A stretch of 39,983 nt of DNA from Saprospiraceae bacterium. Lineage in GTDB: Bacteria; Bacteroidota; Bacteroidia; Chitinophagales; Saprospiraceae. The position numbers and the translations under genes were made by a program. Of the stretch, positions 1 to 39,983 are shown piece by piece. Each line of letters opens with the position of its first letter. Positions within the stretch are counted from its first letter, which is position 1. The notes under the pieces are model-generated. The model did no database searches, was not told the origin of the DNA, and saw only the letters and a program-made list of their open reading frames with translations. The DNA is taken from positions 1 through 39,983 of the forward strand of contig JAJCYJ010000440.1 in assembly GCA_029262975.1 (NCBI GenBank), given 5' to 3'.

Positions 1-117
1 TTATCTGCTTTAAATATTTCTATAATCGGGAGGATTGATGGATACTGGAAAGATGTAAAATTGAAAAATGTAGATAATGATTTTCAGGATATTGTTATTT
101 TGAAAAGGGAGAATTAA
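1..117 (+). CDS. 3' end of a CDS truncated by the window edge (hypothetical)
   Basis: Frame 1 is open from base 1 to TAA at 115-117 (38 codons, ...KDVKLKNVDNDFQDIVILKREN*). It is too short for the ORF track and has no recognisable domain. Confidence 0.3.
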   Translation, partial: LSALNISIIGRIDGYWKDVKLKNVDNDFQDIVILKREN

Positions 118-163
118 ATTGGACCTTTAGCCTTTTCTAATCGAGTGACTACTTTTTATAAAA

Positions 164-895
164 ATGGACTACAATAAAAACATTGATAAATTTTTAATCG
201 CCTCAGCTATCTGTTCCTTTCTTGGGGCATTGACAACCGCCCTGCTAATTTTTCTTCCCAATCCCGAGGCTTCAGATTTCGAAACGAGCAATTTATTATA
301 TAGCAATAGCCTGTATCTCAGTAAACTATGGATCTTATTTTTTCATCCACAGGTGAACTTGTTAGCTTCCCTGGGGATAGCATATCTAATGTTCCGGAAA
401 TATCCTTTTGAAATTATTTTTGGGACTTTCTTTTTGCTCATTTGGGCCTTTACTGAAATGTCGCAGCAGTCTCTTTTAATTGATGCACTCAACCAGATCT
501 GGCGTCCCGGCTACGTGGGTGCACCAAATGAGTCAGAAAAAATCATGTTTACAATATTGATTAAAGCGGCCAATGGTATTTCTGATAGCAACTATTTCTT
601 AGTCATTTATGGATTTGGACTGGGTTCATTGTTCTATGGATTTGCCTTTATCAAGGAAGTTGGATGGAGTAAATGGTTAGGCATGGCCTTAATTTTTATT
701 GGTCTACTTAGTTTGGCCTCTTTTGCTAGATATTATGCAGGCATGCATTTCTTCTTAAGCGGAATTGTGAATTGGTCCTACGAATGGATTTATCCTTACT
801 TACAACCGATTGTGAGGATATCTTTAGGTATTTGGATATTGAAAAACCTGAAATCGGGGATAGATTCAATTAAAACATCCCAAAATAAATGCTAA
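164..895 (+). CDS. Integral membrane protein, unknown function (about 6-7 predicted TM helices)
   Basis: 243-aa ORF with repeated 18-22-residue hydrophobic stretches (FLIASAICSFLGALTTALLIFL, IIFGTFFLLIWAF, FLVIYGFGLGSLFYGFAFI, LGMALIFIGLLSLASF). No catalytic motif recognised. Confidence 0.6.
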   Translation: MDYNKNIDKFLIASAICSFLGALTTALLIFLPNPEASDFETSNLLYSNSLYLSKLWILFFHPQVNLLASLGIAYLMFRKYPFEIIFGTFFLLIWAFTEMSQQSLLIDALNQIWRPGYVGAPNESEKIMFTILIKAANGISDSNYFLVIYGFGLGSLFYGFAFIKEVGWSKWLGMALIFIGLLSLASFARYYAGMHFFLSGIVNWSYEWIYPYLQPIVRISLGIWILKNLKSGIDSIKTSQNKC

Positions 896-1259
896 GCAGA
901 TATTTATACTTTTTCATTCAACTCATCTTCGTACAATTACATAACACCTAATTTTCTCCAAAAATCACTGCAGACGAAACTGTTATTAATACCTGACAGA
1001 GTCTTTTTAAAACAACAAAACCGGCAACCCCTAAATCGAAACCAGCAACTCAAAAACAGCAATTTAATAATTGATAATTAGATGCTGATATGGCTCCGCC
1101 AACGTCAGTAGATATTTGAGAAATGTTGTTCGTTGTTTGTTGTTAGTTGATTGCTCCATAATTTTGCGCTTTGGTTTATAATCGGGAAAGTCAGACGCTC
1201 GTTTTTTTAAAGTTTACGTTTAGCCGTGATTTCCAAAAATTAAATTTTATCTTAAATGC

Positions 1260-2291
1260 ATGACTGACAAAAAGTTTGGAATTGGAATTATAGGAACGGG
1301 TTGGGTAGCGGGTGCGCATATAGACACCTTTTCAGCTATTAATGGTTGTGAAGTAGTCGCCGTTTCTTCTCGAGAAAAGAAAAAGGCGGTTGCGAAAATT
1401 GCACACCACAAACTTAAAAATGCCGTGGCTTATGATGACCTGTCTTCATTTCTTCAACATCCGGATCTTGACATCGTAGTTATCTGTACACCTCACCCCT
1501 TTCATCCTTCAGAAGCCATTGCTGCCGCCCGTGCCGGGAAGCACATCGTCATAGAAAAGCCCGTGGCTTTGAATCGAAAGGATCTCCTCGCGGTTTATGA
1601 AGCGGTTCAGAAAGCAGGCGTTACGACCAGTATTTGTTTTGAAGTCAGATGGATTGGCGCTATCAGGAATGCAAAAAAGTTTATCACCCAGGATCTTATT
1701 GGAAAACCATTCTTTGGGTCATGCAGTTATTTTCATGGCATCGGCCCTTGGTATGGACAATGGGCATGGAATATCAAAAAAGAAATGGGAGGAGATGCAA
1801 TGCTGACCGCAGGATGTCATGCACTTGATACCCTTATTTGGCTAATGGGATCACGTGTATCGGAGGTTGCCTCTTTTGGAAATGTATCTGAAGGAAATCC
1901 TTTGCAATACGAATATGAACCTAATATTACATCTATTCTAAAATTTGAAAGCGGTGCCATAGGTAATGTTTCTGCAAGTGTTGAGTGTCGCCAGCCGTAT
2001 GAATTTCCTCTTCTGATTCAGGGTCCCAAAGGTTCGATCAAGGGTAATCAACTATCAACTTTAGAATACGATTTGAAAGATTGGATCACTTTTCCTACCA
2101 GCATGCCTGATTCAGGGGACGTCGCAGACCATTCATATCCAGGCCAATTAAATCATTTTGTTGCTAGTCTAAGAAGTGGTAAAAGACCTATAAATGATTT
2201 GGCCGCTTGTATGCACGTGCATGAAGTGATGTATGCGATGGCAGAATCAATGAAGACAGGTCAGGTAATCCGTGTAAAAGGTGACATTTAG
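1260..2291 (+). CDS. Gfo/Idh/MocA family NAD(P)-dependent oxidoreductase
   Basis: N-terminal Rossmann motif GIGIIGTGWVAGAHI and the EKP motif (IVIEKPVAL) typical of the family. 343 aa, ends with TAG. Confidence 0.9.
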   Translation: MTDKKFGIGIIGTGWVAGAHIDTFSAINGCEVVAVSSREKKKAVAKIAHHKLKNAVAYDDLSSFLQHPDLDIVVICTPHPFHPSEAIAAARAGKHIVIEKPVALNRKDLLAVYEAVQKAGVTTSICFEVRWIGAIRNAKKFITQDLIGKPFFGSCSYFHGIGPWYGQWAWNIKKEMGGDAMLTAGCHALDTLIWLMGSRVSEVASFGNVSEGNPLQYEYEPNITSILKFESGAIGNVSASVECRQPYEFPLLIQGPKGSIKGNQLSTLEYDLKDWITFPTSMPDSGDVADHSYPGQLNHFVASLRSGKRPINDLAACMHVHEVMYAMAESMKTGQVIRVKGDI

Positions 2292-2473
2292 AATGGAGTG
2301 ATAAATTATAAATTATAAAAACAAGGAAATAGATACGACTCCTTTCAAAGCTGAGGAGATACACTCATGATGAGTCTAAAACTGATTTGTTAGTGCAAAA
2401 TTAGATAGTGCACGTTGATTTAAGTAGACATTAGGTCTTCCACTTTCAGAAAAAAGTCGCAAATAGAGGACTT

Positions 2474-3253
2474 TTACATTTTTGAATCAGGATAGAAAAT
2501 ATAAGAATCCAATGCTTCTTCCAGAGGTTTAATTTCTTTGTTGGAATACCCCAAATGGGATCTTCTGCGCCATCCCTCTCCATAGGATACCTGTTTCGCC
2601 ATTTTCCCAATTTCTTCTGACATCTCAAGCATGGTCGTTATATATGAATTCATGCCCTGGCTATGGTCTAACCACGTCTTTTGACTCTTATGACAGCTGA
2701 GCATATTGGATTTTGGATCGATCACTGTTGAAATGTCCACTATAAATTCCGGTTTCATTAGTTGACGAAAGATATCTCGGTTTCCATGAGGTTGAGCATG
2801 ATAAAGAGCTACAGATTGATCAACTGCCGGATATGGAGGCGTAGTCGGAAAATTTGGCATACCCATAGTGAAAGCAGCTGTTGCGGCTAATCTTGCCGTA
2901 TTTTGATGATCTTCCATGTAATCTTGAGGAGATTGTAATAACAGGATTTCGGGTGCAACAGATCTCATGATCGAGGCCAGCTTTGCGAGCAATTTTGGTT
3001 CATAAAATATAGCTATATCCTCAGTAATTGGCTCATGAAATATCGCATCTATACTATGCGCCGCTTTTATGGCCTCTTCATTTCTAATTCCGATAAGATC
3101 GTTCTTGGCTATTGTTTTTGATCCGCATGAACCATTTGCAAGATTCATATAGTGCAATTCGTACCCTTGCTTTTGTAAAAGAAGCATTGTACCGGCCATT
3201 TGAAATTCTATATCGTCCGGGTGAGCTGCAATGGCAAATACTCTTTTTGGCAT
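2474..3253 (-). CDS. PIG-L / LmbE family N-acetylglucosaminyl deacetylase
   Basis: AHPDDIEF motif near the N-terminus and an HxxH-type region (HQNTARLAA). I use the internal ATG at 3253 (MPKRVFAIAAHPDDIEF). The longer track ORF to 3367 would overlap the upstream gene by about 100 nt. Confidence 0.85.
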   Translation of the reverse strand: MPKRVFAIAAHPDDIEFQMAGTMLLLQKQGYELHYMNLANGSCGSKTIAKNDLIGIRNEEAIKAAHSIDAIFHEPITEDIAIFYEPKLLAKLASIMRSVAPEILLLQSPQDYMEDHQNTARLAATAAFTMGMPNFPTTPPYPAVDQSVALYHAQPHGNRDIFRQLMKPEFIVDISTVIDPKSNMLSCHKSQKTWLDHSQGMNSYITTMLEMSEEIGKMAKQVSYGEGWRRRSHLGYSNKEIKPLEEALDSYIFYPDSKM

Positions 3254-3263
3254 AGTAAAATTA

Positions 3264-4202
3264 TTAATGCATTTCAGCCTGACAAGCTCCGATGCCTGGT
3301 TTGTAAAAGTTGAACTGAACATTAGGATGATCTGCAAGTAAGGACATAGGAACCGAGCTATCTGCAAGGCCGTTGGATATCATATACGAGGTCAACCGCA
3401 TACCAAAAGGATTGTCGTGTGTCCCTGCTTGCCATATGGATACTTTTTCGGCTTTCCAGGTTTCAAAAGGTCCAACAGTGAGTGCCCGGGTTGGGACATT
3501 TTGTACGACACCTCCTCCGGATGTACGCGCATTCTGAATGAGTGTAATCGGATGCAATTCTACCTCTCTTGTCTTTAGCAGACGATATTCTTCTGGTGTC
3601 GGTGGAATTTCTTTATATTTTCCGGTTCTTCTTAAAGGATCATTGAATGCCCAGTGTTTTACTTCACCCTGTCCCCCTTGCATTACAAGACATCGGGCCT
3701 GATTCCAACTTTCGTGAAATTCGGTAAGGTCAGCATCCGGGAAATGCAAATTTGCTTCGGGCATTCTTAGCTCTGGGCGGATTCGATCAAAACAAAGCGT
3801 ACGATTGGCTCTTTGAAAACTTAAAGGGTGACTAAGGGGCACTGCCTGGCCATCCTCTATCCATTCGTCCATAGCCCAAAAGTGAGCATATTTCAAATTG
3901 ACATTCAATTCATTGACCAGCCGGGCGACAAGGGGTAGCTGTTCTGTAGGGCCAATTGGGCCACAAATTCCGACGGGATTTTCGGGTCCTGCCTGCATCC
4001 AGGTATGCACATACTCCAATGCTTCAGCCAGGTAAAAATCTTCCAATGTATCATAGAAAACTACCTTAAATCCTGGCCTGGAAAGTGACAATAAATCATC
4101 TGGGCTTAATGCTGCCGCGGCATCCAGGATTTTGCGATCAAGTGTTGTGTAGTCCCACCAGTCTGGAGCTATTGTACTCAGAGGTCTCATGTGAATTTTC
4201 AT
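3264..4202 (-). CDS. Divergent glucosamine-6-phosphate deaminase / 6-phosphogluconolactonase (NagB/SOL) family protein
   Basis: Family landmarks are present but altered. [10 protein letters not shown] replaces the GLPTGGTP-type motif, and WAMDEW replaces the NMDEY-type motif. [16 protein letters not shown] replaces the GGVGxDGHIAFNEP-type motif. The stop lies 10 nt upstream of the LmbE-like start. Confidence 0.75.
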
Positions 4203-4471
4203 TTGAGGATATCCTTAAAGATAGCAAGAGTAGTGGATATCATACCTGTCTTCAACTGATTGTTATTACACCATAAAATGAACAGCAAATTATGACCTTA
4301 TACTGCATCATAGCGGATTCAAATACTATTTATGTGCGATAATATGGAGATGAAGAATTAACCTATGGGCTGACCGAGTAGGCCTCCTTTAAAAAAGACA
4401 CCAGTATCATTACTTTTTATTATCAAATACTGATTCGTATTTTATGTATTTTATAGCCTAAATTCCGTTTT

Positions 4472-5281
4472 ATGAATAAGATTCTCCCAATTTTGATCGC
4501 CCTCACGCTCTTGTCCTGTAGTCGAAATGACCTGGCCGAAACCAAACAAGCAGCACCAACAGAGACTGTCAAAAAACAAAGACCGATTGCACTTGAAAAT
4601 GGAAAGTTTTTTAAAATTAACGATAGAGATATGCTCTATGGTGGAGCCGACAGTTTGCAACATTTTGATATAACAGATTATGATTTAAAAGATGGTCAGT
4701 TTCATTATGGTATTGGTCGTGAACGATTTCCAGCATTATTGGCTCCTGCATTTTCAAATGTTGCTGAAGCTGACTTAATATGGCAAGATGACGATAGGTT
4801 TTTACTGGCATATTCAGGAGCCGAAGTGAAGGCATATTCAGTCAAAGATTTAACAAGACATGAAGTTGTAAATGATGAATTAAATGGACAACCAATCATG
4901 GCCGTTTATTGCATTCTGGCAGATTTGGGAGCTATTTATTCACGACAATACGGTGAAAAAGAATTGACTTTTGGCTTGAGCGGATATACATATTATGATA
5001 AGGAAGTTTGGGATGGTCTTGATGGCTTTGTGCTGTGGGACAGGGAGACAGAAAGTCTGTGGTGGCCTCTTATTGGTCGGGCTGTTTCCGGAGCTCTTAA
5101 AGGCGTGTCTCTTCTGGAAATGGATAAGGCAAATTGGAAAGACACTAATTGGAAAACAGTTAAGTCATCCTATCCAAATGCCAAAGTATTAATCTCCGGA
5201 CAGGATTTTGAACGGCCTAAAGATTGGAACCGCCTTGTTGATGTAAGCCCTATTATTAAAGATTATAAAGCGAAAAAGTAG
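4472..5281 (+). CDS. DUF3179 family lipoprotein
   Basis: Lipoprotein signal peptide (ILIALTLLSC). Core region AYSVKDLTRHEVVNDELNGQPIMAVY...LTFGLSGYTY...LWDRETESLWWPLIGRAVSGALKG matches my recollection of the DUF3179 pattern. Confidence 0.8.
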   Translation: MNKILPILIALTLLSCSRNDLAETKQAAPTETVKKQRPIALENGKFFKINDRDMLYGGADSLQHFDITDYDLKDGQFHYGIGRERFPALLAPAFSNVAEADLIWQDDDRFLLAYSGAEVKAYSVKDLTRHEVVNDELNGQPIMAVYCILADLGAIYSRQYGEKELTFGLSGYTYYDKEVWDGLDGFVLWDRETESLWWPLIGRAVSGALKGVSLLEMDKANWKDTNWKTVKSSYPNAKVLISGQDFERPKDWNRLVDVSPIIKDYKAKK

Positions 5282-5373
5282 TCTTCGTGTAATATTTTAA
5301 TAAGGAATGCTTAACTACACACTCAAACCTTGAAATTTCCTTGTTGCGGCCTAACCCTAAAGGGAATCAATTA

Positions 5374-5428
5374 AATTTCAAGCTTTTCATCCGCCAGCTG
5401 ACGGAAGAGGCGGAAAAAGCTTGAAATT
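5374..5428. repeat. Long interrupted palindrome between convergent genes; possible bidirectional terminator
   Basis: AATTTCAAGCTTTT (5374-5387) pairs with AAAAGCTTGAAATT (5415-5428). Inner TCCGCC (5390-5395) pairs with GGCGGA (5409-5414). That gives about 20 bp of stem. No flanking U-tract, so it is not a canonical intrinsic terminator. Confidence 0.45.
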
Positions 5429-5561
5429 GTAATCTATCACGAATGGGTGTGTAATTAACGAAATGATAAGCATCTTGCTATCAGACAGAGAACTAAAGTT
5501 TAGAAACGGTTTTCTATTCTTCAGTGCGTCTTCTTTGATCTATAAAATTAGATTCAAAATC

Positions 5562-6404
5562 CTAAGGAAATTTGGGAAATTTGTCCCAATTCGGTTTGCG
5601 TTTTTCCAGGAAAGCATTGCGACCTTCCTCGGCTTCATCTGTCATATAACCGAGTCTGGTAGCTTCTCCTGCAAAGATTTGCTGACCTACTAATCCATCG
5701 TCTATTAAATTCATGGAATATTTGAGCATTTTTATAGCCGTTGGACTTTTTCCAAGAATTTCCTGTGCCCATTGATAGGCAGTATCTTCCAGTTCAGCAT
5801 GAGGGATAGCGGCATTGACCATACCCATATCTACCGCTTCCTGGGCCGAGTAATTTCTTCCCAGGAAAAAGATTTCCCGAGCTTTCTTTTGCCCTACCAT
5901 CCTGGTCAGATAGGCAGAACCGTAGCCTGCATCAAAACTTGCAACATCGGCATCTGTCTGTTTGAAGATGGCATGCTCTTTACTGGCAAGTGTGAGATCG
6001 CATACGACGTGCAAGCTATGACCTCCTCCGACTGCCCATCCCGGCACGACACATATGACCGCTTTATTCATGAATCGTATGAGCCGCTGTACTTCGAGAA
6101 TGTTTAACCTGCCGATACCATCACCCCCAACATATCCTGTCTTTCCACGTACGCGTTGATCGCCACCACTGCAAAATGCATAGACTCCATCTTTGGGAGA
6201 AGGTCCTTCTGCTGAAAGTAATATGACACCGATAGTGCGATCCTCATGGGCGTCATGAAAAGCATCCAGCAATTCTCCTACAGTCGTGGGTCTGAATGCA
6301 TTGCGCACTTCAGGTCGATTAAAAGCGATGCGTGCTACACCATTCAGCTTTTTGTAAGTTATATCTTCGTATTCTTTGGCGATTTGCCACTTGAGTGTTG
6401 CCAT
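5562..6404 (-). CDS. menB: 1,4-dihydroxy-2-naphthoyl-CoA synthase
   Basis: Near full-length similarity to MenB as I recall it: AFCSGGDQRVRG, VPGWAVGGGHSLHVVCDLT, VGQKKAREIFFLGR, EEGRNAFLEKRKPNW. Confidence 0.95.
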   Translation of the reverse strand: MATLKWQIAKEYEDITYKKLNGVARIAFNRPEVRNAFRPTTVGELLDAFHDAHEDRTIGVILLSAEGPSPKDGVYAFCSGGDQRVRGKTGYVGGDGIGRLNILEVQRLIRFMNKAVICVVPGWAVGGGHSLHVVCDLTLASKEHAIFKQTDADVASFDAGYGSAYLTRMVGQKKAREIFFLGRNYSAQEAVDMGMVNAAIPHAELEDTAYQWAQEILGKSPTAIKMLKYSMNLIDDGLVGQQIFAGEATRLGYMTDEAEEGRNAFLEKRKPNWDKFPKFP

Positions 6405-6459
6405 AATTTAAATATTTGCGAAGGTAGCTCATTTGACGAAAGTCAAAATTACTGAAAAC

Positions 6460-6984
6460 TTATACCAGGTTATACTTAGAAAATAAAAATGCTTTTGTCT
6501 CTTTTTCGTCAAATGCTCCACCCAGTAATGTCTGACTGGCCAGTCCTTCCAAATAACAACTGAGGAACCTGGCTTCCTGTGCTGGTGACTTATAATTTAA
6601 TTTGGCGAAAGCCTCCGTCAACTTTTCAATCAGAGGTTTGGTCTTGTCGGGATTCATATGTTGTAATTCCCACTTCAATCTGAATTGCAAGCGCCAAAAC
6701 TCATGATGTTCTGTGGCAAGATCCAATGGAAGTTCTATTGTCTTGGCGACTACCATCATGGGATCTTTCTCCTCTATAATATTACTATAAAGTGCTTTGA
6801 ATGCTTGCTCACCTTCCTCGAAAATAGCTTTCAATAGCCCCTCTTTATTATAGAAATGTCTGAAAATTAAGCTTTCCGAGACACCAGCCTTTTGCGCAAT
6901 TTTATTGGTCGAAGTAGCAGTATATCCCTCTGTTGCAAATAACTCTAAACCAGACTTGAGAATTAGCTCTTTTTTAGTCACCAT
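6460..6984 (-). CDS. TetR/AcrR family transcriptional regulator
   Basis: N-terminal HTH (TSTNKIAQKAGVSESLIFRHFYNKEGLL). 174 aa. Divergent from the molybdo-enzyme genes. Confidence 0.9.
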   Translation of the reverse strand: MVTKKELILKSGLELFATEGYTATSTNKIAQKAGVSESLIFRHFYNKEGLLKAIFEEGEQAFKALYSNIIEEKDPMMVVAKTIELPLDLATEHHEFWRLQFRLKWELQHMNPDKTKPLIEKLTEAFAKLNYKSPAQEARFLSCYLEGLASQTLLGGAFDEKETKAFLFSKYNLV

Positions 6985-7116
6985 AAAAGTAAGTGCTCAC
7001 TCACAAATTTATATATTTAAATTATATTCGCATCAAAATGTGTAAGAGAATATGTATCTTATAGATGCTTCAGACCAGAGGCTCAATTATAATTGCTCTA
7101 TAAATAAGTTTCAACT

Positions 7117-7593
7117 ATGGCAGAATTAAAAATTAACGGCAAGTCTATCAATGTAGATGTAGAAGGAGGCATGCCGCTATTGTGGGTCTTACGGGACGAA
7201 TTAGATATGACCGGGACAAAATATGGATGTGGCGTCTCCTCTTGTGGTGCATGTACCGTTATGATCGATGGTGTTGCCACAAAGAGTTGCACTTTTCCGG
7301 TAGCCAGTGCAGCAGGAAAGGAAATCACAACTATTGAAGGAATTGCAAAGCAGGGCCAACTTACGGCAGTGCAACGTGCCTGGATTGAACATCAAGTACC
7401 TCAATGCGGCTATTGTCAGTCAGGAATGATCATGGCAGCTGAGGCTTTGTTGGATCAGAATCCAGAACCTACAGACATGGATATAGATGAAAGCATGACA
7501 AACATCTGTCGTTGTGGCACCTATCAAAGAGTGCGACAAGCAATACATTCGGCGGCCAAATTGCGCGCCAACGAAGCAGAATTATTAGGATAA
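7117..7593 (+). CDS. (2Fe-2S)-binding small subunit of a xanthine-dehydrogenase-family molybdo-enzyme (IorA-like)
   Basis: Two [2Fe-2S] cysteine groups: [11 protein letters not shown] and CGYCQSG...CRCGTY. 158 aa. Confidence 0.9.
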
Positions 7594-7620
7594 TATTCTT
7601 TAAAAAAGTAAAAGCTGAAA

Positions 7621-9906
7621 ATGGCTGATCAAGATAAAAAATCGAAAAAAGGTAAATGGGGCCGCAGGGCATTCATGATCACAGGAGGTGTGGTTGGTGG
7701 TGGACTGGTAGTAGGTGTAGGCGGAATGCTGTGGGTGAATCACAAAATAAAACAATACACAGGAGAGGGTATGGGAGCAGGAGACTCCCTTAATGCCTGG
7801 ATCAGAATAGCTGAAGACAATACAATCACACTGGCAGTCCCGCGGTCTGAAATGGGACAGGGAGTGTACACTTCAATACCTATGCTGATAGCAGAAGAGT
7901 TGGAAGTCGATGTGCAGAAAGTAAAAATTGTACACCCGCAACCGGAGTCTCCTTATGCCAATACATTTCTATTAACAGGTCAGCCCCGGAATGTATATAA
8001 AGGCATGACCTTAATGGAAAAAATTGCTTCCGTTTTGCCAGTAGTTGGGACAGGTGGCAGTACGACCATTTCAGATGGTTATGATACTTTACGTGCTGCA
8101 GGTGCCACAGCCAGGGAAGCATTAATTATGGCCGGAGCACAAAGATGGGGAGTCGATAAAAGTGAGTGTTATGCTGAAGATGGCCATATCATAAACAAAA
8201 CATCCAAAGAAAAATTGACCTATGGGTCATTAGCCGCTGATGCCGCTCAAATTAAAGTGGACAAAATACCGACATTAAAAGCACAAAAGGATTTCAAAAT
8301 ATTGGGCAAACCGGTGCGCAGACTGGATATTCCTGAAAAAGTAGATGGTACAGCTGAATTTGGTATCGACGCAAGACCGGAAGGGCTGTTATATGCGGCT
8401 ATCAGACATCCGGAATACCTCGGAGGCACAATCGGCAGTGTGCAAAACATTGAAGAAGTTGAAGCTATGACCGGCGTAAAAAAGGTAGTAGTTCTAAAAG
8501 ATGGACAAGGTGTAGCTGTTGTTGCTGATAACAGTTGGAGAGCAAAAAATGGTGCGCTTAGTCTTGAAGTAACTGAAGAATCGAATGGCCATGAGGGTTT
8601 AAGTACAGCAGGGGTGGCGGCGAAAATGAAATCTGTGATCGCCAATAATGAAATGATAGCAACTCCGGAGTCAGAAGGGGATGTAGCATCAGTCATAGCC
8701 TCTGAAGGAAATCAATTGATTGAAGCAGAATATCTTGTACCCTATCTCGCCCAGGCCACGATGGAGCCATTGAATTGTACCGTTCATGTACATGAGGATA
8801 GAGCAGATGTGTGGGTAGGTCACCAGGCCCCGTCCGTGATCAGGGATAAAGTCGCGGCTATTACTGGTATCGACGGTGCCAATGTCACAATCAATATGAA
8901 ATACCTGGGTGGCGGATTTGGCAGAAGAGCAGAGGTGGATTTTGTAATTAAAGCAGCAGAAGTCGCGACGGTTATGAAGGGTACACCGATACAATTGTCT
9001 TATACCAGGGAAGAAGATATGAGGTATGGAATGTATCGCCCAGCAGTTATGAGCAAATTCAGGGCTGCCATTACACCTGGAGGAGATATTGCAGCCTGGG
9101 AAAACAAAATGGCCTTACAGTCAGTAGGACACAGTTCGATGATGAGGATTATGCCTTCTCAGGCCCCTGATCCAAAGGATGATCCTATGAGTTCTGAAGG
9201 TGCAGCACACTTGCCATATGCTATGGGCAGTCGCAAGGTTGCTTTTGGGGATCTTGATTTACCGATACAGGTGGGCAACTGGAGAAGCGTAGGAAGTTCT
9301 CAAAATGGTTTTTTTACAGAATCATTTATAGATGAATGCGCTGCAGCAGCAGGAAAAGATCCATATGTTTTTAGAAAAAATAAATTAGCTGATCACCCTA
9401 GGTTTGTCGCAGTACTTGATAAAGTAGCCGAAATATCTAACTGGTCTGAGCCGGCTGGTGACAATAAATTTCGTGGTATTGCGCTGCACAAGTCATTTGG
9501 AAGTATCGTAGCAGAAGTAGCAGAAATAACAAAAGTAGGAGAGAAGGAATTTTCTATAGACAATTATTATTGTGTGATAGATTGTGGACGCACTGTCAAC
9601 CCGGATACCATAGAAGCGCAAATGCAGAGCGGGATTGTATACGGATTGTCAGCTGCTATGTATGGTCAGATCACGATTGAAAATGGAAAAATTGTTGAAG
9701 GAAATTTCCCGGAATATGAAATGGTCCGTATGAATGTCACACCGCACATTACGACACATATCATGGAAATGGATGAATACCCTACGGGAGTGGGTGAACC
9801 AGGAACGCCACCTGCTGCTCCCGCTTTGACAAATGCACTATTTGCGGCGACAGGTGAACGAATCAGGGAATTACCTCTCGTAAAGCATGGATATTCTTTC
9901 GTATAA
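7621..9906 (+). CDS. Molybdopterin-binding large subunit (isoquinoline 1-oxidoreductase beta / membrane aldehyde dehydrogenase-like), TAT-exported
   Basis: Twin-arginine signal (WGRRAFMITGGVVGGGLVV). 761 aa with xanthine-dehydrogenase-family motifs (GGGFGRR, TGVGEPGTPPAAPA). The start lies 27 nt after the small subunit stop. Confidence 0.9.
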   Translation: MADQDKKSKKGKWGRRAFMITGGVVGGGLVVGVGGMLWVNHKIKQYTGEGMGAGDSLNAWIRIAEDNTITLAVPRSEMGQGVYTSIPMLIAEELEVDVQKVKIVHPQPESPYANTFLLTGQPRNVYKGMTLMEKIASVLPVVGTGGSTTISDGYDTLRAAGATAREALIMAGAQRWGVDKSECYAEDGHIINKTSKEKLTYGSLAADAAQIKVDKIPTLKAQKDFKILGKPVRRLDIPEKVDGTAEFGIDARPEGLLYAAIRHPEYLGGTIGSVQNIEEVEAMTGVKKVVVLKDGQGVAVVADNSWRAKNGALSLEVTEESNGHEGLSTAGVAAKMKSVIANNEMIATPESEGDVASVIASEGNQLIEAEYLVPYLAQATMEPLNCTVHVHEDRADVWVGHQAPSVIRDKVAAITGIDGANVTINMKYLGGGFGRRAEVDFVIKAAEVATVMKGTPIQLSYTREEDMRYGMYRPAVMSKFRAAITPGGDIAAWENKMALQSVGHSSMMRIMPSQAPDPKDDPMSSEGAAHLPYAMGSRKVAFGDLDLPIQVGNWRSVGSSQNGFFTESFIDECAAAAGKDPYVFRKNKLADHPRFVAVLDKVAEISNWSEPAGDNKFRGIALHKSFGSIVAEVAEITKVGEKEFSIDNYYCVIDCGRTVNPDTIEAQMQSGIVYGLSAAMYGQITIENGKIVEGNFPEYEMVRMNVTPHITTHIMEMDEYPTGVGEPGTPPAAPALTNALFAATGERIRELPLVKHGYSFV

Positions 9907-10021
9907 GTGTGTCAGGTAGATCTGGTTTCATGATTTTTAATGCTGGCCAATAATGGGAACTGGGATATTTGCCTTAACTAGAGAATATATGTTAATTAGC
10001 AGGCCAAAATAAAATGTCATC

Positions 10022-10759
10022 ATGACTGTAAAAGACAGAGTAGCAATCGTTTCGGGTGGATCTCGAGGAATAGGGCAGGCCATTGCCGAATTATTTGCGG
10101 AGAAAGGGGCCAAAGTAATCATATGGGATGTTCTTGATGCAGGTACTGATGTTGCCAAATCGATCACAGACAAAGGGCAATCTGCAGAATTCATGAAAGT
10201 CTCAATAACCGAAAAAGAAGCAGTAGAACAAGCTGTAAAAAATGTGGTCGAAAAATATGGGACGATAGATATTCTAATCAACAATGCTGGCATCACAAGA
10301 GATAAAACGCTTCTGAAGATGAGTGATGAGGAATGGGATTCAGTTATTAATGTCAACTTAAGCGGCATATTTTACTGTACGCGAGCAGTAGCACCTATTA
10401 TGAAGGAAAAGGGTTATGGTCGTATCATTTCAGCTTCATCTACGACTGGTCTTCGCGGTAATTACGGGCAAACGAATTATGCGGCGACCAAAGCAGGTGT
10501 GATAGGAATGACGAAGACCTGGGCTCTTGAATTGGGGAGATATGGAATAACCGTAAATGCGATAGCTCCGGGATACACACAGACACCTATGACGGATGCT
10601 ATCCCGGATAATTTAAAAGAAATGGCGAAGCATAGCATACCTGTAGGATTTTTAGCAGAGCCAAAAGATCTCGCAGTAGGTTACCTCTTCCTGGCGTCGG
10701 ATGAAGCCCGCTTTGTTACCGGTATTTGTCTTCCAATAGACGGAGGGGCGACTCGTTGA
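10022..10759 (+). CDS. Short-chain dehydrogenase/reductase, FabG-like
   Basis: SGGSRGIGQAIA cofactor motif, NNAG, catalytic YAATKAG. 245 aa. Confidence 0.9.
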   Translation: MTVKDRVAIVSGGSRGIGQAIAELFAEKGAKVIIWDVLDAGTDVAKSITDKGQSAEFMKVSITEKEAVEQAVKNVVEKYGTIDILINNAGITRDKTLLKMSDEEWDSVINVNLSGIFYCTRAVAPIMKEKGYGRIISASSTTGLRGNYGQTNYAATKAGVIGMTKTWALELGRYGITVNAIAPGYTQTPMTDAIPDNLKEMAKHSIPVGFLAEPKDLAVGYLFLASDEARFVTGICLPIDGGATR

Positions 10760-10787
10760 TCATATGAGCCAGAGTTAAGCTGTACCG

Positions 10788-11204
10788 CTATTCTATGAAT
10801 GTGCGGATGTAATTGATCACGTGCCAAATATCTTCTTCGTAAGGTATCTTTTTTTCAAAGTTCGGCATATCATCTTTTCCAAACCGGGATTTGTAAAATA
10901 GTGCGCCATCGCTTTGAGCTTGAAATTCTTCTGTTGAGAAGTCCCCGCAAGGTGTATCTAATTGAGCGGCTTTTGAACCATCTCCAAGTCCTTCAGATCC
11001 ATGACAAGATTTGCAATGTTTGTTATAAATGGATTTCCCCATTTTCAAAGAAGCATTATCAGCTTTATGTGGGTTTTTCATTTTCTCATACTTTGCAGGT
11101 ACCACCCAGTCTGTGAATGTGAATGAGGAAGATCCACAAAGGAATAAAAACATTGCAAGTGTTAAAATTGAAAACTTTACTTTCATTTTGAAATTTTTTA
11201 TCAA
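10788..11204 (-). CDS. Monoheme class I c-type cytochrome (secreted)
   Basis: Signal peptide, single CKSCH heme motif and a distal Met candidate (DDMPNF). 138 aa. Last gene of the minus-strand redox cluster. Confidence 0.85.
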   Translation of the reverse strand: MIKNFKMKVKFSILTLAMFLFLCGSSSFTFTDWVVPAKYEKMKNPHKADNASLKMGKSIYNKHCKSCHGSEGLGDGSKAAQLDTPCGDFSTEEFQAQSDGALFYKSRFGKDDMPNFEKKIPYEEDIWHVINYIRTFIE

Positions 11205-11244
11205 GGATTAATTATTATTTTCAGAGTTTGGTATAAAAATGCTT

Positions 11245-12153
11245 TTAGAGTTGTCCAAGTCTTCTAATTTGAAATACTTCATATATTAGAAATAGTATAA
11301 ATCCCCATACAATTAGAATAAGAAGACTAATAGTTAACACAAGTGAAATAGGCGCATTCGATCCGGCTGACCACAATTCTCTTTCTAAATGTATTGTTGA
11401 AGAAGGATTTGAAACACCCCAATCGGTTGTACTCGTTCCGATAAGCGTTCCGAATTCCTCATGGTCCTCAACCTTTGCATAAATCAGTACATTACCTGAA
11501 GTATCACTCCTGATATCATTGGGGAAAATAAATGAGACGATCCCATTCTCATCAGTATATTCTGATTCTGCTATAGACATTAATCCAAACAGTCTTTTTA
11601 CATAGATGCCGACTTCAACATCAACGGCTGGGATAAGCTGACCTTCAGGACCGGGCCTTTCGACTAAGAATTGAATTGACCTAATTGAGTCTTCTTCTTG
11701 TGTTGTCAATTTTATTTTTGACCTGGTAATATCAATGATTTTTGATGCATCCAGCACGTATTTATTATCTTCTATTTTAGCTAAAAATCTATAATAATTT
11801 GATGTATCAATAGCCTTGTAAAAAGTATCAGGAAGTCCGTAATTGATGGCCCCGCTTTTATCAGTGATTGCAAACCCCAAATAATCCGAATTTTGATCAT
11901 CTTCAATGAAGAAATCTACCCTGACACCACGAACACCTACATAAGACCTATCCTCTTTGCTCTTGACAGTAGTCTTTAGGCGTGGCCCATAATTATTATA
12001 ATTAAAGTAATCTAAACTAATTCTAGCTTTTTTCTTTGCCTCGTTGCTCTGATCATTTTGACATATCAAAGCTGAAGACAATAAATAAAATGCGATTACC
12101 AGGCATGTTTTAATATGATATATTTTAATTGTCCAGGGCATCAATATGTTCAT
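11245..12153 (-). CDS. Periplasmic beta-rich protein with C-terminal TM anchor, unknown function
   Basis: N-terminal signal peptide. Two segments resemble carboxypeptidase-regulatory/transthyretin-like beta-sandwich repeats (VRVDFFIED...ITDKSGAINYGLPD; VDVEVGIYV...YTDENGIVSFIFPND). C-terminal TM (ISLVLTISLLILIVWGFILFLIY). Overlaps the NrfD-like stop by about 29 nt. Confidence 0.6.
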   Translation of the reverse strand: MNILMPWTIKIYHIKTCLVIAFYLLSSALICQNDQSNEAKKKARISLDYFNYNNYGPRLKTTVKSKEDRSYVGVRGVRVDFFIEDDQNSDYLGFAITDKSGAINYGLPDTFYKAIDTSNYYRFLAKIEDNKYVLDASKIIDITRSKIKLTTQEEDSIRSIQFLVERPGPEGQLIPAVDVEVGIYVKRLFGLMSIAESEYTDENGIVSFIFPNDIRSDTSGNVLIYAKVEDHEEFGTLIGTSTTDWGVSNPSSTIHLERELWSAGSNAPISLVLTISLLILIVWGFILFLIYEVFQIRRLGQL

Positions 12154-13516
12154 TTGTATTTAGAAAAAGTTGCTGACTATCTAATCCACGGTCTTCGGCT
12201 GTTTCCACAATAGGTATCACCGGTACGATTCTAACTAATAGAGTTATTATTAATAGTGATGCAGTCAGTGTGCCTATAGTAATCATCCATTCGGGCCCTG
12301 AAGGTGCGTAATGCAGCCAGGAGTCCGGGACACGCGTGGTAGGAATAAGCGGATAACTCAACGTAGGTACTACGATCAGGTATCTTTTAAACCAAGCCCC
12401 CACTATAATCACCATTGAGACGATAAATGCAATTAGTGGTTTTCTTCCTTTATTGAACATTAATATGATAATTGGAATGAGCATCCCACCAATCTGAACC
12501 GTCCAAAAAAGAGGAGCCATATTGCCACTGAACAAGTCGTGAAGATGTTCGCTTTCATGACCTTTCATTTTGTAAGCAGGAATAAAGTATTCATTAATAT
12601 TAAAATATAAATAGATTAAAGAAAGCATTAAAAGCAGTCTGCTCATATAATCAAAATGTTTCTCAGTAAAATGATCTTTATAATTATAGATTTTTTTAAA
12701 TATGAACATGGCACAAATCACACAAGCTGCACCCACCATAAAAGCGCCTGCTACAAAATATGGTCCTACACCAGTGCTATCCCAACCAGGCCTGAAAGTA
12801 GTTGCAAAAAGCCATGACGTTACCGTGTGTATACCAAAGGCTATCGGAATAATTATAATTGCAATGATTCTTATTGCTTTAGACAATATTTTTTTCTGTG
12901 CTTCTGTGTTTTTCCAATTTATTGAAAGGACACGGTAAAGCTTTTGTTGCCATTTTGGTATGCCCTTTAATCTATCACGCATAATTGCGAAGTCAGGGAT
13001 TAATGGTAAATACAGAAAAAGGGTGCTCAAAACCAAATATGTGCTGATCACAATCACGTCCCAGATTATGGGGGATTGAATTCGTGGATGAAAGATCAGA
13101 TTGAGCATTCTGTCAGGTCGACCCATATCGATGATGATCACTATACCCGCCATGATGATGGCGCTAACCGCTATTATCTCCGAAATTCTGGTAAGTGGAG
13201 TACGCCATTCCGCTCCTGTCAATTTTAATATGGCGCTGATCAATGAGCCAACAAGACTAATAGCAACGAAGAATACAAAGTTAGATACATAGATCCCCCA
13301 GGAAGTATAATCGCTGAGACCGGTTATTGACAGGCCTTGATCTAATTGTATCAAATAAAAATACAATCCAAGAAGGCTAAATATCAGAAGCCCAAAAATC
13401 CAGATCTTTCCTAATGTTCCAAATGGCCTTGGGTATAAATCATCTAAAAGGGATGTCACTTTTTCAGATGTGTTTATAGAATATTTGAGCTTGTCTTCTG
13501 TCTGTAAATCCGTCAT
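12125..13516 (-). CDS. NrfD/PsrC-family polytopic quinone-interacting membrane subunit (long, ActC/DsrP-sized)
   Basis: About 10 hydrophobic helices in about 463 aa. Sits directly after a TAT-exported FeS subunit. I chose the ATG at 13516, which gives TAA-C-ATG coupling with the upstream stop (13518-13520). The track ORF extends to 13561. Confidence 0.85.
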   Translation of the reverse strand: MTDLQTEDKLKYSINTSEKVTSLLDDLYPRPFGTLGKIWIFGLLIFSLLGLYFYLIQLDQGLSITGLSDYTSWGIYVSNFVFFVAISLVGSLISAILKLTGAEWRTPLTRISEIIAVSAIIMAGIVIIIDMGRPDRMLNLIFHPRIQSPIIWDVIVISTYLVLSTLFLYLPLIPDFAIMRDRLKGIPKWQQKLYRVLSINWKNTEAQKKILSKAIRIIAIIIIPIAFGIHTVTSWLFATTFRPGWDSTGVGPYFVAGAFMVGAACVICAMFIFKKIYNYKDHFTEKHFDYMSRLLLMLSLIYLYFNINEYFIPAYKMKGHESEHLHDLFSGNMAPLFWTVQIGGMLIPIIILMFNKGRKPLIAFIVSMVIIVGAWFKRYLIVVPTLSYPLIPTTRVPDSWLHYAPSGPEWMITIGTLTASLLIITLLVRIVPVIPIVETAEDRGLDSQQLFLNTNEHIDALDN

Positions 13517-13517
13517 G

Positions 13518-14435
13518 TTACTTGTTTCGAGAATACTCATCATCTTCAAATGGGAAGGCACGCTGCACCGGAGGCAAGTAATATACTCGCGGCTTGGTTC
13601 CTAAGTCTTCCATATACCGATAGCCAAATCTTTCTTTTAATAAATCACTGAGTTTTACTGTCTCTGTTCCATTTGAAACGGCGTCTTCATTTTCATCCCC
13701 AAAATAGAATACACCATTAGGACAGGCGGAAACACAATGCGGCATTTCTCCTTTTCGAACCATGTCAGGGCAGAAGTCACATTTGGAAACAGTTCCTTTT
13801 TTAGGCGGACAGCTGGTCTCAGGATCATATGGCATATTAAGAACCTCCAATGGCAGTACTGGTTCACTCCAGTCAAAACTTCGCGCGGAATATGGACAAG
13901 CTACCATGCAGAATCTGCATCCTATGCATCTGTCATTATCGATTAAGACGATACCGTCTGTTCTTTTAAAAGTTGCATCGACAGGACAAACTTTTACACA
14001 AGGAGGATTATCACAATGAAAACATGTGGTGGGTTGCCAATAGGGTGAAGCCAAATCATTGTCTTGTTGCTTTACAATCTTAAGCCAATCTTTTTCAGGA
14101 GTTAAATGATGCATTTTTTCACAAGCGTCATGACACTTTCTCAGATTTTTACATTGTGCCAGATCGATAACCATTACGAATTTTCTGCCTGGTATCCCTT
14201 CCCTTACTTTGGCCGTATATGTATTTGGGATAGGTTTTAAATAGGCTTCATCAATTTCTATAATCTCTCCATCGGGAGACAATAATTTGACTTTGTTCCC
14301 ACTTTCTAGTACATCATCCCGGTGAAAAATATTATCATTTTCAGTGGGAGAGGGAAAAGCCAATCCTGCAAAAAAACTCTTTTTCAAAAAGGACCTTCGG
14401 TTATTCTCGAGGGAGGCTTCGTTATTATTTGACAT
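13518..14435 (-). CDS. TAT-exported 4Fe-4S ferredoxin-type subunit (NrfC/DmsB-like) with an N-terminal extension
   Basis: Twin-arginine signal NRRSFLKKSFFAGLAF. Cysteine groups: CKNLRKCHDAC (atypical spacing), CFHCDNPPCVKVCP, CIGCRFCMVACP and CDFC...CVSACP. Confidence 0.9.
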   Translation of the reverse strand: MSNNNEASLENNRRSFLKKSFFAGLAFPSPTENDNIFHRDDVLESGNKVKLLSPDGEIIEIDEAYLKPIPNTYTAKVREGIPGRKFVMVIDLAQCKNLRKCHDACEKMHHLTPEKDWLKIVKQQDNDLASPYWQPTTCFHCDNPPCVKVCPVDATFKRTDGIVLIDNDRCIGCRFCMVACPYSARSFDWSEPVLPLEVLNMPYDPETSCPPKKGTVSKCDFCPDMVRKGEMPHCVSACPNGVFYFGDENEDAVSNGTETVKLSDLLKERFGYRYMEDLGTKPRVYYLPPVQRAFPFEDDEYSRNK

Positions 14436-14446
14436 CTTCAGTTGAT

Positions 14447-14713
14447 CTAAGATTTATTATTCTTTTTCTTTTCTTCTTCTATCCATTCTTTGAGCCTCGA
14501 ATTAGAAACTTTTCCGCTGCACATTTTATCGATGTATTTATTATCAATATCATATAGTGTCCCATCAGCTGAAATTAAACGGGTTGTCTTCTTGTTTTCG
14601 GGATCTTTTTTCACAGATCTATTCATAATCTCTATACCAGCGATGATACCTATGCCTCCGATAATTCCTTTATCCAAAAACTTTCGCCTGGTATTTTTTT
14701 GTTCTTTATTCAT
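14447..14713 (-). CDS. Small TAT-signal protein, paralog of the N-terminal extension of the adjacent FeS subunit
   Basis: ATG at 14713 gives MNKEQKNTRRKFLDKGIIGGIGIIAG (twin-arginine signal). The RLISADGTLYDIDNKYIDKM segment mirrors KLLSPDGEIIEIDEAYLKPI in the next gene. The track ORF starts at 14764 and would overlap the upstream gene. Confidence 0.6.
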   Translation of the reverse strand: MNKEQKNTRRKFLDKGIIGGIGIIAGIEIMNRSVKKDPENKKTTRLISADGTLYDIDNKYIDKMCSGKVSNSRLKEWIEEEKKKNNKS

Positions 14714-14729
14714 TATAGTTTGATTATAA

Positions 14730-15638
14730 TTAATAAACCCACATACGGGTGATATTAAAACCAATTAGAAAATTTTCGGTAAAGTTGTCCGTCCAGTTTC
14801 TTGAATTATAAAAATTATTCTCCTGTGGTAATATGCTGTTGCTGTTGCCTATGAACACTTGAAAGGCATGAGAACTGGTACCTATCTGTATGCCAAGACT
14901 AATGTTAGGGTTAGGATTATTTCTGACATGTTTAGTGATAGGCTGATCAACATTTATAATAAAATCAAGACTTTCAGTAAGCCCTACTTGGGCACCAAAC
15001 GCAAGTGCTATGTGGTCATTTTCCCTTGTTTCGCCGATAATATTATAATGTGAGAGACTGGGGGCTACTTGAAACGAAAACCAATCATTAAATTTTCTGC
15101 CTATAATGATTTGATGAAAGTAGGAATATCTGTCTGATGTGTTATAAATGACTTCTCGGTTTTCGGCAGGTCTTGAATCCAGAACAGCGTTTCCAAAGTA
15201 AGTAACTGACAAGGGTATGCTTCCACTTCGTGTCTGCTTTAAAACTGAATACTTAGCATTAACATCAAGCATATGTTTGAACTTGGTAAGTCCAAGACCC
15301 AGGGAGAGATTATCAATCGGTGTATAACTTAATCCCATTCTGATATTAGAATTGGAATAGAATCCATATAAGTCATCATATCCCTTGTTCAAGGTGCCAA
15401 ATCTGTGCATGATATCGAATTCAAACGTTCCTTTTACAGGTACATGGACTGTCTGGTTATCAATGAGCCATACGCTTTCAAAAACAGAGGTAACCGGTCG
15501 ATCTGGAGCAGGAGCGGATTCATCTTGAGACAAGACTGGTTGTATACCTGCGAGAAGAAATATTAAGAAGAGTAGAATATTGAATTCCTGCCAATTAGAT
15601 TTAACCCAAGTCATAATTATTGCTTTAGAATCTGACAT
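14730..15638 (-). CDS. Predicted outer-membrane beta-barrel protein (DUF5777-like)
   Basis: Signal peptide, alternating-hydrophobicity strands, aromatic C-terminus (NITRMWVY). The FEFDIMHRFG motif is one I associate with the DUF5777 barrel family. Confidence 0.65.
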   Translation of the reverse strand: MSDSKAIIMTWVKSNWQEFNILLFLIFLLAGIQPVLSQDESAPAPDRPVTSVFESVWLIDNQTVHVPVKGTFEFDIMHRFGTLNKGYDDLYGFYSNSNIRMGLSYTPIDNLSLGLGLTKFKHMLDVNAKYSVLKQTRSGSIPLSVTYFGNAVLDSRPAENREVIYNTSDRYSYFHQIIIGRKFNDWFSFQVAPSLSHYNIIGETRENDHIALAFGAQVGLTESLDFIINVDQPITKHVRNNPNPNISLGIQIGTSSHAFQVFIGNSNSILPQENNFYNSRNWTDNFTENFLIGFNITRMWVY

Positions 15639-15697
15639 TGTTTTTTCATTTTATAATTAGAAAGTCATTTTATTTTACATAATTCCGAATGTCCTAT

Positions 15698-16087
15698 TTA
15701 ATTATTAGGAGCTCCATTTTGTATCCAGGCTAAAATTAATTGCCGGTCTAATTCAGGTATTTGTGGTCCACCTGGAGGCATCGGATCCCCTCCTGGTAAA
15801 AATTCTACAGCTTTGTAAACACTACTATTTTGAGGTTGTGTAGTGTTCACAAATCCACTTTTTAACTCTGACCAGGCTCTCTCACCGAGCAGGTTTGGAG
15901 CCGTCGTTCCATCATGACAATTCGAAGTGCTACAGCTTTTTGCCATGATAGGAAGAATATGTGTGGAGAATGAAACGTCTTCAGGGTTTATAGGTTGTAA
16001 TGGAGGTGGGCTGTCGTAGTAGCAAGATTGAAAAATGGAAACTAATACTACACAGAGATAAACCATTATAATTTTCCAGTTATTCAT
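15698..16087 (-). CDS. Small lipoprotein with a PSCyt1-like (planctomycete cytochrome c-like) domain carrying CX4CH
   Basis: Lipobox IFQSC. CSTSNCH at codons 52-58 (nt 15914-15934). The rest, ...SSVYKAVEFLPGGDPMPPGG...LILAWIQNGAP, resembles the PSCyt1 pattern CxxCH...MP...WI..GA. Confidence 0.6.
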   Translation of the reverse strand: MNNWKIIMVYLCVVLVSIFQSCYYDSPPPLQPINPEDVSFSTHILPIMAKSCSTSNCHDGTTAPNLLGERAWSELKSGFVNTTQPQNSSVYKAVEFLPGGDPMPPGGPQIPELDRQLILAWIQNGAPNN

Positions 16088-16131
16088 AATTGGATATTGT
16101 TATTGTTTCTTAATGAATGTCCAGCCTGTAT

Positions 16132-16815
16132 TTATATTGATTTTTTAAATTGTCCACTGGCAATCACCTTTACATTATCAGCTATGTTTCCTGACTGAAT
16201 TCCAAATACTGTCTTTGCGGCGAATTCAAATTCAAGAATAAATCCTGCAACATTTAAAGGCGCATTTCTAACCCCGGAAGCTTCATCAAAGAATGTAGTT
16301 CCGACATAATTAAGTTTGCCTAATATAGGTGCTTCGACATTGTGGAAAGACATTACTCCTTCTACATCAAATCCTCCCCGATTGTCATGCGATATCTTTG
16401 TGCTTTGGAAGCTTGCCTCATCACTTGCAGCATCACCATCGACAATTCCAAATGTACCTAACAGGCATCCGGCGTCTCTGCCTGGTTCTCCAGTGTTAAC
16501 AGTCGACAATGTTACTTTGCCTGTTATTAGACTATTAGTGGGTGTCTTCTGATCAAAATCTATAGACATTTCGAAATCATTAAAACGTCCGGTAAGCAAT
16601 GCCGAAGAACCCAGGTAGGCTGTTTCCCACCTTACACTTGAATGTGTTTTATCAAAAGCATACCCGTCAGATACTTCGACAATATCATCTCCATATTCAA
16701 ATGTTGATTCTGAAATCTGACTTAAGGGGTCGTCATCATGTGTGCAAGATGATATTTCTGATAACATAAAAAGAATAGATGCACACATGCAGAAAACCAT
16801 GAATGAATTTTTCAT
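16132..16815 (-). CDS. YceI-like domain lipoprotein
   Basis: Lipobox (EISSC). HSSVRWETAYLG...LTGRFNDFEMSIDFD...KVTLSTVNTGEPGRD matches the YceI pattern (S.v.F...G.F..f...i.fd...Sv.Tg...RD). Confidence 0.8.
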   Translation of the reverse strand: MKNSFMVFCMCASILFMLSEISSCTHDDDPLSQISESTFEYGDDIVEVSDGYAFDKTHSSVRWETAYLGSSALLTGRFNDFEMSIDFDQKTPTNSLITGKVTLSTVNTGEPGRDAGCLLGTFGIVDGDAASDEASFQSTKISHDNRGGFDVEGVMSFHNVEAPILGKLNYVGTTFFDEASGVRNAPLNVAGFILEFEFAAKTVFGIQSGNIADNVKVIASGQFKKSI

Positions 16816-17540
16816 AACTTTTTGAATTATTTTATAATTTGATAATCATTTATTTCCACTCGGAAAATAAGTACAGAACTACTTGATTAGCATGACCAAT
16901 GTCATAAATTATTGTGATTTTAGTCACTTTGGTATGTCCTTAAATCACTTAATTTGATGTGGGACAGAAGCGTATGAAAAATTTGAGTTATTCAGGATGG
17001 ATAGCGGACCTTATATTGAAATTTCTATTCCTGGAAGTGCTTAATAGGATCAATGAAAAGCGTGATTTAATTGGCTCTTAGCCTTTTTAAGTGGGTTCTA
17101 ATGACTTAATGCTATTATAAAAATTTACTTATCTCTATCAAAATATGAGAACAGGTATAGTATATGCAGAATCAAAAGAAGCGTTAGGAAATCGAAATAG
17201 AGGGTGCGGGTGCTAGCTTTGCGGGCTGGTATTATTTCGAGAGCATTTTTTTGGTTCTTTTTTTTTTGCGTATGAAAAAAAATGAACGAATGTCAAGTGT
17301 TAAATTTAATTTTTTTATATACACTGCAAAGGGCGTAGAACCATTTAATTCACTATTGCTAAAATTATAAATTGCAGTAATTAGAAAACGACCCGAATGA
17401 TACAACTTGTGTTATAAGATATGATTGTCAGTGGAGAGTAAATCTAAAAGGTCCTTTATGGCATTAAAACTTTCTGAGGATAGAGTGAGGTCAGTTATCG
17501 GTTTTGGGGGAGAGAAATTTTAGAGCACGGATTATGGTGA

Positions 17541-17570
17541 TAAAAAAAGGTGACCATATAGTCACCTTTC
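17541..17570 (-). terminator. Rho-independent terminator of the 17601-18350 gene
   Basis: AAAGGTGAC (17546-17554) pairs with GTCACCTTT (17561-17569) across a 6-nt loop. The A7 run at 17542-17548 is a U-tract on the minus strand. Lies 31 nt past the TAA at 17601-17603. Confidence 0.65.
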
Positions 17571-17600
17571 GATAATTTCATAGCAATATTTTAAGATATT

Positions 17601-18350
17601 TTATTCGACTGTCATAATCAAACCATATATCTGAGCCATAATTCTATCTCGATCCTTTAAAGAAGGCTCAATATCCGGAGTCACGAGATCATCAGACCAC
17701 CTGGGTATTACAGCTTCGCTATATGTATCAAAATGGTCGACAGTGATAGCGTTGAAAGGAATGTCGGAGCCGGTCGGGGTTACGACTGTAGCAAGATTCC
17801 AACTTACAAAAGATGTTTTACCCTCTATAATCGCTTTGTTAATAAAAGGCTGCCAGGTTTCTTGTTCAAACTTCAGAAAGTTATCCATATTCGAAACGTT
17901 GGCATAATTCATTTTGGCATATCTTCCGTTACCCACACCTGCCGAAGCCTGTAGCTCAACTACAACCTGATGAATTGTCCGACCAAGTGTTGTTGTCTCC
18001 ATATCCTGAATCCGTATGTTTCGAAAAACTGAGGAAACATCCCAAATATCTTCGTCTAAACCATATTTGTCCTTGTAGACATTGACAAAAACAAAGTTGT
18101 GTGCATCTGCATTCAGGTCATAGCCTCCAATGCGTTGCCATAATTCCCATCTAAGCATTTTACCCTCATCTATTGCTTTCTTGGCGACTTGAGACCAGTA
18201 TGTCGTCTCCCGGTGAATGAAGTCTGCAATATTTTGTTGTGGAACTGCCCTATACTGTAATACGACTACCTGTGCTTCCAGACTGATAGTCAAGAACAGA
18301 CAAAAAGTCCCTATGCTAATTAGTTTTTTAAGTAAGTTCGTCATCTTCAT
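17601..18350 (-). CDS. Secreted hypothetical protein
   Basis: 249-aa ORF with signal peptide (LISIGTFCLFLTISLEAQ). No recognised domain. It has its own terminator. Confidence 0.6.
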   Translation of the reverse strand: MKMTNLLKKLISIGTFCLFLTISLEAQVVVLQYRAVPQQNIADFIHRETTYWSQVAKKAIDEGKMLRWELWQRIGGYDLNADAHNFVFVNVYKDKYGLDEDIWDVSSVFRNIRIQDMETTTLGRTIHQVVVELQASAGVGNGRYAKMNYANVSNMDNFLKFEQETWQPFINKAIIEGKTSFVSWNLATVVTPTGSDIPFNAITVDHFDTYSEAVIPRWSDDLVTPDIEPSLKDRDRIMAQIYGLIMTVE

Positions 18351-18723
18351 AGTTTTAAGTAATGTTTATAATTGCACCTTCATACCATGTGCCATCCATA
18401 TCAGTTCATTTCCTATTCAGCAAATGTGATTATGTCCTGCAAAATCTTATTTTCAATATAGCATTCCAAAAGCTCTATTCAAAGTATTTTAGAGACAGAG
18501 TCAAGAATTTTATTGAATAGTTTTGTCAAAGTGGCCAAATCCTATAAAAAAGTGGATATGAAAAATGATTACTTGTATTCTTTATGGAGAAGAACGGTTC
18601 TATGAACAAGGGGAAAAGGACATAATAAATCGCCTTCAGGCTGACAAGAGTGGCTTTTGTTGCATAATTTCAACCTGACCCCAGCCTTACCTGGAAAAAT
18701 TTATTAATTGATGAGCTTCTTAG

Positions 18724-20277
18724 TCAGTCTTTGTGCTTAATTATCCTTTCGGCAGCCAAAAATCCAGGTGCACAGGTGATCCCCCCGCCCGGATGAGCTC
18801 CACTTCCAGAAAGGTAGAGTCCCTTAATAGGAGTGTCATACCTGGCACAATAGGGGATAGGCCGGGTGATTAACTGATCTACGGCATGTTCACCATGAAA
18901 AATGTGGCCATTTGTAAGATTAAATTGATCTTCAAAGTCTACAGGTGAAAGTACTTCACATCCGACAATCTCATCTCTGGAATTCTCTATATAATCCAGA
19001 AGCATATCTTCTACATTATCTTTTAATCTATCCTTTTGTTCTTTATTCCATCCAGCGTCAAAATGATAAGGCGCAAAATGAACAAGTATGGACAGTACGC
19101 TATGACCATCAGGGGCCACCGTAGGATCTGAGACAGATGGTACATGAATATCTAAGATGGGGTGATCAGAAAATTTCCGATATTTAACAGAGTCAAAGGC
19201 CTTTTCCATTTCATCGATAGAATTTCCTGTTCGCGCATATTCTATAGTATCATCAGATTTAAATTTAAACTTCACTTTATTACTAAGGGCGATATTAACC
19301 TTTGCGGTAGTCCCCCGGGACCTATAATTCTGTATACTTCTTTCTAATGGATAATCGATTACATTGGGAGCCAACAAATCCAGGAATGTGTGCTGAGGTG
19401 TGCAAGAAGATGCCACGATTGGTGAATTTTCTACAGCACCGTCTTTTAGTGTTATCCCGGTTACCATTCCATGTTTATCAACATTTATGCTACTTACCTC
19501 TGACTGCAGTTTTATAACCACACCGGCTGATATAGCTGCTTTTTCGAGTGCGTTCACGAGGGCTTGAGGTCCTCCTACTATGTGCTCTCTGGCACATACT
19601 TCCCACATCAATAAATTCAACGTAGTATATGAAGACCATGGTCCGGTATATGAAGCATAAATTGAAGGTCCCAAGAGTCCGGCTTTAAGGAATTCGGTTT
19701 CGAATCTTTCGTTGAGAAAATCAGCTACGGACATAGGCCCTACTTTGAGCAATTCTGTCATCGTTTTTTTCCCTAACTTTTTCAAAGCAAGGCCTTTCTT
19801 ACCAAGGGCAAAAAGCTCTTTTGTGCCAAATTGAATGAGATCCGGTGGAATCTCGTTTAATAGCGGGAATAAAAATTTACCTATTTCATCTATAAAAATC
19901 CGATAGTCGCGATATGCTTCTCCATCATCTTTTGATATTTTAGTTATTTCTTCAATGGCCTTATTTCTATCAGATGGAAGAAATATTCCCCGGCCATCTT
20001 TGGCCAATATAGCCGCATCCGGACGTGCATTTTTAATTTTTAACCCAAACTGTTCCAAACCTAATTGCTTTAATACAGAGGTCCTGACACCACTTGTGTC
20101 ATGGACTAGTCCGGTAGTTCTGTATCCAGGAATAAATTCATGACCTGAGGCGATACCTCCCAGGAATTTATTCTTTTCGAGCAAAAGAACTTTCATTCCT
20201 TTTTTAGCGAGAATCGTGGCAGTAGTCAGACCATTATGTCCACCACCGATAACAATGATATCATAACTCTTATTCAT
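18724..20277 (-). CDS. FAD-dependent oxidoreductase, phytoene-desaturase (CrtI)/PYROXD2 superfamily, divergent paralog
   Basis: N-terminal dinucleotide fold YDIIVIGGGHNGLTTATILAKKGMKVLLLEKNKFLGG. C-terminal GLYLSGSGAHPGGGI motif. 5 nt downstream of its paralog. Confidence 0.9.
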   Translation of the reverse strand: MNKSYDIIVIGGGHNGLTTATILAKKGMKVLLLEKNKFLGGIASGHEFIPGYRTTGLVHDTSGVRTSVLKQLGLEQFGLKIKNARPDAAILAKDGRGIFLPSDRNKAIEEITKISKDDGEAYRDYRIFIDEIGKFLFPLLNEIPPDLIQFGTKELFALGKKGLALKKLGKKTMTELLKVGPMSVADFLNERFETEFLKAGLLGPSIYASYTGPWSSYTTLNLLMWEVCAREHIVGGPQALVNALEKAAISAGVVIKLQSEVSSINVDKHGMVTGITLKDGAVENSPIVASSCTPQHTFLDLLAPNVIDYPLERSIQNYRSRGTTAKVNIALSNKVKFKFKSDDTIEYARTGNSIDEMEKAFDSVKYRKFSDHPILDIHVPSVSDPTVAPDGHSVLSILVHFAPYHFDAGWNKEQKDRLKDNVEDMLLDYIENSRDEIVGCEVLSPVDFEDQFNLTNGHIFHGEHAVDQLITRPIPYCARYDTPIKGLYLSGSGAHPGGGITCAPGFLAAERIIKHKD

Positions 20278-20282
20278 AATGA

Positions 20283-21872
20283 TTATATAGATCTAGATTG
20301 TAAAATTGTCTTGGCACATAGTTCTCCACTTGCGCCCATAATACCTCCGCCCGGATGCGTACCGGATCCACACATATACAGGCTTGGTACCGAAGTCTTG
20401 TACTTCGCATATCCTGAAATCGGTCGCTGAAAGAGCAACTGCTCAAGACTTAACTCTCCCTGGAAAATATTGCCTTCCGTCAGACCCATTTGTTTTTCGA
20501 TATCCCATGGTGTAAGCACCTGACGATAAAGGATCATATCTTTTAATCCCGGGATATATTCAGCCATAGTATCCACTACAGCATCACCAAACGCCTCCCT
20601 GTATTTGGGCCAATTTTCAGCTCCTTCTTTAATGTTATAGGGAGCATATTGTACAAAACATGAAAGTATATGCTTCCCTGGAGGAGCTACTGTTGGGTCT
20701 GTGAGCGATGGAATTACCGCATTGATATACGGTCGTTTGCTGAATGATCCATATTTGGCTTCATCAAATGCCTTTTCCAGGTAATCAATACTAGGTGCAA
20801 TGGCAATATCACCCCGAAGATGATCGCCTACCCCCGGCCGACATGAAAATTCCGGGACCCTGTCCAGCGCCAGGTTCACCTTTCCTGAACTTCCCCGAAA
20901 TTTGAATCTTTTTACTTGTTTTACTATTTCATCATCCAAATTCTTTTCACCGACCAGATTCAAATACGTCTGGTTTGGATCAAGATTTGAAATGATAGTT
21001 TTAGCGGTATATTCATCACCGTTCTCAAGGACTACACCATAAGCCTGGCCATTTTTAATCAAAACTTTATGTACAGGGGCATTCGTTTTAATTTCTGCTC
21101 CATATGATCTTGCTGCATTGGCGCAGGCCATACTGATACCACCAGTTCCACCTTTTGAGAAACCCCATGATCTGAAAGCACCGTCCAACTGACCCATATA
21201 GTGATGGAGCAGGACATAAGCAGTTCCAGGAGAACGAACGCCCTGGAAAGTCCCAATGATTCCACTTACTGACATGGGCGCCTTCAAGACTTCAGATTCA
21301 AACCATTGATCGAGAAAATCAAGGGCACTCATCGTGACGAGTTTAATATTCATGTGAAGCAGGTCAGGACCTAAGTCCTTAAATGCTTTACCCAACCGGA
21401 GAAGATTAGCTAATTCTTTGATTTTCAAGGAGTTAATATCTGGCGCAGGGTGATCAATAACCTCTTTGGCCAATTTGCCCATATGTGTCATGATTCTACT
21501 GAATTCCGGGTATACCTCAGCATCTTTTTGGCTAAAACGGGATATTTCTCTGCGTGACTTATGAGCATCTCCCCATCGTGCCAATGAATCACCATTAGGC
21601 AATGGTGAAAGTGAGCAATCCATAGGGATTACTTCATATCCATGTTTTGCAAGTTCGAGTTCCCTGATGATGTGAGGGCGAAATAAACTGACGACATATG
21701 AAGCGACAGAAAATGTAAATCCCGGATATAATTCTTCAGATACGGCGGCACCACCCAGTACATATCTTTTTTCCAGTACCAGCACTTTCTTGCCTGCTTT
21801 TGCCAAATATGCGGCGCAAATCAGCCCGTTATGGCCACCACCTACTACTATTGCATCATAATTTCCTTTCAT
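20283..21872 (-). CDS. FAD-dependent oxidoreductase, PYROXD2-like
   Basis: YDAIVVGGGHNGLICAAYLAKAGKKVLVLEKRYVLGGAAVSEELYPGFTFSVASY, LDQWFESEVLKAP, YVLLHHYMG and LYMCGSGTHPGGGIMG align closely with human PYROXD2 as I recall it. Confidence 0.9.
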   Translation of the reverse strand: MKGNYDAIVVGGGHNGLICAAYLAKAGKKVLVLEKRYVLGGAAVSEELYPGFTFSVASYVVSLFRPHIIRELELAKHGYEVIPMDCSLSPLPNGDSLARWGDAHKSRREISRFSQKDAEVYPEFSRIMTHMGKLAKEVIDHPAPDINSLKIKELANLLRLGKAFKDLGPDLLHMNIKLVTMSALDFLDQWFESEVLKAPMSVSGIIGTFQGVRSPGTAYVLLHHYMGQLDGAFRSWGFSKGGTGGISMACANAARSYGAEIKTNAPVHKVLIKNGQAYGVVLENGDEYTAKTIISNLDPNQTYLNLVGEKNLDDEIVKQVKRFKFRGSSGKVNLALDRVPEFSCRPGVGDHLRGDIAIAPSIDYLEKAFDEAKYGSFSKRPYINAVIPSLTDPTVAPPGKHILSCFVQYAPYNIKEGAENWPKYREAFGDAVVDTMAEYIPGLKDMILYRQVLTPWDIEKQMGLTEGNIFQGELSLEQLLFQRPISGYAKYKTSVPSLYMCGSGTHPGGGIMGASGELCAKTILQSRSI

Positions 21873-23092
21873 TGTTTTTTGTTTTCGACTGAAGGAGTGG
21901 ATTTTTTACGTTCTGGATTAAAGAATTGAGGACTGGTTAATCTGGCCGACACGGTATGACGGATATGCTCGACAGTACATTCTATCTGTACAGTTGCACC
22001 GGGTTTGTCAAACTTTTTTTCGATTGTAGCAAGCGCAATATTTTTCTTTAATATGGGAGACCATGTGCCACTTGTGGCATATCCGATTTGTGTCTTTTTG
22101 CTTTTGTCTTTGTAGATAGGGATTGAATCTCGCCATGCCATACTTCCTACTTCGGGAGGGAGACCATATGAATTGTATAGCTTTTCGATTTCAGTCCAAT
22201 CAATATCGAGACCGACAATAGTCCATGAAGAACCACTTTCCTTTTCTTTTTTTAGTGCCTTCTGTCCATTGAAAGGTGCTCGTTCCAAATTAACAGTCCA
22301 CCCGAGCGAAATCTCATAGGGCGAGGATTTTCTATCATCGATCAATGCATGCAGTGCATTATAGTAATCAACGTCTTTTAATATTAATCCGGCTTCCACA
22401 CGTGTGACATCGAGGGCATCCAAACCAGCTGGCCGGATATTATAACGACCGCCTTCAGCCATGAGTAGATCGTAGAGCTTTATAGCATTGGCATTGTCTA
22501 CCCACAATTCATAACCCAGATCACCTGTATATCCTGTCCGTGAAATGTTGATTTCAAAACCTGCAACCCTTGCTCTAGTGGTGCCAAAGAATTTCAGCCT
22601 ATCCATGTCAGCTGAAGTGATTTGTTTGATGATATCCCGTGATGTTGGCCCTTGTAAAGCTAGTCCTGCTATCTGAGTCGAAATATCTTCTAGTTGAACA
22701 TCATAACCTCGTTTGAACCTGCTAAACCATGAAAAGCATGGGTCTGCTGATGTGACAAAGAATTCCTCATCTCCCCGCCGCATGACAGTACCGTCATCTA
22801 CGACTTTGCCATCTGCAGTACACCAACAACAATAAGTCACTCGTCCTACCTTCAGCTTGTTTATATTTTTGACCATTATTCGGGATAGGAAAGAAGCAGC
22901 ATCTTTTCCTTTGACTGAATACTTATATAATGGAGTAATATCAAGCAATCCAGCAGAATTTCTAAAAGCGAAGTACTCCATATCATGATGTACAAGATAG
23001 GAGCTGACGGCATAGTAGCCGGCCCATTCCTTGTAGTTCATGCTTTCGCAGAGTTGACTTGTGCGGGGATGAAAAGGTGATTTAACAGGCAT
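21869..23092 (-). CDS. GcvT-family aminomethyltransferase (folate-binding) protein
   Basis: About 407 aa from the ATG at 23092 (MPVKSPFHPRTSQL...), with a GcvT-like fold pattern (GLLDITPLYKY, ALQGPTSRDI, TGYTGDLGYELW, FNGQKAL). Its stop overlaps the next start by 4 nt (ATGA). The track ORF starts at 23149. Confidence 0.85.
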   Translation of the reverse strand: MPVKSPFHPRTSQLCESMNYKEWAGYYAVSSYLVHHDMEYFAFRNSAGLLDITPLYKYSVKGKDAASFLSRIMVKNINKLKVGRVTYCCWCTADGKVVDDGTVMRRGDEEFFVTSADPCFSWFSRFKRGYDVQLEDISTQIAGLALQGPTSRDIIKQITSADMDRLKFFGTTRARVAGFEINISRTGYTGDLGYELWVDNANAIKLYDLLMAEGGRYNIRPAGLDALDVTRVEAGLILKDVDYYNALHALIDDRKSSPYEISLGWTVNLERAPFNGQKALKKEKESGSSWTIVGLDIDWTEIEKLYNSYGLPPEVGSMAWRDSIPIYKDKSKKTQIGYATSGTWSPILKKNIALATIEKKFDKPGATVQIECTVEHIRHTVSARLTSPQFFNPERKKSTPSVENKKQ

Positions 23093-23328
23093 TTTTATCG
23101 ATGAATTGTGAGTTGGTAAAGTTTGAAGTAGAAGATCTGATCTCGACAAATGAGAAGGCTTGAGGTAAGCAAGCTTATGGGGCCATTTAGAGCCCGGGAA
23201 TAAAGGTATAAGGAGGGAATTTTAAGATCATGGACAATTATAAGGATAAATAGTCGATTGATGGCCAGTGGCGTTTATATTTTATTGTGCGCCAATTCGT
23301 GTGCTAATGAACATTCTCATAACTCATA

Positions 23329-23372
23329 TTGTCCGTCAGGTGAATTGTCAAATATGAGTTATATCGGGCTTC
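23329..23372. repeat. 11-bp-stem inverted repeat in an ORF-free region
   Basis: ATAACTCATAT (23329-23339) pairs perfectly with ATATGAGTTAT (23362-23372) across a 22-nt loop. Confidence 0.5.
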
Positions 23373-23940
23373 CCAAGGCTTTTTTAAAAAAGTGGGGCAG
23401 GGATTAATTGAGATGCTCTGTTCGTCTGCTGTTTTCTATCGAAACCTCAGAGCTTTTCACTGGAATGTTTTTTTTGAAAGATGAACAAAAATTCACTAAT
23501 TCCTCCTAATAGGTTGGGTACAAAAAACTTGCATAGGACTAAAATTAAATTCAACATTAACATTCGAAGGATGATTACTTTATAATAATGGGATATGGAC
23601 AGATTGAGACTATTTTAAATAAACTTATCGTACTTAACATCCCTTTACAAGTTCTTCCATATTTATGCACCAATACGAACCAGGAGACAATTCACATAAT
23701 TGTCTTTCCATTCTATTTATTTGATCTCATCAAATAAGGCGTATGCGTTTGCCATTGGAAGAATTTTTCTTTTCCTTTACGGAAACCTAAGGAGGGCAAA
23801 ATAATACCCTCAAACATTTAAACGACCTTTCTTCTCACTCATGGTTGTCATCTCGAACTAATATATTTCGACATTTAGGGTGTTAGAAATTTGTTTTTTG
23901 AACACTTATGATATTGAAAAAATGAGGCATTTATGCTTTG

Positions 23941-24549
23941 TTACGCCGCATGGCGCTCCAGGATAATTTTACATCTTGTTGGCGATGTAACCTTGACAGA
24001 ATGGCTGATATGCAAGGGTATTTCTAAAAAGTCTCCTGTCTGAAGGGCATGTACTTTACTGCCTATGGTAATCTCGCAAGAACCTTCTACAATTAGAAAT
24101 TTTTCTATTTCATCCGTGTGAACTTCAGGGGGGGCGCCTTCTTTCAGCCATATAATCATTGTAGTTTTCTCTTCATTTGAACCAATAATTCTGCCACACA
24201 TTGAATCGTACTCATCGGGCTCTTGTAGATCAGTTCTGTCTAGCCATACACTGAATTCTGATAATTTAGAATTACTACTCAGGGTAGGAGGGATAACTGG
24301 AATTTCGCCATTTTGGATTCTGTCGGTATAATTTATTCCAGCTAACAGCATCGGTTTGGCGGTAGGATCAACTTCTGAAGCATTGGCAAAAGCATATGAC
24401 TCCAGGGCCATTTCTATTTCTGTTATTTCCTCAAGGATTTCAGGATAATTGGCTGCAGCCTCTTCCACCTCTAATCTCTCCTTTTCGGAAAGATCTCCAA
24501 TAACATAGAGTTCTAATATGCCGGAATTCTTTATCTCCATTAAATCCAT
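23941..24549 (-). CDS. Soluble anti-sigma factor with C-terminal ChrR-like cupin domain
   Basis: The N-terminal helical region resembles anti-sigma domains (ELYVIGDLSEKERLEVEEAAANYPE) but has no His/Cys zinc ligands. C-terminal cupin (FLIVEGSCEITIGSKVHALQTGDFLEIPLHISH). No TM segment. An alternative ATG at 24540 forms TAATG with the sigma stop. Confidence 0.75.
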   Translation of the reverse strand: MDLMEIKNSGILELYVIGDLSEKERLEVEEAAANYPEILEEITEIEMALESYAFANASEVDPTAKPMLLAGINYTDRIQNGEIPVIPPTLSSNSKLSEFSVWLDRTDLQEPDEYDSMCGRIIGSNEEKTTMIIWLKEGAPPEVHTDEIEKFLIVEGSCEITIGSKVHALQTGDFLEIPLHISHSVKVTSPTRCKIILERHAA

Positions 24550-25121
24550 AATATAAGGCTTATTAAGAGGTAAAGAAAAAGAGCACTTGTGAAACTCGTT
24601 TTTTCGTTTTGAAGTGATTCTCTAAGTATGCTTATGGATTTTCTTAAACGAGATTTGATGGTTCCTATGGGTAGATTTAAAAGATCAGATGCCTCTTTAT
24701 GGGTATACCCTTTGAGGTATATACAATCGAGAACAACTTTATATTTCTCGTCCAGAGGTTTGGTAAGACTTATAACGTCAAGCTTGCTATGATTATCTGT
24801 AATAGAGCTGTCATGATGTGCTACATTTAATGTGGTAGTATTTGACAAATGTTCAAATCGTTTTAATCTTTTTTGATCTATAGCGCAATTTCGTGCGATT
24901 CGTGCCATCCAAGTAAACAAAGTCGATTTGGTACTATCATATCTTCCAAAATTAGTCCAAATTTTCATGAATGTCTCCTGAAGAATTTCTTCTGCAATCG
25001 CTTCAGAGCCTACGATCCTTATAATAATTCCTTTGAGCGCACCACCATAATGATCATATAGAAAAGTAAGCCCTTTCTCATCTTTTCGAATCATGTAATC
25101 AACTGCAGCTGTGAGCTTCAT
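24540..25121 (-). CDS. ECF (group IV) RNA polymerase sigma-70 factor
   Basis: Region 2 (EEILQETFMKIW...FTWMARIARNCAIDQKR) and region 4 HTH (YTHKEASDLLNLPIGTIKSRLRKS). Unusual hydrophobic C-terminal tail. Confidence 0.9.
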   Translation of the reverse strand: MKLTAAVDYMIRKDEKGLTFLYDHYGGALKGIIIRIVGSEAIAEEILQETFMKIWTNFGRYDSTKSTLFTWMARIARNCAIDQKRLKRFEHLSNTTTLNVAHHDSSITDNHSKLDVISLTKPLDEKYKVVLDCIYLKGYTHKEASDLLNLPIGTIKSRLRKSISILRESLQNEKTSFTSALFLYLLISLILWI

Positions 25122-25314
25122 AACGGTATCAAAGATCTGAATTCTTTTAAGATTATCAAATGATTAGGAATAAAAGCTTTGTTCGGTAAATTTGGAGTAC
25201 GTCTTCTCTTTTTGAGTCAGAATTTTGAATACGCTGATATTAATATCGTGTACCATAGATCCTCTGCTATTATATTTCCCGGTTTAAGCCAATAATAGTT
25301 TATATGCTCCATTA

Positions 25315-25764
25315 TTAATTGTGACTCAACCTGTTCAAAAATCGATCGAATAAATAAAACATCCATAATGAAACTGATCCTAAGAGGAGTTCATTTTTTA
25401 TTATAGTAACTCCTGCATATTCATCAGGGATAGATGGATCATTTACAAAAATGTACAATCCTATTATAACCAATATTACAGTTACTACTATGATCAGTAC
25501 ATGCCTTGTAAACCTTGTCCAAAAAATATATGAGCTGTCTAATTGATTTTCAAAACTAATTCTATCCATTATAGTATGCGCAAACCTCATAGACGGTTCT
25601 TCCTTCTCAATTGTATGCAAATCATTATGGATGAGGCCAATTAATTGAAACTCGTACATGCAGAGATTACAGGATTCTAGATGAGTCCGAAGCAAAGTGC
25701 GTTCTTCTTCACTTATGTCTTCAGAATATAATTTCCATAGTTTTTCTTCCTCAATGTGGTTCAT
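25315..25764 (-). CDS. Membrane anti-sigma factor with zf-HC2 motif
   Basis: HLESCNLC (H-x3-C-x2-C) near the N-terminus. TM helices (HVLIIVVTVILVIIGLYIF; LLLGSVSLWMFYLF). 10 nt downstream of an ECF sigma gene. Confidence 0.75.
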   Translation of the reverse strand: MNHIEEEKLWKLYSEDISEEERTLLRTHLESCNLCMYEFQLIGLIHNDLHTIEKEEPSMRFAHTIMDRISFENQLDSSYIFWTRFTRHVLIIVVTVILVIIGLYIFVNDPSIPDEYAGVTIIKNELLLGSVSLWMFYLFDRFLNRLSHN

Positions 25765-25774
25765 GATCGTTTTT

Positions 25775-26335
25775 TCATTCTTTTAATTCGCGCTTTAGAG
25801 TTGGAGAGATGATAGATCTTAGATTATTCCTGGCCCTGAATAGTTTAACTTTTATGTTACTATTAGTCATTCCAGTTATTTCCGAAATCTCATTAATACT
25901 TAAATCTTCCAGATAATATAAGTTTATTATTATGCCCTGATCTTTATCTAGTTTATCAATACAAAATTTTAATATTTCTTTGCGATTAACAATGTTAGTC
26001 GCGTCATACGGAGAATAGTGTTCAATCAATAATTCTTCATGACTGCTATCTATAGATGTCTTATTCATCTGTTTTATTCGCTTACGGTCGATAGACGTGG
26101 TATAAGCAATTCGCATAACCCACCCCTTAAATTTAGCATAGTCTTTTAGTTTATTTAACTCCTTGAAACATTTGATAAAAACGTCTTGGGCCACTTCTTC
26201 TGCTTCCTCTCTATTTTTTAATATCCTAAGGCAAAAAGTAAAGACAGAAGATTGATATTTTCGAATTAGCTGAGCATAGGAATCAGAATCTCTGTTTTTG
26301 ATTATTTTAGTAATTATATCCTGATCGTCAATCAT
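25775..26335 (-). CDS. ECF RNA polymerase sigma-70 factor
   Basis: Region 2 (EEVAQDVFIKCF...FKGWVMRIAYTTSIDRKR) and region 4 (LSINEISEITGMTNSNIKVKLFRAR). Confidence 0.9.
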   Translation of the reverse strand: MIDDQDIITKIIKNRDSDSYAQLIRKYQSSVFTFCLRILKNREEAEEVAQDVFIKCFKELNKLKDYAKFKGWVMRIAYTTSIDRKRIKQMNKTSIDSSHEELLIEHYSPYDATNIVNRKEILKFCIDKLDKDQGIIINLYYLEDLSINEISEITGMTNSNIKVKLFRARNNLRSIISPTLKRELKE

Positions 26336-26380
26336 TAAATTCAGTCTATATTCAATCCTTTTAGTTAATTCTCAATTCAC

Positions 26381-26610
26381 TCCTATCGTCCGCCCTGGGC
26401 ATAAAGTAAGAACGACTGACCCCGCGGGTCGAGTACGCTCCCGCTATACGGTGGGACTCGAAAGGAGAGGAGGCATAAGCCAAAGAATAGGATGCATTAC
26501 GAATCATAACCTTTAGAAAGATAAGCACTAATCCGTCCCACTTTATAAAGGGGTTGATAGAGAAGGCCAATCCTCCGACCTGCGGCCACCTCCTTTGAAA
26601 AGGAGGACAT
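26381..26610. ncRNA. Candidate structured RNA or regulatory leader (GC-rich island, class not identified)
   Basis: I count 116 G+C in these 230 nt (about 50%), against 25/90 (about 28%) in the next 90 nt. There are several mutually exclusive-looking helices (see finding). The only ORF here (26361-26570) has an implausible composition. Confidence 0.35.
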
Positions 26611-26846
26611 TACTCTTGTTACAAAAGAAAGAAAAAATGGAGCGTGTAAGCTTTTCATTTTAACTCAATTTATAGTACCCAAGTACATTTTAATAAAACC
26701 CATAAAACTCACTAAACCTATAAAGTATGACGAGTTGAGATAGTCATTTGGTTACAGCCGTTACAAATTTTTTTAATCATTGTAACCATTATGATCTGTA
26801 TTCCCGTCATTGATAGTAGAGTTATTAATTCAATAAATTATACATT

Positions 26847-27185
26847 ATGCTTTTCGCAGTTGCCTCTATACTTTTAGTTTGTGTTATATTAATAGTATCA
26901 CTTACCCATATCCTCGTAACTACAAGACTTAAAGAAAAATTGGCCTTGTTAGAAAAAGGTATTGATCCATCGACCGTAATCGACGAGTTATTTTTTCCAA
27001 ATACATTAAGGATTGGATTTTTATTATTTGGTGTTGGTCTGGGATTTTTCTCTGCTCTTTTAATAGATGAATACGCATTGAATCACATAGATAACCCAGC
27101 CATTTATCCCGGGATTATTTTAATGTTTGGAGGGATCAGCCAAATCCTCTTCTATTCTTTCTTTCATAAAAAAAACAAGAAATAA
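26847..27185 (+). CDS. Small membrane protein (3 TM), unknown function
   Basis: 112-aa ORF with three hydrophobic helices. Ends 12 nt before the next gene start. Confidence 0.55.
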   Translation: MLFAVASILLVCVILIVSLTHILVTTRLKEKLALLEKGIDPSTVIDELFFPNTLRIGFLLFGVGLGFFSALLIDEYALNHIDNPAIYPGIILMFGGISQILFYSFFHKKNKK

Positions 27186-27197
27186 AATCCTCGTATC

Positions 27198-28583
27198 ATG
27201 AATGATAAAACAACACCAAAGTACTTAAGTGTCTTAATCATTATCTGCTTCATTTTTATTAATCACACTGCAAATAGTCAAAATAATAATTCTGAAATAT
27301 CTGATTGGAAACAATATGCTTCTGTGGAAGAAGCTGGGTTTTCAGAGATCGGTATTCATCAAGTCAAGAGTTACTATGACAGCCTGGGCTCTGCGTCCTT
27401 ATTAGTTATTTATAAAGGTCATTTTTTATTGGCATATGGAGATAATACCAGGCGATTCATGGTGCATTCGATTAGAAAGAGTTTTATGAGTGGCTTGTAT
27501 GGAATATATATAGACAAAGGAATAATTGAATTGGATGATGACCTTAAATCATTAGGAATTGATGACGCGACGCAATTGACCGATGTTGAAAAATCAGCTA
27601 CCATCCGTGATTTGTTATCTGCGCGTTCAGGTGTGTACTTACCTTCCGCTTACTCAACTAGAAATATGGAAAGAAATTTACCAGTACGAGGGAGTCAAAT
27701 GCCTGGATCCTTTTGGTATTACAACAATTGGGATTTTAATACACTTTGCACAATTTTCGAGAAACAGACCGGCAATAGGTTTTTTGAAGATTTTAAGCGA
27801 TTAATCGCTGATCGGATAGGGATGGAAGATTTTCGTATAGCTGATGGTCACTATAGATATGAAAAGGACAAATCTGAACACCCTGCATATTTGTTTAATA
27901 TGTCGGCGAGGGATATGGCCAGATTTGGTCTCCTCTATCTAAATAAAGGTAGATGGAATGAGGAACAGATAATATCTGCCAATTGGATAGAGGAGTCAAC
28001 ATCTGTAGTGTCCAATGACCTTGGAAATTTTAGTAATCGGCAAGGGTATGGATATTTGTGGTGGGTGACAAATGACTTCATTGGACAGAAAATGTACTAT
28101 GCAAGTGGATCTGGTGGTCATAGGATTATGATTCTTCCGGATAGTGATCTGGTGATTGTACATCGGGTCAATTCATATGAAGGTAAAAATGTCAATGAGC
28201 GGAAAATCGAAATATTGGTGAAGAAAATATTAGATGCCGGCAAAGTAAAAAGAAAGGATGTACCTTCCCTTATTCCTTACCTTCCCGCTGATCGGATACC
28301 TGATCACGTAGCACTTAATAATGAGATTTTTAATAAATATACCGGATCATATAAACATCCTTTTTTAGGTCAATTTGTAATTAAAAACGCAAGCTCCGGG
28401 CCAGAATTAGCTACTTCTATTGGATCTTTTAAATTGTTTGCTATAGACGATAATCACTTGTTTCCGGAAGATTTGGAAACCACAATGGAGTTTATGCCTG
28501 CTGAAGGTGATCATCATCAATTTACAATTGAACCTGTATACGACAGCAATAGAAATCTAGTAAAAGGTGTATTTTATTATTAA
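27198..28583 (+). CDS. Beta-lactamase-family serine hydrolase (class C/PBP-like)
   Basis: Signal peptide. S-x-x-K motif in HSIRKSFMSG, a YxN-like motif (YYNNWD), and a GYGYLWW...GSGGH region typical of the family. Confidence 0.85.
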   Translation: MNDKTTPKYLSVLIIICFIFINHTANSQNNNSEISDWKQYASVEEAGFSEIGIHQVKSYYDSLGSASLLVIYKGHFLLAYGDNTRRFMVHSIRKSFMSGLYGIYIDKGIIELDDDLKSLGIDDATQLTDVEKSATIRDLLSARSGVYLPSAYSTRNMERNLPVRGSQMPGSFWYYNNWDFNTLCTIFEKQTGNRFFEDFKRLIADRIGMEDFRIADGHYRYEKDKSEHPAYLFNMSARDMARFGLLYLNKGRWNEEQIISANWIEESTSVVSNDLGNFSNRQGYGYLWWVTNDFIGQKMYYASGSGGHRIMILPDSDLVIVHRVNSYEGKNVNERKIEILVKKILDAGKVKRKDVPSLIPYLPADRIPDHVALNNEIFNKYTGSYKHPFLGQFVIKNASSGPELATSIGSFKLFAIDDNHLFPEDLETTMEFMPAEGDHHQFTIEPVYDSNRNLVKGVFYY

Positions 28584-28818
28584 TTCTTGGAAGTATGAAT
28601 TGTATCGACAGAGTTAATTAAACTCTAATTCGTTTGGATAAGGACAATAGTACAATTATTAAAAATCTTGTTTCACTTTTGACGCTAACTAAATGATATC
28701 ACTCGATGATACCTCCAAGGTCATGGAATAAGTATTTTGGACGCTCATAATTCCCTAAACAATGGCGACTATAATTATTGTGGGAAAAATTAGTTCTATA
28801 GTTGTATTAGAGTTAGTT

Positions 28819-29790
28819 ATGATCCAAATTTGGTTAGATGATATTTTGAGTAATTCACCGTACACTCTTTTCTTTTTCATAAGTCTCTTCATTCTTATAT
28901 TTTCATGTAAGTCTGATCATAATGTATCTCAGGAAGGTGCTGTAGTTTCTGATGACTTTGTGCCAGAATTAGATAGGGACGCTCCGAACAATGATACGCT
29001 CTTGACTGATATGAATTCCGGACTTCCTAAGAAGCGACTTTTAGAAAATAGAAGCGCAGCAGACCCAATAGTAAACTTTTTTGGGGCTGAGCCAATTTCA
29101 GATCGAGCATCTATCCTCAAATTCTATATATCAGGATTTGATGTAGATTGGGCAGGAATTGTACCCAACAAGCATCGTCCGCGCACTTTAGATAACCCTC
29201 ATGGATTAATACCCGACAGTCTCCAATATGGTGATTTCGGGTGGCAGTATATTGAAACAATGCATGCTAACACTTTGACTAATTCGGAAGGATATGACTA
29301 TTATGCTATATCAGGACAGTCAATAGTCCCTTTAAGTATTGATTCTATCCAATCAGTTGCTCTATATTATGAAAATGGGCCCTCTCCGAAACCATCTTTT
29401 TCGGGTCATTGGATCGGTTATCCTGAGGTGCAGCTATCATCCATTTCCTTTGTGATTCAAACAAATATTGAGCATCTGATTGATAAGATTTCTTTTTATA
29501 AATTGGCGCAAGACAATTTCGAATATTCAGATTTTAATGGAAGTTTCCCTAACAACAAAGAAATAATTTTTAAATGGGGAGACCTGGAATACAGGGGTAA
29601 AATTATTCAGCCTGAAATCGACTTGGTGAATACATCATTCATATATATAAAGGGAGTTGGTAATTTTCTCCACATCTCTATGGAGTGGGGTGGTATAGAC
29701 CAAATATGCGAGCACTTTTTCGAGCTATTTTCGATGGAAGAATTAGAGATGATTGAGGTAGCATCCAAAAGTTATGGATGCGATCATTAA
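28819..29790 (+). CDS. Hypothetical lipoprotein
   Basis: ATG at 28819 gives MIQIWLDDILSNSPYTLFFFISLFILIFSC (lipobox). No recognisable domain. The track ORF begins at 28762. Confidence 0.6.
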   Translation: MIQIWLDDILSNSPYTLFFFISLFILIFSCKSDHNVSQEGAVVSDDFVPELDRDAPNNDTLLTDMNSGLPKKRLLENRSAADPIVNFFGAEPISDRASILKFYISGFDVDWAGIVPNKHRPRTLDNPHGLIPDSLQYGDFGWQYIETMHANTLTNSEGYDYYAISGQSIVPLSIDSIQSVALYYENGPSPKPSFSGHWIGYPEVQLSSISFVIQTNIEHLIDKISFYKLAQDNFEYSDFNGSFPNNKEIIFKWGDLEYRGKIIQPEIDLVNTSFIYIKGVGNFLHISMEWGGIDQICEHFFELFSMEELEMIEVASKSYGCDH

Positions 29791-29989
29791 CTTAGAAGGA
29801 CAGATAAAGATAAAAGACCTGGTAAATGTAAATTAGAATTATTCATTTGTTCGTATATTACGAATAGTCAAAATTGTAAGAGCTATCACTACTTTATAAC
29901 ATGTTACATGTTGCGTCAATACCTTTCCTCGGTGTTTCAATGAACCTGGAGATTATAAATTAAACTGTAAAAGGTCCAAATTATGTAAT

Positions 29990-32635
29990 TCAATCCACAA
30001 CAGTAATTAATCCAAATCCTTCCACCTCTGAGCCTATTACTGATTGAAATGGTATGTCTATGGTATTTTGAATGAATATCTCACCCATCATATTAATTCT
30101 TAAAATACTATTATTTAGAAGGCCAAAATTATTTACTCCTGAAATATTGATTTTTCCAAAATTTATAATACTCGGGAAGTTAAACATAGTTGGCGGATCG
30201 ATATATATCCCGGAATTATTTGGTAGTATTCCATTTTGCTCAATAAGAATAACACCGGAGACCACATTTTCTAAACTGTCCATATTATACATGCCATCCA
30301 CAAATGAGTTTTGGATATTGATTGTATCACTGTTTATAAAAGGGGCATCGTTGTACAGTCCTGCTCGCGATGTTGAATCTATGTGGATGTATCCATTATT
30401 AGTTATTATATCGCCACTATGGAGTATGCCATCCTGGGACAAATCAGTTATGTTTATTCTGTTTGAATTAATAACTTCTCCATAATTTTCAAGGCCGATT
30501 ATAGAATGTTCTCCCGTCATTACTCCTTCGTTCATTAAATAGCCGGAATTGTAAAGTGCTGATGAAGCATATGAAGAAGTTATTGTACTCCCAGGAAAAT
30601 TGTGAAGTGTGTCCGAATTCTCAAATCCCTCTTCTGTGCTATTATCTATTACGATATCACCAAGATTAATAAACATCTTTCCGGTATAAATACCTACATC
30701 ACTACTATCGATATTTATAGCTCCATGATTTTCAAAGTATTCGAGTTGTTCGATCCCAAAATCGTCTGCTCCGCTCAAGTTTATTATTCCGGAAATATTA
30801 TTATAAAATGATCCACTATTGAGAATACCGTCGTCAAGAAAGATGCTACCTGTAATGCTGTTGTTGTTTTCAAATGTTCCTAGGTTATAAATACCATGAT
30901 TGCCGACGTCGTAGAACTCAATAGTTCCATTGTTTTGAAAATATCCAAGGGATGATACCTTGAGAGCAGTATTAGAAATATTTGTGAATTGAATGATGCC
31001 AGTGCTTTCATTTATAACAGTATCCAAATTATCGAAACCCAATCTGTCTGACTCATTAATAGTAATAAGGCCGCGATTAATCAGCATATTACTATTGCGA
31101 CAACTAGTTCTGTTTGAAGTCGTATCAATTGTGATAATTCCTGTGGTCATGTTTTCTATCAAACCTGAATTGACAAGGGCTGTATCTTGCGTTAAGGCAA
31201 GATTAATGGTTCCGTTATTGATCAGAGTGCCAAGATCATTGTAGAAGGCATATCCATCCGTATTATGTGCGTAGAATAACCCATCATTTGTGATATTCCC
31301 ACCATCGTTTAATACGCCAATGGCACTAGAACCGGAATCATCCGTTACATCTTTGAGCATAATAGTCCCATCGATCTCATTATGTATTGATCCAAAATTC
31401 TGAATGCCGACATCTCTAACATTTGTAATCATGACCGTATCTTGATTGAAGAATTCACCCTGGATTTGAAGACCAAAATTCGAAAGATCATGTAAATGAA
31501 TAAATCCTTGGTTCATAAAATAACCGCCCGATATATTCGACAGGCCGACTGAAAATGATCCTTCCGTTTGACTGATGTCAATTGTGCCATTGCTGAGATT
31601 AGTAAAAGTATCTTTTGTGATGATGCCGGTACCAGCATTACTTCCGATCTCATCGATTACGATTGCATTATCATTTATAATTGTATTGTCATTTAAGATG
31701 CCAAACTTTTTAATTTTAGAAATTGTGAGTGCGCCATAATTTTCTAATTGCCCGGTATTGTGAAGACCACCATCCAATGATACAGAGTCTATATGAAACA
31801 CTCCGTTAACATTATTGATCAATGTATCCTGGTTGGACACGGCCATAAGCGTATTCGTGTTAATTTTGAAATATCCGTTATTATGGATCGCCCCGAAATT
31901 GACAATGGCTGTATCGACGACAAGAGAGCGAATAGTAGAATCATTATTGGTAAAAGTTCCGTGATTCACGATTCCCTTGCCGTTATAATTTGATATTTGA
32001 ATGGATCCATTATTTATTATATCAGAGACTGGATTTATATTGTTTATACCGGTGGAATTGATAAATGCCGCATTTTTACGCTCGATCGTCAGAATTGAAC
32101 TGTCCATAAAATTTAATTGAGCAAGATTAATAATTGCGTCTGACGATGTTCTGGCTATAGTAATTGTTCCATTAGAGTTAATAATAGATTGATTATTTAT
32201 GCCGTTTCCCCCGTTCGTTGAGTCAATGACTATTTTGGCTCTTGAGAGTACATCTATAGTTCCATAATTCCAGATTGCTGTATTTCCTGAATTTTTAATT
32301 GTAATCCTGCCACCATTCGTTATTTGACCTTGATTTGACAAAGAGGAAAAAGCAGCATTGTTTATAATAAGCTTGCCCGGAATATTTAAAGCGATGTCTC
32401 TTTGAATATCTACATTTCCCGAGGGTCCAATAAAGACATATTTCGCACGCGCCGCAGAATCCGGTTTTATAATCAGTTCGACATGAATGGTCACGGTATC
32501 ATTCATGGTCGGCACACCCATTGGTGACCAGGCAGCAGCATTGTGCCATTGTTCGCCAGGAAGAACAAAATTCTTGACTTGTGCCTGAACACTGTGTACA
32601 AATAAAAGTGAGAACAGAAGGGTAGCGAACTTCAT
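29990..32635 (-). CDS. Large secreted Asn/Gly/Ile-rich repeat protein, predicted parallel beta-helix (adhesin-like)
   Basis: ATG at 32635 gives the signal peptide MKFATLLFSLLFVHSVQAQ. About 30 degenerate 22-25-aa units of the form G-[IL]-x-N-x-G-x-[FIL]-x-N-x-G-x-I-x-[IL] follow. Examples are GIVNHGTFTNNDSTIRS, GLHNTGQLENYGALTIS and GIQNFGSIHNEIDGTIML. Confidence 0.8.
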   Translation of the reverse strand: MKFATLLFSLLFVHSVQAQVKNFVLPGEQWHNAAAWSPMGVPTMNDTVTIHVELIIKPDSAARAKYVFIGPSGNVDIQRDIALNIPGKLIINNAAFSSLSNQGQITNGGRITIKNSGNTAIWNYGTIDVLSRAKIVIDSTNGGNGINNQSIINSNGTITIARTSSDAIINLAQLNFMDSSILTIERKNAAFINSTGINNINPVSDIINNGSIQISNYNGKGIVNHGTFTNNDSTIRSLVVDTAIVNFGAIHNNGYFKINTNTLMAVSNQDTLINNVNGVFHIDSVSLDGGLHNTGQLENYGALTISKIKKFGILNDNTIINDNAIVIDEIGSNAGTGIITKDTFTNLSNGTIDISQTEGSFSVGLSNISGGYFMNQGFIHLHDLSNFGLQIQGEFFNQDTVMITNVRDVGIQNFGSIHNEIDGTIMLKDVTDDSGSSAIGVLNDGGNITNDGLFYAHNTDGYAFYNDLGTLINNGTINLALTQDTALVNSGLIENMTTGIITIDTTSNRTSCRNSNMLINRGLITINESDRLGFDNLDTVINESTGIIQFTNISNTALKVSSLGYFQNNGTIEFYDVGNHGIYNLGTFENNNSITGSIFLDDGILNSGSFYNNISGIINLSGADDFGIEQLEYFENHGAINIDSSDVGIYTGKMFINLGDIVIDNSTEEGFENSDTLHNFPGSTITSSYASSALYNSGYLMNEGVMTGEHSIIGLENYGEVINSNRINITDLSQDGILHSGDIITNNGYIHIDSTSRAGLYNDAPFINSDTINIQNSFVDGMYNMDSLENVVSGVILIEQNGILPNNSGIYIDPPTMFNFPSIINFGKINISGVNNFGLLNNSILRINMMGEIFIQNTIDIPFQSVIGSEVEGFGLITVVD

Positions 32636-32840
32636 GATGAGGTCATTTTGTCCAAAGGTGATCTTTAAAAAGAAGGGATTACCCACACATGTGTGTGGGA
32701 TTAGTGGAATAGTGCTACATCCTCAATGAGCTTCTATGGGGCGAGAAGAGAAGGATTAATAAGATTTTAATAGATATTAGAAACGGGGGTTAAGAGATTT
32801 TGGGGATAGATATTTCTACTTTCGTAAAATATTCAATAGT

Positions 32841-33551
32841 ATGTCATTTGTTAATTGTGCTAATCATGAATCTCTGAGCCTGAAAGTGGCTGAGATTATT
32901 ATGAGTCGCATGCAGCACGCCGATCCTTTTAGAATAGGCCTTGCTACTGGATTTAGCCCGTCTTTAACATATAAGTTCATAGCAGAAGCCCTGAATAATC
33001 GGCCGGAGTTAAGAAGTCGAATTCAAGGTTATCAAATTGATGAATGGATGGGATTAGCTCCAGACAATACATCCTCCTGCCAATATGCTGTCAGAAAGGA
33101 AGTATGTATACCGTGGCAATTGCACCCAGATCAATGTGTCCTTATCGATGGAAATGCCCAGCATATGAAAGATCATATTAAGGACTTAGCAAAGAAATTC
33201 AGTGCACATCCATTGGACTTGTGCGTCCTCGGTATAGGTCAAAATGGACACCTCGCTTTGAATGAACCAGGTACAAGTATTGATGCTACTTTTGGCCTGA
33301 GAATATTAGAGTCCCATAGCCAGGGACATGAAATGCTGAAAGCTACCACACAATCTGTAACTGAAGGCATTACCATCGGGCTTCATGAAATCCTGGCTTC
33401 CAAAGAAATCTTATTATTGATCACGGGTCAGAACAAAAGGGAAGCTTATCATCAAATGCGCAATCGTATAGCGATAGATCAATTACCGGCAAGTGCTATT
33501 TATATGCATGACAATTGGCAATGTTTGGTGAATGGGGAAGCAGTGCTGTAG
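32841..33551 (+). CDS. nagB: Glucosamine-6-phosphate deaminase
   Basis: Canonical motifs: IGLATGFSP, YQIDEWMGL, LCVLGIGQNGHLALNEPG. 236 aa. Confidence 0.85.
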   Translation: MSFVNCANHESLSLKVAEIIMSRMQHADPFRIGLATGFSPSLTYKFIAEALNNRPELRSRIQGYQIDEWMGLAPDNTSSCQYAVRKEVCIPWQLHPDQCVLIDGNAQHMKDHIKDLAKKFSAHPLDLCVLGIGQNGHLALNEPGTSIDATFGLRILESHSQGHEMLKATTQSVTEGITIGLHEILASKEILLLITGQNKREAYHQMRNRIAIDQLPASAIYMHDNWQCLVNGEAVL

Positions 33552-33820
33552 AAATTTCTATTTCGGTTGGATGCAAGAAATAGCACTGTTTGATTAGTTG
33601 AACGAATATTAAAAGAAAAAAGTCATTTGAGATATGCAAAAACAATCAAAATCGGCTTTATCGCTGTTAACTACTGAGCTATAGAGAAGAGAAGAATATA
33701 TTTCTTAGATACTAATGACTGGTTGAGCTCACAGACCTCTTTACATTCTGCGACCTAATCAAGATATGAACCTCAATAAGTCAATAAGAAAAAAGAGTGT
33801 ACTAGCATTCGCTTTATTCC

Positions 33821-33868
33821 AAAAAAAATACCTCTCTTAGTTGTACAACTTAAGAGAGGTATTTTTTT
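33821..33868. terminator. Bidirectional rho-independent terminator
   Basis: ATACCTCTCTTA (33828-33839) pairs with TAAGAGAGGTAT (33851-33862). Flanked by A8 (33821-33828) and T6 (33863-33868). Lies 19 nt past the stop of the minus-strand gene at 33887. Confidence 0.75.
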
Positions 33869-33886
33869 GAGTTACAATTCAACTCG

Positions 33887-34798
33887 TTATACTGCAAAGA
33901 TTCTCTTCCTTTGAGTGAGCACTACTGTTCCGAGGATCATCATGAGTAATCCAAGACAAATAACACCCCATTCACCCAATGTTGGGACAATTGCTGCTGC
34001 TGCTCCTAAACAGACAAAGGCAGCACCACCTGAAAAAGTATCAGTTACACCGAAAACACCAGGAATACTAGTATAGGTACATGCAGCAATGTTCAGAACG
34101 TATACAGGATCTCCGGCATCATCAGTGACAAGGAATGCTTGTCCCTGATCATCGGCAGCAATGCCATCAATATCAGTTTCTGCTGCAGGATAGGCACAAA
34201 CCACAGCAAATGTGTTAGTTCCTATATTATAGGACTCTACCATACCGGTAGCGTCATTAGTCATATATAAGAGCCCTGTAATCGGATCAGCGGCCAAACC
34301 TCCAACTGCACCTTCCCCAAGCGCAACGACAAAAGTTGCTTCCAGCGTTCCAAGGTCAATAGAATAAATACCAGCCGGGCGTGCTGATTCTGAAAATTGA
34401 TGTACCCCATAAAGAGTACCGCCTGAAATGGCTAAACCATCTATGCGAATTTCTGCCCCGGTACTGGAAATAATACCAAGAAGCGCTGTCGGCGCACTCC
34501 CGTCAACAGGAAAAACCCAAAGATTTGACCCTGCTACGGTCCCGCTTCCATCGGCGGAAGTATAATAAATTAGTCCATTAACATTGTCTGAGCACATGCC
34601 CCAAACGTCCGCATTAAAAAGACTTGAATTCGTACCGGATACAGGATCAATGTTGAAGACATCATTGCTTCCACCAGGGATAAAATTCCCAGTTCCTACA
34701 AAGAGCGAATTAGGTCCACCTGCCCAGGCAAAAGTGGCGCATAACATTAGGAAAATAAACGTAACATTTCTGGATATCATGAGTATAGGTTTTAACAA
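33887..34798 (-). CDS. IPTL-CTERM sorting-domain protein with beta-propeller-like repeats
   Basis: Signal peptide. Repeated ...G.LY(YTS/GV/MTN)... blades. The C-terminus VPTLGEWGVICLGLLMMILGTVVLTQRKR matches the IPTL-CTERM tripartite signal (motif, TM, basic cluster). Confidence 0.8.
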   Translation of the reverse strand: MLKPILMISRNVTFIFLMLCATFAWAGGPNSLFVGTGNFIPGGSNDVFNIDPVSGTNSSLFNADVWGMCSDNVNGLIYYTSADGSGTVAGSNLWVFPVDGSAPTALLGIISSTGAEIRIDGLAISGGTLYGVHQFSESARPAGIYSIDLGTLEATFVVALGEGAVGGLAADPITGLLYMTNDATGMVESYNIGTNTFAVVCAYPAAETDIDGIAADDQGQAFLVTDDAGDPVYVLNIAACTYTSIPGVFGVTDTFSGGAAFVCLGAAAAIVPTLGEWGVICLGLLMMILGTVVLTQRKRIFAV

Positions 34799-35086
34799 TT
34801 TTTATTCAGTATGCAAAATACACAATAATTTTACTTTCGTGCATATCCATCTCCTTCAATTTTAAAATGAAGAGTCGAAGGACATATCGAAAAATATCAT
34901 CAGATCTAAAGCTGATAATAACTTTTAAGGCCAAATTTAACAGCTAAAAGAAACTATTACATATTTCTCCAATTATTGTTATCTTATTTAAAGAAAAATC
35001 ATTCCCAATAATTCAGTTCGGCGAGCAGTCGTATATTCTAAGACCCGCGCCGTATAACAGGCCTTGTACAGCAGAAAACTAAGACA

Positions 35087-35473
35087 CTATGCGGATATTT
35101 TTCCAGATAAAGATGAAACTTGTAATTCCAAACGTTTTATCTCTCTTATCATAGCATTTTTATCCATTTGCATCCATGAAAAAGTCTTCATTAAGGATAC
35201 TCCGATGAAGCAAAAAACCGCCGAAAATCCCGATTTGATCAGCTCATTGGTATTGTCTGTTCCGAAAAATGAGATGATACAATATAGCCACAGTGCTGTC
35301 ATGGCAATTGTTGCGGCATTTATTAAAACAATGAGCCATGCATTTTTCCCTTTAAATAAGCCTCCGAACATTTCGAAAACATTCTGCTCGTCTAATTCAT
35401 CATAAAACTGGGCTTCTTCCTGGGTTAAGGTCTCTTTAATTAATTTGTCAATGTCTTCCATTTTAGTTTTCAT
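35087..35473 (-). CDS. Two-TM membrane protein co-transcribed with an ECF sigma (putative anti-sigma/partner)
   Basis: Overlaps the sigma stop by 11 nt. Acidic N-terminus, two TM helices (AWLIVLINAATIAMTALWLYCIISFF; SAVFCFIGVSLM) and a C-terminal coiled segment. Confidence 0.7.
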   Translation of the reverse strand: MKTKMEDIDKLIKETLTQEEAQFYDELDEQNVFEMFGGLFKGKNAWLIVLINAATIAMTALWLYCIISFFGTDNTNELIKSGFSAVFCFIGVSLMKTFSWMQMDKNAMIREIKRLELQVSSLSGKISA

Positions 35474-36017
35474 AATTTCTATTTATTAAGATTTGCTTTA
35501 ATTTTTCTCTTGCATAAAATAACCTGCTCTTTGCTGTTCCGATTGATATTTGTTGCATGACACTTATTTCCTTCAAGGAATATTCTTCAACATAGAACAG
35601 TCTAATTGTGGCTTGTTGATTGAGAGATAATGATTTGATGGCTATCAGGAGTTCATGTTTCAATGAATCATTTCCTTCGAAATATTCAGCTTCCGATATA
35701 TAATCCCTAACATACTGCTCCCTTTTACTCCTGTTTTTTTTATTGTGGCTGATTGTGTCCAGGGACTTGGTAAACACTATACGCATTGACCAGGAACCAA
35801 AGTTTTTAGGGTCCTCCAAATCATCAATCTTAGTCATTATTGTTCGCCAGCTATCTTGGGCAACATCCTTTGCTAGGTCCGCATCTTTTACAATCCAATA
35901 TGCTTTATTGCAAAACACCTTATGCCATCGTTTTACCAATTCTACCAACGCCTCTTTGTTTCCACCCTGGTATTGAAGTATCAATGTGGCATCGCTGGAA
36001 TTGGACTTTTCGTGCAT
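35463..36017 (-). CDS. ECF RNA polymerase sigma-70 factor
   Basis: Region 2 (DLAKDVAQDSWRTIM...FGSWSMRIVFTKSLDTI) and region 4 (YSLKEISVMQQISIGTAKSRLFYAR). Confidence 0.9.
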   Translation of the reverse strand: MHEKSNSSDATLILQYQGGNKEALVELVKRWHKVFCNKAYWIVKDADLAKDVAQDSWRTIMTKIDDLEDPKNFGSWSMRIVFTKSLDTISHNKKNRSKREQYVRDYISEAEYFEGNDSLKHELLIAIKSLSLNQQATIRLFYVEEYSLKEISVMQQISIGTAKSRLFYAREKLKQILINRNYEN

Positions 36018-36235
36018 CTAAATTGTTTGATAGTAATGGGATTGATTCTACATGATAGACTGCAAGACAGTTAAAAGGTTCATTTTATTTCAAAATTATT
36101 TCGATCACATAATGGTCTTCAGCATGTCAAGTCTTTCATGCGTTTAAAAACAAGAGAGAAAGTCATTATGAATGAGATGAATTGGCGTCCTGTTCAACAA
36201 GATCAACTTAAATCGAATTCATTTAAGTAACGCTA

Positions 36236-36284
36236 CCTTTTGATATAACTTTAGCATTGAACCGACTAAAGTTGTATCAAAAGG
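36236..36284. repeat. 19-bp-stem inverted repeat (one mismatch), function unknown
   Basis: CCTTTTGATATAACTTTAG (36236-36254) pairs with CTAAAGTTGTATCAAAAGG (36266-36284) across an 11-nt loop. No adjacent U-tract on either strand. Confidence 0.6.
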
Positions 36285-36598
36285 AATCGGTGTTATTTGG
36301 CCATAAGATAGAAGATCGATCTAAAAGACTATTCTTTTGCAGCAAATGAATATCCTCCTATAGGATTTTATACACAATCTATTCTGCTCATTAGTACTTA
36401 TTCAATCTCAAATACTTGGAACATTAATCAAAATAACGGTAACCTACCTTTACACCTTGCTTTTTAACTATTCGAAGACAAGAGACAACAGGAGTCCTAA
36501 TTTATAGAATATTGTGCATGGTATAATTATGCCTATTTCAATTTACCAGGATATATGCCAGCCATTCCTAAGACATTGGTGTAAATATCGTAAGAGGC

Positions 36599-37468
36599 TT
36601 ACTGACTTATTTTTATAATAACAACTGCCATCCCCAATCTTCCATAGGTATGAAATAATGGAAATGTTATAATATTCATGTCATCTTTTTTATACCAGGA
36701 TAAAGTGCTTTTGTCCTGATCTATATCTGGCATCACTTCGTGAATATTATTGTTTATTATTTTTTGATCCGAAGCATATTTAATGGCCCCATAATTATCT
36801 ATAATGATCAGACTCTGTACTTTGTTGGATTCTGATATCGTCTGTAACATGGATTGGCTATCTGCAGAATTATTCCCCATCAGTAATTGCTTGCCAGCGA
36901 TACCCAGGATTTTTAATGTGGATTTAAAGGAAATAAAATCTGCTTTATAATACCTTTCGTACAACTCACGATTAAATCCTGCTTGTTCACCTATAGGAAT
37001 TAATAAGGCATCAAATAGGTCATTTGATCCGGTTCGAAGTTCTGTACTCTTTGAAGAAAAAATACTGCCTGCGGGATCTACCTTTATCTTATCATAATGT
37101 GTATTCAATTTAAAGAGATCAACTTCACCAGAATCTTTTGTGCTCGAGGTAGAGTCTACATGATCCAAAGTGCTTTCCGAGTTTGAATTTTGAAGTTTTT
37201 CAATTCTATTCAGCTCACTATCTCCGGTTTCAGCGTTTCGTATACTATCATTGAATAATAACATATTTAGGCTGTCTGGGCCTACTGAGACACCTGTTGT
37301 ATGGGTCACATTTCGGTTGACATAACTCTCTCGTATTTGATTGAAACCAATATAAGCAAGTACAATAACTATCGCTAAAATTGCGATCCTTGCATAATTT
37401 GAATCATACCAATTGCCGTTGATGTTATCTTCATCTGACTGATTTGAATTTTTATTTTCTTCCATCAT
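36599..37468 (-). CDS. Single-pass membrane protein, unknown function
   Basis: 289-aa ORF with one N-terminal TM (ARIAILAIVIVLAYIGF), a Ser/Asp/Asn-rich linker and a C-terminal globular region. 25 nt downstream of the transporter C-domain ORF. Confidence 0.6.
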   Translation of the reverse strand: MMEENKNSNQSDEDNINGNWYDSNYARIAILAIVIVLAYIGFNQIRESYVNRNVTHTTGVSVGPDSLNMLLFNDSIRNAETGDSELNRIEKLQNSNSESTLDHVDSTSSTKDSGEVDLFKLNTHYDKIKVDPAGSIFSSKSTELRTGSNDLFDALLIPIGEQAGFNRELYERYYKADFISFKSTLKILGIAGKQLLMGNNSADSQSMLQTISESNKVQSLIIIDNYGAIKYASDQKIINNNIHEVMPDIDQDKSTLSWYKKDDMNIITFPLFHTYGRLGMAVVIIKISQ

Positions 37469-37493
37469 TTATTTTTTATTGAGAAGATTATAA

Positions 37494-38288
37494 TTAAGCA
37501 AGAATGTTTTCATGTCCAGAATCTTTTATAAATAAGCAAGAGGTATTAGTATGACCAATCATCTCTTTACAATAGTCGAGCGAGATATCATCACTTAGCG
37601 CAAAAATATTGAGGTCTGCATAAGGCCCCTTTTGTACTCTTTCAACGAATGGTCCTGACGTCACGAGGGTGTTAGAAATTGGTAATCTGGCTAGTTCTGT
37701 GACACTCTTTAAAAATCTGTTAGCGTGATGGGTATCTTTTTCATCTTTTATATTTGCAATTAAAGTGATCTCCGCATTCCAATTTAATTTTAGTTTGTAA
37801 GCCGTAAGCAGGGGAAGATCAATATTGCCAGTGTCCTTTTCTATGTCCCAGTTTCCATTTCGATCTTCTATCCAGAAGTTGATTTTTTGTTGTTGTCCAA
37901 GGATTGCATTTTTGTGCGGAATGTAGAGAATAACCCCCAGTCCCAGGTAACCGGCTTCTTCGATAATTGCAGGAAACTCCTGTGAAGGCTCATTGTTTTC
38001 TGAAAGTGTAAGGAATATAATATTGGGTTTGAAGAAAGCACTGCTCAAGGCTTGATTACCCAAATTAACACCTTCTGCAAAATGTTTAGTTTTTATAAGT
38101 GAAGTTGAACTATATACCCCGACCTTTTTAAATGAATCAGCAATATATTCTAATCGCTCCTGCAACTTACTTCCATTAGATGTCTTATCGATGCCCATGA
38201 GTGTGGCTGATCCTTTCGAATAAGCGATATCCTTTATGAGTGTAAATGCACCGAGGACGACGGAAGCATCTGTACAGGGCACAAGCAA
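37494..38288 (-). CDS. Cytoplasmic C-terminal (USP-like) domain of a cation-chloride cotransporter homolog, separated from its TM domain by an in-frame TAG
   Basis: Same frame as 38298-39674. Translation across the junction reads ...HKQERS-TAG-KPN-LLVPCTDASVVLGAFTLIKDIAY. The only start candidate is TTG at 38288. The ending ...CLFIKDSGHENILA is typical of full-length bacterial homologs as I recall them. Confidence 0.6.
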   Translation of the reverse strand: MLVPCTDASVVLGAFTLIKDIAYSKGSATLMGIDKTSNGSKLQERLEYIADSFKKVGVYSSTSLIKTKHFAEGVNLGNQALSSAFFKPNIIFLTLSENNEPSQEFPAIIEEAGYLGLGVILYIPHKNAILGQQQKINFWIEDRNGNWDIEKDTGNIDLPLLTAYKLKLNWNAEITLIANIKDEKDTHHANRFLKSVTELARLPISNTLVTSGPFVERVQKGPYADLNIFALSDDISLDYCKEMIGHTNTSCLFIKDSGHENILA

Positions 38289-38297
38289 ATTGGGTTT

Positions 38298-39674
38298 CTA
38301 TGATCTTTCTTGTTTGTGCGAAAGCGAAGCAGTGTGTTTTGCTGCCCATTCTGAGAAAGATGAAAAAAGCCCTGAACGGACATCTTCGAAGGGGGTTTCC
38401 AAATCACTTTTAGAAAGTATGCCATAGACGACAAACATTAATGCCCAGGACACTAAACTAATGGTTGGATTTATAATAAACATAGCTAAAAGACTACTGA
38501 TCAATCCTACCCATGGTATAATTCCTCCCACTTTTAGAAGTGGTCGGAAGCTAATCAGACCCAATTTTTGTTCGATAATTACAACCACGTTAAGCATGGC
38601 ATACGTCACTAAAAAGAACATGGTGACTAATGGTGCAATCGCATTTAGATCTCTTAAGAGCATGGAGACGAAAATTAGAATGCCCGTAACGATCATGGCA
38701 TTTCTGGGTTGGCCAAGGTTATCCTGGAAGGCCAGCCATTTACCCTGTGGAAGTACGCCATGTTGACCCATGGCAAAGAGTATTCTCGACGATCCGAGCA
38801 CTGATGCCAGGGCAGAGGAGAATGTGGCGCCTAATACTCCGATAATCATTGCCGGAGGCCAAAATGATCTTTCTATAATGATATTATAATTGGAAATGAG
38901 CTCTTGTTCGCTCGCTGACCTTGCTACCCAATAAGCAAGAAACATATAGATAAAAAAGCTTACTCCGATAGCCCACAAAGTACCTTTGGGGATACTATGT
39001 CTTGGATTGATTAACTCTCCGGACATATTGGCTCCGGCCATGATACCAGTAGCTGCTGGAAAAAAAACGGCAAATACGATCCAGAAGTCCGATCCACTAA
39101 AGTTGTTTTCAGGCGATCCCCTGAATGTGCCCCATCGGGCAGCATCTTCTGAAGGTATTTGCATAGATCCGTAATAGGACGCAAATACGATCGTAATCAG
39201 CGATAGCAATATTATCGCCATGATGATATATTGTGTTTTTATTGCTAGCTCTGCACTTTTATATGCAATTCCAAAAAGCAGAATGAATACGATAAGATCG
39301 ACCATAAATGGACTGGCATCAGGAAAAATAGCCAGCCAACCTTCCCTAAATCCAAATATGTACATAGTGACTGCCAGCCCTTGAGAGATGTACCTTGGAA
39401 TACCCAGGCTGCCACCTACCTCTAATCCAAGAGACTGTGAAATAATGGCATATGCACCACCGGCTCCTATTCTAATATTGGTGGTGATTGAAGACATCGA
39501 AAGAGCAGTGCAAAGTGTAATTATAAACGATATAATTATAATTAACCAGGCCCCCAGGAGACCCGCATTACCGACGACCCATCCAAGTCGAAGATACATA
39601 ATGACACCAAGAATGGTAAGCAAGGTAGGTGTAAATACGCCGCCGAAAGTTCCGAATTTTTTTGCTTCTGCCAT
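38298..39674 (-). CDS. Cation-chloride cotransporter (SLC12/CCC, APC superfamily) transmembrane domain
   Basis: ATG at 39674 gives MAEAKKFGTFGGVFTPTLLTILGVIMYLRLGWVVGNAGL, the CCC-family signature region. About 12 TM helices. The track extension to 39743 starts at a TTG inside the tandem repeat. Confidence 0.85.
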   Translation of the reverse strand: MAEAKKFGTFGGVFTPTLLTILGVIMYLRLGWVVGNAGLLGAWLIIIISFIITLCTALSMSSITTNIRIGAGGAYAIISQSLGLEVGGSLGIPRYISQGLAVTMYIFGFREGWLAIFPDASPFMVDLIVFILLFGIAYKSAELAIKTQYIIMAIILLSLITIVFASYYGSMQIPSEDAARWGTFRGSPENNFSGSDFWIVFAVFFPAATGIMAGANMSGELINPRHSIPKGTLWAIGVSFFIYMFLAYWVARSASEQELISNYNIIIERSFWPPAMIIGVLGATFSSALASVLGSSRILFAMGQHGVLPQGKWLAFQDNLGQPRNAMIVTGILIFVSMLLRDLNAIAPLVTMFFLVTYAMLNVVVIIEQKLGLISFRPLLKVGGIIPWVGLISSLLAMFIINPTISLVSWALMFVVYGILSKSDLETPFEDVRSGLFSSFSEWAAKHTASLSHKQERS

Positions 39675-39729
39675 GTATTGCTTGCTTCTAAAGAGACTAT
39701 ATATGATTGTTCCGTCACAATATAGTCCT

Positions 39730-39983
39730 CCATGGGGTTTCAACCCCGTGTTCAGTTCGTATCAATGTAGGCACAATGGGTTAAAATCCGTTGGATGAAT
39801 TTATCCGTCCATGGGGTTTCAACTCTGTGATCAGTTTGTTATAACGTCAGCACAATGAGTTAAAACCCGTTGGATGAACTTATCTGTCCATGGGGTTTTA
39901 ACCCCGTGATCAGGTCGTTATGATGTCAGCACAATGGGTTAAAACCCGTTGGATGAACTTATCTGTCCATGGGGTTTCAACCC
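39730..39983 (+). repeat. Tandem array of 79-bp units (3 full copies plus a partial copy, running off the window)
   Basis: Units start at 39730, 39809, 39888 and 39967. By my hand alignment copies 2 and 3 differ at 8/79 positions, and copies 1 and 3 at about 13/79. Each unit has two hairpins whose G-U pairs only work in the plus-strand RNA. Confidence 0.9.

Follow-up and report, generated by a model that had tools for sequence, protein, structure and literature searches.

The eight genes described here form a genuine cluster that is kept in hundreds of Bacteroidota species, and they make up two separable modules, a core (g4–g8) and an outer-membrane triad (g1–g3). The cluster occupies positions 10788–16815 of the window, the whole 39,983-nucleotide stretch of Saprospiraceae DNA that we analyzed, and appears to be an undescribed pathway by which the cell surface exchanges electrons with the quinone pool of the membrane. 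We tentatively posit, with somewhat less than even confidence, that the two modules are co-located parts of one envelope redox system, in which a menaquinol:cytochrome c oxidoreductase resembling a miniature alternative complex III (ACIII) is wired to an outer-membrane redox module. As the original prediction had stated, no functional description of the eight-gene arrangement was found in the literature searched, where DUF5777, the family of g3, also goes unmentioned.

The predicted set of eight tightly packed minus-strand genes was borne out, with every open reading frame found at the position claimed for it. Spacing is 44 nt between g1 and g2, 59 nt between g2 and g3, 16 nt between g3 and g4, and 11 nt between g4 and g5; the FeS gene g5 and the NrfD gene g6 are separated by a single nucleotide in the anticipated TAA-C-ATG coupling, g6 and g7 overlap by 29 nt, and g7 and g8 lie 58 nt apart, or 40 nt if g8 begins at a TTG at 11204, which would give a protein of 138 aa. 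The claim that all gaps are 50 nt or less holds at most junctions and is slightly exceeded at g2–g3 and g7–g8, which is immaterial. Seven of the eight family assignments were upheld by HMM, among them the YceI-like lipoprotein, the DUF5777-like barrel, the TAT-exported 4Fe–4S protein, the NrfD protein, and the monoheme cytochrome c; the PSCyt1-like assignment of g2 is supported at the family level only.

Table 1. Genes of the cluster in order of transcription, with predicted products and the matches on which they rest.
Gene	Positions	Strand	Length (aa)	Predicted product	Basis
g1	16132..16815	-	227	YceI-like lipoprotein	PF04264, 7e-14
g2	15698..16087	-	129	Small lipoprotein, CX4CH	Motif and family-profile matches
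g3	14730..15638	-	302	DUF5777 outer-membrane protein	PF19089, 4e-74
g4	14447..14713	-	88	Tat-motif protein	RRKFLD and single hydrophobic segment
g5	13518..14435	-	305	Tat-exported four-cluster ferredoxin, NrfC/PsrB/ActB-C-terminal type	Fer4_11, 1e-21
g6	12125..13516	-	463	ActC-like NrfD membrane subunit, 10 TM	PF03916, 5e-34
g7	11245..12153	-	302	Two-TM subunit, two periplasmic Ig-like beta-sandwich domains	AlphaFold2 model; no Pfam model
g8	10788..11186	-	132 (from ATG)	Monoheme class-I cytochrome c	Cytochrome_CBB3, 2.9e-10; Cytochrom_C, 2.5e-8

The cluster is not due to chance, as it recurs in more than 80 loci from different Bacteroidota species. Conservation of the neighborhood is strong: in related loci the NrfD gene has the FeS gene as a neighbor in 75 of 75 cases, g7 after it in 74 of 74, and the cytochrome c gene, located either after g7 or before g4, in 58 of 61, and g4 is present in 55 of the 71 loci with room for it. 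Core loci span Saprospiraceae, Chitinophagaceae, Cytophagales, Sphingobacteriales, and Flavobacteriales, matches extend to at least 595 species-level genomes, and the same neighborhood is recovered when DUF5777 homologs serve as the starting point. Among cultured bacteria, Chryseolinea serpens DSM 24574, Niastella vici DJ57, Solitalea agri, and Emticicia are candidates for carrying the cluster. The triad lies next to the core in 39 of 44 loci, and the modules remain together where their order is swapped (L004) and where they are divergently transcribed as separate transcription units (L086). Every sequence-based check suggested in the original prediction spoke for it; as to co-conservation of the eight genes, core and triad are kept together, with the correction that the YceI gene is variable and the modules are separable. 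The core can also occur by itself: three loci with ample flanking sequence (L005, L027, and L072) carry it without any triad inside 7 kb. Together with the separate transcription units of L086 and a complete ACIII situated 1.9 kb from the core in locus L029, these loci support a reading that we consider unlikely yet worth retaining, namely that the core is a stand-alone, second and minimal menaquinol:cytochrome c oxidoreductase feeding aerobic terminal oxidases, and that the triad is a separate system, for example one moving or holding isoprenoids, quinones, or pigments at the outer membrane, that is merely co-located or co-regulated. Adjacency that survives rearrangement argues against this separation; synteny could reflect mere co-regulation of functionally separate systems.

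Within the core, g6 is the presumed quinone site. The prediction of an NrfD protein with about 10 TM segments agrees with its ten hydrophobic segments and its full-length alignment to 10-TM ActC, and among solved structures ACIII ActC chains alone (8k9e_C, 6lod_C, 6btm_C, and 6f0k_C; E 8e-52 to 6e-48) match it at E<1e-3. In Rhodothermus marinus ActC, quinol-site residues W82, F89, and D169, the gate residue R395, and the residues of a cytoplasmic half-channel have been described (PMC5928083). The invariant positions of the g6 family keep these four residues and most of the half-channel; at two further quinol-site positions Asp stands in place of H139 and Leu in place of D253, and these changes count against our model of quinol oxidation. 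Judged by sequence, g6 is nearest to ActC yet is a distinct paralog: L029 carries its complete ACIII beside a separate copy of this gene set, and the family NrfD of that locus is 56% identical to g6 of the window versus 30% to the ActC of its own genome.

The original prediction that the FeS/NrfD pair lacks a catalytic partner also stands, as no molybdopterin or multiheme gene is recurrent in homologous loci. Clustering of 584 unassigned neighboring open reading frames yielded no molybdopterin catalytic family, and none recurs in the more than 80 loci; multiheme cytochromes were found in the same clustering near the family in four loci only, where, although gene order was not displayed, they appear to sit in the outer-membrane part and not beside the FeS/NrfD genes. 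In the window, an unrelated IorAB-like molybdenum hydroxylase pair lies 1–3 kb from the cluster; neither IorAB nor the SDR gene of the window is a conserved neighbor of the family. We give almost no credence to the idea of a complex iron–sulfur molybdoenzyme or ACIII operon that has decayed or is incomplete here, its catalytic or multiheme partner having been lost locally or lying elsewhere. Superfamilies shared by the NrfD and FeS subunits of the cluster with those of Psr, Nrf, Dms, and ACIII, and the proximity of the IorAB-like pair, are what can be said for it; it is already contradicted by the missing molybdopterin gene, by neighbors that are not conserved, by genes that are intact and strongly conserved (15 invariant cysteines in g5 and many invariant NrfD residues), by g4 and g7, which are family-specific subunits absent from known complexes, and by the coexistence of full ACIII and this gene set in L029. 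That locus likewise agrees with the claim that g5 and g6 are not the ActB and ActC of a complete ACIII encoded elsewhere. Orthology of g5 and g6 to ActB and ActC was rejected on the divergence of the two L029 NrfD proteins and on the size of the FeS protein, 305 aa versus about 1000 aa for ActB. We regard the absence of a catalytic subunit and the paralogy to ACIII as demonstrated, along with the gene content, homologies, and synteny of the cluster.

The FeS protein g5 has a twin-arginine motif, RRSFLK, and its top NCBIfam match, DsrO, scores 182 bits, under the 200-bit cutoff; matches in the PDB are PsrB (2vpw_B, 9e-28), ArrB (6cz7_B), and the C-terminal domain of ActB. Fifteen cysteines and His109 are invariant in 85 homologs, and the first cysteine group, CX5CX3C, is one cysteine short; three [4Fe–4S] clusters and one [3Fe–4S] cluster are therefore expected, as in ActB and QrcC. 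The twin-arginine motif of the TAT signal predicted for g4 is present, with a single hydrophobic segment (residues 12–30) after it, and the protein is probably held by this signal as an anchor. No Pfam match was found for g4; it is a paralog of the extension at the N-terminus of g5, aligning with residues 10–66 of that protein at 32% identity across 57 aa (E 1e-6). Similarly, g7 has no Pfam match and defines a family without a Pfam model, whose profile retrieves 816 representatives (E<=1e-10) from 1.84 billion clusters at 50% identity. Its AlphaFold2 model (pLDDT 82.8) comprises a helix at residues 7–31, two beta-sandwiches, and a C-terminal TM helix at 269–301, and a Foldseek search returned nothing beyond generic tandem Ig-like folds. 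Three NrfD–g7 fusion proteins exist (L022, 741 aa; P0092, 739 aa; P0103, 736 aa), so g7 is a physical subunit, with a two-TM, N-in, C-in topology like that of ActD. The beta-sandwich fold and C-terminal anchor of the original prediction are retained; given the fusions, however, the helix at the N-terminus probably anchors g7 in the membrane as a true TM segment and is not cleaved as a signal peptide. The cytochrome g8 has a single heme motif, CKSCH, and matches cytochrome c552 (9vr0/7o9u, about 3e-16) and ACIII ActE (6f0k_E, 9e-6; 6btm_E, 5.5e-4).

In the triad, the AlphaFold2 model of g3 (pLDDT 84.6) predicts a beta-barrel of 12 strands, and an N-terminal segment of the protein is conserved. 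Structural matches found with Foldseek are OmpG, FapF, NanC, Tsx, a COG4313 channel, and FadL; residues 53–70 are conserved, and positions inferred to face the lumen show stronger conservation than those inferred to face lipid. YceI was found to be no fixed member of the cluster, as it is present in 20 of 38 loci with at least 7 kb of flank and occupies a variable slot filled elsewhere by an EB_dh-family lipoprotein or an EB_dh–cytochrome c fusion; in four loci the occupant may be a multiheme cytochrome. EB_dh is the ethylbenzene dehydrogenase heme-b subunit family and the YceI fold binds quinones and polyisoprenoids; YceI, EB_dh, and the fusion all belong to families associated with redox cofactors or with the binding of quinones. 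Ubiquinone-8 is a ligand of YceI-like domains, which are also found in extracellular redox proteins (PMC8981238). The nearest solved relatives of g1 are PA0423 (7bwl, 3e-9) and Escherichia coli YceI (1y0g, 2.6e-7). Its lipobox cysteine is followed by T-H-D-D-D (family pattern C-T-[HRK]-[DE]-[DN]), and the C-T-K/H-(D/E)-(D/N) shared with the EB_dh lipoproteins is similar to the signal for lipoprotein export in Bacteroidota, C-X-K-(D/E)2 (PMC5080379); exposure of g1 at the cell surface is predicted on this basis. The hydrophobic-substrate channels FadL and COG4313 among the structural neighbors of DUF5777, and polyisoprenoid binding by YceI proteins (PMC8981238), would suit a triad separate from the core, but the g2 cytochrome and the EB_dh and c-type cytochrome proteins of the slot are hard to square with lipid transport alone.

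We consider g2 a probable monoheme c-type cytochrome of the FoxE/PSCyt1 type, although its heme content is untested. Alone it passes no Pfam threshold (Cytochrome_CBB3 at 6.6e-4); at the family level it links to PSCyt1, FoxE, and cytochrome c. No variation is seen across 41 homologs at C22 (the lipobox cysteine), C52, C57, or H58, and CX4CH, in place of CXXCH, is kept in 63 of 70 family members. The family profile matches two heme domains, the second one of FoxE (5mab_A, 6.4e-7), with a WIKQGAK motif in common, and the C-terminal one of hydrazine synthase alpha (5c2v_A, 1e-5), with CX4CH facing CXXCH across a two-residue gap; on these profile matches the g2 family is homologous to both heme domains. 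Because a single acidic residue follows the g2 lipobox cysteine, the face of the outer membrane that carries it is uncertain. FoxE is an Fe(II)-oxidizing diheme cytochrome (PMC10654088), and electrons could conceivably flow inward, a FoxE-like outer-membrane cytochrome oxidizing an external donor (Fe(II) or reduced humics) and passing electrons to cytochrome c, and then either to FeS/NrfD acting as a cytochrome c:menaquinone reductase (Qrc-like, or ACIII reversed) or directly to a terminal oxidase. An outer-membrane cytochrome, a barrel, and a periplasmic cytochrome c parallel Cyc2–Cyc1 schemes (PMC10654088), and NrfD complexes run either way, Qrc being a cytochrome c3:menaquinone reductase (PMC8076601). 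We nonetheless judge inward flow improbable, as a class-I cytochrome c could reduce menaquinone only uphill, at the expense of proton-motive force, and g2 shares with FoxE no more than the fold and motifs of a single heme domain. Carriers of the cluster, moreover, are mostly aerobic heterotrophs and are not known as iron oxidizers.

Under the single redox system that we tentatively favor, module 1 (g4–g8) would act at the periplasmic face of the inner membrane as a stripped-down relative of ACIII. Given the periplasmic, partly conserved quinol pocket of g6 and its conserved proton half-channel residues, menaquinol would most likely be oxidized at NrfD, with electrons passing through the FeS wire of g5 to g8; electrons run downhill from menaquinol (about -74 mV) to a class-I cytochrome c. 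Module 2 would lie in the outer membrane, where the barrel, the CX4CH lipoprotein, and the lipoprotein with a surface-export-like signal may receive electrons from periplasmic cytochrome c at the outer-membrane cytochrome and relay them to a cofactor held at the surface of the cell. In the absence of experimental data, the loading of cofactors, the contacts between subunits, the transfer of electrons from one module to the other, its outward direction, and the terminal substrate are all inferred, and the quinol:cytochrome c or quinol-to-outer-membrane conduit of the original prediction is likewise an inference only. The 26-stranded MtrB encloses MtrA; a barrel of 12 strands leaves too little room inside for a cytochrome to be enclosed in this way, and the electron path across the outer membrane is therefore unexplained. 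Module 1 resembles ACIII in that g6 is similar to ActC, g8 to ActE, and g5 to the ActB C-terminal domain.

The eight genes of the cluster are consecutive ORFs on the minus strand (see table), separated in transcription order by 44, 59, 16, 11, and 1 nt, then overlapping by 29 nt, with a last spacing of 58 nt, or 40 nt if the final gene begins at an alternative TTG. Searches with Pfam and NCBIfam HMMs upheld most of the family calls of the original prediction, namely those for the YceI lipoprotein, the DUF5777 barrel, the FeS protein, the NrfD protein, and the monoheme cytochrome c, but not that for the second gene product, a CX4CH lipoprotein that on its own reaches only Cytochrome_CBB3 at 6.6e-4, under every Pfam cutoff. 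The fourth product, of 88 aa, and the seventh, an Ig-like protein with two TM helices, have no Pfam match; twin-arginine motifs are present in both the 88-aa protein and the FeS protein. Upstream of the first gene lies a 785-nt noncoding, A/T-rich spacer with long A and T runs, for which Rfam and promoter/terminator scans gave no Rfam match and no promoter signal above background; a hairpin and T-run, seen by eye and missed by the consensus terminator scan, closes the preceding 249-aa gene. The downstream end of the cluster converges on an SDR gene.

Coordinates of the cluster, its surroundings in the window, and features cited from related loci
Feature	Location	Strand	Family match	Score
Eight-gene cluster	10788-16815	minus		
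YceI lipoprotein (first gene)		minus	YceI (PF04264), profile positions 1-148 of 150	7e-14; 52.9 bits against a 23.7-bit cutoff
DUF5777 barrel (third gene)	14730-15638	minus	DUF5777 (PF19089)	4e-74; 249 bits against a 23.1-bit cutoff
Small Tat protein (fourth gene)	14447-14713	minus		
FeS protein (fifth gene)	13518-14435	minus	Fer4_11 four-cluster ferredoxin	1e-21
NrfD protein (sixth gene)		minus	NrfD	5e-34
Monoheme cytochrome c (eighth gene)		minus	monoheme cytochrome c	2.9e-10
Noncoding spacer	16816-17600			
Hairpin and T-run	about 17541-17570	minus		
TetR gene	6460-6984	minus		
IorAB-like pair, converging on the cluster	7117-9906	plus	Fer2_2 (small subunit); MoCoBD (large subunit)	
Two FAD-dependent genes and GCV_T-like gene	18724-23149	minus		
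Cupin-domain gene	23941-24549			
ECF sigma-factor genes	24540-25121; 25775-26335			
Fusion of NrfD and the Ig-like protein	L022:10061-12286			
Examples of loci with the ~171- and ~175-aa families	L062:7463-7993; L068:4346-4873			
Region with most of an alternative complex III operon and a separate FeS-NrfD-Ig-like-cytochrome c set	L029:1-13600			

Several further genes surround the cluster. The IorAB-like molybdenum hydroxylase pair, of the xanthine-oxidase family, consists of a [2Fe-2S] small subunit and a 761-aa large subunit with a twin-arginine motif (GRRAFMITGG) at its N-terminus, and no cytochrome subunit gene adjoins it. On the other side, two adjoining genes for FAD-dependent amine-oxidase/phytoene-desaturase-like proteins (517 and 529 aa) are translationally coupled to a GCV_T aminomethyltransferase-like gene, and further on the cupin-domain gene overlaps the first of two ECF sigma-factor genes.

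Homologs of the NrfD protein number in the thousands, the closest (60-74% identity) coming from Saprospiraceae, Haliscomenobacteraceae, and Ulvibacter, and a scan using one genome per species found matches in at least 595 genomes. The best 80 loci are all from Bacteroidota, except for two MAG records with titles that give another taxon or no taxon; cultured carriers among them include Solitalea agri, Niastella vici, Emticicia sp., and Chryseolinea serpens. Most descriptions of the carriers are of aerobic Bacteroidota and not of sulfur metabolizers. The eight cluster proteins served as jackhmmer queries against every ORF of 85 loci, and the presence of a component was scored solely where the contig leaves enough room for it. 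The FeS protein adjoins NrfD in 75/75 such loci and the Ig-like protein follows NrfD in 74/74, accompanied by the small Tat protein (55/71) and by a monoheme cytochrome c located either after the Ig-like protein or before the Tat protein (58/61); we refer to these five components, assigned to the inner membrane and its periplasmic face, as the core. The remaining three form an outer-membrane triad, in which the CX4CH lipoprotein and DUF5777 barrel occur as a pair in 39 of 44 loci. The predicted co-conservation of all eight genes thus holds for the core and this pair, which are strongly linked, but not for YceI, which is found in only 20 of 38. An EB_dh (PF09459) lipoprotein of ~430 aa is present in 14/38 loci, in most of which it directly precedes the CX4CH-DUF5777 pair, the position held by YceI in the window, and in L017 this position is taken by an EB_dh-cytochrome c fusion. 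The order of core and triad is swapped in L004, and the two are divergently transcribed in L086. A search begun from DUF5777 homologs returns the same neighborhood.

Two further features of these loci were observed. Tandem sets of the FeS, NrfD, and Ig-like genes occur in several of them (L010, L016, L019, L021, L025, L031, L036, and L042), with three sets in L025; a single small Tat gene and a single cytochrome c gene flank the whole array in L016, L019, and L025. This arrangement recalls the ActC/ActF duplication of alternative complex III (ACIII) and hints at hetero-oligomeric complexes. In 12-13 loci of Chitinophagaceae type, a ~171-aa lipoprotein follows DUF5777 and a ~175-aa hydrophobic, probably multi-TM protein precedes YceI, neither family having a Pfam match. 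In E. coli, yceJ (cytochrome b561) is paired with yceI, a pairing that the ~175-aa protein recalls by size and position only.

We found no evidence of a catalytic partner for the core. No Mo-bisPGD or NrfA-type catalytic gene lies in the cluster, and when 584 unassigned neighboring ORFs from 82 loci were clustered, the recurrent neighbors included no molybdopterin family. A multiheme cytochrome is encoded nearby in only four loci (e.g., L010), where it appears to belong to the outer-membrane part and not to stand beside FeS/NrfD; gene order, including its position relative to the CX4CH-DUF5777 pair, was not established. These results bear out the proposal that the module lacks a molybdopterin or multiheme catalytic partner, and the alternative that such a subunit was lost in the window only is rejected on the same grounds. 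The IorAB-like pair, the SDR gene, and the 249-aa upstream gene were also considered as partners and rejected, as they are not conserved in related loci.

In many respiratory enzymes, the quinone-handling and ion-translocating modules are considered to be NrfD-type subunits. The solved relatives of the cluster NrfD at E<1e-3 are exclusively ActC chains of ACIII (structures 6f0k, 6btm, 6lod, and 8k9e), to which it aligns over its full length as a 10-TM protein at ~30% identity (E 8e-52 to 6e-48); PsrC, DmsC, and NrfD are more distant, and none is among the PDB matches at this threshold. The structure paper on Rhodothermus marinus ACIII names the quinol-site, half-channel, and gate residues of ActC (PMC5928083), which we mapped by hand using the alignment and the family invariants. 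Three residues of the quinol pocket are retained as family invariants (Trp82, Phe89, and Asp169, corresponding to W73, F80, and D153), whereas His139 is replaced by an invariant Asp (D130) and Asp253 by an invariant Leu (L236). The cytoplasmic half-channel is mostly retained (R114, R119, E122, S103, Y176, S180, D191, R196, D197, and H247), as are Y270, E326, and the invariant "gate" Arg395 (R378).

The FeS protein has 15 invariant cysteines in four groups, and since the first group (CX5CX3C) is one Cys short, we infer from this pattern three [4Fe-4S] clusters and one [3Fe-4S] cluster, the complement reported for ActB and QrcC (PMC5928083, PMC8076601). At 305 aa, it aligns solely with the C-terminal FeS part of the ~1000-aa ActB (residues 858-1024 of 6f0k_B and 768-946 of 6btm_B), and the molybdopterin-like B1 domain is missing. 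The small Tat protein is paralogous to the first ~66 residues of the FeS protein (32% identity, E 1e-6), both having the Tat motif followed by a hairpin-like K-L-L-S-x-D-G-x-x-x-x-I-D motif; with its single hydrophobic segment, it is inferred to be a Tat-inserted signal-anchor, and we have no explanation for the retention of a Tat signal on a peptide without cofactors. In the protein P0091 (571 aa), the C-terminal 94 residues of FeS are joined to NrfD, which may be a read-through or gene-calling artifact.

The structural model of the Ig-like protein, a confident one (pLDDT 82.8), consists of a TM helix, two Ig-like sandwiches, and a second TM helix, and a fold search returned only generic tandem Ig-like domains (β-glucuronidase, complement C5, and intimin), without a functional lead. 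Three independent natural fusions to NrfD (in L022 and in the proteins P0092 and P0103; 736-741 aa) show that this protein is a subunit whose first helix begins in the cytoplasm and truly spans the membrane. A search of 1.84 billion clusters with its profile found 816 representatives at E<=1e-10, all of ~300 aa, so that it is a defined family still without a Pfam model. With both ends cytoplasmic it has the topology of ActD, although it shows no sequence similarity to ActD and differs in its two Ig-like periplasmic domains. The monoheme cytochrome c is ActE-like, but its resemblance to cytochrome c552 is stronger.

In addition to these differences, the cluster has a single NrfD, has neither ActF nor the pentaheme ActA, neither of which recurs in 80+ loci, and includes the small Tat protein as an extra component. 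Orthology of the FeS and NrfD proteins to ActB and ActC, one of the alternatives that would have refuted the original prediction, is ruled out by the locus L029, in which most of an ACIII operon (ActB of 1005 aa, ActC of 464 aa, a 200-aa monoheme cytochrome c, and ActF of 385 aa, with ActA not identified) is followed 1.9 kb downstream by a separate FeS-NrfD-Ig-like-cytochrome c set, whose NrfD is 56% identical to that of the window but only 30% identical to the ActC and 23% to the ActF of its own genome. A second cytochrome c (251 aa), with a long low-complexity N-terminal region, follows this set. Given that the core has the quinol-handling and monoheme-reducing parts of ACIII without ActA, the molybdopterin-like half of ActB, or ActF, it is most simply read as a minimal menaquinol:cytochrome c oxidoreductase, which would oxidize menaquinol and pass the electrons to the monoheme cytochrome c, presumably on the periplasmic side as in ACIII and possibly with proton translocation retained.

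The model of the DUF5777 protein is a 12-stranded barrel (pLDDT 84.6) whose structural neighbors are OmpG, FapF, NanC, Tsx, the COG4313 channel, and FadL. Its most conserved parts are an N-terminal segment (residues 53-70) and positions inferred, from strand alternation only, to face the lumen. His78, His209, His257, and several Gln, Asn, and Arg residues are invariant, and His175, His197, and His237 nearly so; so many invariant polar residues are unusual and suggest that a cofactor or metal may be bound by the barrel itself. In the family of the CX4CH lipoprotein, the lipobox Cys is invariant, CX4CH is present in 63 of 70 members, and PSCyt1 is matched by only 3 of 41. The family profile matches FoxE, an Fe(II) oxidase, in its second heme domain (6.4e-7; both share the motif WIKQGAK) and hydrazine synthase alpha in its C-terminal domain, where CX4CH aligns over CXXCH with a two-residue gap. 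Based on the conserved motif and these matches, the protein is a probable c-type cytochrome with one heme and an expanded heme motif, the covalent attachment of heme being inferred. After the lipobox, the YceI and EB_dh lipoproteins have C-T-[K/H/R]-[D/E]-[D/N], a motif absent from the CX4CH lipoprotein and the monoheme cytochrome c; it resembles C-X-K-(D/E)2, the experimentally defined surface-export signal of Bacteroidota (PMC5080379). An EB_dh representative had no match among PDB sequences. The YceI-like X158 domains bind ubiquinone-8, are combined with cytochrome domains in Cbp2D and Cbp2E, two extracellular redox proteins, and have been proposed to have a redox role (PMC8981238).

Exchange of electrons between the core and the outer membrane is argued for by three features: the persistent linkage of the core to a barrel, a probable cytochrome lipoprotein, and a lipoprotein with a surface signal; the survival of this linkage through rearrangements; and the interchange of YceI with EB_dh-family and c-type cytochrome proteins. 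Outward flow is the direction favored by thermodynamics. Inward flow, as in Qrc or in the oxidation of Fe(II), is not ruled out. The broader proposal would be a hitherto unrecognized trans-envelope conduit found across the phylum Bacteroidota, in what are mainly aerobic heterotrophs, in which a minimal ACIII-derived menaquinol dehydrogenase (FeS, NrfD, the Ig-like two-TM subunit, and monoheme c) and a new outer-membrane redox unit (the 12-stranded DUF5777 barrel, the FoxE-like CX4CH cytochrome, and an interchangeable surface lipoprotein that would carry quinone as YceI or heme b as EB_dh) would move electrons to or from surface substrates. We advance this proposal with considerable reserve and judge it rather doubtful. 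The main weakness of an electron exchange with the outer membrane is mechanistic, in that the crossing of this membrane by electrons is unexplained, given that a barrel of 12 strands, unlike MtrB, has no room for a cytochrome inside; that the core stands without the triad in a few genomes (L005, L027, and L072) also counts against it.

A 2021 survey of NrfD-containing complexes describes 15 types, each with a catalytic or multiheme partner (PMC8076601), and the arrangement of the window cluster is absent from it. In the literature we searched, we found no mention of DUF5777, nothing on YceI together with NrfD, no published description of the triad, and only unrelated genome papers on Bacteroidetes NrfC/D with extracellular electron transfer; the NrfD/FeS quinone module is of a known kind, and the outer-membrane module coupled to it is undescribed there. 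The family would add an NrfD complex type that has no catalytic or multiheme partner, and a set cut down to FeS, NrfD, and one heme would offer a natural, minimal system for studying quinol oxidation coupled to proton movement. The family is widespread at the level of species and tied to an uncharacterized outer-membrane set; should core and triad make up a conduit, abundant Bacteroidota of soil, freshwater, and activated sludge would join the bacteria with extracellular electron transfer, and YceI proteins would gain a concrete redox role.

Among other known systems, the DsrJOP half of DsrMKJOP similarly combines a periplasm-facing c-type cytochrome, a Tat-exported FeS protein, and a 10-TM NrfD-like protein without a molybdopterin subunit, and the best NCBIfam matches are DsrO (182 bits, cutoff 200) and DsrP (147 bits, cutoff 350), both below cutoff. 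However, the cluster cytochrome is monoheme, unlike the triheme DsrJ, no DsrC accompanies the cluster, and no DsrM-, DsrK-, or DsrJ-like genes were found in it or among the recurrent neighbors. In Qrc (QrcABCD) and the complex iron-sulfur molybdoenzymes (CISM; Psr, Nrf, Dms, Ttr, and Arr), an NrfC/PsrB-type FeS subunit is likewise docked on a quinone subunit of NrfD type; the cluster FeS protein shares the four Cys groups of the CISM four-cluster ferredoxin, and one [3Fe-4S] is expected in it as in QrcC, but the cluster has no Mo-bisPGD or molybdopterin-like subunit and no multiheme QrcA or NrfA/NrfB. The MtrCAB, PioAB/MtoAB, and Cyc2 (a cytochrome fused to a porin) conduits resemble the triad in combining a barrel and a c-type cytochrome, a probable one in the triad, with genetic linkage to a quinone-interacting inner-membrane enzyme and, for MtrC, in having a surface lipoprotein; in contrast, Cyc2 has ~16-17 strands and MtrB 26 where the modeled DUF5777 barrel has 12, the probable cytochrome has a single heme motif (CX4CH), YceI or EB_dh takes the place of a decaheme surface protein, and no sequence homology to Mtr, Pio, or Cyc2 was detected. 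The cluster thus shows neither a barrel of 16 or more strands around or fused to a cytochrome nor a multiheme wire, the features by which membership in these families was judged. Cbp2D and Cbp2E of Cellvibrio and Saccharophagus also place a YceI fold with c-type cytochrome domains outside the cytoplasmic membrane, but are secreted, multidomain, CBM-containing proteins of Gammaproteobacteria, whereas the window system has separate lipoproteins, a dedicated barrel, an inner-membrane quinone module, and no CBM. The cluster fails at least one tested defining feature of each of ACIII, the CISM enzymes, DsrMKJOP, Qrc, and the porin-cytochrome families; it would work in part like ACIII and perhaps, in its logic, like MtrCAB or Cyc2.

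Follow-up and report, generated by a model that had tools for sequence, protein, structure and literature searches.

What reaction is carried out by three tightly packed genes, coding for a GcvT-like protein and two paralogous flavoproteins, in a Saprospiraceae bacterium? The window, that is the whole stretch of DNA analysed, comprises 39,983 nucleotides of contig JAJCYJ010000440.1 (assembly GCA_029262975.1). The original prediction, made from the sequence alone, read the trio as an N-methyl-amine demethylase; every computational check suggested with it turned out in its favour. Our analysis favours, with a probability of roughly 0.6, a split, tetrahydrofolate-coupled oxidative N-demethylase of secondary or tertiary N-methyl amines, with a substrate of the amino-acid type. 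This reading is supported by sequence, gene linkage, neighbouring genes, a protist gene fusion and human genetics, but its biochemistry is unproven.

Gene organisation, conservation and neighbourhood

The ORF listing revealed exactly three long open reading frames on the minus strand of the region 18724-23092 (Table 1) and no further ORF of at least 100 amino acids overlapping them on either strand. The GcvT-like ORF extends further upstream, to a TTG at 23149 (21869-23149, 426 aa), its first ATG being that at 23092. Direct reading of the junctions bore out the predicted arrangement: the TGA stop codon of the GcvT-like gene overlaps the ATG of the first flavoprotein gene, flavoA, within an ATGA at 21869-21872 ('...CAATGAAAGG...'), and a gap of 5 nt (20278-20282) separates flavoA from the second flavoprotein gene, flavoB ('...ATATAA tcatt ATGAATAAG...'). 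The three genes are translationally coupled and, because the ORFs are long and their profile matches very strong, the trio is not a chance pattern. The leader region contains no ORF of at least 100 aa and no recognised regulatory RNA, Rfam yielding nothing either at its gathering threshold or with E values up to 1; promoter-like and terminator-like matches were no more frequent in it than in shuffled sequence.

Table 1. Coordinates of the trio and of its leader within the window
Feature	Position	Strand	Size	Remark
GcvT-like gene	21869-23092	minus	407 aa	from ATG at 23092
flavoA gene	20283-21872	minus	529 aa	
flavoB gene	18724-20277	minus	517 aa	
Leader/promoter region	23093-23940	minus	~850 bp	non-coding, upstream of the operon

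A search with flavoA yielded 80 loci from Bacteroidota, Acidobacteriota, Myxococcota, Planctomycetota, Elusimicrobiota and other phyla, with the genes arranged co-directionally or divergently. The flavoprotein pair is present in 79 of these loci, the second gene directly following flavoA, and the GcvT-like gene in 69; it is missing from 11 loci as far as the fetched flanks extend. When loci were collected from the GcvT-like protein instead, flavoA was found downstream in 17 out of 17 and flavoB as well in 16, the contig of the remaining locus ending inside flavoA. Linkage is therefore kept over at least eight phylum-level lineages in both search directions, and the absence of linkage in other genomes that would have refuted the original prediction was not observed. 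A GcvT partner is also missing from the PYROXD2-like proteins of eukaryotes and NC10 bacteria, so that folate coupling is not obligatory for the family; this and the 11 loci without the gene weigh against the main model.

Two recurrent neighbours provide hints about the substrate, and both fit the demethylase model: a Rieske oxygenase (33/80 loci) and an APC amino-acid permease (32/80 loci). The top NCBIfam match of the Rieske protein is GbcA, at 201 bits against an equivalog cut-off of 670, and CntA entries, Stc2 and a 'monooxygenase; demethylase' account for four of its top five PDB matches. Judged by such matches, its closest characterised relatives (GbcA, CntA and Stc2) act on quaternary amines. 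In NC10 bacteria, a lone PYROXD2-like gene lies beside an amino-acid permease and a SAM methyltransferase. The window itself holds no Rieske gene and no dedicated permease adjoining the trio, and none of the folate-cycle genes folD, purU and glyA recurred beside the cluster in the neighbour survey; both points speak against the main model.

The two flavoproteins and PYROXD2

Profile searches upheld the predicted family assignments, namely a GcvT fold and two flavoproteins of the CrtI superfamily, one of them PYROXD2-like; both flavoproteins match Pfam Amino_oxidase and NAD_binding_8. FlavoA aligns over its full length with oyster PYROXD2 (XP_011443058, P0273; 42% identity, E 1e-136). The three blocks on which the resemblance of the middle gene to human PYROXD2 had been predicted all align with the oyster protein (LDQWFESEVLKAP with LNKWFESEPLKAT, YVLLHHYMG with YVLLHHVMG, and CGSGTHPGGGIMG with GGSGAHPGGGVLG); the human sequence itself was not compared. 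FlavoA orthologues share 60-89% identity across phyla, and 77 of them aligned with six eukaryotic PYROXD2s have 104 invariant columns, including the PG..YVLLHHxMG..W block. Animal PYROXD2, an orphan mitochondrial flavoprotein, differs from flavoA in that it is encoded by one gene only, carries an N-terminal extension of mitochondrial type and has neither a GcvT nor a paralogous partner. Some NC10-type proteins of bacteria (P0401) resemble protist PYROXD2-like proteins more closely than flavoA resembles its animal counterpart, which leaves strict orthology unestablished. We propose that flavoA is the amine-oxidising catalytic subunit and the equivalent of PYROXD2, its chemistry being inferred.

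Relatives of these flavoproteins are named 'phytoene dehydrogenase-like' in databases. Both flavoproteins nevertheless score below the curated cut-offs of all carotenoid desaturase, isomerase and ketolase families (crtI_fam: flavoA 130 and flavoB 114 bits, cut-off 238; CrtO: 318 and 219 bits, cut-off 1000), the 318 bits to the CrtO ketolase model being their top NCBIfam score. Real animal PYROXD2 has the same sub-threshold profile. By these profile scores, a grouping with carotenoid enzymes, which would have counted against the original prediction, is not found. CrtI, CrtD and CrtO share with the flavoproteins the superfamily and fold, an N-terminal dinucleotide-binding motif and a C-terminal GSGxHPGGG motif, but only 14-19% identity by structural alignment. 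The AF2 model of flavoA (pLDDT 88) is closest in fold to CrtD and CrtI and next to flavin amine oxidases. The closeness to the CrtD and CrtI folds, together with carotenoid enzymes being the nearest characterised relatives by profile, runs against the main model, while the predicted fold shared with flavin amine oxidases speaks for it.

In at least 21 protist protein clusters, a GFA domain (PF04828) is joined to PYROXD2 in one ORF. GFA is the glutathione-dependent formaldehyde-activating enzyme domain, and the fusion constitutes an independent line of evidence tying the flavoprotein to formaldehyde handling. Whether GFA domains really activate formaldehyde has been questioned.

The association of the human PYROXD2 locus with N-methylated amines, put forward in the original prediction as needing verification, is correct (PMC8109053, PMC13352909, PMC3169529). 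The PYROXD2 missense SNP rs2147896 accounts for about 50% of the variance of plasma N6-methyllysine, 48% of that of N6,N6-dimethyllysine and 21% of that of N-methylpipecolate (PMC8109053). For the urinary trimethylamine signal, one study could not separate PYROXD2 from the adjacent HPS1 gene and favoured the latter (PMC9286311), which counts against the main model.

FlavoB is a full-length paralogue of flavoA (34% identity, E 2e-93) and is 31% identical to oyster PYROXD2. Its FAD-binding motifs are retained, but of the 104 positions that never vary in flavoA and PYROXD2 it keeps 63; it is without P215, G216, Y219, H223, H224, M226, G227 and W236, so that the PYROXD2-specific conserved block is absent. 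We propose that flavoB is either a partner subunit or a second demethylase of other specificity, its relationship to flavoA being inferred. An unlikely but viable variant of the main model, which it does not contradict, is that flavoA and flavoB are independent enzymes removing successive methyls (tertiary to secondary to primary amine) and sharing one folate-binding protein without forming a heteromer. The complete FAD-binding motifs of both proteins and the precedent of the dimethylglycine/sarcosine enzyme pair speak for it, and together with the Rieske enzyme there would be three oxidoreductases for three methyl groups. However, the block invariant in flavoA and PYROXD2 is missing from flavoB, the second flavoprotein is of two distinct types differing by phylum, and very tight coupling with almost universal adjacency suits subunits at least equally well.

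The GcvT-like protein

The GcvT-like protein matches the Pfam profiles GCV_T (E 8e-60) and GCV_T_C (E 4e-13). It has a GcvT fold and conserved motifs of the folate site, and alignments reveal that VDDG, SRTGYTGxxGYE and RxEAG are kept. It falls below the curated cut-offs for a true glycine-cleavage T protein (PRK00389, 223 against 300 bits; TIGR00528, 178 against 236). Among NCBIfam models, it matches the C-terminal half of trimethylamine N-oxide (TMAO) demethylase best (247 bits); in the PDB, 1yx2 (GcvT of B. subtilis) and 9q5a (TMAO demethylase) share the top place at about E 1e-43 (5e-43 for 9q5a). The nearest members of the family are the one-carbon-capturing ones (T-protein, the TMAO demethylase C-terminal domain, SoxA and DMGDH), not the methyl-transferring DmdA and LigM. 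We propose a role as tetrahydrofolate-dependent one-carbon acceptor, the folate coupling being inferred.

DmdA and LigM, of the GcvT family, demethylate without a flavoprotein. Following this precedent, the GcvT-like protein could itself be the demethylase and pass the methyl directly to folate, the flavoproteins later oxidising the demethylated product (amine to imine, or deamination). Linkage alone cannot distinguish consecutive steps from a coupled reaction, and sub-threshold matches to DmdA (116 bits) and LigM (78 bits) do exist. We consider this improbable: one-carbon-capturing families score far higher (247 bits for the TMAO demethylase domain, 223 for GcvT, 171 for SoxA), the protist fusion links the flavoprotein itself to formaldehyde handling, and animal PYROXD2 has no GcvT partner yet is associated with N-methyl-lysine levels.

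There is little to recommend a substrate with a C-N unit other than N-methyl (N-carboxymethyl, opine-type or glycine-derived), processed by a variant of glycine cleavage without H and P proteins. The GcvT-like protein is related almost as closely to genuine T-proteins as to the domains of demethylases, and in Acidobacteriota PLP aldolase-like genes that would give glycine adjoin the cluster (9 and 7 loci); against this, gcvH and gcvP were absent among the neighbours examined, and both the neighbouring Rieske gene and the metabolite associations in humans specifically indicate N-methyl groups. Finally, that the flavoproteins are CrtI/CrtO-like carotenoid or isoprenoid desaturases or ketolases beside a functionally meaningless GcvT-like gene is hardly tenable, despite the CrtO top match (a beta-carotene ketolase), the folds and the database name, because every carotenoid score lies far under its cut-off, no carotenoid biosynthesis genes recur in about 100 loci where the partners are GcvT-like, Rieske, permease and protist GFA, the GcvT-like linkage holds across phyla in both orientations, and PYROXD2 is kept by animals, which make no carotenoids.

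Proposed route and relation to known systems

In the oxidative N-demethylase that we favour, flavoA, probably jointly with flavoB, would generate an iminium ion by FAD-dependent oxidation of the N-CH3 bond. The separate GcvT-like protein would bind tetrahydrofolate and trap the one-carbon unit as 5,10-methylene-tetrahydrofolate, so that free formaldehyde would not be released. In many other genomes, the Rieske oxygenase may attack a fully quaternary N-trimethyl group, which a flavin cannot oxidise; with the amino-acid permease that also extends the module there, a full betaine-to-amino-acid demethylation route could result. The complex of flavoA with flavoB and the electron acceptor are inferred, as are the substrates. 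Leading candidates, by analogy with the metabolites associated with human PYROXD2, are N-epsilon-methylated lysines; other possibilities are dimethylglycine or sarcosine and cyclic amino acids with an N-methyl group.

The logic recalls DMGO, DMGDH, SARDH and heterotetrameric SoxABDG. In these enzymes, oxidation of the N-methyl group by a flavin is paired with trapping of the one-carbon unit by a tetrahydrofolate-binding module of GcvT fold, and the folate domains of SoxA, DMGDH and DMGO can be aligned with the GcvT-like protein of the trio. Those enzymes, however, have a DAO-family flavoprotein scaffold and a fused folate domain, whereas the trio has a CrtI/PYROXD2 (amine-oxidase-like) scaffold, a separate folate polypeptide and two paralogous flavoproteins. 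What the GcvT-like protein matches best in NCBIfam and, jointly with B. subtilis GcvT, in the PDB is the C-terminal domain of the TMAO demethylase Tdm, a domain held to trap formaldehyde with tetrahydrofolate; but Tdm is not a flavoenzyme, the trio has no counterpart of its N-terminal catalytic domain (DUF1989 type), and the GcvT-like protein is far below the Tdm equivalog cut-off of 1100. Like GbcA and Stc2, the cluster Rieske oxygenase is placed to take the first methyl off a quaternary amine; its closest characterised relatives belong to GbcAB (glycine betaine), Stc2 (proline betaine) and CntAB (carnitine). In those known pathways, later demethylations are carried out by DgcAB, Sox and Stc3/4-type enzymes, not by PYROXD2-like flavoproteins.

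We found no prior description of such a system in the literature, and to our knowledge no member of the family has been characterised biochemically. If the proposed function is true, PYROXD2 would gain a testable function, the N-demethylation of compounds of the amino-acid type.

Operon organization and conservation across genomes

As originally predicted, the only long ORFs in the interval are three minus-strand ones (see the table), and both junctions are as described: the stop codon of the gene coding for the GcvT-like protein overlaps the start of flavoA in an ATGA, and a 5-nt gap (TCATT) separates flavoA, coding for a PYROXD2-like FAD flavoprotein (529 aa), from flavoB, coding for its diverged paralogue (517 aa). 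With non-coding DNA on both sides, about 850 bp upstream and about 370 bp downstream, the trio looks like a self-contained operon. Its G+C content (39-43%) is unremarkable in comparison with the 35-44% found across the window.

Features of the window in and around the operon
Feature	Position	Strand	Remarks
flavoB	18724-20277	-	
flavoA	20283-21872	-	
GcvT-like gene	21869-23092	-	from first ATG; frame open back to TTG at 23149
Non-coding stretch	23093-23940		upstream of GcvT-like gene
Two tandem ECF sigma/putative anti-sigma pairs	23941-26335	-	
Putative anti-sigma, first pair	23941-24549	-	C-terminal cupin domain
ECF sigma, first pair	24540-25121	-	
Putative anti-sigma, second pair	25315-25764	-	
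ECF sigma, second pair	25775-26335	-	
Respiratory/redox-looking block	11245-16815	-	
249-aa protein	17601-18350	-	signal-peptide-like N-terminus; no Pfam match
898-aa ORF	29990-32686	-	no Pfam match
Cation-chloride cotransporter	37494-39743	-	one in-frame stop
Cotransporter, transmembrane part	38298-39743	-	AA_permease
Cotransporter, both CCC C-terminal domains	37494-38288	-	

A search of the genome collection with flavoA returned at least 586 relatives, of which the best 80 loci were surveyed. These span Bacteroidota, Acidobacteriota, Myxococcota, Planctomycetota, Elusimicrobiota, Eisenibacteriota and others, including bins labelled Chlamydiota and bins labelled Bifidobacteriaceae. In 79 of the 80, flavoA is followed by a second, paralogous flavoprotein (the exception is cut by a contig end), and a GcvT-like gene is present in 69. 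In L001-L017, loci that include Bacteroidota, Myxococcota, Elusimicrobiota and Planctomycetota, the latter gene is co-directional and immediately upstream, as in the window, and it is divergently transcribed in most Acidobacteriota. The reverse search from the GcvT-like protein placed flavoA downstream in 17/17 loci, with flavoB next in 16; in the remaining locus the contig ends inside flavoA. The most constrained part is flavoA, with 60-89% identity across phyla (44-78% for the GcvT-like protein and 34-62% for the second flavoprotein). In the chromosome of a close relative (Saprospiraceae, OZ252053.1, locus L088, 7191-12686), insertions break up the otherwise tight operon: about 2 kb separates the GcvT-like gene from flavoA, and about 1.9 kb separates flavoA from flavoB.

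The non-coding stretch upstream of the GcvT-like gene is unusually long. No riboswitch or regulatory RNA was matched there in Rfam at either of two thresholds, and promoter and terminator scans gave matches that were not commoner than in shuffled sequence. The two ECF sigma/putative anti-sigma pairs lie just beyond it, and neither is kept beside the trio in other genomes. The redox-looking block on the other side seems to have no relation to the trio; it comprises an NrfD-like membrane protein, a 4Fe-4S dicluster protein, a DUF5777 beta-barrel, YceI and a weak match to cytochrome c. With counterparts in none of about 100 related loci, the ECF sigma/anti-sigma genes, the 249-aa secreted protein, YceI, cytochrome c and DUF5777 were rejected as partners, and the other window neighbours recur in no related locus.

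Family assignments of the three proteins

The family assignments made from the sequence alone were upheld, namely a GcvT fold with both domains and two flavoproteins of the CrtI/amine-oxidase superfamily, of which flavoA is PYROXD2-like. The GcvT-like protein passes both membership criteria of the GcvT/aminomethyltransferase superfamily, Pfam domains (GCV_T, PF01571, 202.6 bits against a gathering cut-off of 25.6, E 8e-60; GCV_T_C, PF08669, 49.4 bits against 25.9, E 4e-13) and folate-site motifs. Its VDDG, SRTGYTGDLGYE and RVEAG align with the equivalent motifs in 1yx2, 1woo and 9q5a, and VDDG, SRTGYTGxxGYE and RxEAG are kept in the alignments. We take VDDG, with the Asp of the DD motif, the GYTGE-type loop and RxEA to line the folate site, as in T-proteins. 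Among NCBIfam models, the C-terminal, folate-binding half of trimethylamine N-oxide (TMAO) demethylase matches best, followed by GcvT, SoxA, DmdA and LigM; among solved structures, B. subtilis GcvT ties with TMAO demethylase (about E 1e-43), ahead of the sarcosine oxidase alpha subunit, dimethylglycine dehydrogenase and dimethylglycine oxidase.

For flavoA, an exhaustive search at E up to 1e-30 gave 2,637 representative clusters, and several of the top representatives are animal PYROXD2 proteins (oyster, mayfly, flatworm) or a choanoflagellate relative, as named in NCBI and UniRef through a cluster name look-up. Identity with oyster PYROXD2 is 42% end to end (396 bits, E 1e-136, residues 4-524 on 42-578), and the three blocks in which the likeness was initially noticed align with this protein. 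The score against the CrtI structure 4dgk is only 81 bits, so that flavoA meets the criterion of a full-length likeness to PYROXD2 clearly above that to other characterised families. Identity of flavoA with animal PYROXD2 is 42-44%, against 54% between other bacterial proteins (for example P0401, NC10) and a protist PYROXD2-like protein. We regard flavoA as the PYROXD2 equivalent, strict orthology by reciprocal best match or rooted phylogeny not being established.

The second flavoprotein has diverged further. It is a paralogue of flavoA over the full length (34% identity; 31% with oyster PYROXD2), and flavoB-type proteins keep 63 of the 104 columns invariant in flavoA and PYROXD2 while lacking a family-specific block (P215, G216, Y219, H223, H224, M226, G227 and W236 are lost). 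It occurs as two sequence types in different phyla, both of which retain the FAD scaffold and have lost this block, which is invariant in flavoA and six eukaryotic PYROXD2s. The loss of the block and the existence of two types point to a partner subunit or to an enzyme of different specificity.

Two other identities were considered for these proteins. The first, that the flavoproteins are carotenoid desaturases or isomerases, draws on the AlphaFold model of flavoA (pLDDT 88), to which carotenoid desaturases are the closest structures. Flavin amine oxidases come directly after (nicotine oxidoreductase, 6-hydroxynicotine oxidase, MAO, putrescine oxidase), all at 14-19% identity, and with both classes among the top matches the fold comparison was discarded as a discriminator; the predicted fold allows C-N oxidation without proving it. 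All carotenoid families, CrtD included, scored far below their cut-offs: crtI_fam (TIGR02734) at 130.5 bits for flavoA and 114.0 for flavoB against 238.1, CrtO at 318.2 and 218.6 against 1000, and carotenoid isomerase at 106.9 against 586.9. Oyster PYROXD2 gives the same sub-threshold profile as flavoA, and no carotenoid gene (crtB, crtE, crtY and similar) was found in the window or among the recurrent neighbours in the surveyed loci. The second, a bona fide glycine-cleavage T protein, is not borne out: the GcvT-like protein misses the curated T-protein cut-offs (PRK00389, 222.8 against 300 bits; TIGR00528, 178.3 against 235.85; PRK13579, 141 against 459) and no GcvH or GcvP domain occurs among the scanned window neighbours or the recurrent neighbours in the 80 loci, the rest of the genome being outside the scope. 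Curated thresholds exclude the trio proteins as bona fide GcvT, CrtI, CrtO or Tdm.

Recurrent partners and protist fusions

The original prediction had called for a survey of neighbourhoods for hints of the substrate, and such hints were obtained. Clustering of all ORFs of the 80 loci, after removal of the shadow ORFs overlapping trio genes (many families, in high-GC loci), revealed two further recurrent partners: a Rieske oxygenase alpha subunit of about 383 aa (33/80 loci) and an APC-family amino-acid permease (32/80). The Rieske gene is the fourth gene of the operon in several Bacteroidota; its usual place in Acidobacteriota is next to the divergent GcvT-like gene or downstream of the gene for the second flavoprotein, and it was also present in 6 of the 15 new loci from the reverse search. 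Its product has as top NCBIfam match GbcA (glycine betaine monooxygenase), under the cut-off. The top solved match is 3n0q, an uncharacterised putative dioxygenase, and the five best solved relatives include CntA carnitine monooxygenase (two entries), an entry titled 'monooxygenase; demethylase' and the 3vca group (Stc2, a proline-betaine demethylase). The substrates of the characterised relatives are quaternary ammonium compounds. No folate-cycle gene was found among the recurrent neighbours in the 80 loci.

Genes coding for PLP enzymes may be clues to the demethylated product. Nine Acidobacteriota loci of Pyrinomonadaceae type (L021, L025, L048, L050, L066, L069, L074-L076) have a threonine-aldolase-like gene shortly downstream of the second flavoprotein, and a D-serine-dehydratase/3-hydroxy-D-aspartate-aldolase-like gene is present in seven (L017, L018, L023, L035, L041, L067, L070), a few kb downstream, in other Acidobacteriota. 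In the NC10-type loci L082-L086 (about 4850-8662), a lone PYROXD2-like gene is divergent from an amino-acid permease and a SAM-dependent methyltransferase; its product resembles protist PYROXD2-like proteins more closely than flavoA resembles animal PYROXD2. This arrangement suggests a methylation/demethylation pair acting on an amino acid.

The window's lineage has the core trio only. Neither a Rieske oxygenase nor a dedicated permease was found in the rest of the window, the lone weak permease match being a prokaryotic cation-chloride cotransporter. The transmembrane part of this cotransporter ends in '...HKQERS*', and both C-terminal domains resume in the same frame three codons past the stop; the gene may be a pseudogene or naturally split, or the stop may be a sequencing error.

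In a long family member (P0153), a GFA domain (PF04828, glutathione-dependent formaldehyde-activating enzyme) at the N-terminus is fused to the PYROXD2-like body; the fusion is encoded by one ORF without interruption, and its contig is eukaryote-like. A database search found this architecture in at least 21 distinct protist protein clusters, one of them a Perkinsus olseni protein named PYROXD2 by NCBI. Together with the linkage to GcvT-like genes in bacteria, these fusions imply that the family has been joined at least twice independently to a one-carbon or formaldehyde-associated module. The catalytic role of GFA has been questioned. Other protist PYROXD2 fusions (P0393 and P0358) involve an amino-acid-kinase domain (PF00696; a 1077-aa Perkinsus olseni protein) and an EF-hand (PF13499; an 813-aa protein).

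Proposed N-demethylation and relation to human PYROXD2

The trio had been predicted to be an N-methyl-amine demethylase, and this interpretation is supported by every available computational test. The biochemistry is inferred, and we give a probability of roughly 0.6 to a folate-coupled N-demethylase. Flavin amine oxidases need a nitrogen lone pair, such that secondary and tertiary N-methyl amines are oxidised and quaternary ones are not, which neatly explains the make-up of the cluster. The Rieske oxygenase, where present, would take the first methyl group off a trimethylammonium compound, the PYROXD2-like flavoprotein or flavoproteins would oxidise the remaining N-methyl groups to iminium ions, and the carbon would be trapped on tetrahydrofolate by the GcvT-like protein. 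In lineages with the trio only, including that of the window, the substrates would be already partly methylated.

In its inferred function the trio resembles DMGO/DMGDH, SARDH and heterotetrameric sarcosine oxidase (SoxABDG), and it meets their criterion of a GcvT-fold folate module genetically coupled to a flavoprotein (overlapping stop and start; 69/80 and 17/17 loci), although it stands outside their group. It lacks their DAO-family flavoprotein domain and uses a different scaffold: a DAO Pfam match is confined to the N-terminal 40 residues, which hold the dinucleotide-binding motif, and over its full length the fold is of the CrtI/amine-oxidase type. Unlike in these systems, the folate module is a separate protein and the flavoproteins are two paralogues.

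The association of the human PYROXD2 locus with N-methylated amines, put forward in the original prediction as needing verification, is documented in PMC8109053 and further studies. The missense SNP rs2147896 accounts for 50% of the variance of plasma N6-methyllysine, 48% of that of N6,N6-dimethyllysine and 21% of that of N-methylpipecolate, and the locus is also associated with trimethyllysine and N2-acetylated methyl-lysines (PMC8109053). A 2026 study tied it again to N2-acetyl-N6,N6-dimethyllysine, and earlier NMR studies to urinary trimethylamine and plasma dimethylamine; for the urinary signal, PYROXD2 was not separable in one study from the neighbouring HPS1, which cell-line expression favoured (PMC9286311). 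A severe infantile mitochondrial disorder with biallelic PYROXD2 variants has also been described (PMC8777681). The literature searched, which leaves out most subscription journals, assigns no reaction to PYROXD2 and yielded nothing relevant on this cluster or on a PYROXD2 demethylase or formaldehyde-forming activity. To our knowledge, no gene has been assigned to epsilon-alkyllysinase activity on the free amino acid. This activity, an oxidative demethylation of N6-methyl-lysine found in rat kidney in 1963-64, has been equated with LSD1 in a review.

The permease, the gene context in NC10 and the associations in humans speak for a substrate of the amino-acid type, with N-epsilon-methylated lysines as the first candidate and dimethylglycine/sarcosine or N-methylated cyclic amino acids as further possibilities. 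A bolder proposal, which we hold to be speculative and rather unlikely, identifies the PYROXD2 family, with flavoA among its members, as the demethylating oxidase of free N-epsilon-methyl-lysine (epsilon-alkyllysinase) and sees in the bacterial cluster a previously unknown pathway by which trimethyllysine or another amino-acid betaine is turned back into its parent amino acid, with the first methyl removed by the Rieske oxygenase, the next two by a heteromeric PYROXD2-like flavoprotein, and the carbon passed to the folate pool by a stand-alone GcvT protein. If true, a gene known from human disease and metabolite QTLs would have its reaction, and folate-coupled demethylation would have a new scaffold.

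The locus of PYROXD2, a conserved mitochondrial flavoprotein, ranks among those with the strongest metabolite associations in humans (N6-methyl- and dimethyl-lysine, N-methylpipecolate). The operon, its extension by a Rieske oxygenase and a permease, and the GFA fusions in protists converge on oxidative N-demethylation with one-carbon capture, an easily testable class of reaction. The particular value of the system is to offer a specific reaction for an orphan human enzyme. If folate-coupled N-demethylation is confirmed, this enzyme would gain a function, and a gene might be found for the epsilon-alkyllysinase activity described long ago. It would also follow that N-methylated amino acids or betaines are recycled by widespread bacteria of soil and water (Acidobacteriota, Bacteroidota, Myxococcota and others) by means of a flavoprotein scaffold without earlier link to folate chemistry.
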